Source: Lophium mytilinum
Lineage: Eukaryota
Reading direction: 5' to 3'
DNA: 64,000 nucleotides
NCBI GenBank assembly: GCA_010093605.1
Contig: MU004188.1
Coordinates: forward strand, 2,061,918-2,125,917
Shown: positions 1-64,000 of the stretch, piece by piece
Numbering within the stretch: the first letter of the stretch is position 1
Layout: the number at the start of each line of letters is the position of its first letter
Notes under the pieces: model-generated
Database searches by the model: none
What the model was told of the DNA's origin: nothing
What the model saw: only the letters and a program-made list of their open reading frames with translations
Position numbers and translations under genes: made by a program

Positions 1-47
1 TCAATTGCGCGTCTTCATGGCAACCCATCTCTGCACCTGGCCCCGAG

Positions 48-902
48 ATGCCACCCTTTGGTATCCTGCTTCCACGACTCCTGTTCCGAACCCTCCGCAT
101 ACCTCGACCATCCTACGCCCTCCACCACAACCTCCCTACTCGACCTTTCTGTCTCTCCCACAAGCTTGCAAACCCGCCACCAACGATCCTCAACTCTGAA
201 GCTGTGGTCGACGTCGAGGGCTATGCACGATATGAGTTTCCAGAAATATATGACGACAGGGAAGTCTGGTTATTCGAAAACAAAACAAAATTGCGACGAC
301 CAAAACTGCTCAAAGCTCTCACGATATCGCAACTTTTGACAACACCTATACACCATGGAGTATATATAAACCCGCGGAACGATTGGTGCGAGCGTCTGAA
401 GCTGCTCAACCCCAACAGAGTAAAAATCGAGTATGAGATTTTACCTCTCGTAGCAAAACCTTTAGACACGATGCCGGGTAGAATTTTGCGGATGATTAAT
501 TTCAAGGTTGAGGATAGGCCGAGAGATCATGCTAAGAGGATGCATCGCATGTACAGCTTTCTGCAAGATGGACAGCATTGCGTGGTTATCGTTCAGATGC
601 CGACGAAAAAGTTGAATTGGGGCCCAGGCCCGGCGTTCGACTGGGTCATTGTTAATACTCCACATTTGAGGCCGGAGGTTATGATCAAGTCGATGCCGGA
701 AGGAACAACCATGGCGATGGGTCCTTACGCAGGCTATGGCGAGATTGTGTGGGTTTTCGGGCGAGGCGAGAAGCTGAACACTAAGCAGACGCGAAGGCTA
801 CATGAAAAGCTGCTGAGAAACGTACGCAAAGGTAAAGCTCGTTCAGAGGTGGAAAGTGTAGAAGAACGCGTGAAGAATCTCAGCTCCGGTTTCTATCGCT
901 AG
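48..902 (+). CDS. Putative mitochondrial protein with a translation initiation factor 3 C-terminal-like segment (Aim23/mtIF3-like)
   Basis: Intronless 284-aa ORF. The N-terminus is Arg/Leu-rich with no acidic residues (presequence-like). INFKVEDRPRDHAKRMHRMYSFLQDGQHCVVIV resembles the IF3-C pattern (IxF...D...K.....FL..G..V.V). Weak, by-eye match. Confidence 0.45.
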   Translation: MPPFGILLPRLLFRTLRIPRPSYALHHNLPTRPFCLSHKLANPPPTILNSEAVVDVEGYARYEFPEIYDDREVWLFENKTKLRRPKLLKALTISQLLTTPIHHGVYINPRNDWCERLKLLNPNRVKIEYEILPLVAKPLDTMPGRILRMINFKVEDRPRDHAKRMHRMYSFLQDGQHCVVIVQMPTKKLNWGPGPAFDWVIVNTPHLRPEVMIKSMPEGTTMAMGPYAGYGEIVWVFGRGEKLNTKQTRRLHEKLLRNVRKGKARSEVESVEERVKNLSSGFYR

Positions 903-1563
903 GTGCTCGTAGGGGGTTATAGTCACGTTTAATTGCATCGTATCGAGGCCGACAACTATCGCCCGAAGAAACATACACACTTTACTCACGGACGGTCTCC
1001 CCAATCTGCATATCTCGGGTAGCAAGGTTTTCAACTTGCTATGGTGTATTTCATCTGTCTTACATACATATGTTCGATTTTACCGCAGGGTCGGCCCTAG
1101 TAATTGGTTATACGAATGGCGGTTAGTCCGATTACCAATGTCCTTCGGGCACGGGCCTCCGGGCGAACAGCCTCTGCAGCGACTTGGCTCCAAGAGGCAC
1201 AGGTACCTGCCTAACTCTCATTCGTATAAGAAAGATGGCACGGTGTATAGCTTCATAATCAGTGCGAAGGAAGTTTTATAACCGGACGAAAGCTTCGACT
1301 ACGAGTGAGCGACCCAATTGGTCCGCTTACCAGATATGAGCAGAGACTACTAGATCGATCAATGAAAGCATTATCAACCATCATCGTTTCTAAGCAAATG
1401 CGCAATGGCGGTACGTAAGTAGGTATGTTCAAAGTGGTCGGTAATGCAAATTTCTCAATGTGATATAAAACCTTAGTCTCTTGCCTTGAGCATATCCAAC
1501 ACACGAACACGTCTCCCCATCTTTTCTATTTCTTCAACATAAAGCCCTCTCGTTGCCCCCAAT

Positions 1564-2601
1564 ATGCGGTCACCCAGCTACCTCCTCTCGCTCTTCTCCC
1601 TCCGTGCTATTACTCTGACACTCGCCCACAACTCTTCGAACCCCCTCCTAGACACAGGCGCCAACCTAACCTTCGCCCTTCCAACCCACCCCGTCTACAC
1701 CTTCCCCGTCGGAACATGGATCGAGAACCTCGCGGTACGCGCCAACGGGAAAATCCTCGCCACCGACGACTCGCTCCCGCGCGTGTACCAAATCGACCCT
1801 TTATCCCCTCACACTCCCGCGATCCTCCTCCACGAGTTCACAGACACCGCTTCTATCCTCGGCATTGTCGAAACCATCCCGGACGTCTTCTACGTCTGCA
1901 CCGCCAACTACTCCTCCGCCAAATTAGAAGGCTACGGGCAGGCGTACATCTACAAACTCGACATGCGGCCTTTCTCACCTTCTATCCCCAGCTCTGCCGC
2001 AGTGTCGAAGGTCGCAACGCTCTCTGAAGCAAAAGCGTTGGATGGCCTCGCGTGGCTAGAACCTCGTGACCGCAAGGGGGAAGGCCTCCTTCTTGTCAGC
2101 GACTTCCTCGCCGGCGTCGTCTGGAGCGTCGACATCGCTACCGGCGCCGTCGCGATGCCGATCAACAGCACCTACACGCGTTCCACGGGATTCGGGGTCA
2201 ATGGGCTCAAGATCCGGGACCAGGAGCTCTATTTCACGAACACGCAGCAGCAGATCCTCGTCAAAGTCGCGGTTAATTCGAAAGGGGAGGTAGTAGGGAA
2301 CTATACCGTGCTCGCGCAGGGCGGGTTTGGGCCGGACGATTTTGCGTTGGATGCGGAAGGGGATGCGTACGTGACTAGTTTCGAGGTGGGGCGGAATGGG
2401 GTTGTGTTTGTGCCTAGGGAGGGCGGGGAGGCGGTGTATATTGCTGGCATGGCGGGGCCGACGGCGGCGGCGTTTGGGAGGGGAGAGGGGGAGGGCTGGT
2501 TGTTTGTTAGTACGAGTGGCGGGGATTATGATTATTTGACGGGGGAGGAGGTGACGGTTGCCGGAGGGATTGTGAAGGTGCAGGTGGGGAGGGAAGGGTA
2601 A
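1564..2601 (+). CDS. Secreted six-bladed beta-propeller protein (SMP-30/gluconolactonase-like; family that includes fungal AsR5/EupF-like proteins)
   Basis: 345-aa ORF with a signal peptide; motifs YTFPVGTWIENLAVRANGKIL, GVNGLKIR..LYFTN, PDDFALD, GPTAAAFGR. Confidence 0.75.
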   Translation: MRSPSYLLSLFSLRAITLTLAHNSSNPLLDTGANLTFALPTHPVYTFPVGTWIENLAVRANGKILATDDSLPRVYQIDPLSPHTPAILLHEFTDTASILGIVETIPDVFYVCTANYSSAKLEGYGQAYIYKLDMRPFSPSIPSSAAVSKVATLSEAKALDGLAWLEPRDRKGEGLLLVSDFLAGVVWSVDIATGAVAMPINSTYTRSTGFGVNGLKIRDQELYFTNTQQQILVKVAVNSKGEVVGNYTVLAQGGFGPDDFALDAEGDAYVTSFEVGRNGVVFVPREGGEAVYIAGMAGPTAAAFGRGEGEGWLFVSTSGGDYDYLTGEEVTVAGGIVKVQVGREG

Positions 2602-3014
2602 GGGTTCATGAAATATTGATGGCGTGGTTGGGAAGGATGGCAAGGGCTGAGGGAAGAGATTGGAGGGTTGGGAATAGGAGGCTGCGGTATGAGGGGATTT
2701 GGTTGAAGTATGCAGACAGCAACGGTTCAAGCAGATTGATATCGGGTCGGCCTTTGGTCTCCCGTTTTATATGCCTATTAGCAGCTTACATACTTACCCT
2801 GCGAAGGCATGACGGTGTATGAAAGTAGTAGTCAAAGTCACATCGGCCTTTGATCACGGAACTCAGTTGCCGACCGGCCCGGGCATATCGCTGTAGCAAG
2901 AAAAGATTTTCCTACTTCCACGTTGGTGCGGGGAAAACGGGCGCTAAAACACTGCACGCTTATGCATAATGTGATAAAGACATACGCCGCATACTGAGAT
3001 GGATTATGCATGTA

Positions 3015-4370
3015 CAGTCGGTGGACTTAAGTCTAATCCGAGTACCCCGCATCACCCCGCACGGCCACAAAAATTAAGGTGCATTACTTTAATAGTATAA
3101 CACAGCTATAAGGCCTAGTAATATAATTCCTTAGTATTTTAATAGCTATATACTAATACTTAGTTTACTAGCCCTTAGATTATCTAAGAGCTTCTACCCG
3201 GTTTAGTATACTCTAAATAAGTAATAAAATTAGTAAATTAGGCAGCGCTAGCTATACCTTCTTAATAGCTACCTAGAGCGCTTTCTAATTAGCTTCTACT
3301 TAGCCTATTATTACTAATTCTAAATATAGCTTATAAACTATCTTTTTAAGCGCCTACTATATATACTTAATAAAGTTAAGGTCTAGTAAATAGAGGGGCT
3401 ATTCTATAGTCTAAATTCTATAAGATTCTAAAAACTTATAGATTTATTTAGAGTTATAAATAGGGGTATTATTATATATAAATATCTTCTCTAGCTAGTA
3501 TTATTTTAAAAGGCTATTCTCTAATATTTTAGTATAGCTTCTACTTAAATAGCCTATTTTTTTAGCCTTCTAATTCTATTCTATAATAATTAATAGTAAC
3601 TAGCTAGTATAGCTATCTAGTATTACCTAAATAGCTATCTATACTATCTATAATATTCTATTAAACTTCTCTTTCTCTATAATTATCTCTAGATAGTATT
3701 TCTTATAAGAATAGTAGAAGTACTACTTTATCTACTATCTAGAGCCTCTCTATATAGAGTACTTATCTATAAACTTAATAGTTATATCTTTCTAGTTAAA
3801 ATTCTTATAATTCTAAATAAATTAGTAGTAAATTATAGTATACTTAGGCTTTAGTAATAGCTTTTTAGTATACCTATACTTATATAGGCTATTTTCTCTA
3901 AAATAGCATTAGATAGTCTTCTTAGAAATAGGGTACTTCTAATTTAGGTAGGTATTTAGGTCTACCTTTTTAATAATCTAGAAATACTTTAATTTTAGAG
4001 CTTTTCTTATAATTTAAATAATATCCCGCTTCTTATAATATATAAGAACCTCTAGGGGCCTAGAGTATAGTAAGAAATCTATAGTATTATATTCTTTAAA
4101 CTAGTTAATTATAGTATAGATTATACGCATATTATAGCTAAATTTAGCCGCTAAATTCTTATTAGAAATATACTTTTAGTACTTAGTAATAATAGCTATA
4201 TACTATTAAAATAAAAGCTTACTATTTTCTTTTATATTTCTATTAATTAGAGTTCTAAAAGAGCGTGTTATTATAGTATAGTATAGAGGTAATAGGGACG
4301 TGTTTCTAACGTAATGTAATTTTAGTAGGGTGCGTATAGTTTATTAGATAAGACTTAAGTCTAAGTACTA
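3015..4370 (-). mobile_element. RIP-inactivated Tc1/mariner DNA transposon (~1.36 kb)
   Basis: Imperfect TIRs: CAGTCGGTGGACTTAAGTCTAATC from 3015 and reverse-complement TAGTACTTAGACTTAAGTCTTATC ending 4370. Flanked by TA at 3013-3014 and 4371-4372. After reversing C>T/G>A changes the minus strand reads WPPYSPDLNPIEHIW (~3360-3405) and SMPNRVEALRQSKGWQTKY* (~3155-3215). Very TpA-rich. Confidence 0.85.
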
Positions 4371-4877
4371 TAATTAATAGAGTAGAATTAGTTTATAAAG
4401 AATTAGAACCTGCTTTCTAAAGATAAGGTCGGCGCTGTTACTAAAATCTATATTTATAATGAGGCGAGAGAAGGAGGCGAAATTAATAAAGACATTTTAA
4501 GGTTATCTTAAGCTCATATGAAAATGTTGAGGTTGAACATCGGGATCTGATCGGGACGATCTTGCCAAGTCGGATCGGCTCAAGATGTGCCGCGGCCTTC
4601 CTCCACCACCCCAGCCATCCCTCTTCCATCCCAACACGCTTACGCCTCCAGCCTCCGTGCCGCATCAAGCATTGATGATCGTGTGGGGTGCTTCGTACCT
4701 GACACCGCCCCTCGTTATTGCACGCGTCTCCGCACAAGTCATCCGCTCTCTCCGCCCTCTAGACTTTAGCATTGCTACTGTGCCATGCCGCGGGCTTCCT
4801 GACAATAGTCATTGCATCATTATTCCCCTCATCTGTACTCCATACTAGCATGGACCCCGCTCAGAACTCGCATCATC

Positions 4878-7800
4878 ATGGGTCGTCGAATACATGTAGG
4901 AGGGCTTGTGGCTCTCGTTATATCATCGCTCCTCTTTCTCTTTCTCTTTCTCACGAGTGATGCGTCATTTGCTTCAACAACTACAGCAGTTATGAGACCA
5001 CGTAGTACCCAAGCTTTCCTAGCGGCGTCGATTGTAGCTGCAGGAAACTGCCATGACACATACTGCCAACAGAGCCTTAACCTCAGTACTGTTTCTTGGA
5101 CGGTCTCGAACCCAAATAGAAGTATCTCGGTTCCAGGGAAATTCCCATCGCAAGCTCATATCGACCTTTACGCGGCAGGAGTGATTCCATGGCCTCTCTA
5201 CGGCCTCAATGATTTCGATCTCCGATGGGTCGTTTATTCGAATTGGACATACACCTCGGAGCCATTGAAGGAACTGTGCGTAGCGCTTGTATCGAATGCT
5301 CCCTGGTGCAATACTAATCGATCTCATAGCAAGCATGACGCCGACTCGACATGGCTACTTTTCAACGGTCTGGACACATTCACAAGTATTGAGTTTTGCG
5401 GTAAACATGTCGCGGCTACTAACAACCAATTCCGACAATACTACTTCGATGTCACGAGCATCTTGAAGGAGTGCAAAAGCGACCCTATTCTCAGCATCAA
5501 CTTTGGTAGTGCCCCTAACATTGCAGATGCAATTGCCGCGGAGCCAGGGCAAGAAAGTGAGTCTCTTCACATGATACCTTTAGACCAGGACTAACGATGC
5601 TATCACAGCATGGCCATTGTGAGTTTTCTTTCTCATTGCGAATACCCCAGCCCAAATCGCTAACAGGAGCAGTGGCGTTGAGATTAACTACGAGTTTCTG
5701 AACCGACAGTTCATACGAAAAGAGCAGAGCGATTTTGGTTGGGATTGGGGCCCTGCTTTTGCTCCAGCGGGACCTTGGCTGCCCGGATCTATCATTCAAC
5801 TCAGCCCCTCGGAATTCTATATTCGAAATTCTCTCGTAGACATTTATCGCGAGGGTCAGCTCAACCTGCTGCCACCGGATCAGTCTCGCGATTGGGTCGT
5901 GAAAACGAGTATGGATGTTATCGGGAAACTTCCTTCGGACGCTTCGTTGACGTACAGTCTCCAAGATGCTAGCGGCAAGACTGTCAGCGAGGGAAAATTC
6001 CAGAACGTTACGTCCGATAGCAGCACGGTTACCGGAAGCGTGGTTATTCCAGCGAAATCGGTCGATCTTTGGTGGCCTGTGGGAATGGGTTCACAGACGT
6101 TGTACAACATTACGATTGCAGTTGAGAGCGATGGTAAGACTGTTAACGAAGTTACCAAGCGCATTGGCTTCCGAACCATCGTCTCGAACCAGGGACCTAT
6201 CACTCAAGACCAGCTCGATATGGGCATTGCACCAGGAAACAACTGGCATTTTGAGATCAATGGGCATGAATTCTATGCCAAGGGCTCAAGTACATTCTCT
6301 CGCCGCATCATAAATACTAGATCTCTGCTGACTACCGCAGACTTCATTCCTCCGGACGTTTTCTGGGCGAACGTTACTGAAGCGCGGATGAAAGCATTGT
6401 TTGATTCTGTCGTCATCGGTAACCAGAACATGCTCCGCGTATGGTCATCTGGAGCTTACTCACCCGACTTCATGTACGACCTTGCGGATGGTAGGGTCAT
6501 CTCTGGGATTCATTCTGCTATCTGCTGACTTTAACCAGAGATGGGAATCTTGCTATGGAGCGAGTTCGAGTTCGGGGACGCCCTTTATCCAGTGAATAAA
6601 GAGTTCTTGGACAACGTGAAGGATGAAGTGTATTACCAAGTCCGACGGATCAATCACCATCGTGCGTCACCCGCTCCTGCCGCTTGAATATAGATCACTG
6701 ATTCGTCCAGCTTCCCTCGCCTACTGGGCCGGCGGCAACGAACTCGAGAACTTGGAGTTGTATCTCGTCGAAAATGCCGCCCCAGATGAGCTAGATCGCT
6801 ACACGGCCGAATACGAGACTCTGTTCCTTGACACTATTGTGCCCATCCTTTTCGGCAATTCGAGGAGTATTTCGTACTCTCCCAGCAGCACAAGCAATGG
6901 ATACCTCGAACTGGATTTTTCCCTGCCTCAGCCGATTACCGAAAGATACAACAATAAAACCACTGGTTCAATATATGGCGAAACAGGTTAGTAATTTGCG
7001 GCTTCCTTGTCTTGACTTGCGACTAACATGAGTCTCCAGACCACTACGATTACGACTCCACAGTAGCATTCAACACTTCGTCTTATCCCATCGGACGGTT
7101 TGCAAATGAGTTCGGATTCCATTCGATGCCTTCTTTGGAAAGTTGGCAACAGCAGATAAACCCCGCCGACCTCTACTTCAACTCTTCAACGATCGTATTA
7201 AGAAATCATCACTACCCACCCGGTAATACAAACACAACAAACTACGCAAATAGTACCAAAGGCATGGCGGAAATGACCCTAGCCGTAGAGCGATGGTATC
7301 CAGTTCCCCAAAAGGAAGACCCGATCGGCAATTTTTCCGCCTGGTGCCACGCAACCCAAATATTCCAAGCAGATTACTACAGTTCTCAAATTCAGTACTA
7401 CCGCAGTGGAAGTGGACGTCCTGAGAGACAACTTGGATCCCTGTATTGGCAGCTGGAGGATCAATGGCAAGCTCCAACCTGGGCCGGGATCGAATACGAT
7501 GGGCGTTGGAAAGTCCTCCATTACGTCGCCAGGGATATCTACCAGCCGGTCATCATCTCGCCGTTCTATAACGCTACAACGAAGGACTTCCAGGTCTGGG
7601 TTACCTCCGATCTTTGGTCTTCGGTCAAAGGCACAGTCAACCTGACTTGGTACGATTGGTCCGGAAAGCGTTTAGATATCGACACACCTGTCACTCTTCC
7701 AGTGACAGTTGGCGCAATCAACTCCACGAAAGTTCTTCAAACAAACACAAACGACATCCTCGCGAACCATGACCCTCTAGACGTCGTCCTGGCCATGTCC

Positions 7801-8130
7801 GTTTCAATCGAAGGCCAACTCCCCAACTCGAAATCTATACAAACTTTCACGCACACAAACTGGTTCCACGCCGCGCCCTTATCCGTCGCTCACATCGTCG
7901 ATCCCGGCCTCAAAATCACGCCCGGTAAGGAAAGCTTCACCATCGAGGCTACCACGGGCGTCGCTGCCTGGGTCTGGCTTGATCATCCGGCAGGCGTGAT
8001 GGGCTATTTCGACGAGAACGCATTCTGGCTTGCTCCTGGAGAAAAGAAGGAGGTTGGTTTTACGGTGACGGGCGGCGAGTGGGTCGATGGGACGGCGGTG
8101 CAGAGCCTATGGGACTTGACGCTCCCTTAA
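4878..8130 (+). CDS. mndA: Secreted GH2 beta-mannosidase (MndA-like), 8 exons
   Basis: Introns 5276-5329, 5557-5608, 5619-5672, 6290-6340, 6491-6538, 6662-6710 and 6987-7039 splice to give [44 protein letters not shown] (acid/base), [12 protein letters not shown] (nucleophile) and LYWQLED. Start is 4878 or 4992. Confidence 0.9.
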
Positions 8131-8576
8131 TAAGATGGCTGGGGATCAGGCGACAAGGCGCGGGCCGTGTTTAGCGTGGTATCACATCAAATGTTTGCGC
8201 TAGCGCTATCTGCTTTCAGTCATCCAAAAGTATAAAAGTAAGTTTTTTGGTCGCCAAGCCGGATAGCTGCCTGGTGCTGCCTGGAATGCCGGAATTTAGG
8301 GGCCGAAAGGTACACCGGTCGCGTGTTGCTGCCTCGGTGCCCTTGCGCGCGGTGAAAGGTATTAATTCGTGTTCGCAGCTGTGAGACAGTGTCAGCAAAG
8401 TACAACGCGAAATCGGAGCGATATCACGGGGATGAACTCACGTGACTTTGAGCAAGCACGGGTCGGCCCTCCTGCCTTTTTATCTATATCCACCCCACAT
8501 TCTTCTAGGTCGGCCATCGTGTTCAATTGCTCTCTTCCCACAAACTTTGCTACTGTTCATTCGTATTCGAAGGAGG

Positions 8577-10070
8577 ATGACGACGATCCGAATCCTCGCG
8601 ATGGCGGGTTCCGCTGACGCTGCTGCTGCCGACGGGGTGATTGAGAGCGAGAACGAGATTGAGATCCCAAACGAGATTGAGAAGACGAACGATATGGAGA
8701 ATACGAACGAGGTTGAGAAAGCGAACGAGATCGAGGACACCAACGAGATCGAAAACGACCGCATGATCGAAAACGGCACCGGGAACGAAAACGCACCTAC
8801 AGCTCCCCCGCATGCTCCCACCCCTCCTCCTCCTCCATCCATCCCAAGCCAACCCGATTCCAACCCCCTCAACAACACCAAGGAAGACACCATCCTCACC
8901 CCCGGCCGATACAAGAGCATGGCCAAACTCCACGCCCTGCTCTCCAACCCCACCAGCCCCAACACCCCCGCCCCCGAGGCCGACCCAGCAGCCCGCCTCC
9001 GCTCCCACGTCGCCGCCGCCCTAGCGCACCTACAGCAAGTCATCGCGCACGACAAAGCGGCAAAGATGCAGCTCACCCCCGCGCAGCGCAAACTCGTCTT
9101 CCCCTTCCTCGCCCTCCCGGCCGAGTTGCGCATCCTCGTGTACGAAGAGCTGCTGGTATCCGACGACCGGCTGTTCGTGACGTGGCGTGGGCCGAGGAAG
9201 GCGCGGGTGCAGCAGAAGAAGATCTGGGCGAGCGTGTTGCGCGTGAGTAAGCTGGTGGGTAGGGAGGCGCGAGCGGTGCTGTATGGTGGGAATGTGTTTG
9301 ATTTTGGTATGCTGAGCTTCCCTCTTTTTCTCCTTTGCGGTTGCTTGGAAGACAGATTTCGGGATGAGTAGGGTCTAGGGATGGATGGATGCTAATGATA
9401 TCGGGGATGCGCAGAGGAGATCATGCTCAAATTCCCCACCGGCCCCTCTTTCCTCTCCGCCATCGGCGGCCGCGAGAACGCCCGCTTCATCCGCTCCCTC
9501 GTCGCCGATGTCTCGGCTACCCGTGAACTACGCCCGCCTCCGTTACCGGCTTTGCCCCCGCCGACGCATGAGCCCCGTGTCACCTTCACTGGGTCTCCGC
9601 CTAAGGCTGTGGATACGAAGAAGAATTACCGTATCAACCAGCCGTATCTGGCGTCGTTTCTTGCGGGTTTCGGGATTGATTTCAGGCGGCTGAGGTATAT
9701 GGCGGTGCATGTGAAGCATACGGGGAAGGATTGGTATGATAGTGATTGGGTGGAGACGTTTCGGGGGTTGGGAGCCCTGAGTGCGGCGGAGGAGGAGCGG
9801 GTGCAGGAGCGGGCGGCGGAGAAGAGGAGGAGGGCGATTCGGAGGGCGGTTGAGGTTGTGACGGAGAGGGAGGGGAGCTGGTTGAAGGCGGTTGGGGAGA
9901 AAGAGGCGAGGGAGTTGGAGGGAGAGTGGGGGAGGGTTGGGGGGAGGTGGTTGGTTTATAAGGGGGCGCCGAGGGGGGAGGACGATGATGAAGAGGTGGT
10001 GGATGAGGCGGGGGATAAGACGATTGAAGGCGAAGGCAAAGGGAAGGGGAAAGTGAATGAAGTCTCTTAG
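8577..10070 (+). CDS. Fungal F-box-like / DUF7730-type hypothetical protein with acidic hexapeptide repeats
   Basis: A phase-1 intron at 9307-9414 joins the 8442..9371 and 9423..10070 ORFs. Motifs FPFLALPAELRILVYEELL and LRVSKLVGREARAVLYGGNVFDF. NEIExx repeats at ~8650-8760. Start codon uncertain (8577 or 8601). Confidence 0.65.
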
Positions 10071-10941
10071 GCACGCCCCGGGTTCTGATTTACGACGTTA
10101 CGACCTTCACATCCGTTTCTGCGTTCTGAGGATAGGCGGGGGGGCTCCTGACGCTGTCGGCTGGTAGTGTAATGCTTTCTACTTATCTATCTCATTCTTA
10201 TCACTACAATCATTTTCGTTCCTCTAAGGGTGGCTCGTGTCCTACGTGCGGCCTACAAAACTCAACCCTATGGGTCTAGGTTCATGATTGTAGGTCAAAA
10301 GGCTTTTTGAAAGTGTTGTTATAGCAAGAGCTTTCAATCCAACTGTAGGTCTTTCTAATTCATTCTCCAGCAGACTCCACCGTCCAGGGGTGTCACTTAT
10401 GCTCCAAGTACCCTCCAAGACGCAAGCTCAGAAGCCCAAGATCACCACGATCAGCCAAAAGGTCATTCGGTCGACATTAGAAAGCTGCAGTTCTTAATTA
10501 CGAGGTCGAGAGCTTTACATAAGCCTTCTCCTAGAATCTAGCGCTCCGGGGGGCTATCCATGGTCCTAGCAAGGCCCAAAGGGTAAGCCATATAGCTAGG
10601 ATCCCTACGGTGTTAGAAGCTAAATAAATCGGTACCGTACAGCTACAGTCCCGATGCACGCGGTCGAGGATTTCACATCCAGCTTTTTTCTAGAATTAAT
10701 CGCCTAGATAACGTATCTACTATCCTAGCACCCCTTAGAGCTCTATTCTATGGAGCCCGAATTATCTAAGTAATTTAAAGGCTATATAAAATAGGATTTT
10801 AAAGCTATAGTTCTAAATTATCTTATTAAACGCAAGACATTAACTTTCCTAAAAAGTCTATAGTTAAGGGGTGTCTCCTATATACTAAAAATATCTAAAA
10901 ACTCTAGCTCGCATTGCGAAAAATACTATAGAACGTTAAAG

Positions 10942-11092
10942 TGTTAAAATTAGGTTATATAGATTTAATTACCCCTTAGATTATACTAAGGGAGAGGAGA
11001 CTATATAGCTATAGTTTTATATACTTTAGTAGAATTATATAGTAAACTAGTTAGTATCTATACTATTAATAAAACCCTTACTAGTTTTAATA
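10942..11092 (-). repeat. 3' LTR of the copia element
   Basis: Near-identical to 18671-18821; TG...CA ends partly converted to TA by RIP. Confidence 0.92.
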
Positions 11093-12289
11093 CTTCTACT
11101 CTAGTAATAGAAAAGATATAAGCTAACTTCTACTAATCTATCTATTTCCTCTAAGTATATTTAATAAAGTAGGTCTATTAGATAAAGGTTAGCGTTCTTC
11201 TACTCTAACTAAGACTTCTTCTCTTCTACCTACGCTAGCTTTAGCTTTAAAACCTCTACCTTATTAGTAATAGAGTTTAGGTAGAACTATAGACTTTCTA
11301 TAGCTAAGTTAGCTTTTATTAATTAGTTTAGGCGGGTAAACTAGGTCTATATAAGGTTATTAAGAATGTCTAGGTTCTTAGTAATAAAGCTAGAGGTAAT
11401 CTAGAGGTTACTATAGAGGAGTTACTTCTCTCTACCCCTTTTCTTAAATAGGTAGAAGCGCGTAACGCTATTAGTTCTTATAAAGGCACTATAGGTAGTA
11501 TTTCTATCTCTATAGTAGAAGGGACTATTTTCTTTAAGTATTATAAGCTTATAAGGTTTAATAACCTTATAAGAATAGCTAGTAGTAGTAGTAAGAACTC
11601 TATTCTTCTAGATATAAATGCTAGCGAGTCTAAGTTCTACTAGTTCTTTAACGCCGGGGCTAATAGTAGGTAAGAGGGCCTCTAGAAGTATTTTAGCGCC
11701 TCTAATAGTAATAGCCGGGTTGTAATTAACTATAGTAAGCTATTAGAAGGTAGGTTCTAGCTTAGAAATACTAATTTTATTTGCAGGAACGTCTATAGGT
11801 TTAGCAGCAGTAGTAATATTTAGATAAGCATAGTAGGCTATATAAGGCTAGTAGTTATTATCTATAGGGTTATTATTATCCTTCTTACTACTATCCCCTT
11901 TTGCGGTTTTAGACGCGTTTAAAAAATCTACTATTTTATCTAAAAACTCGTCTAGAACTTCCGTAGGCGTTTCTATAAGCGTTTTAGAGTAAATAGAGGG
12001 ATAATTACTATAGATTATAGCGTTAGAGCTATAGAATAATACGGGGGAGTTAGGGCCTATAGAAAGTTTAGAAGTTTCCTTCTTAACCTTAATAGGAAAG
12101 AATTAGGAACTACTTATATTTTTAGCTAATTAAGAAGAAGAAAAGATAGAATTTATCTAAGAAGATACTAATTTAATTTAGGAGGAACAGTAGTCTTTTA
12201 TACCTAAAGAAAAGCGGATTTAATAAACTATTTATTATAGAAATGCATTTTTAGTTTATACTATATTATTAAACTATAGATAAAAAGGG

Positions 12290-12720
12290 GTCTAGTCCTC
12301 TATATATAGTTAATATATATAAAAGCGTTTTTAGATAATTTAAAATTACTATTAGTATAAAGGGACCCGCTTTTATTTTTCTAGTAGACCCGCTTAGCCC
12401 GCTTATTACTATAGTTATAGTAGATCTAGGTCTCTATAAGTAGGTTTAGTTCTCTATAAATAGTTAATATATATAAATATATTCTAGAATAATTTAAATA
12501 TCGCTATTAGTATAAAGGGACCCGCTTTTATTTCTTTAGTAGACCCGCTTAACCCGCTTAGTACTATAGTTATAATAGATTCCGGGTTTCTATATATAGC
12601 TAAATATCTAGAATACTTTTTTAAGTAATTCTAGTTATGCTATTAAGTATAAATAGACCTACTTTTTCTATTTTTATAGATAGGTCTACTTTTAGTACTA
12701 TAGGTATACTAGATCTGGGT
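12290..12720. repeat. ~155-bp tandem repeat (2-3 copies) inside the copia element, between pol and the extra 3' ORF
   Basis: AGGGACCCGCTTTTATTT at 12361 and 12516, with a degenerate third copy around 12600-12720. Confidence 0.8.
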
Positions 12721-15700
12721 TTATTTAGATATTATATGCTTATTTTAATCGGTTTTAGCTAATTTACACGTTTCTAAGGGTTATTATATTCTCCCCCTCT
12801 ATCTAGAGCGGTAAATTAAGAAAGAATAGAGTATAGAAGAAGTCTAGTAATCTAGAAAATCTAAAAACCTTATAGGAAAAATAGAAAAGAATTCTTAAAT
12901 AGAAGCCTTATTAAAACCTATATATATAGAAAAGAGTACTTCCCCTTTAGTACGCGTATTCTTCTAAACTAATTGCTTTTTAAAAGAGTAGGAAATAATC
13001 TTTTAGTAGTGCTTTTATAAGCCTATTAGCTACTTATTTCTCTATTAGTATAAATTAGAGGTTAATAGTATTATTAGCTTACTTTTCCTATATATAGTAG
13101 TGTTAGATAGCTATATACTTAGTCTAGAAGTAAAACTGCGGGTTTCTAGCTAAGGTAATTACTTCTTAGTTGTCGCTATATATAATTATTACTAAAGGTA
13201 ACTTTATAGTTAAGAGCTTTTAAAGGAGACTCTATAGCTATATAGCTTCTTTTATAGCTTATATTTCTTCTATATATTTAGCTTTATATAATAAGAGTGT
13301 AACTACTAATTATTATTTTAAAGACTAGCTAATAGCTGCGCTGCTAATATTAAAGATATATCTAGCTATAGAGTGGCGCGTCTCTTAGTCTTCTACCTAG
13401 TTAGAGTTAGTATATTTTATAAGAGGTGCTAATTCCCCTTTATATACTAGGCGGAAGTTAATAGTGCCTTATAGGTACTAAAGTACGCGTTTAACTACTT
13501 TTTTATGCGCTAGTGCTAGATTTACTAGGTATTAGCTATATACTAACACTATATATATAATATCTAGGTAAGTGCTAAGTATAGTATATATTAGAGATTT
13601 AATAGCTCTTATATACTATACTTTAAGTTCTAGCATTACCTTATAGTCTTCTACTAGTACTTTAATGCGGCTAGTGTCTATAGGCGTAGCGTATAGTTTT
13701 CCCTTATCTATTTTAAATTTAGTAAGGACTTTAGATATATAGCCTTATTAATTAAGTGTAAGGGTTTAATTCTATCTATTATATATAATAGATATTTCTA
13801 GATAGTAGCTATATAGGCCTAGGTCTAATATCTAGAAATAATTATTAAGTAGACTCTTAATTTCCTAGATTTTATTATATAATAGTTCTATAATTAATAA
13901 GTTATCTATATATACTATAATAAATATATAGCCTTTAGAAAATATAGTAAGGTCTAAATCTAATAGTAAAAAGCTATAACCTTTTAGGTAGGTAGCTAGA
14001 GTATAGTACTATATTCTAGGCGATTATTTTAAGCTATATAACGCCTTATTAAGTTTATAGACTTAGTTTCTAGGTTAGCTAAGGCCGCGCGGTTATTCTA
14101 TATAGATTTCTTTATCTATATTACTATATAGAAATGCTGTTTTAATATCTATCTACTTAATTTCTAGGTTAAGGGCTATAGCTATAGTAAAGATAGCTTT
14201 ATAGCTTATAGGCTTAACTACTAATGTAAAAGTCTTATAGTAGTTAATTTCTTCTTATTACTTAAAGCCTTAGACTACCTACTAAGCTTTATAGCGTAGA
14301 ATCTCTCTAGCAGGCCTATATTTAAGTTTAAATACCTACTTTCCTTCTAGAATGCGGTAGTTATATAGTATATTTATAAGGGTCTAGATATTATTTTCTT
14401 CTAGTAATAGAACTTTATCCTTTATAGCCTTCTTCTACTTATTCTAGAGTAGATCTACTTAAGCTTAATTAAATATTTTAGGTTTAAATAGCTTAGTAAC
14501 AGCGGCAGCAGCTATTAGGCTTAGTAGAGCTATATTTTAATCTAGTCCTCTAGTAGTAGGTCTAGTTTATATTTCTAGCTTAAGTTCTTCTAGTAGCTCT
14601 AAGTTAGCTAATTATAGATTCTTAAGTGCTACTTTTAGAATAGCTAGCTTAGTAGTTATATATACTCCTTCTTCTAATTAATTTAGATTTAGATAGTTAA
14701 GTGTTGCTATTTCTAGAACGCGGTATCTATCTAAGTTAAGAGGTAATTCTAAATAGATACTCTATATACTTTATATATAAGTTATAGGTTCTCTAGGCTT
14801 AACTTATATATACTAACGTTTCTATAGAACCTTCTATAATAGTAGTACTTACTTTAGGTTATTCTATAAGGGCTAAGCGCGTACTAACTATATATATAAT
14901 AGCTGCCTTTATATTAGCTGCGTGTATATAAATTATACTAGTATTAGTAAGTAAGCTAGTAAACTATAATAAGACGGTAATTATAGCAACTAAGAAGAAG
15001 TCTAGTACTATAATGGCGTAGAACTTTATATTTATTTTAGTAGAGAAGAGTTACTTTTATTTCTATCTCTATTACTATTATATAGATTGCGAGTAGTACT
15101 TAGTTATCTCTTTTAGCTAAGACTTATTAGTGCGGCAGCTCGTATAAGAAGTGCAGCTATAGTAGTAGAATTTACTAGGTTTTATAGTAGTGCGTTAACT
15201 TTATACTACTTTCTAGTATAACTTTATTCTTCTAGATAAATAACGTCCGTTATAGTTAGAATTTAATTATTCTTATTTAATAACCGGTAGTATTATTCTT
15301 CTAAGTATCTAATTAGCGTATATATTTTAGTTCTTATATATCTAATTGCCTTTTAGTCTCTCTCTTTCTTTAATGTATAGCATTTTAAGCTAATTATGCA
15401 TAGCTAGAATAGGTCTAGAAGGTTGCCGTGCTAAGCTTAGTATAGAGTTATACTAATTACTAAGCTAGGGCTTTAGTTTTAAACTATAATAACTACTTAT
15501 AGTACTTCTAGCTACTATTTTAAATTTAGGCCAGCGTTAAATAGCGTAGGGTTTAGTTTAGAGAGTATATACTAATTAAGTACTTCCGCGGAGCTATTTT
15601 CTTAGTATTAGTCTGTTTCTATATATTCTAGAAGAATTCCCCGGTTATAGTAGTACTCTTAAAAGATTCCTAAAATATTCTCCCCTACTTAGTCTAGTCT

Positions 15701-18670
15701 AATGCGCCTAATGCGGCGCTTAATAGTCTTATTAGAGTTAATAAAGTATTTTAAATAGTAGAAGAACTTGTCTCTTTATTTAAGTAGGTAGACCTATGCA
15801 TTCTAGGTTTTATTATAGAGAAAGGTTATCTAGTATTTTACTCTATTATATTCTAGTATAAAAGAACCGGCTATATCTATATAGATTAGTTCTAGTAGAC
15901 TAGTTTCTTATTAGTTATAATACTTATAGAACCCCGCTTTTATCTAACCTTTTATGTAGCCTATATATAGGCAGTCTAGGTTAAGTAGCTTTATACTAAC
16001 TAATATTCCTTAAAGTTTATAGAGGTTTTATTTGCCTAGGTAAGCTATTTATTTATACTAGATTTAAAGCGTTAGGTCTATAATTTTATATGCAGCTATT
16101 ACTAATATAGGCGTAATATCTTTCTTCTACTATTAGATTGCGTAGACCCCCTTTTAGTGGGGTGCTAGAATAGTAACTCCTAAGAGTTCTATTATAGCTT
16201 AATAGGGTTTAAAGCTTACGCGTGCGCCTTAGTTTATTAGTTTTAAGACTAATATAAGGTTATATCTAAAGCCGGGAGTATATAATATATTAGTAAGGTA
16301 GAAAAGAACCTACTATTTCTTATAGTTATATTCTAGCTAAACTATTCCTATTTTAGTTAGTTAGGTAATAGTTTCTTTTATTTCTTCTATTCTAGGGCCT
16401 TAATATGGCTTTATTATAGATTTAATAAAGTCTTTTTAGATACTGCAATAGTAAGTTAAATAATCTATATTAATTAGCTAGATATTATTAGGTATAGTAG
16501 ATGTATTTACTATATAGGCAATATAGTTAGTTTCTTCTAGAAATTTAAAATTAGCAGGAAAGACTACTAGGTTAGCGCTATATTCCTTAATAGTGTCTAT
16601 TTTCTAGCGCTTTAAGCTAGATTCCTTAGAATTATTAGCCTTCTTCTCCTATTTTACCTTTCTCTTAGCCGCCTTCTTTTCTTTAAACTTCTTTTCTAGA
16701 TATAGGTAAAGTTTCTAGTAGGTAGAGGCGTTATGCTAGGCCTTCTTTTTATAATAAGTATAATACTTATTATAAGTATAGTTTTCTTTTCTATTTCTAG
16801 TACTATATAATTTCCCTTTAGCTTGCGTGGCTATTATAGCTTTTTTATATCCTTTATCTACTTTAAGAGAAGTCTTGTAACGTTGCATTACTATAATAGT
16901 AGAGCTAAAGTTTAAAGCTAGTCTTATAATAATACTAGCTGCATCTCTTATAGAAATAGTTAGATTTTAAGTTTAGAAGAGGTTAGCTAATATTTAGTAG
17001 TCGGTTCTAAGTCTATTAAAGAAGTTATTAATTAAGTATACTTTACTATATTTGCAGGTTAGATTAATATTAGTAAGGTCTTAATTTACTTCTTAAAGCT
17101 TATCTATAAAGTCCCCTACGCTTATATAATTATTAAATAATATATTACTATAGTTAAGTTAATGCTAATAGATTATCCTATAGTCTACGTCTTAAAAGTA
17201 GAGGTATAGGGCGTTAAGTAGTAGTGCTACTTATTTAATATTATCTATTATATATTATACGTTAAACCCGCATTAAGTTATAATTATAGATATTACTTAG
17301 TCCTAATAGTTAAGCTATTTATTTAGCTTTTCCTTATATTTCTCTATCTTATCTTTCTATCTTATAATTAATCTAGCGTCTACTGCTATTATAGTACCTA
17401 AATTTAAAGGTTAAGTAGATCTACTAGCTTTCTATTCTACTATAGAGGTGTCTATAGTAACTATTATTACTATTTAAGAATCTAGAGGAGCTATTAGTGC
17501 TATCTAATTCTATCCCCCTACTAGAAGATTGCTAAAACCGTTTATTTATAGCTATACTATTATTTTCTAATTCTACTAAATCTAGCTAGTTAATAAGTTA
17601 AGTTTCTTAATCTAAGCTAGCAACGCTTTACCTATCTTAACCGGCATAGCGTCTTAGGGTAATTAGTTCTAATCTAGAGGATAAAGAAGGTAAAGAAGTT
17701 AGTTCTAGCTTAGATAAGAATAACCTAGATAATAATTCTAGTAAGAATCTAATTATAATTAGAGCTGGAGAGTATTAATAGGGTAGTATTTCTACGCGGA
17801 GTAATATATAAGTCTACTATATAGGTGCAGGAGATATACTTAGTATCTCTAATTAAGATAAGATAGCTTCTATAGTTACTTTAGGCCTTAGTCTAGGTCT
17901 TAACTATACTAATAGTCCCTATAAATTACGGCTATTAATACTTAATAGAAAAGTATTATTTATAGAGTAATTTAAGGTAATAGTAGTATCTAATGCGTTA
18001 TTATTAATATAATCTTTATTAGTGCCGGCGATAATTTTAAAATAGGTATCTTACTTATCTAATAGTCTAATATCTTAAGGTCTTTTAGTGTATAGCTTAA
18101 AGGTACTAACTAAGAGGTCCTTAGCTAGGTATTAGAAGTTGTTTTAATTTAGTATATAATAGACTTCTTTCCGGGTAGGCTTTAGTAGATAAGGTTAAAG
18201 GTTGTATATCTTTTAAATATATAATAGTAGATAGAGAGAGTATATTAAACTTATTATAAAGAGAATTTTCTTCCCTTTAAGTATTTTAAATGTTATTTTA
18301 TAATAGCGGGTACTTACTTTATTATTACTTAATTAAACCGGGCATGTAAGGGCCTAGATCTAGACATTTATTCTAGATATAAGGGGTTACTAGAGTATAT
18401 TATATATAGATAGCTTAGGTAGAGTAGTACTATAGTTAGTATAGGTCTAGATAGGTCTAGCTAGATATTATACTAAAGTTTTAACGTTTTTAGTATCTAG
18501 ATCTAGTCTAGATTTCTAAATATAGATTAATCTACTTAATTCTATAGTTAGATTATATAGAAGGTTGCGTAATAAAAGGGTAGTAGTTAACTATTATAGA
18601 TCTCCTATATATTTTTAGTATATTATTATATAGATATTAGATAATACTTAGCTAAGCCGGGCTTATAACC

Positions 18671-18821
18671 TATTAAAATTAGGTTATATAGATTTAATTA
18701 CCCCTTAAATTATACTAAGAGAGAGGAGACTATATAGCTATAGTTCTATATACTTTAGTAGAATTATATAGTAAACTAGTTAGCGTCTATACTATTAATA
18801 GAACTCTTACTAGTTTTAATA
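18671..18821 (-). repeat. 5' LTR of the copia element
   Basis: Near-identical to 10942-11092; preceded on the + strand by GGGCTTATAACC. Confidence 0.92.
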
Positions 18822-19450
18822 TAAAGCTCTACCTAAAAATATTATAAGGTTATAATTATAAATTATATAGTTAAATTCTTATAACTTATTCTTAATTACT
18901 AAATAATATTAAAGGACTGCTAACGGTGTAATTAAAGTATAGTAAATTGGTATATTAATCTATAATATTATAATCCGAACATCTTAAGATTATCTTAAAA
19001 ATTAATACTGGGGGACCCGTAACGGCGTTATAATACTGCGAGGAGAAATATATTAAACCGCTTCTTTTCTTTCTATTCCCGGATACCCCCTTTTCTTCCC
19101 TTCTTGTCACCTACCCTCTTTTTCGCCATCTGCTTTTTCACACATCTGCGTACACCTGCATACCGCCGTCTGAAGTCCCTCAGCACACTCTCCCAAACCC
19201 GATCGACGTCATTTGCACGACCCGGACACCTCGCCAGGCCACCTCAGACAGCGGTGACCCACGTTCCTCCAACACTCACATGTGATCCGGAATAAAGTCT
19301 CCCCGCTTCCGACACAGTTGTTTATAATACTTCACCCACCGCGCTTCCACCCTCTCTTCCTTGTACGACCCTCTTTCGAGCCTTTCGTCAACCTTCATCA
19401 CACGCTTCGTCACCACGCTTTGTAGCCTTTCGTCACCCTTCGTACACAAG

Positions 19451-20766
19451 ATGGATCACTACACAACCCTCGGCGTCGCTCAAACTGCCACCAAAGATGC
19501 CATTCGCACCGCGTACAAGAAGCTCGCGCTCAAGTTCCACCCAGACAAAGTCACCGACCCCGCCCACCGCGTCGCCAGCGAAGAGGCCTTCAAGGCCGTA
19601 GGCAACGCGTACGAGATCCTCTTCGACGACAAGAAGCGTGCCACCTACGACGCCCACATCGCCCACAACAACGCCATCAACGCGAACAACCCCAACAACG
19701 CCACAAAGCGTCCTCGGACTCAGCAGAACAACGCCCCAAAGCCTGCCCCCTCCGCGTCGAACTTCTACCCAAAGCCCACGCAGTCCGGTCCAAACTTCCA
19801 CCAAGTCCCGATCTGGAACGGGTTTCTCTGGGTGTACCAAGTTGGCACCGGCGTGAACCAGTACTGGGCCCCTTGGCCTACCTCCTGGCCGACCCCTTCG
19901 CCTGCCCCCACCCCCCCTCCGCGTGCCCAACATCCGCCACCACCGCCGCAACAGGCCCCCCCTCCACCACCCCCTCCGCGTCCGACGCTAGCAGAAGAAG
20001 CCTCCCGAGCCGCCGTACGCGCCGTCGACCAGCGCGCGCAGAAGAACGCCCAAGACGCGAAGAAGCACGCCGCCGAGGCCGCTCGTTGCGCGCAGAGTGC
20101 CCGCGTTTTCTTTGCCGACGCCGAGGCCCTTGAAGAAGACCTCCTCGTCGCCCTTGGAGGGGACGATAATGCCGCAATAGCGGTTTTGGTGAAGAAGCTG
20201 GCGGAAGCGGCGAGTACGGCGAGGGACGCTGCGGGGGAGACGCTGAGAGCGTGGCAGCAGGTGGTGAAGGTAATTGTATCCATTGCTCCCTTTTCTGCCC
20301 TTTGTGGTTCTTTTGAATGTTCTTCTATTTGTGGTTTTGGTGGGTTTGGTGGGTTTACTGGTCCCCTTCGTGCCCTGTCCTTCACCCTCTCTACCCTTCT
20401 GTGTCTTGTTTTGCTTGTTTTACATATTGTCCTTCATCCATTTCTTCTCACAAAGCTAAACAAACTCTCAAAAAGGTGGCCACAGACGCCGTGGCGGGGT
20501 ACGCCGAGGCCGGCCGGCTGTGGGAAGCCGCGGCCGCGCTCTCCTACCGGGAGCGAGGCGGCGAGGGGCGGAAAGAGGTGGCAGATTGCCCGGGAGCGTG
20601 CCGGAAGGCGGCCGGGGAGGCGGAGAAGAGGTGCCAAGAGGGGCGGGAGAGGGTGGAGGAGTGGGAGAAGTTGGGGGGGAAGGGGGGGAAGTGGGTCGAG
20701 GAGAAGTGGAAGTGGGCCTCGGAGCTGGCGAAGAACTGGAAGATGCACCTGCCGGTGGAGGGGTAG
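19451..20766 (+). CDS. J-domain (DnaJ, class C) protein with a Pro-rich linker and Ala-rich helical C-terminus
   Basis: MDHYTTLGV...IRTAYKKLALKFHPDK...FKAVGNAYEILFDDKKRATYD, with the HPD motif. Intron 20270-20475 joins to VATDAVAGY...MHLPVEG* in the 20317..20766 frame. Confidence 0.85.
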
Positions 20767-21199
20767 GTGCTCCTTCTGGTTCTTCTCCGGCTCTGGGGGG
20801 GTTGTGGGGGCCGTGGCGTCGCTGTCGTGGCCGTGGCGTGGCGTCGCTGTCGTGGCCGTGGCGTGGCGTAGTGGGAGAATAATGAGAAGTGTTTGATGAT
20901 GTGACTTGAGACTCTTACTTGTGATGTTGGTTCTTGTAGCTTTTGACGTACTGTGGTAATTCTGGCGGTGCGGGATGGCGTTTTGGGGGTAGTGCAAACA
21001 CCCTCTGGCGCTCCTGGGCATATGGTTTTTTTAAGAAGTGAATGTCAAGTGCTCCACCCCGTGATCCAGGAGTCGGGCTTTCTAACTCTGTTTCATGCGA
21101 ACTCTGGCGTACTACTGTAACTCCAGCTATCTAGCCGTACGTTTTGCGGGATGTTACAATCATGAATGGTACCCCAGAGCGTTTCGTTTCGTTCGGGAG

Positions 21200-22190
21200 T
21201 GAATGTCAAGCACACCACGCTGTGAATCAGACAGCCAATAATCTAGGGCATAATACCGCCGTTAGAGGTCCTCTGACGTGCTTTAAGAATCGAGAACGGG
21301 ATGTAAAGCACACCACGCTGTGAATCACACAACTAACAACCCAGTATATGATACCGCCGTTGGAAGCCCTCCAACGTGGTCGGAAAATGGGAAACACGAT
21401 GTAAAGTCTGTTGTACTGTAAATTGGGCAGCTAGTTGTTTATAGCGCGACGCCGCCGTTAGAGGTCCCCCGACGTGCTCTAAACATTAGAGACGCGAGGT
21501 AAAATCTATCACGCTATGAATTAGGTAGCTGATATTTATAGTGTGATACCGCCGTTAGGAATTCTCCAACATGCTGTAAGAATCGAGAACGTAATGTAAA
21601 GCCTCTGTTGTCGTGAATGAGGCTGATTTCTTCCGCAGTAGGATGACACCGTCTGAAGTCCTCCAACACACTTTTCAAATCGAGAGCGTGATGTCAAATC
21701 TCAGTTATTGTATACTAGACTGCGAGCTTTTCACAGCGTGATGACACCGTCTGAAGTCCTCTCGCATACTTTGAAATTTGAGGACATAATGTCAAGTCTC
21801 TGTCGTCGTACATCAGCATGCTGGCTTCGACACCATAATGACACCGTCTGAAGTCCTCCAAGGCTCCTTCTAAATCGAGAACGTAATTCAAAGCCTCTGT
21901 AGTCGTATACAAGGATATAAGCGTTTCAAAGTATAATGGCACTATTAGGGGTTCTCTAGCACCCTGTTAGAAACGGGAAGGAGATGAGAAGTCTTATTCG
22001 TCGTATATTAGCATTCTAGCATTTTACAGCAGGATAGCACCGTCTGAAGTCTTCTAGTGCCTGTTCAAAACTGAGAATACGATGTCATGTCCCCGTCATC
22101 GTATATCAGCATACTAGCTCTTAGCGGTATGATAACACCGTCTGAAGTCTTCCAGTACCTTTTAAAAAATGGGAACGAGATGTAGAAATC
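21200..22190 (+). repeat. Diverged non-coding tandem array, ~10 units of 97-98 bp
   Basis: The core CCGCCGTT / ACACCGTCTGAAGTC recurs at 21256, 21354, 21452, 21549, 21646, 21744, 21841, 21939, 22037 and 22135. Confidence 0.9.
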
Positions 22191-22676
22191 TTTCCTTCGT
22201 GATTCTCGAAGTCGAGATTCCTCCCTCGTCCAGAATGCTCAAAATACGACGAGGCTCCTCACGCAGCGGCGAACGTCGAGCAAGTGGACGGATACCTATA
22301 ACGAAGCAATGTATTAAAAGTTTTGCCCGCTTGACGCCACTGTAAGGAGTGCCTCGGCCTTCACATGTTCAGCCTGCTAAAAGGTAGCGACTCATGGCTT
22401 CCCTGGACTGTGGACGTCCCTGCTTCCCATTTCTCGTTCCTAGCCTCCCCTTCCCATCTCCGCGTCTCAGAACTTCACTTCCTGTCAACAAACATACCAT
22501 TCTCAGATTATCCCTCCAGTCACCCGTTTCAACACATACCATTATCGTATCAGCTATCCCATCATCCATTCGAGAACTCACTGTCTCGTCTCATTCGCTC
22601 ACCTATTCGTTCGAGAACTTGCTGCTCTCATCTCATTCGTTCCGAATCTCCACCGTCGCATACTTGAACGTTCAGT

Positions 22677-23441
22677 ATGGCTACGAGGCCGAGCATGATG
22701 TCCAAGATCAGAGAATTGGAAAGACGATCTGTAGCGGTGATGTCGAGGATCAGGGAACCAGCCATACGCAAATACACAACGCTCACGCTCCGTGCCAAAC
22801 TCTACTTTCGCTCGGCCCACTGGGACGAAAATAATGACCACTATTTCGATGTCTACCTGGAAGGCCACCAATGGCAGTCCAAACGCCTATACCTGACTCC
22901 AAGCGATAACTCCCATTCTTCTTATGACATTTCCTTTGGACTTGGAAACTACGACATAGACTTCCACCGAGATGACGGTCCGGTGCTCGGCCGCCAGATT
23001 ATATGCTCAGGCGACATCGGCCCCTTGCACCCCAATGGGAGTACTACGTTGCTGAGATTTTATTCCGATGCTCATCAAAGCCATGTTGGAGGCCAGAACC
23101 TTGGAATGATGCTGCAGCACTACCGGACAGGGAGGCGAACGCTTCTTTTTTCTTCTGCTAAATCTCATCCGCGTCGGAGGTTCGTATGGACACGTCTTAA
23201 CGCCGCCTTTCCTACCCGGACGGTGCCTGATATTGGTCTGGGCCTCACCGATGATCAGGGGAATGACTGGGTGCACTTTCAGAACAATATGCCTAAGGTT
23301 TTGATACACAAGAGGAGTAAAGTGGGAAGGTTGTATGTATGTGAAGGCAACCTGTTGCAGGAGGTTGAAGACATTGTCGTCGCGAGCTGCATGGCCGTGT
23401 TGATGGAGGGGGAGCCTGGTTGGAAGAGGCTGGCTCGCTGA
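22677..23441 (+). CDS. Hypothetical 254-aa protein (possibly tubby/LURP- or DUF6593-like fold)
   Basis: Intronless ORF. The C-terminal pattern RRFVW...L.LTD..G...VGRLYV...EDIVVASCMAV resembles fungal beta-barrel-plus-helix proteins; family is a guess. Confidence 0.55.
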   Translation: MATRPSMMSKIRELERRSVAVMSRIREPAIRKYTTLTLRAKLYFRSAHWDENNDHYFDVYLEGHQWQSKRLYLTPSDNSHSSYDISFGLGNYDIDFHRDDGPVLGRQIICSGDIGPLHPNGSTTLLRFYSDAHQSHVGGQNLGMMLQHYRTGRRTLLFSSAKSHPRRRFVWTRLNAAFPTRTVPDIGLGLTDDQGNDWVHFQNNMPKVLIHKRSKVGRLYVCEGNLLQEVEDIVVASCMAVLMEGEPGWKRLAR

Positions 23442-24872
23442 TAAGTAAAGCTACCCTCTCTCTCTGTTGCAGATCGTTTAACGACTCTATAACTACGGAC
23501 GAGTACCACATACTAACGCTTCTCAGCATGGTCATGTAGCACACGCTCTACGCTACGACTTTCCAATTCATCGGTGTACACCTCTCTCATAGTGTATGGG
23601 GTAACCTCCCACATTTTCTAGTTTTCCAGAATGCCACTCTTTCCTCCAAATCGAAACTACGAAAAAGATTATGAAGTACCAAAGCAATAGTGGAAGCCGG
23701 CACAGTTTTGTATGACGACGCTTGTGTCTCCGCCGTCTCATCCAATTCTCGAAGCCTGAAGGCTTCACATGCTCAGATCTAGTTGAACATCGCCCTGTCT
23801 TCCTTGCCATCATACGCTTCGGTTGCATTCCGGTGCACAGCCAACATGCACCCAGGCTCACGAGCAAAGACGGAACTATCGTCTGCATCGTTAAACGTAA
23901 TCGCATCGAACACTTCCCCCCACCGTCAGTCGAAAAGCAGCTCGTGACTTGTCTAGATCATGTGACTCTCACTTTTCGGCGTTGATCTCGAGGTAGATAG
24001 CTCGAACAATCGTCTGAACGTGCAACTTCCAGGAGAGTGTGAGCCGGTGGGTTTGAAAGCTGGTCTTTCGTCTCTTCTATGTGGCACGATAACACGGACG
24101 GAGCAATCGAGATTTGGTGTGCAGGCGTCCGAGGAGAGTTTTTGAGACTTTGATTTCAAATGGTGAATCCCACAATCTCATGAGTAAGGCTCGGTGGGGA
24201 CGGGAAAGTGTGGAGCGATCATTCGCGAATTCGGTGCTTATCATCACTAATTATTCCCACTGCTTCTTTTCTCATTTCTAAAAAACTGCCGACACTCGTT
24301 TATAACCGATTCGGACGCTCATCGACTCCCCTCATCAAAGTAGAGCATCATAATACAATGCCGGCGATCAACAGCAGCTTTATTTTCGTTCCTGGGGCCT
24401 GCCGCCAGTACATGATGGTTCAAGAAGACATCTTTTGACATCGCCCCAGCAATCCACCCACTTCAGAGACCATGTTCCTCCACGATGGTACGTTTTACAA
24501 CCTCAACCACTGCCCGAATCATCAGTCGGCGAGAACTTTGGAGTTCAATTCGCCGCCAGATGTCCTTCCACTCGAAATGATCCAGCCAACACTCCAGCAC
24601 CCCATCATGGGTCACCACTAGGTGTTTTAATATATGACCCAAATATGGAACCGAGATGGTGTGGCTTTGCTGAACCCGTGGCGTTCCCCACTCGTAACAA
24701 CTTCAGGATAGGAACGCGGCCAGGCTCTTGCAAGAAAAAGGAGGGTTCAGTGAGTAAGTTCACGTGCTAGTCATGTGATCGAACGATTTTGCGCGACTTA
24801 CATGGTATTTCCAGGAAGGATACGGACACAAACTCAGCGATAATGAAAAGCCGTACATTCCAACCAACCCCC

Positions 24873-25874
24873 TCACGCTCTCCCTCTTTCCAGCTCTTCC
24901 ATTCTCTGAAACGCCTCCCTCGCCATCTCCCTCGTCTCCACCGCCACATCCCCCCTCCTACTAACACTCTCAAAATCCCCCTTCCACCTCTCCCACCTCT
25001 CCCCAGAAAACCTCCCCTCCAACTCCACCTCCTCCCTCCACCCCGCCACCCTCCTCTCCCAAACCAACTCCCCCGCCAAAATCATCCACACCGCCGCCGC
25101 TGGCATCTCACAATCTAAATGCCGCCCTTTCCCCACCCCCGTATTACTCATTATCACCTTCGCCTTCTGCCCCAGCGTCCACTTCGGCCCCTTCAGAAAC
25201 CGCACACCAAACTGCACTCCCCATACCCCCGCCGCCGCCAACCTCGCCACAAAACCGCCCACATTCGTCCATGCATGGGTCTGCGGCACGCTGATCTTCT
25301 CTGCGTCGCCCGGGGCATAGATCGCCGGAGCGCCGAACGACTCGATCAGCGACGGGCCGAGCATGTGAAGTTCGCTCCACACGACGCCGGGCTCCCAGAT
25401 CTAGCCGAGTTCGAGGATCTGCGCGGGCGTCAGGCCAGGTGGGGCAGGCGGGTCTGGGTGGGCTTTTAGCGCGGCGACGAGGATGACCAGGGCGGAGTGG
25501 GATACGGTGTCGCGCCAGGAGTTGCGGCGCGCGTGGTGGAGGACTGCGTACCAGAGTTCCCAGGGGAGCATTTCGGCGGAGGCGAGCCAGGCGGGGTCGA
25601 AGGCGTCGAGGGAGGTGCCGGCGGCAGAGGGTTCGGGGAGCGCGGTGCGTGCGGTGGGGATTAGAGGGTGCGTATAGGCGTGGTCTATTGGGGTGGCGAG
25701 AGATGTTACCGTTGCGGCGAGGGCGAGGAAGCCGGTCATGTAGGAGGCTATGATGCTGTAGGCGGGAAAGCAGGGGTCTTGGGGTATGGCGAAGCTGTGG
25801 ATGGAGCGGTCGGCGATGATGGTGTCGATTTGGGATGGTTCGTCGGCGGCGGTGCAGGGGAAGGTTGATGCCAT
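24873..25874 (-). pseudogene. DUF3632-family gene broken by one in-frame stop codon
   Basis: ORFs 25401..25874 and 24873..25382 share a frame and are separated only by TAG at 25401-25403 (ELG*IWEPGVVWSEL). Motifs AWTNVGGFVARL, AAAVWMILAG, RWERWK. Confidence 0.75.
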
Positions 25875-27292
25875 CTTGGTTTGAAAGACCGGGAGCGATG
25901 TTGATGGTTGCAGACGTTGAAGTAATAGGGGAATGGTGGAGGTGAATTAGAGACTTGCTTTTGATTGTGTGTACTTAGCAGAGATATGGAATTGATGGAA
26001 TTGCGTAGTAAAATTAGAACTGCGACTTGAAAGATCAAGTTTGATCTTCGAGGACTGACATTGTATAGAAACGAGATGAGAATCCACAAGTGTGGCTGTG
26101 CTTAATGTACGTGGGTGCTCGCACAGCAACCTTAACAGGGTTTACTCGCTTTATGCTTGGTAAATCTCACCACACAGCCCTTGGAAAAAGGGCGGCATGT
26201 GTGGGGCGCGTAGCCGGGCGGGACAAGATACTGTACGCCATAAAAAGAGCTCCTCGCCCTTCGAAAAGCTTTGGTCGCTTCAAAAAGTCGACTTTCTCTG
26301 CTTTAGTTGGATCCAGGCTCGACAAAACAGCATCGTACCCCCCAAGGATCTCAACAGTGACTACATTTACTGCTATCAACCTGGCAGTAGCTCCCTTGGC
26401 AGTTTCCTGCTTGGTCTTATGGATGCCGAAAAATCTCGGCTCTGCTCTTGGAGCTTATCCACTCATCTTTTCGGCTAGGCTTGCATATCTTCCATATTCT
26501 CTTCGAATTTGGCTCTCGGTGGTGTCCTCTCGGAGGAGAGCTCTCTGATGAAAATCTGGGGAATGGCATTTCTTGACCAAATGATTGACGCGAACGTGTC
26601 TGAGACGTACTTGAAGTTGGGCTTCGCTTCTTTCCTCTTCCCGATTTCCGTCTTGGCGTGGCCCTTTCTGGTGTCGCAAGGGCTCTGTAGCAGAGTGTTC
26701 TCCTGCCCAATTTCTTTGCACTGATGTTCCCGCCCCTATTCCAACGCTCTCGTCCTGCCATTGAACCCATCGGTCTTTTCGTTTGCACTGCTGAACATTG
26801 CATTCGTCTCCTTTAGCTTTCTCATGATCGTTTCAACCTTTTCCTGTGACTTCTAGATCTGGCCTCGCATGCGAGAATCGAGCGGGAAATCGTACCCTGT
26901 CAGTCATCCGGCCGTTGGTCGACATATCATGAGTCCTGGATCTATTAGCCCTCACTTGGTTTAGGTTAAATAGCTCCACCGCCGCATCTTGCTCATCTAG
27001 ATATGCTGAAGCCGCTATGGCAAGGGCTCTGACCTTTCAGCGTTGGACTCGATGCGATCCTACTTCCTCTAAAGTCGGACTCTGGTTCGGGATAGTCGTT
27101 GCTGTGCCTTTGCTTGCTTGCTGTAGCCATCTACTCCATCCGGCTGAAGATGTCGATGAGGTGTGTGCCATTGCGGAACTTCTTGTAGCATCTTCTGCGA
27201 TTCTGTAAAAGCTGCTTTTTGGATGATGGTACTTTGTTGCAGCGGGCGTGGTGGTGATTGAAGTTGGGTAAGTAAGTCAGCAACGGCTCTCC

Positions 27293-30200
27293 CTATAGGC
27301 TTTTGAATGATGCGAGTAACTCTTGCGATACCAGCCGCGAAGGATGGTCGTCTCGGAGGGCGCGCGCTTTAACTGCAACCACGTACTCAAGCAGCTCTAC
27401 CGCCTTCTTTACTTGTCCATCCGCCTTATATGCTCTTGCAAGGTCATGTTGTGATGCTAGTCGGCTTCGATGATTCTCTGCTAGCGCCTTTCGTAGCGTA
27501 ACTATGTGTTCCAGCAGCTCTAGGGCCTTCTTTACTTGTCCATCTGCGATGTATGCATTTGCAAGCGCGTGTTGTGAAGTTAGCCGGTCCGGGTGGTCCT
27601 CCGTTAGCACTTCATGTGCTGCGACTACGTGCTCTAGCAGCTCTACCGCCTTCTTCACCTGTCCATCTGCTTTGTATACTACTGCAAGCTCATGTTGTGA
27701 TGCTAGTCGGCGCGGGTGGTTTTCCGCTAGCGCCTCTTGTACTGTAACTACGTGCTCCAGCAGCTCTACCGCCTCCTTCACCTGTCCATCTGCTTGGTAT
27801 GCTCCTGCGAGCGCGTGCTCCGATGCTAATCGGTCCGGGTGGTCCTCCTCTAACACCTTCTTGCGCACGTTAACTACATGCTCTAGCAGCTTTACCGCCT
27901 TCTCGATTTGTCCATCTGCTTGGTATGCTCCTGCAAGCCCGTGCTGCGATGCTAGTTGGTTTGGGTGCTCCTCCTCTAACACCTTCTTGCGCACGTTAAC
28001 TACATGCTCTAGCAGCTTGACCGCCTTCTTGATTTGTCCATCTGCATAGTATGCTCCTGCAAGCGCGTGTTCAGATGACAGCCGACTCGAGTTATCCTCA
28101 TCAAGATGATTCCTCCCTCGACAAGATTCCTCAAGCCACTTCACTGCCTCTCGGATCCTGCCGTCAGCGTCCAAGCAACGTCCCACCCACCAACACAGTT
28201 CGGACCTCTCCTCGAAATCAGAGTCCTGCAGAATCTCTAGCAGTCGTATCGCATGCGGCATATACGCTCTCCACACTGCTTGATTCTCGTGTCTGTCTGC
28301 CGGGAAGACTTTCGTGACACGTCGGAGTGCTTTGTGTGTAATTATCGCCATAACATTGGCCTGGTTGATCCATATCCTAGTTGCTAGGTGTACAAGTCGG
28401 TGGATATCGTACCACTCCTCCTCACCTTCTTTCTTCTCCCGAGTTTCCTTCTGCCGTCTTGCTAGGAAAGAGTACGCACAGAGCGTGCCAATGGCCTCAT
28501 CCATATGGTCTTGCGGCCGCACGCTCGGCAGGATGGATCGCGGTATTGATTTCCACTCGACGCACGACATGAACTCCAGGAGGGTTGCCGCTGCCGGATC
28601 CTGCGTCCGAATTTGGTTGAAAGACACCACCCAAGTGGTGGCTACCGCATTAGACGTGTTTTGGTTTGGTTTGGTTTCGTGGGACCCGCTGCTTATGAGT
28701 TTGTATCGTGTGATGTCGCGGAATTCTCTGCTCATGAGGCGGACAATGCTCTGCTCCGTGCTCCGGAGCAGCCCCAGGTACTTCGCAATAGACATCGGTT
28801 TCCGGTTGAGATAGGCAGCTGCTTGAGCAATGGCCAGAGGTAGGTATGTCAACTCGTCCAGCAGCTCACTCGTGGCCGCACTGTCGCGGAGGAGGTCCTT
28901 TCTCAACGACGGCTTCAGCGACTTCTCTAAGAAATCGGCGGCGTCTTCTGGGTTCATTGCCTCAAGCTCTATGACGCCGTCTGCATCTGTTAATAACTCG
29001 ACTACATCTGGCGTACGCGTGGTGAACAAAAATAGGCCCTCCTCGCTCCTCGGCAGGTAATCGTATATTCCCTTCGACTGCTTAGTTCCAAAGATGATAC
29101 CTGGATCGTCTGCGTTATCAAGAACTATCAGCCATCGCCCCGCTTGTGCTGCACTCAAACATTCTTTTACTAGCTCTTTCGCATCCTCATTTGGGTCTGT
29201 GGCTCGAGGTATGCGCAGGAGTTTCGCAACTTCCACACACGCCTGCTCAAAGGTCTCCATGCTCAGAGCGGACATCCAGAAGATAGAGCAGTCTGGCCAA
29301 GCTTCTTTTACTTTGTACGCGAATTGTAGCGCAATCTGTGTCTTTCCAGTTCCACCGAGCCCGGCGATAGACATTTTATGGCAGTCCGGATTTTCCATCA
29401 GCTTCTCTTTCAGCACGTCGAGTTCATGTTCTCTTCCAGTAAAGGATGGATTCTTGAAAAACGGAATATAATAGATTGCAGGTTCTATTCTAGCATCAGC
29501 GCTAACATACTAGAGAAAAAGACGACCGATACACTAACTGCTTGCGCTTTCCATGGCCTCTTCTACCGTCGGGACAGCCGTCACCTCTGACGGCATTAAC
29601 ACCGAGAGCAGCTCCTTTGCCCATGCTGCCGCCGTCCCCGCCGCATACGGCTGCCACTTCTTATTCTTGTGCGAGTCGGCATAGTCGCAAATACCGCGGA
29701 TGACGAGGCAGGGGAAGCGGTTCATCAGCCCCGCTGCCTCCATTTCAAAGCAAAGGACGCCGTCGAGCTCAGCGCTGACCCTATCTCTTTCAGCAGCATT
29801 CTTCATAACCAGATTCCCAGATGCAATTGTTCCGTAATGCACCATCACTTCCTCTCCCTTCTCACGCGGCGGCCGACTCTCTTGCTCTTCGGCGCTGCAC
29901 CGGTCACACGTCGGCCCTTTTTCGTGGTCGTATGTTGCTTTGAACAAAATGTCAGGTCCCGTCTTGGTGCGCTGGAACTTGGAAACATTGTCGAACTTGG
30001 CGATGTGCTCGGCGAGCCTGCTTCTACCCCTGTTTTCGTTTGCACGCACTCGCGCAACCGCTCCCAGTAGCTTCGTCGGCGGAAAGGCCAGCGACCCCAT
30101 CCGCTTGAATCCACTTAGCGTGTCCAGTCCTAGGTCGAATTGTACCACCCCGCCGAAAGTACTCTCCGGTTGACTGACCACCACGTCCCCCAGGCGAATA

Positions 30201-30514
30201 TCGGCCTCAGCGCTCGGCACGCCTCCGCCAATTCCCACCATCAGCCCAAACCGGATCCGCTTGAACGTCGCCCTCATCTGCACGGCGACCGCGGCCGCAG
30301 AATTCGTGCCAATCTGACCAGCTGGCAGACATCCAATCACCACATTATGTCCTCCTATCGACCCCAGGGCGTATAGGTTCTCGTCGTTGTCGCCGAGAGC
30401 GAGCCCAAGGCTGGGGTGCTCTTCCTCGAGCATCTCCTGCGCCGCGGCCAGCTCGATCGGGAGGGCGCATATCCATCCGATTGTGTAGTCTTCGCGGCGT
30501 AGCTGGGGAGCCAT
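27293..30514 (-). CDS. Fungal NLR: PNP_UDP_1 effector + NB-ARC + kinesin-light-chain-type TPR repeats (~1055 aa)
   Basis: Exons 30514-29539 and 29484-27293 (intron 29485-29538). PNP motifs [44 protein letters not shown]. Walker A GLGGTGKT, Walker B WLIVLDNAD. About 7 repeats of 41-42 aa (HPxRLASQHxLAxAYxADGQVKKAVELLEHVV). Confidence 0.93.
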
Positions 30515-32324
30515 TTGGAGCGGTTACGAGGGAGGTGGGATAGTTGAGGTGGTGTTTTGGGGGGGCATCGTGTGAAGCGTGCGAAGCGGACCGCCCGGTG
30601 GGATGCGCTGGCGGCGCTTCCACCGACATCTTTGCTGCCGCTCAGCCTCAGCCTCATGGCCGCTGTGGCCTTGGCCTGAGGAGTGGACGTCGAGAGAAGC
30701 GCGCGGCCCGTGCTATTGGTCGTCGGCCCGGCGCGACCGGGCCGGGGATCTGGCACGGGCCCCGAGATAAGCGACTAAATAAGTATATTAATTTCTGGGC
30801 ATAGTGTTAAGTTCCAGCTAAATCTATATAGAATATCGTAATATCCAACATGCGATAGTGTGGTACAGCCCATTTTCCTACATCGACATTGAATAAAGGG
30901 TTTTGCATCTGGGCGGGTAGGCCTTGGTACCTTAGTTCCCCCGGGGGCCCTTGAATCTTACCAATTTGGAGGCACCAGCTTCTAAATTACTGACACGTAG
31001 CTCTGATCAGGTTATTCTTTCTATAAGATGACACGACCACTTGGAAAAAGATGTATCCCTATGATCACGTCTCCCTGCACTTGCCGACCATGTGTCTCGG
31101 CCTTTTGGTATAAGAAGCGGTGGAGGCGTACTGCATCACGAATAGTCTATGAGTGGCGTCGGCGGTATCTCTTATCCTCGACTGAGTAGTTGACCAGTGC
31201 GGATACGAACTGCCCCCAAAACAGATCCTGTGATCGGCGCCGGATCTCATCGCATCGGCACAACGCTCCATAATGCCATTCGGATTTCCGCAGTCGAAAT
31301 TTACGAAGATGAACTTACTACCAGACAGAAAATCCGAAGGGGCCGTCGAAACGAGTTGCTGAAATGGCTTCCGGGAAGCAGAAGATAAATACCGAAATCT
31401 AGACTTTCAAAGCTGAACCTCCGTAACCAGGTCAAGGCACACTCTTGCCCTTGAACTCACGAACACAGCATCGCCGGTGACCTACGAGAGAGTGCTAGGT
31501 AGATAATCCGGAGCCCTCCGAGTAGTGATTTTGCGATGGCCAGAAATAGTTAACATAGTCAGTCGTGAGGATTTAAGCGGATGCCACCTCCCAAGACTGC
31601 ATTTGACTTAAAGCACAGGATACCAATAGGGCACTTCACACTCTCGGGAAACCTCGCTCAAGACTAGACGTGAATAGACGACTGTAATGGCCGAGATTCA
31701 ACTTGCATGAATGACTGGGAACGCAAAATCTTGGCTACTCGATCAACGTATGCAGATGCGGGAGCTCGTATGCTTACGGGACACTCACCGAAAACTCGGA
31801 TTTCCTGCGATCTGATCTGATGCTCGCCTTCTTATTGAAGCACCCAGAGCATACTGAATAAAGACTCTTTTGACGACGCAAAAAAATTACTGAGGCTATC
31901 GTCCGAGCTGGATTAGTTCAAGGAAGGCCGAAAGCGCACGAGGAATACGCCCGTAGCTTTATCAGAGTACTGTATATGGTATCGGACGCTCGTTGCTTAT
32001 GACAGACATTGCTAGGAGGTCATGATCAACTGACGGAAGACGCTAACGGCCGTCGCAAAGCTGCAGCACTCGAGAGCATCGCAAGGCTTCACACTCACTT
32101 CCGCAAAATGAACCTTTCTTCAAAGTATGCTTCTCCTCCTCCTCCTTCGCTTCAGCAAGGGTAGTTGTGGTGACGCAGAAGCCAGTCCCAAAAGCAGCTT
32201 CGTCTGGCTACTAACAATGTATGACCTAGCTCTAGTCTTATAGTGCCTGCTTCTTGCTATCAGGCCCCTGCCAGCAGCCGTGCTCCGCTCTTGTCTTGTT
32301 GGTGTTGAGCCCAACAACTGTATA

Positions 32325-35300
32325 CTATACTGGATCTGGGGAGAGTCGTGCTCCTTTTTTCAGCAGTATCTGCACAACCTTCTCATGCCCTTTTTTTGAA
32401 GCCGCCTGGAGAGCATTGCCGTAGTCATTCACGTTTGCTCCGCTGTCTAGCAGTATCTGGACAACTTTCTCGTGCCCTTCTCCTGAAGCAGCCTGGAGAG
32501 CATTGTTGTAGTCTCCTCCACTTTGGGCATTAACATCTGCTCTACTGTCTAGCAGTATCTGGATAATCCCCTCGTGCCCCCCTGCAGAAGCCGCCTGCAG
32601 AGCAGTACCGAATTCTCCACCTTGGGCATTAATGTCTGCTCCCTTGTCTAGCAATATCTGAACAATCTTCTCGTGCCCAAGTAAAGAAGCAGCCTGTAGA
32701 GCAGTGCCGTAGAGTCTGCTTTGGGCATTAACATCTGCTCTATTATCTAGCAGCATCTGGACAACCTTCTCGTGCCCCTCTTCAGAAGCCGCTTGCAGAG
32801 CAGTGCCGAATTCTCCGCCTTGGGCATTAATGTCTGCTCCCTTGTCTAGCAGTATCTGAACAACCTTCTCGTGCCCGTTTGAAGAAGCAGCCAGGAGAGC
32901 AGTGCCGTAGAATCCGCCTTGGGCATTAACGTCTGCTCTATTATCTAGCAGCATCTGTACAACCTTCTCATGCCCCTCTTCAGAAGCCGCCTGCAGCGCA
33001 TTATTATGGTATTCTCCACTTTGGGCATTAACGTCTGCTCCGCGGTTTAGCAGCATCTTAACAATCTTCTCGTGACCATTATAGCTAGCAGCCTTGAGGG
33101 CAGTAGCGTCGTCCCTGCCCTGCGCATTGACATCTGCTCCCTCGTCTAGCAGTATCTGGACAATCTTTTCATTGCCGTTTTCACTAGCGCCCACAAGAGG
33201 ATTGGCGTGGTGACTTCCCTCGCCGTTGATGTCCAAACCCCGAGCGATCAAGGCCTTGACTTCGTTTGTTAAACCCCCAATTGATGCGTAATATAGTGCA
33301 ACAAGTGGCTTCCTTCTTATTCTGTCCCATTGCGAATTTAATTCGTATGTGCTCACAAAAAACGTCAGAGATCTTTCGTTGTCTAGAAAAAGTTCCATAA
33401 TCAACTTGTGCAAAAGGCCGGCCTCCTCTTCGTTTGCAGCAGCATGGCCCATCCAGTGATTCGCGCAATAGAGAGCGAACGGGAACGCTTTGGTCAGCTC
33501 AGCCGTATAGTCGGACGTAGTGGGGTCGGTGTCCTCAATGAGCTCATGCATCGAAAGCGTTTGATCCATATCCAAAAGATATGCCACACAGACTGTTGCA
33601 ATCGATGACCTGGCCGCAGCTTCTTGGAACGCTTGCGCGAAGTTTCCTTGAACCCGGGTTGACGTAAGATAATCCTTCACTGAGAAATGTGCCAAGCGAA
33701 GCTCTAAATTTTCGCGGTCTTTCTCGTCTTCGTCGTCTTCGTTTTTTCTTCTCGCTTTTGTAGTCACTACAGCGACTAGGCTCGAACAGTATCGCGCGAT
33801 CTCTTGTGGATTAGGCATCCTCCACTTACAATCAAAGTGTGGCTCTGCTTTAGGATGCACTGCTATTGCATCAACGAGCTCCTTAATCCGCAAAGGCCGC
33901 TCGGAGAATGATAAGAATTGTAGAATTCTGATCGCCTTCGGTTTGTGTCTCGGAGGAATAGCTTTCAAGATTCGGGCATAAGTTTCGTCCAAGGTATCCG
34001 GTAGAGATTCGAGAGCGTCCTGAAGGTCGTCGTAATCAAGGCACTCCACCAAAGCATCTACTTGGCATGCAGCCCATCTGAACCTATGCGATATTAGCTT
34101 AGTGGTGAAGTACGAGCGGTAGTGGATTAAGACCAAAATCTCACATTCCATCTGCTTTCTCCATTAGTCTGGTCTCCATGTCGTTCTGGACTTCAGGCCT
34201 CGATCGCCATCGTTTGAGGCCCTTATCCTCTCTAATCCTCGTCCGAACGTACGCGCGGATATCAGCGGTGATAGAGTCGCCACGAAGAGGCATAAGGTTG
34301 TCTTTGTGTACCCATTCACATATTTCCGACTTGATGTCTTCTTCTAGGCGACTCGTTACAATAAGATGGACATTTCCATGTTCGGGGTTACGGAGGCCTG
34401 TTATCCATGAGAGCAATCCCTCTGTTGGATTGCCGCTTCTTGTGCTGCATTCGTCCAGGGCATCCAGGACAATCCACACCTCGTCGACCAGCTGTAGCAT
34501 ATCCAAGAGAGTCTTGCAAAGCTTCTCACACGTTGGCTGATCACGACCGTCACTACAAGCGGCGAATAAGGATTCCAGTTGTGTCCGGGTGTCTTCCCAC
34601 TTGTAGTAAAGCTGACTTATGAAAGAGCGGACCATGTTCCCAAGCGTTTGCTTGTTGGTATCGTTGAAGTCGAAGTAGAAGTAAAGGAGCGATTTAGAGG
34701 ATTTGACTTCCTCTATGTGCCTGATAACAGTAGAGCTGAGGATAGTCTTGCCACATCCAGGAATGCCAAATAGCCATAAAAAGGAATTCCGCTGTGTCTT
34801 CCATTTCGCGAAATTCGAGCTTTCCAAGAGCCAACTGCCTGAACCTTCGTGGCGTTGCTGTAGGGCTTTGTTGTAGTTCGTTGAGGGATCTGGGGCCTGC
34901 AGCCATTGCTCCATCTTGTCCTGCATGCGTTCAAGGCCCATGGAGTTCACAGTATCACGCACTTCATTGACATTTGCGTTCACTTAAACTCGTTAACATA
35001 ACAAATTGCATAGTTCATTGCGCTGACTGACCTGAAGCAAGAATATCGCTGATCTTCCTTTCAGCCTCGACCTTGTTTGGAGGAATCCGACAAAGAATAT
35101 CTTTGGCATACGCAGCCGCCGTCATCGCTGCATAGCCCTGCCACTCGTCGTTCTTATGAGTATCAGAGTAGTCACAGATGCCACGAATAACCAAGCAAGG
35201 AAATTGGTTCATCAACCCTGCGGCTTCCATCTCAAAACACATCACATCCTTTTCCTTCGCAAATTTATCTCGCAATGCAGCATCCTTCATCAGCTGGTTT

Positions 35301-36022
35301 GCTGAAGCAATCAGACCGTAGTGAATCGTGGGATTTTCTTCGTCTCCGGCCCGTTCCTTTCGCGGTACCAATTTGATTGGATCATCACCACATTCTCCGG
35401 CACACGTTGCTTCGTCGTTTCGAGGGTGCAGGACCGTGGTTTGATAGAGCCTGTCACTACTCGGGCTTGGCCGCTGGTACTTCTTCCTTAGTCTTAAGTT
35501 CTTCTGGAGAATGCTATTGATAGCCGCGTCAATTTGATGCCCCTTTCTCTCGTATTGGGCCTTAAGTCCACTCACAGCGGTCCGTAGGAGACCTGGTGAC
35601 TGGTTCAAAAACGCTGTCTCTTGGAAGATCTGATCTTGGATTGTTCTGCCGAAGTCATATTGGAACACGCCGCCATTTCCATCGCTGCGAGCGCTGACAA
35701 CAACGTCGCCTAGTCGGATATCGTGCTTTTGACTAGGCGCGCCGCCCCCAATGCCAACCATCAGACCGATTCGGACGTTGGGAAAGCTGTGCAGCATATC
35801 TCTTGCGACAGTTGCTGCAGATGCCGTGCCGTACTCCCCGTCGGGTAAGACTGCGATGACGACGTTGTGCTTTCCAATTCTACCGAGGGTATAATCATTG
35901 CTATCGTTCGGGGAAACGTATTCCGGTCCTTCGTGCTCTTCGTCGAGAAACTCTTGTGCGGCAACGTACTCCGTGCTTATGGCGCTGATCCAGCCCACGG
36001 TATAGTCGTTAGGGCTCGACAT
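32325..36022 (-). CDS. Fungal NLR: PNP_UDP_1 effector + NACHT + ankyrin repeats
   Basis: Introns 34983-35031 and 34084-34144 give SVNANV... and ADGMFRWAACQ. PNP motifs as in the neighbouring NLR. Walker A GIPGCGKT, Walker [11 protein letters not shown]. About 10 ANK repeats (TALQAASxxGHEKVVQxLLDxGADVNAQ). Confidence 0.93.
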
Positions 36023-37712
36023 GCTCGACTTCGGAGCCTGTAATGCTCAGATATCTAGCACGGCTGAGCATCAGTTGAAGAAATGTATTGTATGCTGTAT
36101 CACAACCAGACACGGGCTCGATGGGGTCTACGGGTCGGATAGTCCAGATTCTAAGGCTGAGGCGGCTAGGATAAAGAGCAGAACCTCAGCCGATCGTAGG
36201 AGCGAGTATATTTCTCGATACTGTTGTCTCAAGCACGCGGAATCAGCTTGCGGGTCGAAGTAATGCCTGTAGGTTGCGGCGCAGAGGGAAGACGTCGAGA
36301 CAGCAGAGAGGAACCTTCAGACGTAAGCGCTGGCTTCTTCTGCCGCGTGGAGCAGAGAAGGCTGGCAGCACCCGCAAGAACATGTTTTGTGCCGCTCAGC
36401 CTCATGGCTGCTGCCGGGCTTTCAGCGCGGGCGGGCTGAGGGGTGGATGTTTGAGGACTAGTGTACAGCGTTTTGACACGTCTGATGAACTAGCGCGAAA
36501 AGCAAGCCACCAAAGGTAGCCACAAAAGCAGGATTATGCAGAAAGTAACGACTCGCTGCAGAATAGGACGGATTAGAACGAATGAAACCTCTTTTCGGAC
36601 TAAACCTTACCAACTTTACCAAATCTGAGCAAAGTATTCTACACGTGGCTTCAAAGCTGAGCTAGTTCATCGGATGTGTCAAGACGCTGTAACATGCTTC
36701 AAACTCTACGGTGCTCCAAACTCCAAAGAAGAACGTGCATGCGACGTGATACGCTCAACTAAAACCAAGCTCTACTCACGTCACATTTACGCTCGAATTC
36801 AAAATCGATTCTTCGCGCCTAATCATCGTCGGGCGAGCCAAGGCTGAAAGCACTGGGGAGACGCCCCAAAATAGCGGGGAAAGGTGCCTTGTATCTCTCG
36901 CAGCCTGTTGGCGCTGGCGGCGGTTCCGATGTGCTGCGGCCGGGCGTGGAGTGACGCTGAACGATGATAGGCGTGTGGCTTCGCAGTACATGCAGGAAGG
37001 CGGGGCAACAGGCTCTGTTGTCAGCTTGCGGCGGAACGGAGACAAGGCTGAGACCGCCACCACTGAAAATAGTGAGGCTGACGATAGGCAAGTATGAGTC
37101 CACCAGAGGCCCGGCGCAAGGACCGATAGGGAGCTGTCCTGATGATGGAGGAAGCAGGGATATGACCACCAAGGTCCATGGAAGCTATTGAATTGTGGTA
37201 GGAAGACTTTACAATGTAAGGCTGAGTTGCGACAGCCCTAGCTCCTAGCAGTGAGACTACTCGGCAAATAGGCGAGGTAGCTATCCCGAGATAGCTTAGC
37301 GCAATCGGCCTCGTTGTTTTCCTTAGAGATCTAGCACGCCTTACAAGTCCCCACATCCTGCAGAATACAGAAAAGAGGCGGCGGAGCAGAGTGGTGAATA
37401 GCGGGCAGTAATAGGCTGAAAAGGGAAGAATTTTGGCTGGAGGCTGAGATGTTGACCGGTGCGGGCCAGCCGCTAGGCTGCAAAAGAATCATAGCGGCAA
37501 AGAGGGGCAGGCAAAAGCCAACATTAGGTACTTTCTCGACAACATCATGCAGTGGGGCGCAATCCGCATTTGACCTTATACGCCTAACCTGTAGTACGTA
37601 CAGGCCGAAGTAGTCAGGCTAAAAAATTTGTCCAGCCAGTCTCACCTTGCGTGTGCTACAAACATCATTTCACGCAGAAGCCACGTCCGGCATTCGGTTC
37701 AGTACAGTTCAG

Positions 37713-39254
37713 ATGCAGTCACTCACCGTCTTGCATTTCTGTAAGCAGCATCTATATCCCATTCTAATCTAAGCTGAGGCGGACATAGCTTCAAGAGGCT
37801 GGATGCGAGATACGAAGAGCCTCGACCAGTGTCTTAATGTGCAGCAGTGCTTCCCCCGTCGCTTTATCCTAGCTAAAAACTGAATTAGAACCATGGTGCC
37901 CCAGCACTTCAATACACGTATCTCTCACCATACTTACAGTCATTTATCCAGCACTAATGGGCTTGAAGGTTAGTAGAGAGAGATGTCTTCTCTGCCGACC
38001 GAGAACTTGCGCCGGAGCTATCACAACGCTTCCACATACCCCAGCATATGCTATCGCACGTGTATCGGAACTCCAATGGCTTCTTCAGCTTCGAAGAAAC
38101 CTTCGATGAGCATAGCCATCTTCAATCTTATGGTATGTACCAGGATGCTCACAAAACAAACGGGCTAATTGAGCACTGCCCAGACACGATTTTCCGTGTT
38201 TTAGTCAAAGTCGTCGCGCAAAACACCATACCAGACTACACATGGCATGAAATGACGTTCTTTTCGCGCTGGAGCCCTCTCAGATCGTTCATCCTGTGCA
38301 TTGGGATACCGCCTTCGTTTTCAACAGTCCTTCAAGATACCCTACTCCAAATGTGGCCTAGATTCCCACCTTCGGAACCGTACTCGTTGCATGTGCCGCT
38401 GTTAGAGACAATTGTCGCCATGCAAGAGACGTCTGTGTGGTCTGTGCGAGACGTAGTGCGTGACATCGAGAAGGTGAGGGCGTCGAATTCGTTAGCGACA
38501 TTAGCGACATCCCTTGTAATAACTTGAGGACTAGGATCGTCAGACTCGCGGGATGCAGAATTTTCTGAAGATGCATGATCTAGCGAGGCATGCCATTCAT
38601 TCTTTCGAATCGCTCAGCGTGTTTATAGAGACACTCGGAGCTCTTCAGCAACAGGTTCTGGATCTTACGCGTAAGACTAAGCAAGGAAGCGGAGAGTCCA
38701 CCAAGGCTTCTTACAAGATCCGATCGCATGTCGATTCTCAGATCCGGATGCTTCGCAATCTGCTACTACGCGCACAATCCAATAAGGAACGACTCCAGAA
38801 CGAAATCGCTCTTGTGAGACGAATGTCCCAGCTAGGAGGAAGCGTCACTGACTTTTGCTAGGCCTACAACATGATCGCTCAAGGAGATAGCAAGACAATG
38901 ACTGACTTGGGGAAGTCAGCGAGGGACGATACCACCGCAATGAAGACAATTGCCGTCGTGACAATGGCTTTTTTGCCCCCAACGTTCATATCAGTCAGTC
39001 TTCTGAGCCGTGCTTGTCAGAGGAAAGCTAAAATACCGTAGGCAATCTTCAGCACGAGCTTCTTCAGCTTCGCACCTGAGCGTGACGGTCACGCCGCGAG
39101 TTGGTCGGTTTCACACAAGTTCTGGATCTATTGGGTATTTGCAGTGCCACTGACGGCTTTAACAATGGGAATTTGGTTATGGCACCATAGAATGAGAGGG
39201 ATCGAGAGAAAGACACGGCTACCAGGCCTAGCAAATAAGCTGCTTCCGAAGTAG
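37713..39254 (+). CDS. CorA-like (Mg2+ transporter-type C-terminal 2-TM) membrane protein, multi-exon
   Basis: Exons seen as ORFs 38048..38527 and 38553..38861, plus later exons reading AYNMIAQGDSK...AMKTIAVVTMAFLPPTFIS|AIFSTSFF...FWIYWVFAVPLT; stop at 39252-39254. The 5' exons from 37713 are inferred by splicing. Confidence 0.75.
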
Positions 39255-39289
39255 CCATCGCCTAATCGCTACCAATCGGTAGCTACTAG

Positions 39290-40594
39290 CTACGCCTCAG
39301 CAAGTGTATCCTCTTTCGTTCCCGCCGTCCAAGGGCTTTTTCCACTTTCTGCAACCCTAGCTTCCTTGATAGACTCCCCAACGATTTTCTCGTCTGGATC
39401 GACACCCTCTCCAATCTCACTCCTGTCCTCCCACTTCGCATACAAGTCGTTTGGCAGCATCTGCTCTCCCTCCAACCTGTACAAGCCCAGCTTGTCTCCA
39501 ACAGCATCATACCTCAGCATTGCTCTCCCTCCACTCTCTTTCATGATGTCGCGAATCTTCCCAATCAGGCCAGCCAGCATTTTGAGGTCCTTCTGGTTCT
39601 GGTCCTCCCAAGCCTTAACTTGTGCCGCCACATCTTCCACTTCGGGGACCGCAAACATGCCCTTGGTGTGGTAGGCGCGAACGAGCTTAGGCGTCTGTGA
39701 GATCCAGAGCTGTGAGACCACGTCTTCGAAAGCAAGAGGTCTGTGCGCGACGCGGGTTTTGATCTCGAGGGTTGAGGAGAGCGGAATCACTTGGCCTTCC
39801 TTTCGGATTACGAGCTTGGAGCTGGTAAGAGAGGTTGTCCCAAGAGTGCTGCTTTCAGGAGATAGCGATAGGGAGCCTAGGACGCTGGAGAGGTTGTCGA
39901 CTTGCGGCGCCCGGCTGTCCACGGGTTGCACATCCAGCTGGGTGTCAGCAACGCCAACATAACCGTACGTCTCATGCCGAATTACGAACTTTAGGCCACC
40001 GAAGTGATACGATATGATCCTGTGATGTCTCGTACTCCAGCAGACCTTGCGGCTAGTGCACTCCTTCTCGAACGAATGGCCGTACCCTCTGAACTCGTTC
40101 GGGCCAATGTACTCCTCCGCCTTGGTCTCCTCGCGACAGAAGATGGCGGTGTTGTTCGTGACCTCAACCTTGATAGTGAAAGCTTCCCGGTTGTTGCCGC
40201 TCCAGCGAGGATTCACAAAAGCAAGGAGCTTGCGGAGGTTGTTCCGGTCGGTCACGACGTCGATGGAGACGATGTCGAAGGATGGATGTGAGACGTACAA
40301 CGCCCGAAAGAGCGGTTCGAGAGGACTGTCTGGGTGTAGTGCTGCGTTCTGAGCGAGGTAGACATAGCCAGTGTCCTTTTCCAACTGGAAGGGGATGTTG
40401 GGAGGGGACCATAGGTCTGGACTGCCGGGGACGGCGATGGCCGGTGTAGCTTTTGGCGCTTCGATCCAGTTGTAGGATGAGAGGTGCTCGACGTCGGTGA
40501 TTGATGCCGAAGCTGGAGTGTTGAGGTCTTTGAGACCCAAGCGCGAGATTTCAGCTATGAGGTCGTTTGCCATTGTTGCGATTAGCTTCTGCAT
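39290..40594 (-). CDS. RAI1/DXO-like (PD-(D/E)XK fold) protein of the fungal family often mis-annotated as geranylgeranyl pyrophosphate synthetase
   Basis: Motifs SSYNW, AVPGSP, DVVTDRNNLRKLL, GYGHSFE, HHRIISY, RHETYGY, LEIKTR, QLWISQTP. ATG at 40594 or 40573. Confidence 0.65.
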   Translation of the reverse strand: MQKLIATMANDLIAEISRLGLKDLNTPASASITDVEHLSSYNWIEAPKATPAIAVPGSPDLWSPPNIPFQLEKDTGYVYLAQNAALHPDSPLEPLFRALYVSHPSFDIVSIDVVTDRNNLRKLLAFVNPRWSGNNREAFTIKVEVTNNTAIFCREETKAEEYIGPNEFRGYGHSFEKECTSRKVCWSTRHHRIISYHFGGLKFVIRHETYGYVGVADTQLDVQPVDSRAPQVDNLSSVLGSLSLSPESSTLGTTSLTSSKLVIRKEGQVIPLSSTLEIKTRVAHRPLAFEDVVSQLWISQTPKLVRAYHTKGMFAVPEVEDVAAQVKAWEDQNQKDLKMLAGLIGKIRDIMKESGGRAMLRYDAVGDKLGLYRLEGEQMLPNDLYAKWEDRSEIGEGVDPDEKIVGESIKEARVAESGKSPWTAGTKEDTLAEA

Positions 40595-41324
40595 GGATGC
40601 CTTGGTAGGTTTCAAAGTGTGTGTAGTCTAGAAGCAGGAAGCTATGCCTTCCAAGTGAAATGTCGACTGGCAGCTGAAACTCTTCAACTACTTTCTCCTC
40701 ACTGGAACTTTAGCCTTATCCCCGTATCGGAAACAGGAACTGTAGGCCGTGTAAGTGATATTTTGGAAATTGATGACTGGTTTTGTAGGAGGGAGAGAGG
40801 TCTGGAGGAAGGTGAGGCTATATACAAGTACCTGCCGTAGCCCCCACCGCTACTCCCTGACGTTGCCTTTACTACCTTTCGCAATCATACACATATACTA
40901 CATAGGCTTGGTTCTTTCGGCCTACGGAAACGTCTATTAGGTCTATCGAATCCGTCTCTTCGTACAAGACGTCAAGTAATGGTCCCTGCAGCTGCTCTCT
41001 CAGCAGCTCATATAACAAATCTGCCCATGTACGACGAAATATCCGCTCCTGCAGTTTGCCATGACGGCAAGGTAAGGCATCTCTTCGAGAGTAGACAAGC
41101 CAAGTATATCACGTCCAGCATGTGCCAAAGAGAACTGCTTCCAGTTCTACGACTTCTCAACTCGAACTGCAAAGACTCAGGGACTATGTCGACTTTCGGA
41201 CTGTACAGATTGGATTGCTGTTTAGACCTAGTTCCTCCTAGTCAACCATGCTTCCCCTAACAGTGGTGACCAGTAGTAACAATTGAGCGGGCAAGTGACA
41301 AATCTGTGAACCTAGACTTATGGT

Positions 41325-42286
41325 CTATCTAGTACTGTACGACTCCTGACCTGTGACTTCGCCTCTCGCTTGATCTCTCTCCCTTCTTGCTTGATCTCTC
41401 TCGCCTATGGCTTGATCTTTCTCCGTTATGGCTCGATCTTTCTCCGTTATGGCTTGATCTCTTTCTGCCATAACAGTTCGGAACTGGGCGTCGAGTTGCG
41501 ATAAGAGGGCGAAAGGTGAAACAAGCCCGTATGGTTGCTGAGGCGCTGGACCTTGGCCGCTACTTGTCGTTATGTTAGCTTTGAGTTTGACAAGGAGAAG
41601 CGAAAGAGAACGTACAGGGCTTGATGCGGCTGCGTGAGAGCTACCTGAGGCACTGAAATGGCGTCTGAGCTCGGTGGTGGGACTGGTTGGGAGGAAGATC
41701 TCAAAGCTAGGACCAGAGGCGGCCAGGTTAGAGGGCCCTGCTGTTGCGGAGGCTGCGGTGCTCTGGCAGGCTGCTGGTTTAAAAAGGCAGCGGAGTCTTG
41801 CGCTGCCGGCTCATTAGAGAATAATTCGGCACCTGGCGTGTAGATGGGCGGCCCAGTATTCTGTTTCCACCAGTCCCAGGAGGCGTAGAGGTATTGACAG
41901 GCCTGGATAGGTTAGACTGAGTTCTTTGTAGTATGTAGGGAGCGACATACTTTTCCTACATGCCCCATCGAGCCGCAGTAGTAGCACTTGTTTTCGCAGT
42001 TTAAAAAACCGACGCAATTGCCTCCGTGTCTCTCGCGGAGTTGGTGGCATCGAATGCACTTTGAGTGGTCAGGTGTACCACCTACGTCCGTCATCTCCGT
42101 ATCAAGGATTGTCCAATACTTTGGGGGTCGATAGCTTTGAGCTCCTGAGGCTTGACCAAGCTGCTGAGGGGCTTGATCGGGCTGTTGATGGGCTTGATCA
42201 GGCTCTTGATAGGACTGATTGCCGCCCTGGGCGTAGGCCGGGCTTTTTGGGTTATGTGCTGAGTCATTGCGGTTGTGGAACGCCAT
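41325..42286 (-). CDS. CCHC zinc-knuckle protein with Gln/Pro-rich linker and heptad coiled-coil tail (3 or more exons)
   Basis: Introns 41903-41950 and 41563-41615 give CIRCHQLRERHGGNC..CYYCGSMGHVGKAC, then ERDQAITEKDRAITEKDQAIGERDQARRERDQ (the 21-bp repeats at 41360-41475). 3' end uncertain. Confidence 0.65.
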
Positions 42287-43754
42287 GCTTTGCAACGTTT
42301 TCAGCTAATTATGGAGTGAATGATGATGATGAGTGAGGGAGAGAGAGAGAGGAGGCGGCGCCGAGGTGTTTACCTCGCTGCTCCGACGAAAGGCGCTAAG
42401 CATCGTGACCCGATGCCACCTGCCCATTATAGAGATTGCGTAGGTACTGTAACTCTTTCCTTAAACCTGACTTTCTGCACTGACTTTATCGATCTCGGCA
42501 CCTACAAGACGCCCGCGACGTCCCGCTCACGCGGCGCATAAAAAAGGTGGCACACTCAACCGCTTTCTGCGTCTTATACACTTGTCTACCGCTGTCTGTG
42601 GTGCTTCAATACATTTTTTGAAATGTAAAAGAGGTAGAACCTCCCAGCCTTGTGATATCTAGAAACTTGTTGAAGCACTCCAAGCAGTGGCAGACAGGTG
42701 TACACACGAGACTGCAAATGACAGATCTTAATGAGTGTGCCACTTTTTCCTTGCCCGACGTGCCGCTCTCCAGCTGGCAGGCTATCTCTACCCTGCAACG
42801 GCATTCCTCCCGACGTACAATCCCAAAGTTCCCGACGCTACTGCATTCATAGCCGGCGCATTGAATTCGGACAGTAGGGACCACAGACACCGGTACACAT
42901 GAACCGGCGGGCAGGAAGTGAAGGGTATCAAACTTGCGTATATTCGATACGCTTAGATGTCAGGCTACGTGACAAACTTGGGTTTCGTAAATTGCTCCGA
43001 GCGCATCGGTACTGGCGTTGACATCCTTTGGAAGAGGTATGCATGGGTACGTTGAATTAAGCTTCTGACTTGTTTAGTCCTGGATTTATAGGCGCGAATC
43101 GACTCTAGGGTATGCGCGGCGGCTTCGCTTTAAGGTGTTCGGAACTCCACCTCCTCCCTCTCACCCGGAAATGTTCGATATATCCCGTCATGTAGATTCC
43201 ACTAAAGTACCCTTGAGAGCAGCGATTGATTTGTGAGTAATTTCTTGCTCACCAGTTCAAATCTCCAAGCTTAAGAACTTTCCATGGTGCCTGAAACTTC
43301 GAGCTCAGGTCGGGACATCCCCGACCGTGGCGGTGTTCATGACCCCAGTATGCAAGGGACTGTGATACCCACAGTCGAAGTGGTTACATTAGCTTCGCAA
43401 TTTTGCCGTCATTTGAAGAACTCTTGACAGTAACACGCACTGATCTGCTGAATTTGGAAGTGGGATGAAACTGGCCAGGCTGAATCGAATGCTGATATTT
43501 CGAAACATCCTACCTAGAGCCGGAGGAAATGGGACACTTGCTTGGGGAAGCGTCGACAAACTAGGATGTATGCGGGTGCCCCAGTAATGGAGAAGGATCA
43601 GCGGTCTACAGTAGCGTCAGAACGATTCGAATGAGATCATCCGTGTGTCTTCAAAGGCTATCCCATCATGTGCCCTGAACAGCACGGAAGAAGTCGGCAC
43701 CTAATTTTCTCATACCAGCTTCTCTTCAGGAGAAGAGTACGAAATCGTGTCCTC

Positions 43755-44015
43755 TCATGTCAGCCCCAACTTGACCTGACTTGGTTTCATCGCTTCACCT
43801 TGCATAGCCCCATGATCATAACACTCACCCACAAACGTCCACTTCTCTGGGTCACGATCCGCCGGCCTTAGGAGCACAGGAACAGAGCAGCCGAGAAGAA
43901 CAACGACCTTACCCTCGAGCATGGCGCAGCTAGGTATCATGCCGAAGAAGCCTGTACTCAGACCGCAGAGTCTCATCCCCGCTTCCGTAGTCACATGCCA
44001 CACCTTCCCCGCCAA
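43755..44015 (-). pseudogene. C-terminal remnant of a HET-6-like heterokaryon-incompatibility gene
   Basis: GFFGMIP...GKVVVLLGCSVPVLLRP...WTFVGECYDHGAMQGE matches the conserved HET-6-type C-terminus. No upstream HET domain and no ATG. Confidence 0.7.
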
Positions 44016-44151
44016 CCACTGCTCAGGCGGACGCGCTTCTGATTCGCTATCATGCTGCTTCTAGCACCAGTCCTATGTCCTTCTTAGCGCTGAGGGAGCA
44101 CAGAGTCTGCTATACAATGAGATAGGTGCTCACCGTAATGAAGCCCTGTTT

Positions 44152-45305
44152 TCAGGGATTCGTTTCCGTGTTTGCATTATCGTCCCGCGGTGCGAATGTC
44201 AAATCTCCGCGCTCATCAAAACGAGCCATAAATCCCCATCCAAACACGACATCCGCGTGTGAAAGCACATACTCGCTCAAATGACTGTCGAGAATGTCCA
44301 CTTCAGAACGCGCGTCTTTGTTCTGGATAAGGCGAGACATGGAGTAGACTATAATGCTCACAGTAAGTCCGACAACATACGTAATGAAAACATTTCTACT
44401 ATTTTGGGGACCCGCAACTGTGTCGAGTCTAAAGGTCCAGGTAAAGCCAAGATAGATTCCGAGTCCGAGGAGCAATGCCATGAGGGACGTGGAGAGTAGC
44501 ATCTGGGGGGCAGAAATGGTTACGACTGCTGCAACACTCGGAGTGAAACATGTTTGGCGAAGGAATTGTGGTCGATCGTGAATCAACTGGGCTTGAACGT
44601 GATCAAGCTCCGTGGGGTCGCACGGGCGCAACTCAGCTCTCGCTTGCAGCATCGCTTGAAGATGATGCCGACCACGACGACTACGCACCGCCGGTCCGGT
44701 GCGGCCACCAGCCTGCTCCGTATCGTGCTCTTGGAATGCAGCATTCGGCCCCATCCCAGCTCTGCGATTTGGCGACATGATGATTTCTCCCCCTCGAATC
44801 CATGATCGAACTTGCTTCGCGCTCAGCAAACGACTCATAATCCGGTGCTGGGTGGTGGCATAGTAGACAGCCATGAGAGCAGTTGTCAGGCTGAAGATAA
44901 GAGATCCACGAGCCGTCCAATGTGTCTGACTAAGGGCGTCCAAGGAAAGAGCGGTAATGGAAATTTGAGCTAGAAGGGCAGACTGCTCCAGGTCAAATGA
45001 TGTTCTTTGTACTAGAATAAGTCTGCACTCACAGCCACAGAAATCATGGTACATCCATCCAACACTGACGTCTTGAAGTTCATGGCATCGTCAACGCCAT
45101 CATCCCCAGAAAGCTGGCCAAGGACCTGGCTTTCTACTCGCCAAGTCGTGTTGCTTCCAAACAGATACAGAAACAGGCCAGACACTCCATATAGTATTAA
45201 AAGTTGAAATGGACGTCTAGCAGCAACGCTGGTAATAAATTGTATCAGGCGAAACGCGACTTCTGTGACTTGCACTACACTACCAACCACAGCCAAGGGA
45301 TCCAT
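44152..45305 (-). CDS. Multi-pass membrane protein with a STAND N-terminal-like first helix (MDPLAVVGSVVQV)
   Basis: Intron 44983-45032 joins ...CTMISVA|SALLAQISITALSL...; several hydrophobic segments. Confidence 0.65.
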
Positions 45306-46187
45306 TGTCAGAGTAGGCGGGGAGGGGAGATGGCCGTTGGTCAGTGTTAGTCAGTTTGAGGCCGGCCCGGTAACGGTTCGAGAGAATTGGTAGAGGTAGA
45401 CGGGCAGGAAGTCGAGTCTTTATGCTATTTCACCTTGGGCTCAGTGAAAGGCTGCGGCTAATGGCTTGAGCGGGGAGGCGAAGGCGAAGAGCTGTCGGAA
45501 GACCGTGCGCTGAGAGTTTCTCGAGCGCACAAATCGGAAGGCGCTAGTTGCGCCACAACGACAAGGCTGAGACCGCAATGTGTTAACTCGTAAAACTGTG
45601 AGATTGGCGATAGGTAACTACGACTCTCAAAGAGGTCTGACGCTTGAATATGCATGGGCAAGATGCGTGTAACAGGCTGCATCGCAGTAATACGATTCAG
45701 CTGGTAGATGATGTAGGGGAGCGAAGTGCCGGCCATAGCTTGGCACAATCTGCATCGTCGTATCGTTGAGGTTCTGTGCGCATGACGAGGCATCATGTGC
45801 TGCGAGATGCAGCAAGAGGCGTCGCGGCAGTATGGTGAATGGCGGAGGGGGACGCCGAGATGGGAAGGCTGAGACACGAAGAATGGGGGCGTGTAGCGGG
45901 AGCTTAAGAGCTTACACTATTGGCCGGTGCGGACCAGGGTTACCGAAGATCGTACCGGTCGGGGAATCCTCGATGATCGCGAGTGCTGGTCCTAAAAAGC
46001 ATAGGTGACCGCCATGTTTCTGTGGTCGAAATAGTTGCATCAGCTTCGCAAGTTTGGCTATGGGCTGAAGGACTCTTCACTGTGACAACCGATTATTTCC
46101 TTTGAATATTCAATTCACCTGTTTACGTGAATGCGATAGTATTTCAAGTAGCTAAACAAAAGCGAACACTGATGCTTTGAGATAGTA

Positions 46188-46412
46188 CAGCCTCTGTGTG
46201 CGTCCGGCGAACTAGCGCAGATTTCAGCCACCAAACTAAGCTGCAAAAGTGGTGTAGCTTGAAAAGTAACACCTCGCGGTACCGTGCTTTTGGCGGACTT
46301 AGCACAGTCTTGGTAAGGATCGGTCCAGAAAGGGGCTTGCTCCGCTCTAAGACCACCTATTTCAGCTGTGGCTTCAAATCCGCGCTACTTCACCGGACGC
46401 ACACAGAGGCTG
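46188..46412. mobile_element. 225-bp MITE (Tc1/mariner type)
   Basis: TIRs CAGCCTCTGTGTGCGTCCGG(C/T)GAA(C/G)TAGCGC(A/G)GATTT at both ends; TA duplication at 46186-46187 and 46413-46414. Confidence 0.88.
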
Positions 46413-46514
46413 TAATGGTTTGAGACACTAATTTTCCACAATCAAAGGAAAAGAGAAAAATGGTATTGGGAAGAAATAAGGTTCTCCTACTAAGGATATA
46501 CGCCACCTAGTCCA

Positions 46515-48119
46515 TCATTCCAAACCAAACCGATCCCATCTCTCAAGAACCTTCTCCTTGACATTCTCCGGATAGCCGTTCGCAAAGTCGCACGTAACCC
46601 AATTCTGCTCCATCTCGTATTCCAACGGCAGCAAACAATTTCCAACAACCTTCCCACCTGTAAGCTTCGTGCCAGGACCATGCGACATGTACGGCACGAG
46701 CGGATACGCATCCACATCTTCAAAATGATACTCATCCATCGAAGGCCTGCAACGCGTTGCAAATGCCCACATGACATCGTTGAAGTTGAAGGGATCGATG
46801 TCATCACCAACAACAAGCAAGCGGTGGATCTGCATGCCGCACTTATTGCGGAAAACGAGGTTCCCAATCTTGTTGCAAAGCTCCGCTGCGTTCGTGCGGA
46901 GGGCGCGCAAAGCGGTTCGGTCAACTTGGATGGCAGCCCAGATAACCTGGGATTCGTACAGCGTGAAGACTTGCTTGACCGGAAGACCATTGTCTTGAAG
47001 TAATTGTCTGATCTCTGCGGAGGCCAAGGTACCAATCATGGTATGAGTTTCGTCTGGCCCTGTTGCTCTTCCTGGTACGGAGATAGGAAGAATGGCGTTC
47101 TCGCGGTGCGTAATGGCGTTGACCTTGTAAAGTGGTTGCATCAATTCTTCATCCAGAAAGCTGTATCCGTGCATCTCCCCGAAAGGACCCTCTTTGCCTC
47201 GGTCCGTCACTGAGATCGTTCCCTCAAGGACGATTTCGCTGTTGGCGGGCACGTATATGTCGTTTGTCTCGCATTTCACTAACTCGAGCGGTGATCCACA
47301 AAGAGATCCCACGTACTCCGCCTCCGTCACTCCGCTCGGAAGAGGCATACTGGCTGCCATGACGGCAATCGGCGGAGCACCGAGGGCGATAGCGTAGGGC
47401 ACGTCTTTTCCGGTCTTTTGCCACTGCTCAAAGATCCGCGCGATATGTTGAGGCTTCAGGATGAGGCCTGCCATTCGGTTCTTGTCGTGGATCATGGCGC
47501 GCGCAATTGACCAGTTCGTCCAGGGCTCCGTTGGATGTTGAACGATGTTGATGCCCAGAGTTTGGATATAGTCGCCACCGTCTGCCTTGTTCAACAACGG
47601 GACTGGGAGTTTTGTAAGATCTACGTCGTCTCGCAGAATTCTCCTATCTTTGCAAGGCCCGGAACTGACATGTACGGGAGGTATCGGCGCCGTCTTCTTC
47701 GCGGACAACATTCGGTCGATAATATCCTCTAGACTGGCCGTGGGAGGGAGCCCGATGTGTCGTGCTAGTCGTCGATACGCGTATTGGGGATCACTAGACA
47801 GCCCACCCGATGCTCCCAGAATGCGAAAGAGTCCATGCTTCGCACCTTTGACGTTGTTGAATAGCGGAGCCTTTGCACGGCGCTCGTATACTCGTCTTGT
47901 GATGGCAGCGACTTCGAGATGTGGGTCTACTTCTTCGTTGATCTCAGCGAGGTCGCCGTCTTTCCGGAGCGCGTCAACGAACAATCTGAAATCGAGATGC
48001 GAGGAATCTAGGGAGTAAGGCCGACTGAGTCCACGATGTTGACGCTTAACTTTCGGAAGAACGAAATGATTGAGACGAGAGCAGAGGGGTCGCAAGCTTG
48101 GTACAAATCGATGGGCCAT
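46515..48119 (-). CDS. FDC1: prFMN-dependent ferulic/cinnamic acid decarboxylase (UbiD family)
   Basis: 534 aa; EVDPHLE, PLFNNVKGA, WTNWSIAR, VPANSEIVLEG, EGPFGEMHGY (catalytic Glu motif), VVGDDIDP, WAFATRCRP. Confidence 0.93.
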   Translation of the reverse strand: MAHRFVPSLRPLCSRLNHFVLPKVKRQHRGLSRPYSLDSSHLDFRLFVDALRKDGDLAEINEEVDPHLEVAAITRRVYERRAKAPLFNNVKGAKHGLFRILGASGGLSSDPQYAYRRLARHIGLPPTASLEDIIDRMLSAKKTAPIPPVHVSSGPCKDRRILRDDVDLTKLPVPLLNKADGGDYIQTLGINIVQHPTEPWTNWSIARAMIHDKNRMAGLILKPQHIARIFEQWQKTGKDVPYAIALGAPPIAVMAASMPLPSGVTEAEYVGSLCGSPLELVKCETNDIYVPANSEIVLEGTISVTDRGKEGPFGEMHGYSFLDEELMQPLYKVNAITHRENAILPISVPGRATGPDETHTMIGTLASAEIRQLLQDNGLPVKQVFTLYESQVIWAAIQVDRTALRALRTNAAELCNKIGNLVFRNKCGMQIHRLLVVGDDIDPFNFNDVMWAFATRCRPSMDEYHFEDVDAYPLVPYMSHGPGTKLTGGKVVGNCLLPLEYEMEQNWVTCDFANGYPENVKEKVLERWDRFGLE

Positions 48120-48692
48120 GGCTTCCGTATTGATGATACAGCCTAGAAAAGAGATGAAACCAAGTGCGGCACGTACTCAGGACGGAGCTCTTAAGAAATG
48201 GTATAGTGCAAACGCAGCCGGTCTCATGAATGATCTCTATCACGAAAAGAAATCCATGACCGTCGGCGAGCTCGGAGCGAGGTTGCTGATCCCAAGTGGG
48301 CAGTCTGCGTGGGTCAGCACAACAAATCCGCCTAGCTGTCGATCTTCAATTGAAGCAAAGCACGAGACTGGTACGTTGTCTCTGTACCTGAGGAGCCTTC
48401 GTTACAAAGTGCTGACTGAGAGGGGAACCGATGGCTTGGCAAAAGTCACGTGGTGACTAAGAGATGAGTTATTGCTGACTGATAGGTAGTAACATGCACC
48501 TAGTATTCGTAGCGGTTTTGACGTCGTCATGTTGCACTGGCCAAATCGATGACCGAACATCTAGAGAAGAAGTAAAAGGGCGGGTACCTGGGACATGTGA
48601 GCCTGAAGCGATTGACCAGCCACGATATCCGAGCCAACCTCCCTCCTCGCAGGCTTTCTATCATTTTATACAGGCCCTGATTTACGTGCAGT

Positions 48693-49526
48693 ATGATTGT
48701 TCAAAAGACCTTGAAGATACTTGCCCAAATTCCAGGCTGGAACAGGTCCCTGTCGCTCCACCGGACTGTCCCACTGGCTCACAAACAATACCTTCGTCAT
48801 TTCTCCGCAGACGGTCACAGACTCACCATCGAATCGAATGAAATCCAAAGCGATCGGCCACATGATGAGAAAAGTACGCCACCTACAATGCCACGTCCCC
48901 GTCGCAAGCGCATCGTCGTGGCGGTCACAGGCGCAACCGGGGCGCCGCTCGCCACCTCACTTCTGCTCCATCTCAAGAAGCTCGACGTGGAAATGCACTT
49001 GATTCTCTCGACATGGGGTTCGGCGACTTTGAAATACGAGCTGGAAGCACCAAACAACACAGCCGCCTACCTGGCATCGCTGGCGCACTACTCATACTCT
49101 CCCCGAGACGTTTCCGCCTCTCTTTCATCAGGCTCTTTCCGGACGGATGGAATGATCGTCGTGCCGTGCAGCATGAAGACGCTGGCAGGCATTAGAATGG
49201 GCTATGATAATGATTTGATCACGAGATCAGCTGGCGTGACGCTGAAAGAACGGCGAAGGCTTGTTCTTGTAGCTAGGGAAACGCCATTGAGCAGTATCCA
49301 TCTGGAAAATATGCTGGAAGTGACTAGGGCAGGCGCTGTTGTATTCCCGCCTATGATGACTTTCTACACGAAGCCAAAAGCTATCCAGGATATGGTGGAG
49401 CAGAGCGTGCGGAGAATGATCGATCTTTTGGACCTGGGATTTGAAGACCACATCCATGCGGATGGCGATGGGAGATGGAATGGATTCGAGTGGAAGAAGA
49501 AGATGAGCGATGAGAAGCAAGCATGA
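48693..49526 (+). CDS. PAD1: Flavin prenyltransferase (UbiX/Pad1) with a mitochondrial presequence-like N-terminus
   Basis: RIVVAVTGATG, SSGSFRTDGMIVVPCSMKTLA, LKERRRLVLVARETPL, PPMMTFY; divergently oriented from FDC1. Confidence 0.93.
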   Translation: MIVQKTLKILAQIPGWNRSLSLHRTVPLAHKQYLRHFSADGHRLTIESNEIQSDRPHDEKSTPPTMPRPRRKRIVVAVTGATGAPLATSLLLHLKKLDVEMHLILSTWGSATLKYELEAPNNTAAYLASLAHYSYSPRDVSASLSSGSFRTDGMIVVPCSMKTLAGIRMGYDNDLITRSAGVTLKERRRLVLVARETPLSSIHLENMLEVTRAGAVVFPPMMTFYTKPKAIQDMVEQSVRRMIDLLDLGFEDHIHADGDGRWNGFEWKKKMSDEKQA

Positions 49527-50322
49527 GCTTCGCTGTCCACGTGATCTGCCACCGCCGTTAGACTTCCTAACTCCGCGACCTCAACAACCTCAGCCACGCA
49601 TACACGTCTTCCTTACAAGAACCCGCTATTAGCAGGTGCATCAATCGTCACGTAATCGAACTTTTAGAAGCCAGCTTTCTCTTTCATCTCGCCCTGCGCA
49701 TCGCGTCTCGCACCTCGAAATCTGCTCTTCTTAGTCCAAGACAACCCTCAAGAGGCGTTTCTCCACACCGCCAGCCGTCAGCAGCCTCACAGCTTTCCCC
49801 ACCACATACATCAATCTCCTCTCCGCTCTACGTTAGCATCTTACTCGACATCCTCATCCCTGCGGCGCCCGAGCCTTTCGCGGTCGCTGTACCATCCTCC
49901 GCTCACCCCCGCTCATAAATCCGCCCATACGCAAGACCAATCCATAGGGGAGATCGGAGGACATTCAGAGAGAGGATACCGGATCTAGAAACATGCACAG
50001 CTGGCAAGGCCCAAGCTGCAGGTCAGCCCACGCCGCAGCCCCATTCCGTGGCCCTGGGTGACTGCGGCCTAGCCGTGATATACTACACAACAGAGGGAAA
50101 GAGACTTGTAAGAATTGCGTACTCGGATGCATCGAAAACGTCGGCTCCAGCTGCCCGGTTGGTGGCAGGTAAATGTATCAAAGGCGCATGCAAAGTTCCT
50201 CCGGCCCTCGGGAGCTGGGATCATCGAAAATTTAGAGACAGATTCAGCCAAGCCATCGGTAGTTTCCAGCGACCTCGCGGGCTCCGCTCTGGGATCGTTG
50301 TTTCCGAGGAGAGTTTCGAGCA

Positions 50323-50328
50323 CACGTG
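50323..50328 (+). promoter_or_regulatory. CACGTG(G) E-box, candidate Pho4/NUC-1 site upstream of the phosphate transporter
   Basis: CACGTGGG lies ~550 bp upstream of the ATG at 50872; another CACGTG is at 49538-49543. PHO89/pho-4 genes are known Pho4/NUC-1 targets. Confidence 0.4.
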
Positions 50329-50871
50329 GGGAATTTCAGCAATTTCATAGGAAGACGCTGCAACTGCAGCCAAGCCGGCCAAGAGCCTCATCCGCTCCCG
50401 CCAAGAGCGGGATTCACGAACGACATACCAATGCGATGCCATTTGGCGAAGGATCATTTCACGGCTGCCATAGCCGACTGTGGCCCAAGACTCTAACTCG
50501 GGTCTCTGTCTGGGCTGCCCTTCTCGTACATAGTCCCCGCTTGCCCAGCATCGAGGCCATCCTAAAGACCATCACCAAGGCCTATTCCAAGCGTGCTCCA
50601 AGACAGCTCCAAGAACAGTCCAAGAAGCTTGCTAGAGTAGCTCAGCGGCTCCCATCGCGAATCACACTCAGCGAGGTGTGAACGTGGTATATAGTGTATC
50701 TGAAAAGGTACAGTTCTCTCGCCACAGGATGTCACTGTCAATGTGGGCTCTTGATGGATCCCGACGAGCGAACATGCACATAAAAGCTCTTTCTCGCCAT
50801 TGCTGTCATACCCCTTGTATCCAAGATCGAAATATCTCCTGCATCGACTCTACCTGGTCACCTCGCTCAAC

Positions 50872-52856
50872 ATGGTGCTCTCCGAGTATACCTATGTTTT
50901 CGTCATTGGCACGTTCTTTGCCATGCTCGATGCCTACAACAACGGCGCCAGTAGGTTGCTTGGGCCTGACGATGCAAGCTTGGGTACTAAAGTTTCTTAG
51001 ATGATGTTGCAAACGCCTGGGCCACGAGTGTTTCCTCGCGGTCCATTTCATATCGGCAGGCCATGGTCTTTGGCACAGTATTCGAGATGCTTGGCGCCAT
51101 CACCGTAGGCGCGCGGACGGCTGATACCATCAAGAATGGCATCATCCCCAACTCAGCTTTCAAGGGCGATGCTGGCGTCCAGATGCTTGCTTTTACCTGC
51201 GCACTCGCAGCTGCTTCTTCCTGGGTTATGTGGTGCACCAAACATTCTGCCCACGTTTCGTCAACCTATTCCCTCATCTCAGCTGTCGCCGGCGTTGGCG
51301 TTGCAACTGTCGGAGCTTCCAAAGTCCAATGGGCAAGTACTCGCAATGCTTCCGCTTAATATAATGGCTGATAGAGTTGCAGGGCTGGAACAATGGCAAG
51401 GGAATGGGTGCTATCTTCGCGGGCTTGGGCATGGCCCCTTTGATATCTGCCGGCTTTGCTGCGACCATTTTCATGCTCATCAAGGTCGTGGTCCACCTTC
51501 GCAAGCACCCTGTTCCATGGGCCGTCTACACCGCACCCTTCTGGTTTCTCATCGCTGGTACCATCTGCACACTGTCGATTGTCTACAAAGGCTCCCCCAA
51601 CCTCAAGCTGAACAAGAAACCGGGTTGGTATGTTGCCTCAGTCACCATGGGTACAGGCGCTGGTGTCTGCGCTCTCTCCGCCATCTTCTTTGTGCCCTTC
51701 ATTTACGCAAGGATCATCAAGAAGGACTACACCGTCAAGTGGTACATGTTCCTCATGGGCCCTATGCTCTTCACACGGCAAGCGCCTGCCGATGCTCAAG
51801 AGGCCAAAGTTCCCAACTATGCCGTCATCCAGGAAGATGACGACCTGTCCAACCCAGCATCCCTCAGTGACTACGATCCCAAATCCGAGGGCAAAGACGA
51901 CATCTCTCCACCTGCCGATCAGGAAAAGATCGCTGTAGCTGCCGAGAGTAAGCAGCTCTCCTACAAGACGCAGCCCACATACAAAGAGCTCATGGCCGCG
52001 GGCGACGACAAACTGCGCCAGAAGCTCTTGAAGAAGCGTGGCCCTCTCGGCTGGGCTATGCGAACACTACGCGACAACCCCATGGGTGCTGGTGAGCTTT
52101 ACGAGTTCCACAACATGAAGATCGTCGCTAAGCGCATTCCTGCCTACATCGTTTGCGGTGCGCTTTACGGTCTTCACTATGACATTCACGCTGCTCAGAC
52201 TGGTCACTCTGGTACTCCGGAGGGTGATCGCATGGCGCGGGTCTATTCACATGCAAAGAAGTACCCCAACGAAGTGGAGCACACCTATTCCTTCGTCCAA
52301 GTCCTTACCGCTTGCACTGCATCCTTTGCCCATGGTGCCAATGACATTGGAAACTCAGTCGGCCCTTGGGCCGTCATCTACGGAGCTTGGTCTACTGGAA
52401 GCGCCGCTGCCTCTAAAGCTCCAGTGCCCATCTGGCAGCTCGCGGTGCTCTCTTTGGTCATCTCGCTCGGTCTGATCACCTATGGATATAACATCATGAA
52501 GGGTATGTCGGGACCAACACTGCGCCTCCAACTCTTGAGTTCCTTGCTAACTTGATTCGCACATAGTCATGGGCAACAAGATTACGTACCACTCGCCAAG
52601 CAGAGGTTGCTCTATGGAGATGGGCGCCGCAGTCACCGTCTTGCTGTTCTCTCAATTCTCCCTCCCCGTGTCGACCTCCATGTGCATTACAGGAGCCACT
52701 GTCGGCGTTGGGCTTTGCAACGGAACCTTGAAGGCTGTTAATTGGCAGCGAGTCGGTCTCCTTCTCCTCGCGTGGCTCCTCACCATTCCTATCGCTGGTA
52801 CCCTGGGAGGTGTGACCATGGGTCTCTTCCTCAATGCTCCGCACTTTTCATCCTAG
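50872..52856 (+). CDS. PHO89: Na+/phosphate symporter, PiT family (PHO89/pho-4)
   Basis: Introns 50951-51000, 51333-51382 (GC-AG) and 52503-52566. Signature motifs GANDVANAWATSV, HVSSTYS, FAHGANDIGNSVGP, LPVSTS. Confidence 0.92.
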
Positions 52857-53146
52857 ACCGTCTTCGGAGATGCCTTGCCCGCAACCAGTAGCCCTCATTC
52901 GACATTACATCCTCCATGTAGCTTTACAAACAGTCGTATTATTATTAGGCGTCACATTAGAGAGTGAAGTGAGTACGGACAATTTTGTATAGAACATCAT
53001 CTAGCGAGAGGCATCCTCTCCAATCATCGCTGTTAAAACATCCTGTACTCCATTTTCGCGCCCAAAGCTCAGGTCCATCCCATTCTTTATCTCTCATCTG
53101 GTTGGTGCAAGCTCTCAGTAATCCCCCCTCTTGATTACTCCGTCAT

Positions 53147-54067
53147 CTACGGCACAAAAACAACCCTTTCACCACCACTCTCTCCCCACACCTTCTCCAC
53201 CTCACGCAACGGCACCACCCTCACCGGCTGCCTCTTCATCCCAACCATCGCCTTTAACAACTCCGGCAACTCCCTCCCCATCTCCTCCACTGCCCACGCA
53301 CCGGGTCCCGACCCCCGAATCGTCAAATTCTTACTCCGCAGCACACTCCCCGGCAAACTAACCTCCACCGCATCCAAGCTCCCAATATGCACATATTGCA
53401 CCGGCCGCGCGCTCTTCAAGCTCTTGAACAAATGCAACGCCGGCGCGCCGTAGATGTAATCCAAAACTACATCCACATCCCCCAACTTCCCAAAATCAGT
53501 CTCAGTCACAGGATCGCGGAGCACGATACACTCATCCAACCCCAACCCCGCGAGCTTCCCACCGTCCCTCGCCACCCCAACCACCCGCCCCGCCCCCAGC
53601 GCCCGCGCTACCTCGATCGCAACCCGACCCGACGCGCTCGTCGCGCCCATGATCAGCACCGTGAAACCCTGCTTCAACTCCTCGCTTCCTGTCCGCGTGC
53701 GCAGCGCCATCCACGAACTCAGCGCAGGATTGACCATCGCAGCCGCTTGGATCGTGTCCACATCATCTGGAAGCGGCGTCACGGCGTGTGGGGGTACGCA
53801 GACGACGTCGGCGAAGGAGCCGCCGGTCGCGAAGGTGGAGAAGTAGACGCGTTGGCCCGTGGTGGTGAGGGTGCCGATGCCGTCGGTGCCGGGGGTGTGT
53901 GGGAGGTTTCCGGAGCTGTAGTGGGTGCCGGCGGCGCGGGAGCGGACGAGGCGGTGGAGGCCGGTGGCGAGGACTTTGATCTGGGTTGTGTTGGGCGTGT
54001 TGTCTGGTTCTGGGACGATCACGTAGGAAGGGGGGGAGCCCCAGGTGGAGACTTGGGCGGCGTGCAT
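53147..54067 (-). CDS. MDR-family NADPH:quinone oxidoreductase-like protein
   Basis: 306 aa; RSRAAGTHYS..LPHTPGTDGIG, AAAMVNPALSSWMAL, Rossmann VLIMGATSASG, DVVLDYIYG. Confidence 0.85.
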   Translation of the reverse strand: MHAAQVSTWGSPPSYVIVPEPDNTPNTTQIKVLATGLHRLVRSRAAGTHYSSGNLPHTPGTDGIGTLTTTGQRVYFSTFATGGSFADVVCVPPHAVTPLPDDVDTIQAAAMVNPALSSWMALRTRTGSEELKQGFTVLIMGATSASGRVAIEVARALGAGRVVGVARDGGKLAGLGLDECIVLRDPVTETDFGKLGDVDVVLDYIYGAPALHLFKSLKSARPVQYVHIGSLDAVEVSLPGSVLRSKNLTIRGSGPGAWAVEEMGRELPELLKAMVGMKRQPVRVVPLREVEKVWGESGGERVVFVP

Positions 54068-54561
54068 GGGGGTGGTTTTGGGATGAGTTGGTTGTTTGAT
54101 GATGGAAAAGGTGGGATGAGGTTGAAAAGAATAGAGACTTTAGAGGACGTTAGATGAGATGAATGGACATGGCATTCGATCTGAGAATATATATATTTCG
54201 ATTTGATGTGAGCTGATGTACGGGGTGACGAAGCTTGGCGGGGTAAATCGGACCAAAGATTAAGGCAACTAGGCAGCAAACCCACTGAATGTAAGTCCGT
54301 GCATAAAAGCAGACTCTTACAGAGAGTTTGAAGCACTATAATCCAGAACGCGTACCATTTCGGAGCCTCTTCGAATGAGTCAAACCCAGTATGTAGTACC
54401 CAGCAAAAAGAAGCTCGGAAGGCGTCGGAGCGCGCCGCCGGTCTCCTCGCACTCGGCCCTGAACACCCCCCGAAAACATCCCGAACCCAATCAAGCAACC
54501 ACTCAGCACTCAGATAAGAATCCATTTGAAAGAGCCTCTCTCATCGCTTCACCCCTCCCCA

Positions 54562-55131
54562 TCACTGCTCCATCTTCTCCTTCGGCGCTCTCCACCCATG
54601 ATAAAGCTCCCACCACATCCTCCCCGCAAACGCCAACTGCCCCATCGTATCCAACCCATACCACCCCAACGCCGGCCACCCCCTCTCCTCCGGCACGATC
54701 TTCGCCTCGCCCCCCAGCCACGGCAGCAGCAGCCCCAGCCCGTAGGCGAGCGCGAGGAGAAACGACGCAGCGATGAAATTCGTCGCGGTTAGGTGTTTGT
54801 TGTAAGGCGATGTGAGGTGCGTCGGGAGGTAGGGCCAGAGGAAAATGACCCAGATGAAGATGGCGGAGGTGGCGAAGGGGATCAGGGAGGCGGTGGGGAA
54901 GCGGTAGGGGTAGGCTACTGCGACGATGAGGTGGAGAGACCAGCAGAGGGAGGTGGGGGAGTCGGGGCGGTTGCGGAAGCCGGGGGGGGAGAGGGGTGTC
55001 GGTGAGGTGGTGCGGGCTGGGGGTGTTTCTTTGCTGGGCGGGTCAGCGTATGATCGGGCGGAGGGGATGGCGGGGTTGGACATGGCCCGGGGTGGGTATT
55101 GGGTTGATGCGGTGGGCATTTTGGTGGTCAT
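54562..55131 (-). CDS. Small hypothetical membrane protein (2-3 TM) with a Pro-rich N-terminus
   Basis: 189-aa ATG-initiated ORF with hydrophobic segments and the same C-to-G skew switch as neighbouring genes. Confidence 0.55.
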   Translation of the reverse strand: MTTKMPTASTQYPPRAMSNPAIPSARSYADPPSKETPPARTTSPTPLSPPGFRNRPDSPTSLCWSLHLIVAVAYPYRFPTASLIPFATSAIFIWVIFLWPYLPTHLTSPYNKHLTATNFIAASFLLALAYGLGLLLPWLGGEAKIVPEERGWPALGWYGLDTMGQLAFAGRMWWELYHGWRAPKEKMEQ

Positions 55132-55560
55132 TGGAATAGTGGTGGGTGGTGGTGGGGAGGGAGACGTGATTGAGGGCTGAGGGATGATATTTGTACACGC
55201 GACGCGATTGTACGGGGAGATATGTGCTAGGTTCTAACAGCCATGGGGTCGGACGATTTGGAAGCTATTGTTGGCACACGTGTGCTAGATATACAGGGTT
55301 TGGCGCCTCCAACTACAAAATGCATGGAGTTGAGGGCTTAGACGGGGCCAAACGTACCGAAAAGAGATACAGCAGCGCGTAAAAGGATGACGGTCTCGCG
55401 ACTTGGGCTCAGCTTGGACCAGAAAAGATAAGGCGGGGCTGTATGTTTGGGGGCCAAGATATCAGGTGTGGCTATGCGCTTTGCAGATCATTGCCTGCGC
55501 CACATCTCGAAAACACGAGGTCCGTGAGTTCCAATCCAGACTCTACACGGAGGCACCAGC

Positions 55561-55841
55561 TCAGCAGGGTGATTCAGAGCAATCGACATAGCATGTCCCA
55601 TCGCCCGCCGGGAAGCACTTGTAGCCGTAGCAGCAGTCATCAGCCTGCTTGTTGCATGGAGCTTTCAGAAGAGTCAGCATTTAGACGGTTCAATCAATAA
55701 AACAGGACGAAGAAGTTTACATTTGTAGGTGATGCATCTAGGCTCAACCCTTGCAAGCAAAGAGTCTGGCGAGGTGTTGGGTGGAAGGGCAGAAACGCCT
55801 GCGAGAAGGGAGACAATGGCGATGACAGCGGAGAATTTCAT
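55561..55841 (-). CDS. Secreted 73-aa cysteine-rich knottin (ICK)-like peptide precursor
   Basis: Exons 55841-55721 and 55661-55561; intron GTAAAC...GCTGAC...AAAG at 55662-55720. Translation: MKFSAVIAIVSLLAGVSALPPNTSPDSLLARVEPRCITYKSPCNKQADDCCYGYKCFPAGDGTCYVDCSESPC*. Confidence 0.85.
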
Positions 55842-58800
55842 TGTGGATGCGCTTCCGACGAAATTAACGAGCCAGGGAGATAGAAGAGAGAGAAGAGAGC
55901 AAGTCTTTCGAGGACAAGAATCGAGTGATAGGGATGGTGAAGCGTGAATGTAGGAAAGCCGACGGAGGTCGGGTTCAAAAGGAAAGGCGATTCATTGAAA
56001 TACTGAAGCTACTAGAGGAGACTACAGCCTAACGCCCAGAGCCTATGACGACCTCTCAGTCCCCAAGCTGCATCGGATCGTCGCTCAAGAGGAGAGATAG
56101 AGTGTTTTCAGGATGTGCGGACGCTCGGCATCCTTGGGAAGATCTGGGCGTGCAACGTACATAGTCGAATCTTCTCCACCAGGGATATCTACGGGAAGAC
56201 GCCAAGTCTCTTGGAAGTGGGGAACAGCACACGAATCTTGGGCCGGTGTATCATTTTAACGCGAGTCCGGCGCCGTATCCCCTGGGTCCTCTGGTAGACT
56301 GTTGCTACTTATAAGATGTTTTCTTTGCTAAGCCAATAGCTTTCCAGGCTACCTCAGACGGTTTTGAACTGCTTGAGAGCGCCACTTTTTTCCTGCCTAG
56401 GTTGGTATGCTGGCCGCTTCGGGTAAAGTCAATCGGGACGATGATACTTCGTAATCCCGACAGCTGCGCTAAACGGTACGTGTTGGTGTCGGTTCAATCT
56501 TAGACCACCTCATCCATTCAGCGATACAACCATACACACATCCACCTGTCTGTCAACATGCCAGATAGAATCAGCTCTTACTTGACAAGGCCTAGCGAGA
56601 AGAGAGAGACGCCGGGGGCGTATACGCGGAATTTCGGGCTTAGCTACCAACTCCACGAGATTGTAGAGAACGTGCAGCGAGATGGAACAAGAGTTTACAA
56701 TAACAATCGTCTAGCGAAGTTAAAAAGCAGAGGTCGAGAAGAAGGCTAAGCCTCTTTATACTACTCTATTTGACTCTAGTAAAGGTTCCGCGGAGGGCCC
56801 GATTTCTTTACTCGTTTCGAGGTCCTTACTCACTTTTCCGCTTAGTCGATACATATCCATTACTCCCTCGGCTTCTGACAAGGCACTGTGCCAGCGGCTA
56901 ACTGTGAAGACCGTTTCGTGTGCGAGAGAATGTCCCGGCTTCTTTGCACTTGGCAAACCCTAGATACCATTTCTTTCGATGAGATATGCCGTTTCTATTG
57001 ACACAAGCTTGAGAAGTCCTCACGGCCAGATTACCGCTGCGGAAAGACCATGGTCCCCGTCTTCACTTCTCGATTTCGCTCTTTGTAGCGCGTGTTCGTT
57101 CTGAGAATGAGCCGTTGAGCAAATGACCGAGGCTATACCACAAGGGGATTTTTGCTCACTGATTGCATTCATTTGGTACAGTCATTGCCAATGGAATCTT
57201 TTCCCCACCAGAGTTCTTCCAGATTTCTGGATGACTAGGCCGTCGTACAAACTCAACGAGGCAGCTTCTCCATCACAGGCACCGCTCTACTTATCTACCA
57301 CTCCAAAGTTCCCGCGCTCTGGTAGTTTGACGCTCCGCGGTACTATATTCACGAACTGCTGCCAACCTCGCGCACCACTAATGCACTTAGGGGCTAGTAA
57401 GGCCTCATGACATTGACCCGATGCTGGTCAAACAGCTTTTAGATGCTAAAGCCTGCAAACTTCACTCTACGGTTCCAATGCAGTTGGGGATGATTCTCTT
57501 CGACATATCACAGATTTTGAACGTCGAAAGCTGCCTCCTCCATCGCCTCCCAGCGCTCTTTGAAGTGTCGTTGATGTCAGCTGTGGGAGCCGCGTCCCCA
57601 CTGACCTCTACAGCGCCCTCCGAGTATCATCCAAGGTAGGCATGAAGCCGAACGCATCACGACACAGACACACTGTGTGGTGTCTTATCGCATTGAACAT
57701 GGTCATCCGACCATTTTCGAACCTGGAGTTGCAACCCCTGGCGAATTTCCCAACCTTCCCGAACAGGCTTGGTACAGCATATGCAGCAAGCATTGCGATT
57801 CTAGGATGCTGTCGCCAAGCTATGCCAGTCGACGATAAGCTTCTTACAGCACGTCCATTTCGCCGATCTCCCGGTCGATGGATGCCCAGAGCTTGCGTGC
57901 TTGCCAGGGCTACAATGCCACCTTCTGTCCAAGACTTCATATATCAAATGAGGCTTTCCCTGGTACCATCAACGAAGTGCCGGAACTGCCGAACCACACC
58001 ACACATATATTAATGGTAACGCCACATAGCCGAAACTTGTCTCAACTGGGTTGGGTGCCCGTTAGCAAAACTCGTAAACGCCCGAAAGCTTGATCCGTCG
58101 AAGCAATGCGCCTCCCGTCGCCAATACTCCGCTAGCACGCTATAATCGCGAACATCTCCACCATCTCAACCTTAGCGTTCCTGGCCGCTATAAACGCAGG
58201 AGATCATGCAGTATTTGTCCGCGGAGCGGGACGTTCCTCGCTACCCGCAAGCGAATGAGCTACGAATGCCGCGCTAGTCTCGACATAGAAGGTCGGACCT
58301 GAGTCTTGATCTAGTGCCGTTTCTTGTGGCATCTTCAGCCGGCTTCCAATGTTGCTCAGAACCTCCAGTTTGCTCAGGGACAAGAGTGAGTCGCCCTAGA
58401 AGAGCCTTCAGTCACTGCCAAAGCCATAGAGGTCGTAGTCATGAAGCTGACTTGGATCTATTATGTACCTAGCTACTCCCAACGAAATCAAGAATGACTT
58501 GAACGGCAATCGATCTCGTTTCCTGTATACGCCAAGACGTTTAAATGAATTGATAAGCTTTAGTGGCGCTGTCCGTGTCCAGGCTTATCCGTCTCATGTA
58601 CGGCTTTCTGGTCGGTTCTTAACCTACGTGGCAGGGATAACCTGATAAAGTTGTTGGCTTCGTATATTAAAATGCTGCAAGAACATGGCAGCCTTGTCAA
58701 ACACGCTGGTCCGCAAAATGGGTTTTCTACTGTCTTGTGTGTTAATCTGTTCATGCTTGGGGTGCTTCAATGAGGTTTCCAGTATCCAAACCCATACCGT

Positions 58801-59250
58801 TGCTATCACGCGTAAGGCTATGCAGCTGCTTTGGTGCATCCTATATAGTGGCATACATATACATACCCACCCCACGCCTTGTTTTAATCAAATGTGCCAC
58901 CATTTCCATGCCCTGCATGCGGTATGCAAGCTTCGAGAACTTTCTAGGGTCTGGGACATCAAGCTTCCAATTTGGGACTTTGCCATCTTCACTCCGTGAG
59001 TGGAAGCACACTACCGGACCACGATTGCGAGTCAAAAGGGCATGATTGCGAGTCGAACGGACATGATAGCAAAAGAGGAAATAAAGCCCCATTTACCATC
59101 GCACCATGTACAGCACGCTGAGATACACCGTACGCGGGGTTACGCCCGTGTGGAAATGTATATAAACCACTAGAATTCTCCTTTTCGTTTTACAAACAGC
59201 TCACGCCGCCTCTACATCTTCCTATTCATCCTCCAATCATTCCCTCAATC

Positions 59251-60072
59251 ATGAAACTTTCTCTCTTCCTGGCTACGGCCATACTGGCCACGGGTTCTCT
59301 TGCCCGCCCCTCTGACAACCTCAGAAACCGTCTGAATCGCCGAGCATTGGCACGCGGCTCTAAACCCCTCGTCCGCGTCTTTGACGATGAAAAGACCGAT
59401 GTTGCAGCAGGCAACGACACTGCCAACGTCGCGTACTCCTCCAACTGGTCCGGCGCCGTTCTCGAAAGCCCACCATCCGGACAATCCTTCAAGTCCGCCT
59501 ATGGCACCTTTACCGTCCCCACCGTCTCCAAAGGCACGGGCAGCCAGAGCTCGTGGTCTAGCAGCGCGTGGGTCGGCATCGACGGCGACACCTACGGCAA
59601 CGCCATCCTGCAAGCCGGCGTCGACTTCACCATCAGCTCCTCGGGCGCCGTCACCTACGACTCCTGGTACGAATGGTACCCGGACTACGCGTACGACTTC
59701 AGCAACTTCGCCGTTTCTGTCGGAAACGTCATCACGATCTCTATCGTGTCGAGCAGCAGCTCCAAGGGCACGGTTACTTTGGCCAACAAAACCACCGGGA
59801 AGAGCGTCAGCAAGACGCTGAGTGCGCCGGATAGCTCGTCGACGCTCGCCGGGGAGAACGCGGAGTGGATTGTCGAGGACTTTGACGAGAATAATGCGGA
59901 GGTGCCGTTGAGCGATTTCCATACGGTTACGTTTACGGGCGCGGTGGCGAAGACGGCGTCGGAGAGTGTGGGGTTGACGGACGCGACGGTTATTGATTTG
60001 AAGCAGAATGGGGTGGTAAGGACATCGGTTACGATTGAGAGTGATTCATCGGTAAAGATTACCTACGAGTAG
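59251..60072 (+). CDS. Secreted glutamic peptidase, family G1 (aspergillopepsin II / scytalidoglutamic-like)
   Basis: Signal peptide and propeptide; SSNWSGA, AWVGIDG, ILQAGVD (catalytic Gln), WYEWYP, NAEWIVED (catalytic Glu). Confidence 0.93.
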   Translation: MKLSLFLATAILATGSLARPSDNLRNRLNRRALARGSKPLVRVFDDEKTDVAAGNDTANVAYSSNWSGAVLESPPSGQSFKSAYGTFTVPTVSKGTGSQSSWSSSAWVGIDGDTYGNAILQAGVDFTISSSGAVTYDSWYEWYPDYAYDFSNFAVSVGNVITISIVSSSSSKGTVTLANKTTGKSVSKTLSAPDSSSTLAGENAEWIVEDFDENNAEVPLSDFHTVTFTGAVAKTASESVGLTDATVIDLKQNGVVRTSVTIESDSSVKITYE

Positions 60073-60315
60073 GTGCTTGCTGGGGAACCTCGACGTACAG
60101 TGTCTGGTTATAGATCTGGCACATGGATATTTCACTCCGCGCATCCTACTCTTGCTCGCCCCATAGCACCGGCAGGGGAGTCTGTTAGCTAGCCCTCAGC
60201 TCGTCAAAACGTAGTCTAGCTCTCAATGCATTCAATTATACATGAGGTCTCCCTTGTCCGGACTTCGAATATTGCGGTACTATAACACAAGTTTGGCCGC
60301 TCCTTACAGCTGTCT

Positions 60316-60972
60316 GGAGTATCCTGGTAAGCTTTTGAGATATCAAATTTGATGAGGAATCCTACACAACATAAATTGGGCCATCGTTTGACTGGCTGGA
60401 GACATACTGGCTGGGGTAAACCTGACATTGGTATCCAGTTAGAAAGAGAGGGGTTACGGTGTTGCGAATTGAAGCTCTCGAGTATTGTGGTATGCTTTTG
60501 AACCTCTGAATACAGTGTAGAATCCCGCACACTATAAATTGGGCCACCTTTTAACTGGCTGAAGATATACTAGCTGGGGTGCACCTAACAGTGGTACCTA
60601 GTCAGCAAAAGAGGAGTTATGCTCTTATGGATTGAAGCTTTGGAGTATCCTGGTATGCTTTTGAACCTCTAAATACGATGGGTAGTTCCACACAACTCAA
60701 ATTGGGTCACCGTTTGACTGGCTAAGGACATACTAGCTGGGGTTAACCTGACAGCGGTACCTATTCAGCAAAAGTGGAGTTACGTTGTTATAATTGAAGC
60801 TCTAGAGTATCTGGGTATGATTTTAAACCCCTAATTACGATGCAGAGTCTTATACAGCACAAATTGGGCCACTGTTTGACTGGCTGAAGACATGCTACCT
60901 GGAGTTAACCTGACAGTGATAACTGGTTAGCAAGAGATGCGTTATGTTGTTACGAATTGAAGCTTCAGAGTA
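60316..60972 (+). repeat. Diverged non-coding tandem array, ~4 units of 162-163 bp
   Basis: AAATTGGG(C/T)CA recurs at 60373, 60536, 60699 and 60861; ACTGGCT, ACCT(G/A)ACA and ATTGAAGCT recur with the same period. Confidence 0.92.
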
Positions 60973-61102
60973 GCGTCTTGTTCTTTCTCGCTTCATTTGA
61001 AAACTGGAAGATATCGGAACTTATCATGTTCATTTAGTTAATGTTACTGCATGTTGTACCATTTCGAACATGCCATAAGTCGGGGAAGCCACGCAGCGCC
61101 TA

Positions 61103-61941
61103 CTATAGACCACCGCTCTTCTCACCACCTTTCTCCACCTTCGCAGCCTTCTTCTCGGCCTTCTTGGCAGCTTTTGCGGCAGCCCGCCTCTCCGCCCTCG
61201 TTGTCACGCCCTCCGGCTCCTCCTGCTCCTTGGCCCCCTCCGCGTCCTTTTCCGCCTTCTTTTCCGCATCTTCTTCCTTCTCCTTCACCTCCCAGGCCTT
61301 CACCGCCTTCTTGACCGTCTGGCACGGCCCCTTATGGTTCGGCCAATCCTCCCGCTGGCACTTCCTCCCGCAGTACTTGTACGCGTTGCACCCAGTGCAA
61401 ACCTGCAACCCCCCAGTAGCACCGCACGTCTGGCAATGATCCGGGATACGGCTCCCCTTCGGGTAGTAGAGTGTTGGCTTCCAGTCCTCTGGCTTGACTG
61501 TATCTAGGCGCTCAAGTTGTTAGACCTCATCTTAGACGTTGCAATCCAGCAGTATCAATCACCATCCTCGCCCGTCTCCATGTAGGACTTCCGCCGCACA
61601 ATCTGCATCATCCCGTCCGGCGTGTCTTGCATGAAATGCTTGCCGTCAAACTCGCTCCAGTACGCTGGCGGCACGGCGTCGACGATCACTTTGCCGTCGT
61701 TGTCCGCGAATGTCTGGAGTTCTGCGGCGCGAAAGGCGGGATTCGTGGCGTTTTCCTTCCAGAATGAGGAGGCGGGGTTGGTCGGGTCGAATCGGGCCAC
61801 CATGAGCTTGGCGTAGTCTTCGAGCTCGGTGATGGAGAGGGCGGAGAACTCTCGCTCAATGTCGGGGTCCTCTGGCATCCTCATGAAGCGCAGGGCCGTG
61901 AGTGGGTCGTCGAGGTCGGGCTTGGTGGTGGGAGGCGGCAT
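61103..61941 (-). CDS. MYND-type zinc-finger protein (259 aa), paralog 1
   Basis: Phase-1 intron 61504-61562; CQTC...CTGC....YCGRKCQREDWPNHKGPC followed by a Lys/Ala/Glu-rich tail. Confidence 0.85.
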
Positions 61942-62304
61942 GGCTGAAGTTTTGTGGAGGGTTTGTGAAGAGTTTGTGTAGAGTTCTGCGTGGAGTTTGG
62001 TGGCGGTGTTGGTGGATTGGAGTGCGAGAGTTTAAGGGAAGTGGGAGGCGTGTCCACTTTGGGTTAGCCCGCTGATTGGGGTCACCTGATTCTTAGCGAC
62101 CAGAGGAATTGCTTTCCAGCGACTTCCTGCAAGGCGCAGCCAATCAATATTCTCAGGAATCCCGATCCGCTCCTGTGCGCACTTGAAGAAATGGAACCGC
62201 ATTTGATCACTGCGCAAAGCAAGTATTCAGAGGGTGTTTTCGAGAGCTTTGGTACCATGGAATCTTCTATGTTCTTCTTCATACCAGCCCCTCTAGGAGA
62301 TTCC

Positions 62305-63214
62305 TTCAGTTTTCCGCAACTTCTTCCATATCAGAATTTTCTCCAGAGCCCTCAAAGTTCGCACCGGTTCCTTTGGCTTTGAGAGACAATTCGTTCCCTT
62401 CTTGCAAACACACTTCAGGACGATAGATGGTCGGCTTCAAGCCCCCTGAGGCGATTGTATCTACAGCGAGCGGATTAGCTTAGGCTTTAGAACTAGTCTT
62501 CTTAAGAAAGTACCGTCAGTCTCACCATTTGCCCGAGTTTCAAGACAAGCCTTTGCGCCTGGTAGTATATCCTGCAGCCGTCTGTTGTGCGAAGTGCTCT
62601 CCCTCATTCTCAGACCAGTATGCAGGTGGGACTGCATCAGTAGCTGGCAGACCATTTTTGCCGGCCAAAGCTTGCAGCCTCTTTGCATGCAAAGCTTTGT
62701 CAGGACTGCTTCTGTGTGTTGCGGGCGCAGATCCCGTCGAGCCAACCTGATTCAAGGCCATCTCTGCAAAATTGTAGATGTGATCGCTCGTGAGTGTTAC
62801 GGAGTCGCTGCCGCTGCCGCTGTCATCGCTGTTGGCGCTATCGTATGCATCGTCATACTCTGCCTCGTAATCTTCCCAGTCATCATCTTGAGTCACCTCC
62901 TCTGCGGCATTCCCTGCTTCGGAATCCATGGTGCCTTCGCGGTCGACCATGGAGCTGATGCCATTGAAGAGAGGGGAGGATTCGGCCATGGACTCAGGGT
63001 CGTTGGGTTCGAGCTTTGGGAGCATCGTTTCTGTCTGTTGAGAAGTATTGAGACTCCTTTGCTGAGGGGGTTGAGAGTTCGGAGAGGCAAACATGTAGTG
63101 AGACGGGGCACGAGGAGATGAAACTCGAGGTGATTGACATCGGAAAACCTGCACCGGTTTAATAGGAGTGCTCAGCATATTTGAGAAAGGTGAATTGTTC
63201 CATACTGCGCTCAC
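62305..63214 (-). pseudogene. Degenerate paralog 2 of the MYND gene (frameshifted, finger lost)
   Basis: Shares DAVPPAYWSE.(D/E)G.HF.Q.T..G with paralog 1. A +1 frameshift near 62551 hides RRKACLETRAN. Intron 62461-62525 is followed by DTIASGGLKPTIYRP, with no Cys finger after it. Confidence 0.6.
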
Positions 63215-63626
63215 ATCATTCGAGCAACTCGCAGAACTTGTTTCAACCGGTGAGGCTGCTTTCGATAGTATGTTACACCAACAAAGGCACTTTCAGTATT
63301 AAGAACCCGAGGTAAGGTTTCTGTCATCGAGTGTACCTTCGAATGCATGGACATCCAACATTCTGGAGAAACTAGGTGAGGAATGTTGGGAATGAAGTGG
63401 GTGGTAAAGTGTTCAACTTGATACGCCTCGATGAGCTACACTACTCGCGATAATCGTAGAGGTATCGATATCATGAACACATAAAGTCTTTGGGTTTCTA
63501 TGCTATATCTTTCCAACTCCATGCCCAATGCTTGCCTATGCTGTCACCATCACCGTTCTTACCACATTGAATGAAAGGACAGTCTTGACGGGAAACCCTC
63601 AGTAGTCAGGGAACTCCGCCCATGCC

Positions 63627-64000
63627 CTAGTTCCGAGCAGCGTCCATAAGATGATCATCTCTAGACAGGAACTGCGGGTTCCAGAGTCCTTTAGCCCAAG
63701 TCTTTGCCTGCCGGCAGTAGTGCTTGTGCAATCCCACCCAGTCTTGAACCTGACATGCCCTCGAGCAGTACATTGCCACACCACAGCCCGCGCATTTCTT
63801 TAAATTGTCCGTCGAATGACAGGCGAGACAGCTAGCCGCCCGTGGGAGTCCTGTTCCTGTGGTTGGTCTGTAGACAACAGGCATCCAGCCCTCCGGTATT
63901 CTCTCTACAACTATATCAGCACTTGGGCTAACGTTTGGAAACATATCGGCGCGTGGCACGTACTACTACTAGATTCTGAGCTCTTGGCGCAGGCAGCAGG
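63627..64000 (-). CDS. MYND-type zinc-finger protein, paralog 3 (5' part lies beyond the window edge)
   Basis: Last exon 63627-63904 reads RIPEGWMPVVYRP...CLAC...CAGC....YCSRACQVQDWVGLHKHYC. Intron at 63905-63963. Confidence 0.8.

What the first reader, a model, noticed from the sequence alone, without database searches (positions are those of the whole stretch)
21200..22190. ~10 x 98-nt non-coding array with hairpins showing compensatory changes: candidate multimeric structured-RNA locus
Seen: the period is strictly 97-98 bp (not a multiple of 3, no ORF), yet unit sequences are strongly diverged and drift along the array (core CCGCCGTT in units 1-4, mostly ACACCGTCTGAAGTC in units 5-10). Stems sit at equivalent positions. 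Unit 4 TATCACGCTATGAAT (21507-21521) pairs 15/15 with ATTTATAGTGTGATA (21534-21548). Unit 3 has different sequence, GTTGTACTGTAAAT (21410-21423) with GTTTATAGCGCGAC (21437-21450), yet pairs 13/14, with A-T to G-C double changes. A second stem is CGTTAGAG/CTCTGACG (21260-21278) in unit 1 and CGTTGGA/TCCAACG (21358-21376) in unit 2. Non-Watson-Crick pairs are mostly G-T on the + strand. Inference: length and fold, not sequence, are conserved, as expected for a polycistronic small-RNA precursor or a repeated RNA/protein-binding element. It lies between a J-domain gene and an intronless orphan on the same strand.
Basis: partly seen in the sequence, partly recalled or inferred. Interest (0 to 1): 0.75.

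Follow-up and report, generated by a model that had tools for sequence, protein, structure and literature searches.

The report
Helix-phased DNA sites riding fungal transposons
This 98-base repeat is not a folded-RNA cluster but one example of a short DNA site found at probably thousands of places in a fungal genome, set either face to face or in rows at distances that match whole turns of the DNA helix and carried inside two unrelated mini-transposons, which points to an unidentified DNA-binding protein.

Summary
The array is real: 11 units of 97-98 bp, non-coding. The RNA reading is not supported: no consensus fold on the + strand, covariation equal to shuffles, both strands pair alike. Each unit carries one copy of a ~35-bp site found genome-wide (227 strict hits vs 7 control; 32 clusters in 464 kb not picked by motif), almost only in non-coding DNA. 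Sites form head-to-head pairs 89, 99, 110, 122 or 132 bp apart (126 of 128 pairs). They also form single-site arrays with periods near 10.66n+1.3 bp (170 of 200 spacings). The same pair sits inside two MITE families, one with TA and one with 5-bp target duplications. Most loci, this one included, have no recognisable MITE ends. Best reading: an old transposon-derived DNA module bound by a protein that needs both sites on one helix face; this array is a local amplification of half a module. A replication origin is a weaker rival. The scan noted similar arrays elsewhere in this genome, once with weak phasing (identity unchecked). No protein, function or second species is shown.

The parts
21139..22190 (+). 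Tandem array of 11 units of 97-98 bp, each one site plus the left interior of the module
21241..22155 (+). Ten same-strand sites (core position 0 at 21257, 21355, 21453, 21550, 21647, 21745, 21842, 21940, 22038, 22136; matrix scores 15-30); core consensus YRCCGTYWGRRGTSCY
21143..21178 (+). Decayed eleventh site (core position 21159), placed by non-core homology; below matrix score 5
22249..22284 (-). Opposed site (position 0 at 22268, score 13) facing the last unit at 132 bp; closes the array as a head-to-head pair
22322..22357 (+). Further same-strand site (22338, score 22), 202 bp after the last array site
21030..21060 (+). Upstream remnant with the ATGTCAA sub-motif, 161 bp before the same sub-motif of unit 1
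   Evidence: (family D8)
19148..19269 (.). 89-bp head-to-head pair (+19164/-19253) just upstream of the DnaJ gene; two more minus sites at 18928 and 19027
19361..20766 (+). DnaJ-domain gene upstream of the array (domain about 19454-19651; exon limits and an intron near 20271-20476 inferred from the sequence)
22677..23441 (+). 254-aa ORF downstream, no Pfam family
42527..42764 (.). Copy of MITE family 2 holding a 99-bp pair (+42590/-42689)
41186..41327 (+). Decayed part of MITE family 1 (65% identity over 142 bp to a young copy)
60308..60972 (.). Second array of the family in this window, period 163 (+60308/-60430 pair at 122 bp, minus sites every 162-163 bp)
56285..56400 (-). Single site (56363) beside a remnant of a MITE-2 terminal repeat

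Best explanation
The array is a local head-to-tail amplification of one half of a genome-wide DNA module and acts as DNA, not RNA. The module is two ~35-bp sites facing each other at 89, 99, 110, 122 or 132 bp. SHOWN: the family, the pair spacings, the phased periods, the non-coding location, and carriage by two MITE families with different target duplications. INFERRED (1): the module began as the terminal repeats of an extinct TA-targeting (Tc1/mariner-type) miniature element, and was later enclosed by two younger MITEs. INFERRED (2): its sites are now bound by a host or domesticated protein that bridges or bends neighbouring sites and needs them on the same helix face. That would explain why added single sites survive only at whole-turn periods (66, 98, 108, 130, 141, 151, 161, 172, 193, 203), while repeats of complete pairs may have any period. 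The likely role is chromatin-architectural or regulatory. The family assignment and DNA-level phasing are about 0.9 likely; the stated confidence is for a host protein still binding and selecting these sites.
For: Family: 49 vs 2 control hits, 227 vs 7; 80 vs 6 sites in 464 kb not picked by motif. A profile of only the non-core part of the focal units gave 27 hits outside the array, 19 with the site at the expected place, and 0 hits in reversed DNA. Pairs: 126 of 128 in five classes, best period 11.0; 22 of 22 in the unselected DNA. Direct spacings: best period 10.66 in a 6-20 scan, R 0.51 on 125 locus-collapsed values, jitter null maximum 0.30; 90 of 125 within 2 bp vs 47 expected. Single-site units 170 of 200 in phase; pair-containing units 46 of 89. 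Non-coding arrays found by TRF: 26 of 27 rows with the site are in phase, against 3 of 9 with matrix score under 5. Core identity 0.755 vs 0.631, higher in 21 of 21 arrays whose units were accepted on non-core columns; focal 0.68 vs 0.56. In 14 MITE-1 copies picked by terminal repeat: cores 0.91 vs 0.85 between them (p 0.012), no gaps between the sites. Two carriers: TA on both sides in 19 of 26 MITE-1 rows; perfect 5-bp duplication in 9 of 19 and 8 of 15 MITE-2 copies. Sites are present in 20 of 20 and 18 of 20 loci picked by terminal repeat alone. TA at -13/-12 in 49 of 118 and 27 of 44 ends of 89- and 99-type pairs, with flank symmetry ending there. Two Tc1-type elements of this genome also begin TA|CAC. 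Only 2 of 80 unselected sites fall in coding-labelled DNA.
Against: No binding protein, footprint or phenotype. No second species: two metagenome scans gave 0 hits and 1 chance hit in bacterial-looking coding DNA, so cross-species conservation is untested. Arrays were chosen because they hold sites, which inflates core conservation; the core beat the best control block in only 13 of 21. The MITE-2 conservation test was ill-formed (cores 0.86 vs 0.83). About a third of the cluster-collapsed spacings are the 104-109 class, which may have one ancestor. The fit dropped 10 of 125 values, and one array (L040, 75-87 bp) is off phase. No preference for promoter or terminator context. Both MITE families were found through the module, so 'two of two' is not a blind sample. 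The MITE terminal repeats themselves resemble the site, so a shared transposon origin remains possible.
Confidence: 0.5

Rival explanations
1. Selfish relic only. The sites are terminal or inner transposase-binding repeats. Spacings were quantised while the elements were mobile, because very short transposons need their ends on one helix face, and arrays arose by transposase-linked or in-register recombination. No host function now.
For: TA|CAC ends of old pairs; carriage in two MITEs; helical size periodicity is known for short transposon-derived IESs and bacterial transposons (PMC3464196, passages); no gene-context bias.
Against: The two carriers have different target duplications, so one transposase is unlikely to need the site in both. 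25 of 32 unselected clusters, the focal one included, lack either terminal repeat yet keep sites. None of 26 transposase loci has the module at its ends or either MITE repeat. Synapsis of inverted ends does not by itself phase same-strand arrays, and the core outlasts its neighbours.
Confidence: 0.28
2. Sequence-defined replication origins. Opposed ORC/Cdc6 sites load the MCM double hexamer between them. A MITE holding an origin replicates early and gains copies by jumping into unreplicated DNA.
For: Opposed sites, intergenic, about one cluster per 14 kb. Synthetic yeast origins with two opposed ORC sites load best at 70-90 bp (PMC12440816, passages). Yarrowia shows sequence-specific origins with only a reduced Orc4 helix (10.64898/2026.03.10.710760, Discussion).
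Against: Loading in yeast is insensitive to spacing and helical orientation from 70 to 93 bp, so phasing is not predicted. This genome's Orc4 wing is a glycine-rich loop that aligns with Drosophila, without the yeast helix. Yarrowia and S. cerevisiae consensuses match no better than permutations (186, 135 and 104 of 300). The base-skew jump at 300-2500 bp does not differ from random non-coding points (95% interval -0.007 to 0.072 for GC).
Confidence: 0.1
3. Ordinary decaying minisatellites; phasing arises from shared ancestry of a few unit lengths or from general duplication mechanics.
For: Units are 60% identical and drift along the array; the 108 class dominates the counts.
Against: About ten separate length classes fall on one 10.66-bp ladder. 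Site-free arrays are in phase only at chance level, 3 of 9. Pair spacings are quantised too.
Confidence: 0.08
4. One reading: a polycistronic precursor of ~98-nt structured RNAs.
For: Unit 4 has a 15/15 stem (z -2.07); stems beat slid registers.
Against: No consensus fold, no covariation, no strand bias; best Rfam E=1; relatives have periods from 66 to over 200 bp and occur on both strands.
Confidence: 0.04

Closest known systems
CERP2 and CELE2 MITEs of Caenorhabditis with m1m2 motif pairs bound by HIM-17 (10.1101/2022.01.21.477252; passages read)
   Same: Thousands of MITE-borne motif pairs at set spacings, in inverted and tandem arrangement, in two MITE families, with no known autonomous parent.
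   Different: There the spacing is 10-30 bp, the pairs are enriched at germline promoters and the binder is known. Here one site is repeated, spacings are 89-132 bp in whole-turn steps, arrays are phased, no promoter bias was found, and the two carriers differ in target duplication.
Paramecium IESs with ~10-bp size periodicity (PMC3464196; passages read)
   Same: TA-bounded, transposon-derived short DNA whose end-to-end length follows the helical repeat, read as looping between bound ends.
   Different: IESs are excised in development; period 10.2. Here there is no sign of programmed excision, the period is 10.66-11, and same-strand arrays are phased as well.
Tandem-repeat-containing MITEs and MITE-derived satellites (DTC84, PMC3879986; review PMC12628747; fungal MITEs PMC3227409; search listing and start of abstract only)
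   Same: MITEs with internal tandem duplications (here 151-153 bp inside MITE-1) and free arrays related to MITE interiors.
   Different: I saw no helical quantisation or shared inner module in those listings; full texts were not read.
Transib elements (PMC1131882; passages read)
   Same: MITE-2 has 5-bp, mostly GC-rich target duplications and ends beginning CAC.
   Different: No CACAATG heptamer with a 23-bp spacer and nonamer; no RAG1-like gene found (an uninformative blank).
Budding-yeast origins with opposed ORC sites (PMC12440816, PMC7560902, passages; 10.64898/2026.03.10.710760, abstract, passages and Discussion)
   Same: Opposed intergenic sites at a density fit for origins.
   Different: No motif match, no Orc4 helix, and yeast loading is not phase-dependent.

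Membership tests
Structured ncRNA array | Consensus secondary structure with covariation above shuffles | tested here: not met
Structured ncRNA array | One strand folds better (G-U bias) | tested here: not met
   63.0% vs 65.2% paired; unit z-scores
Structured ncRNA array | Match to a described RNA family or tRNA | tested here: not met
   best Rfam E=1; 0 tRNA genes
Structured ncRNA array | Transcription and processing to unit length | not testable with these tools
   only one run, kept as contigs, not on record as RNA
Tc1/mariner-type MITE (focal array itself) | Terminal inverted repeats and TA duplication around the element | tested here: not met
   both terminal-repeat matrices score below 0 on either side of the array
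Tc1/mariner-type MITE (family 1, ~210-230 bp) | 28-bp terminal repeats, TA duplication, high copy number | tested here: met
   394 vs 0 pattern hits; TA on both sides in 19 of 26 rows, one end of most rows picked with TA in the pattern
Tc1/mariner-type MITE (family 1, ~210-230 bp) | Autonomous partner with the same terminal repeat | tested here: inconclusive
   none among 26 transposase loci; searches give lower bounds
Transib (MITE family 2) | 5-bp target duplication and CAC ends | tested here: met
   perfect in 9 of 19 and 8 of 15 copies; 167 vs 0 pattern hits
Transib (MITE family 2) | Heptamer, 23-bp spacer, nonamer layout | tested here: not met
   the A-run starts about 13 bases from the end, against the layout
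Transib (MITE family 2) | Transib/RAG1-like transposase in the genome | tested here: inconclusive
   PF12940 found nothing here or in the controls
Sequence-specific replication origin | Opposed sites in intergenic DNA at origin-like density | tested here: met
Sequence-specific replication origin | Orc4 insertion helix | tested here: not met
   glycine-rich wing, Drosophila-like; read from a partial alignment, not a structure
Sequence-specific replication origin | Likeness to a known origin consensus | tested here: not met
   permutation test
Sequence-specific replication origin | Strand-composition switch at the site | tested here: inconclusive
Sequence-specific replication origin | ARS activity, ORC/MCM occupancy | not testable with these tools
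   needs experiment
Co-opted MITE promoter (CERP2/CELE2 type) | Enrichment at promoters | tested here: inconclusive
   tandem 56, convergent 22, divergent 19, unresolved 32, coding 15 of 144 clusters, like random non-coding points; rough home-made gene labels
Co-opted MITE promoter (CERP2/CELE2 type) | Bound by a defined factor | not testable with these tools
   needs pull-down or ChIP
CRISPR-like repeat-spacer array | Unique spacers between conserved repeats | tested here: not met
   the non-core parts are homologous between units and loci
TFIIIC B-box / ETC site | B-box consensus | not tested
   by recall only, the core has one base more than a B-box and lacks its invariant C; raised in e1-7554317

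The most novel reading that the evidence does not exclude
A filamentous ascomycete has a genome-wide, sequence-defined system of 2,000-4,000 paired, helically phased sites for a host protein (a looping or boundary factor, or the origin-licensing machinery). Two unrelated DNA transposon families independently captured the module because it helps them spread, for example by bending their short interior or by making them replicate first.
Probability: 0.3. Interest if true: 0.85.

Novelty: new variant of a known kind. Interest (0 to 1): 0.6.

Why it matters
I found no described origin motif, boundary-element motif or phased site system for filamentous fungi in my searches (CC-licensed PMC and bioRxiv only). 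A single site present about every 14 kb, with a whole-turn spacing rule, gives a direct handle: probes in and out of phase can fish out the protein, and pairs can be tested as origins or boundaries. If it is only a transposon relic, it is still a natural helical-twist experiment for eukaryotic MITEs. It would also tie together several arrays that this scan filed separately as unrelated old minisatellites.

Tried and rejected
Coding or intron-exon repeat: stops in all six frames; branch-site-like stretches were seen by eye in some units only and not pursued. tRNA, snoRNA or other Rfam family: none. Expression: no RNA holder listed; the one run, X1, is contigs of uncertain type and has no colinear contig over the array, which is no evidence either way. 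BLAST of the array against its own genome found only itself and one 56-bp match; the family showed only by pattern search. Other species: pair pattern 0 hits; single-site pattern 1 hit with no matrix score, in bacterial-looking coding DNA. These collections hold little fungal DNA and may omit near relatives. The scan's own index had no look-alike in other genomes. Origin tests: Orc4 helix absent, consensus match at chance, skew inconclusive; at 100-600 bp the GC jump was slightly more negative than the null, which I did not interpret. Indel scarcity (about 1 gap per 39 mismatches) was not used as evidence because I had no neutral rate. A/T dinucleotide periodicity around sites was weak and not at 10.66 (best 12.4 and 13.35). 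The first register test of stem 1 (permutation p 0.018 with G-U) ignored the 1-bp length differences and was replaced. An autonomous partner was sought among 14 DDE_3, 10 DDE_1 and 2 hAT loci without success. A three-part pattern for the focal subtype matched only unit 1. The MITE-2 conservation test failed because the copies hold two pairs.

Full report
Setting. The window lies in a 43.4-Mb, 49-contig genome. Spliceosomal-type genes, AT-rich blocks and stop-riddled transposases point to a filamentous ascomycete with RIP; this is inference.

Observation. The array is real. Units start every 97-98 bp from 21202 to 22179, and tiling on non-core columns adds an eleventh, decayed unit. All frames are closed. 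Mean identity between units is 0.60. The named stems exist. A DnaJ gene lies upstream and a Pfam-less ORF downstream.

RNA model tested. RNAalifold finds no pair on + and a weak, different fold on -. The minus strand pairs 65.2%. One of 20 unit folds passes z = -2. Rfam gives nothing better than E=1. The stems are inherited near-palindromes. Expression could not be tested.

A genome-wide family. A contig of run X1 matched only the 22-base core, with loose ends that looked like another unit. Pattern searches then gave 49 hits against 2 control and 227 against 7 (first 100 listed). I fetched 60 stretches around listed hits on contigs C1-C7 and built a weight matrix: 483 sites against 7 in reversed DNA, in 426 kb chosen by motif. 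Information extends from about -16 to +19 of the core YRCCGTYWGRRGTSCY, with weaker elements to +68. In 464 kb not chosen by motif (264 kb of C8 including this window, 200 kb of C10) there are 80 sites against 6 control, and 61 against 0 at a stricter cut-off, in 32 clusters. That extrapolates to roughly 2,000-4,000 loci. Two of the 80 sites fall in coding-labelled DNA, which covers about half of the sample; gene orientation shows no bias. A profile of only the non-core part of the focal units hits 27 places outside the array, 19 with the site at the expected distance, and none in reversed DNA. So the whole unit, not only the core, is homologous across loci.

Geometry. Sites face each other at 86-90 (60 pairs), 97-100 (22), 109-110 (2), 119-123 (38) and 132-133 bp (4): 126 of 128 pairs, best period 11.0. 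The 122 class is inflated by 20 MITE-picked loci, but in the unselected DNA 22 of 22 pairs fall in these classes. Same-strand spacings of 55-245 bp have a best period of 10.66 in a free scan from 6 to 20: R 0.51 on 125 locus-collapsed values, jitter null maximum 0.30, fit 10.66n+1.3 on 115 of 125 values, 90 of 125 within 2 bp against 47 expected. The rule holds for units with one site (170 of 200; 101 of 127 after sequence clustering; 0 of 1000 nulls). It is weak or absent for units that hold a complete pair (46 of 89; 29 of 57 after clustering, 583 of 1000 nulls). TRF-defined non-coding arrays with the site are in phase in 26 of 27 rows, three of them from this array. Arrays without a strong site are in phase in 9 of 16, and in 3 of 9 when those with a weak site are set aside. 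Caveats: about a third of the clustered values are the 104-109 class, these data overlap those used for the fit, and one array (75-87 bp, L040) is off phase. The focal period, 97-98, is n=9, and the array ends in a 132-bp pair (22136/22268).

Transposon link. The 122-type pair lies inside a 210-230-bp MITE with 28-bp terminal repeats and TA duplications (394 terminal hits against 0). All 20 loci picked by terminal repeat hold a site, 16 a pair, and several carry internal 151-153-bp duplications. The 99- and some 89-type pairs lie inside a second MITE with CAC ends and 5-bp duplications (167 hits against 0); 18 of 20 loci picked by its terminal repeat hold sites, and the two that do not are 92- and 111-bp deletions. 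A 5-bp, GC-rich duplication is a Transib hallmark (PMC1131882, passages), but the repeat layout differs and no such transposase was found. Only 7 of 32 unselected clusters keep either terminal repeat, and the focal array keeps none. Ends of 89- and 99-type pairs often read TA|CAC (49 of 118, 27 of 44), with symmetry stopping there, like two Tc1-type elements of this genome. This suggests the module was once a MITE itself. No autonomous partner was found among 26 transposase loci.

Selection. With units accepted on non-core identity only, the core is better kept in 21 of 21 arrays (24 tried, 3 gave fewer than three units): 0.755 against 0.631, focal 0.68 against 0.56. It beats the best control block in 13 of 21. 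The arrays were chosen for holding sites, so some bias remains. In 14 MITE-1 copies picked without the motif, cores are 0.91 against 0.85 between them (p 0.012), with no gap between the sites.

Mechanism. Shown: family, spacings, carriers, location. Inferred: a protein bridges or bends two sites on one helix face. Each 10-11-bp step turns both sites by half a turn relative to the midpoint but keeps them aligned with each other, which favours site-to-site contact over a centred nucleosome. Free spacing between complete pairs fits the pair being the working unit. I give 0.5 to a host or domesticated binder still acting, 0.28 to a pure transposon relic phased by transpososome geometry (compare IES periodicity, PMC3464196, passages), 0.1 to replication origins, 0.08 to ordinary minisatellites and 0.04 to RNA. 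Origins are attractive for density and opposed geometry. Against them, yeast loading is phase-insensitive from 70 to 93 bp (PMC12440816, passages), Orc4 here lacks the yeast helix (PMC7560902, passages), known consensuses do not match and skew is inconclusive.

Comparison and novelty. It works most like the CERP2/CELE2 motif pairs of Caenorhabditis (10.1101/2022.01.21.477252, passages), but is not a member: other motif, other spacing rule, no promoter bias shown. MITEs with internal tandem repeats are known (listings). I found no paper on helically phased fungal MITE modules, which cover only CC-licensed PMC and bioRxiv; supplements were not read. Earlier notes on this genome describe arrays of 108, 110, 150, 151-229 and 163 bp, and one raised phasing with weak support. 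They are probably this family, which I could not check. I noted the phasing, before seeing that note. Verdict: new variant of a known kind, interest 0.6.

Noticed in passing
L010 (G000:C17, about 1218760-1219600), run X1: The loose ends of one X1 contig match, by eye, two different units of this array about 834 bp apart, joined inside the shared core with no GT-AG ends. It may be an in-register deletion at the core in that sample, or a template switch. Bin depths imply the contig is much deeper than the DnaJ contig.
   Followed up: partly
window 19098-20634: One X1 contig covers the 89-bp pair and the DnaJ gene without removing the apparent intron near 20271-20476: retained intron, or X1 is DNA.
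   Followed up: no
L110, L116, L117, L121, L124, L051: MITE-1 has a ~380-bp variant made by an in-phase 151-153-bp internal duplication, whereas whole-MITE tandems (229 bp near C8:2036390) are off phase.
   Followed up: partly
L188-L207: MITE-2 comes as ~230-bp (one pair), ~360-470-bp (mostly two pairs) and 92-111-bp (no pair) forms with CAC ends and 5-bp duplications; its superfamily and transposase are unknown.
   Followed up: partly
L211:236-3384 (G000:C23): DDE_1 (pogo/Fot1-type) element with 46-bp terminal repeats and two long open frames, far less mutated than the other DDE_1 copies.
   Followed up: no
L094:723-2017, L105:737-2016: Small (~1.3 kb) DDE_3 elements with perfect 52- and 41-bp terminal repeats starting TA|CAC.
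   Followed up: partly
window 27293-30514 and 32325-34151 (- strand): PNP_UDP_1, NB-ARC and TPR domains in adjacent ORFs, a fungal NLR-type gene; next to it an ORF with a 99-bp repeat that looks ankyrin-like (not scanned).
   Followed up: no
window about 10000-19000: AT-rich block (GC 0.27-0.37) with a 155-bp duplication at 12289-12618, probably a RIP-mutated transposon region; it ends just before the sites at 18928-19253.
   Followed up: no
L167 (G000:C19): Orc4 gene with a long basic and acidic N-terminal extension and a glycine-rich wing; no canonical AT-hook seen by eye.
   Followed up: partly
L074: An 11-site array of the minimal 66-bp unit lies back to back with a 204-211-bp array of complete 89-bp pairs.
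   Followed up: partly
window 59251-60072: Peptidase A4 (glutamic peptidase) gene directly upstream of the 163-bp array.
   Followed up: no
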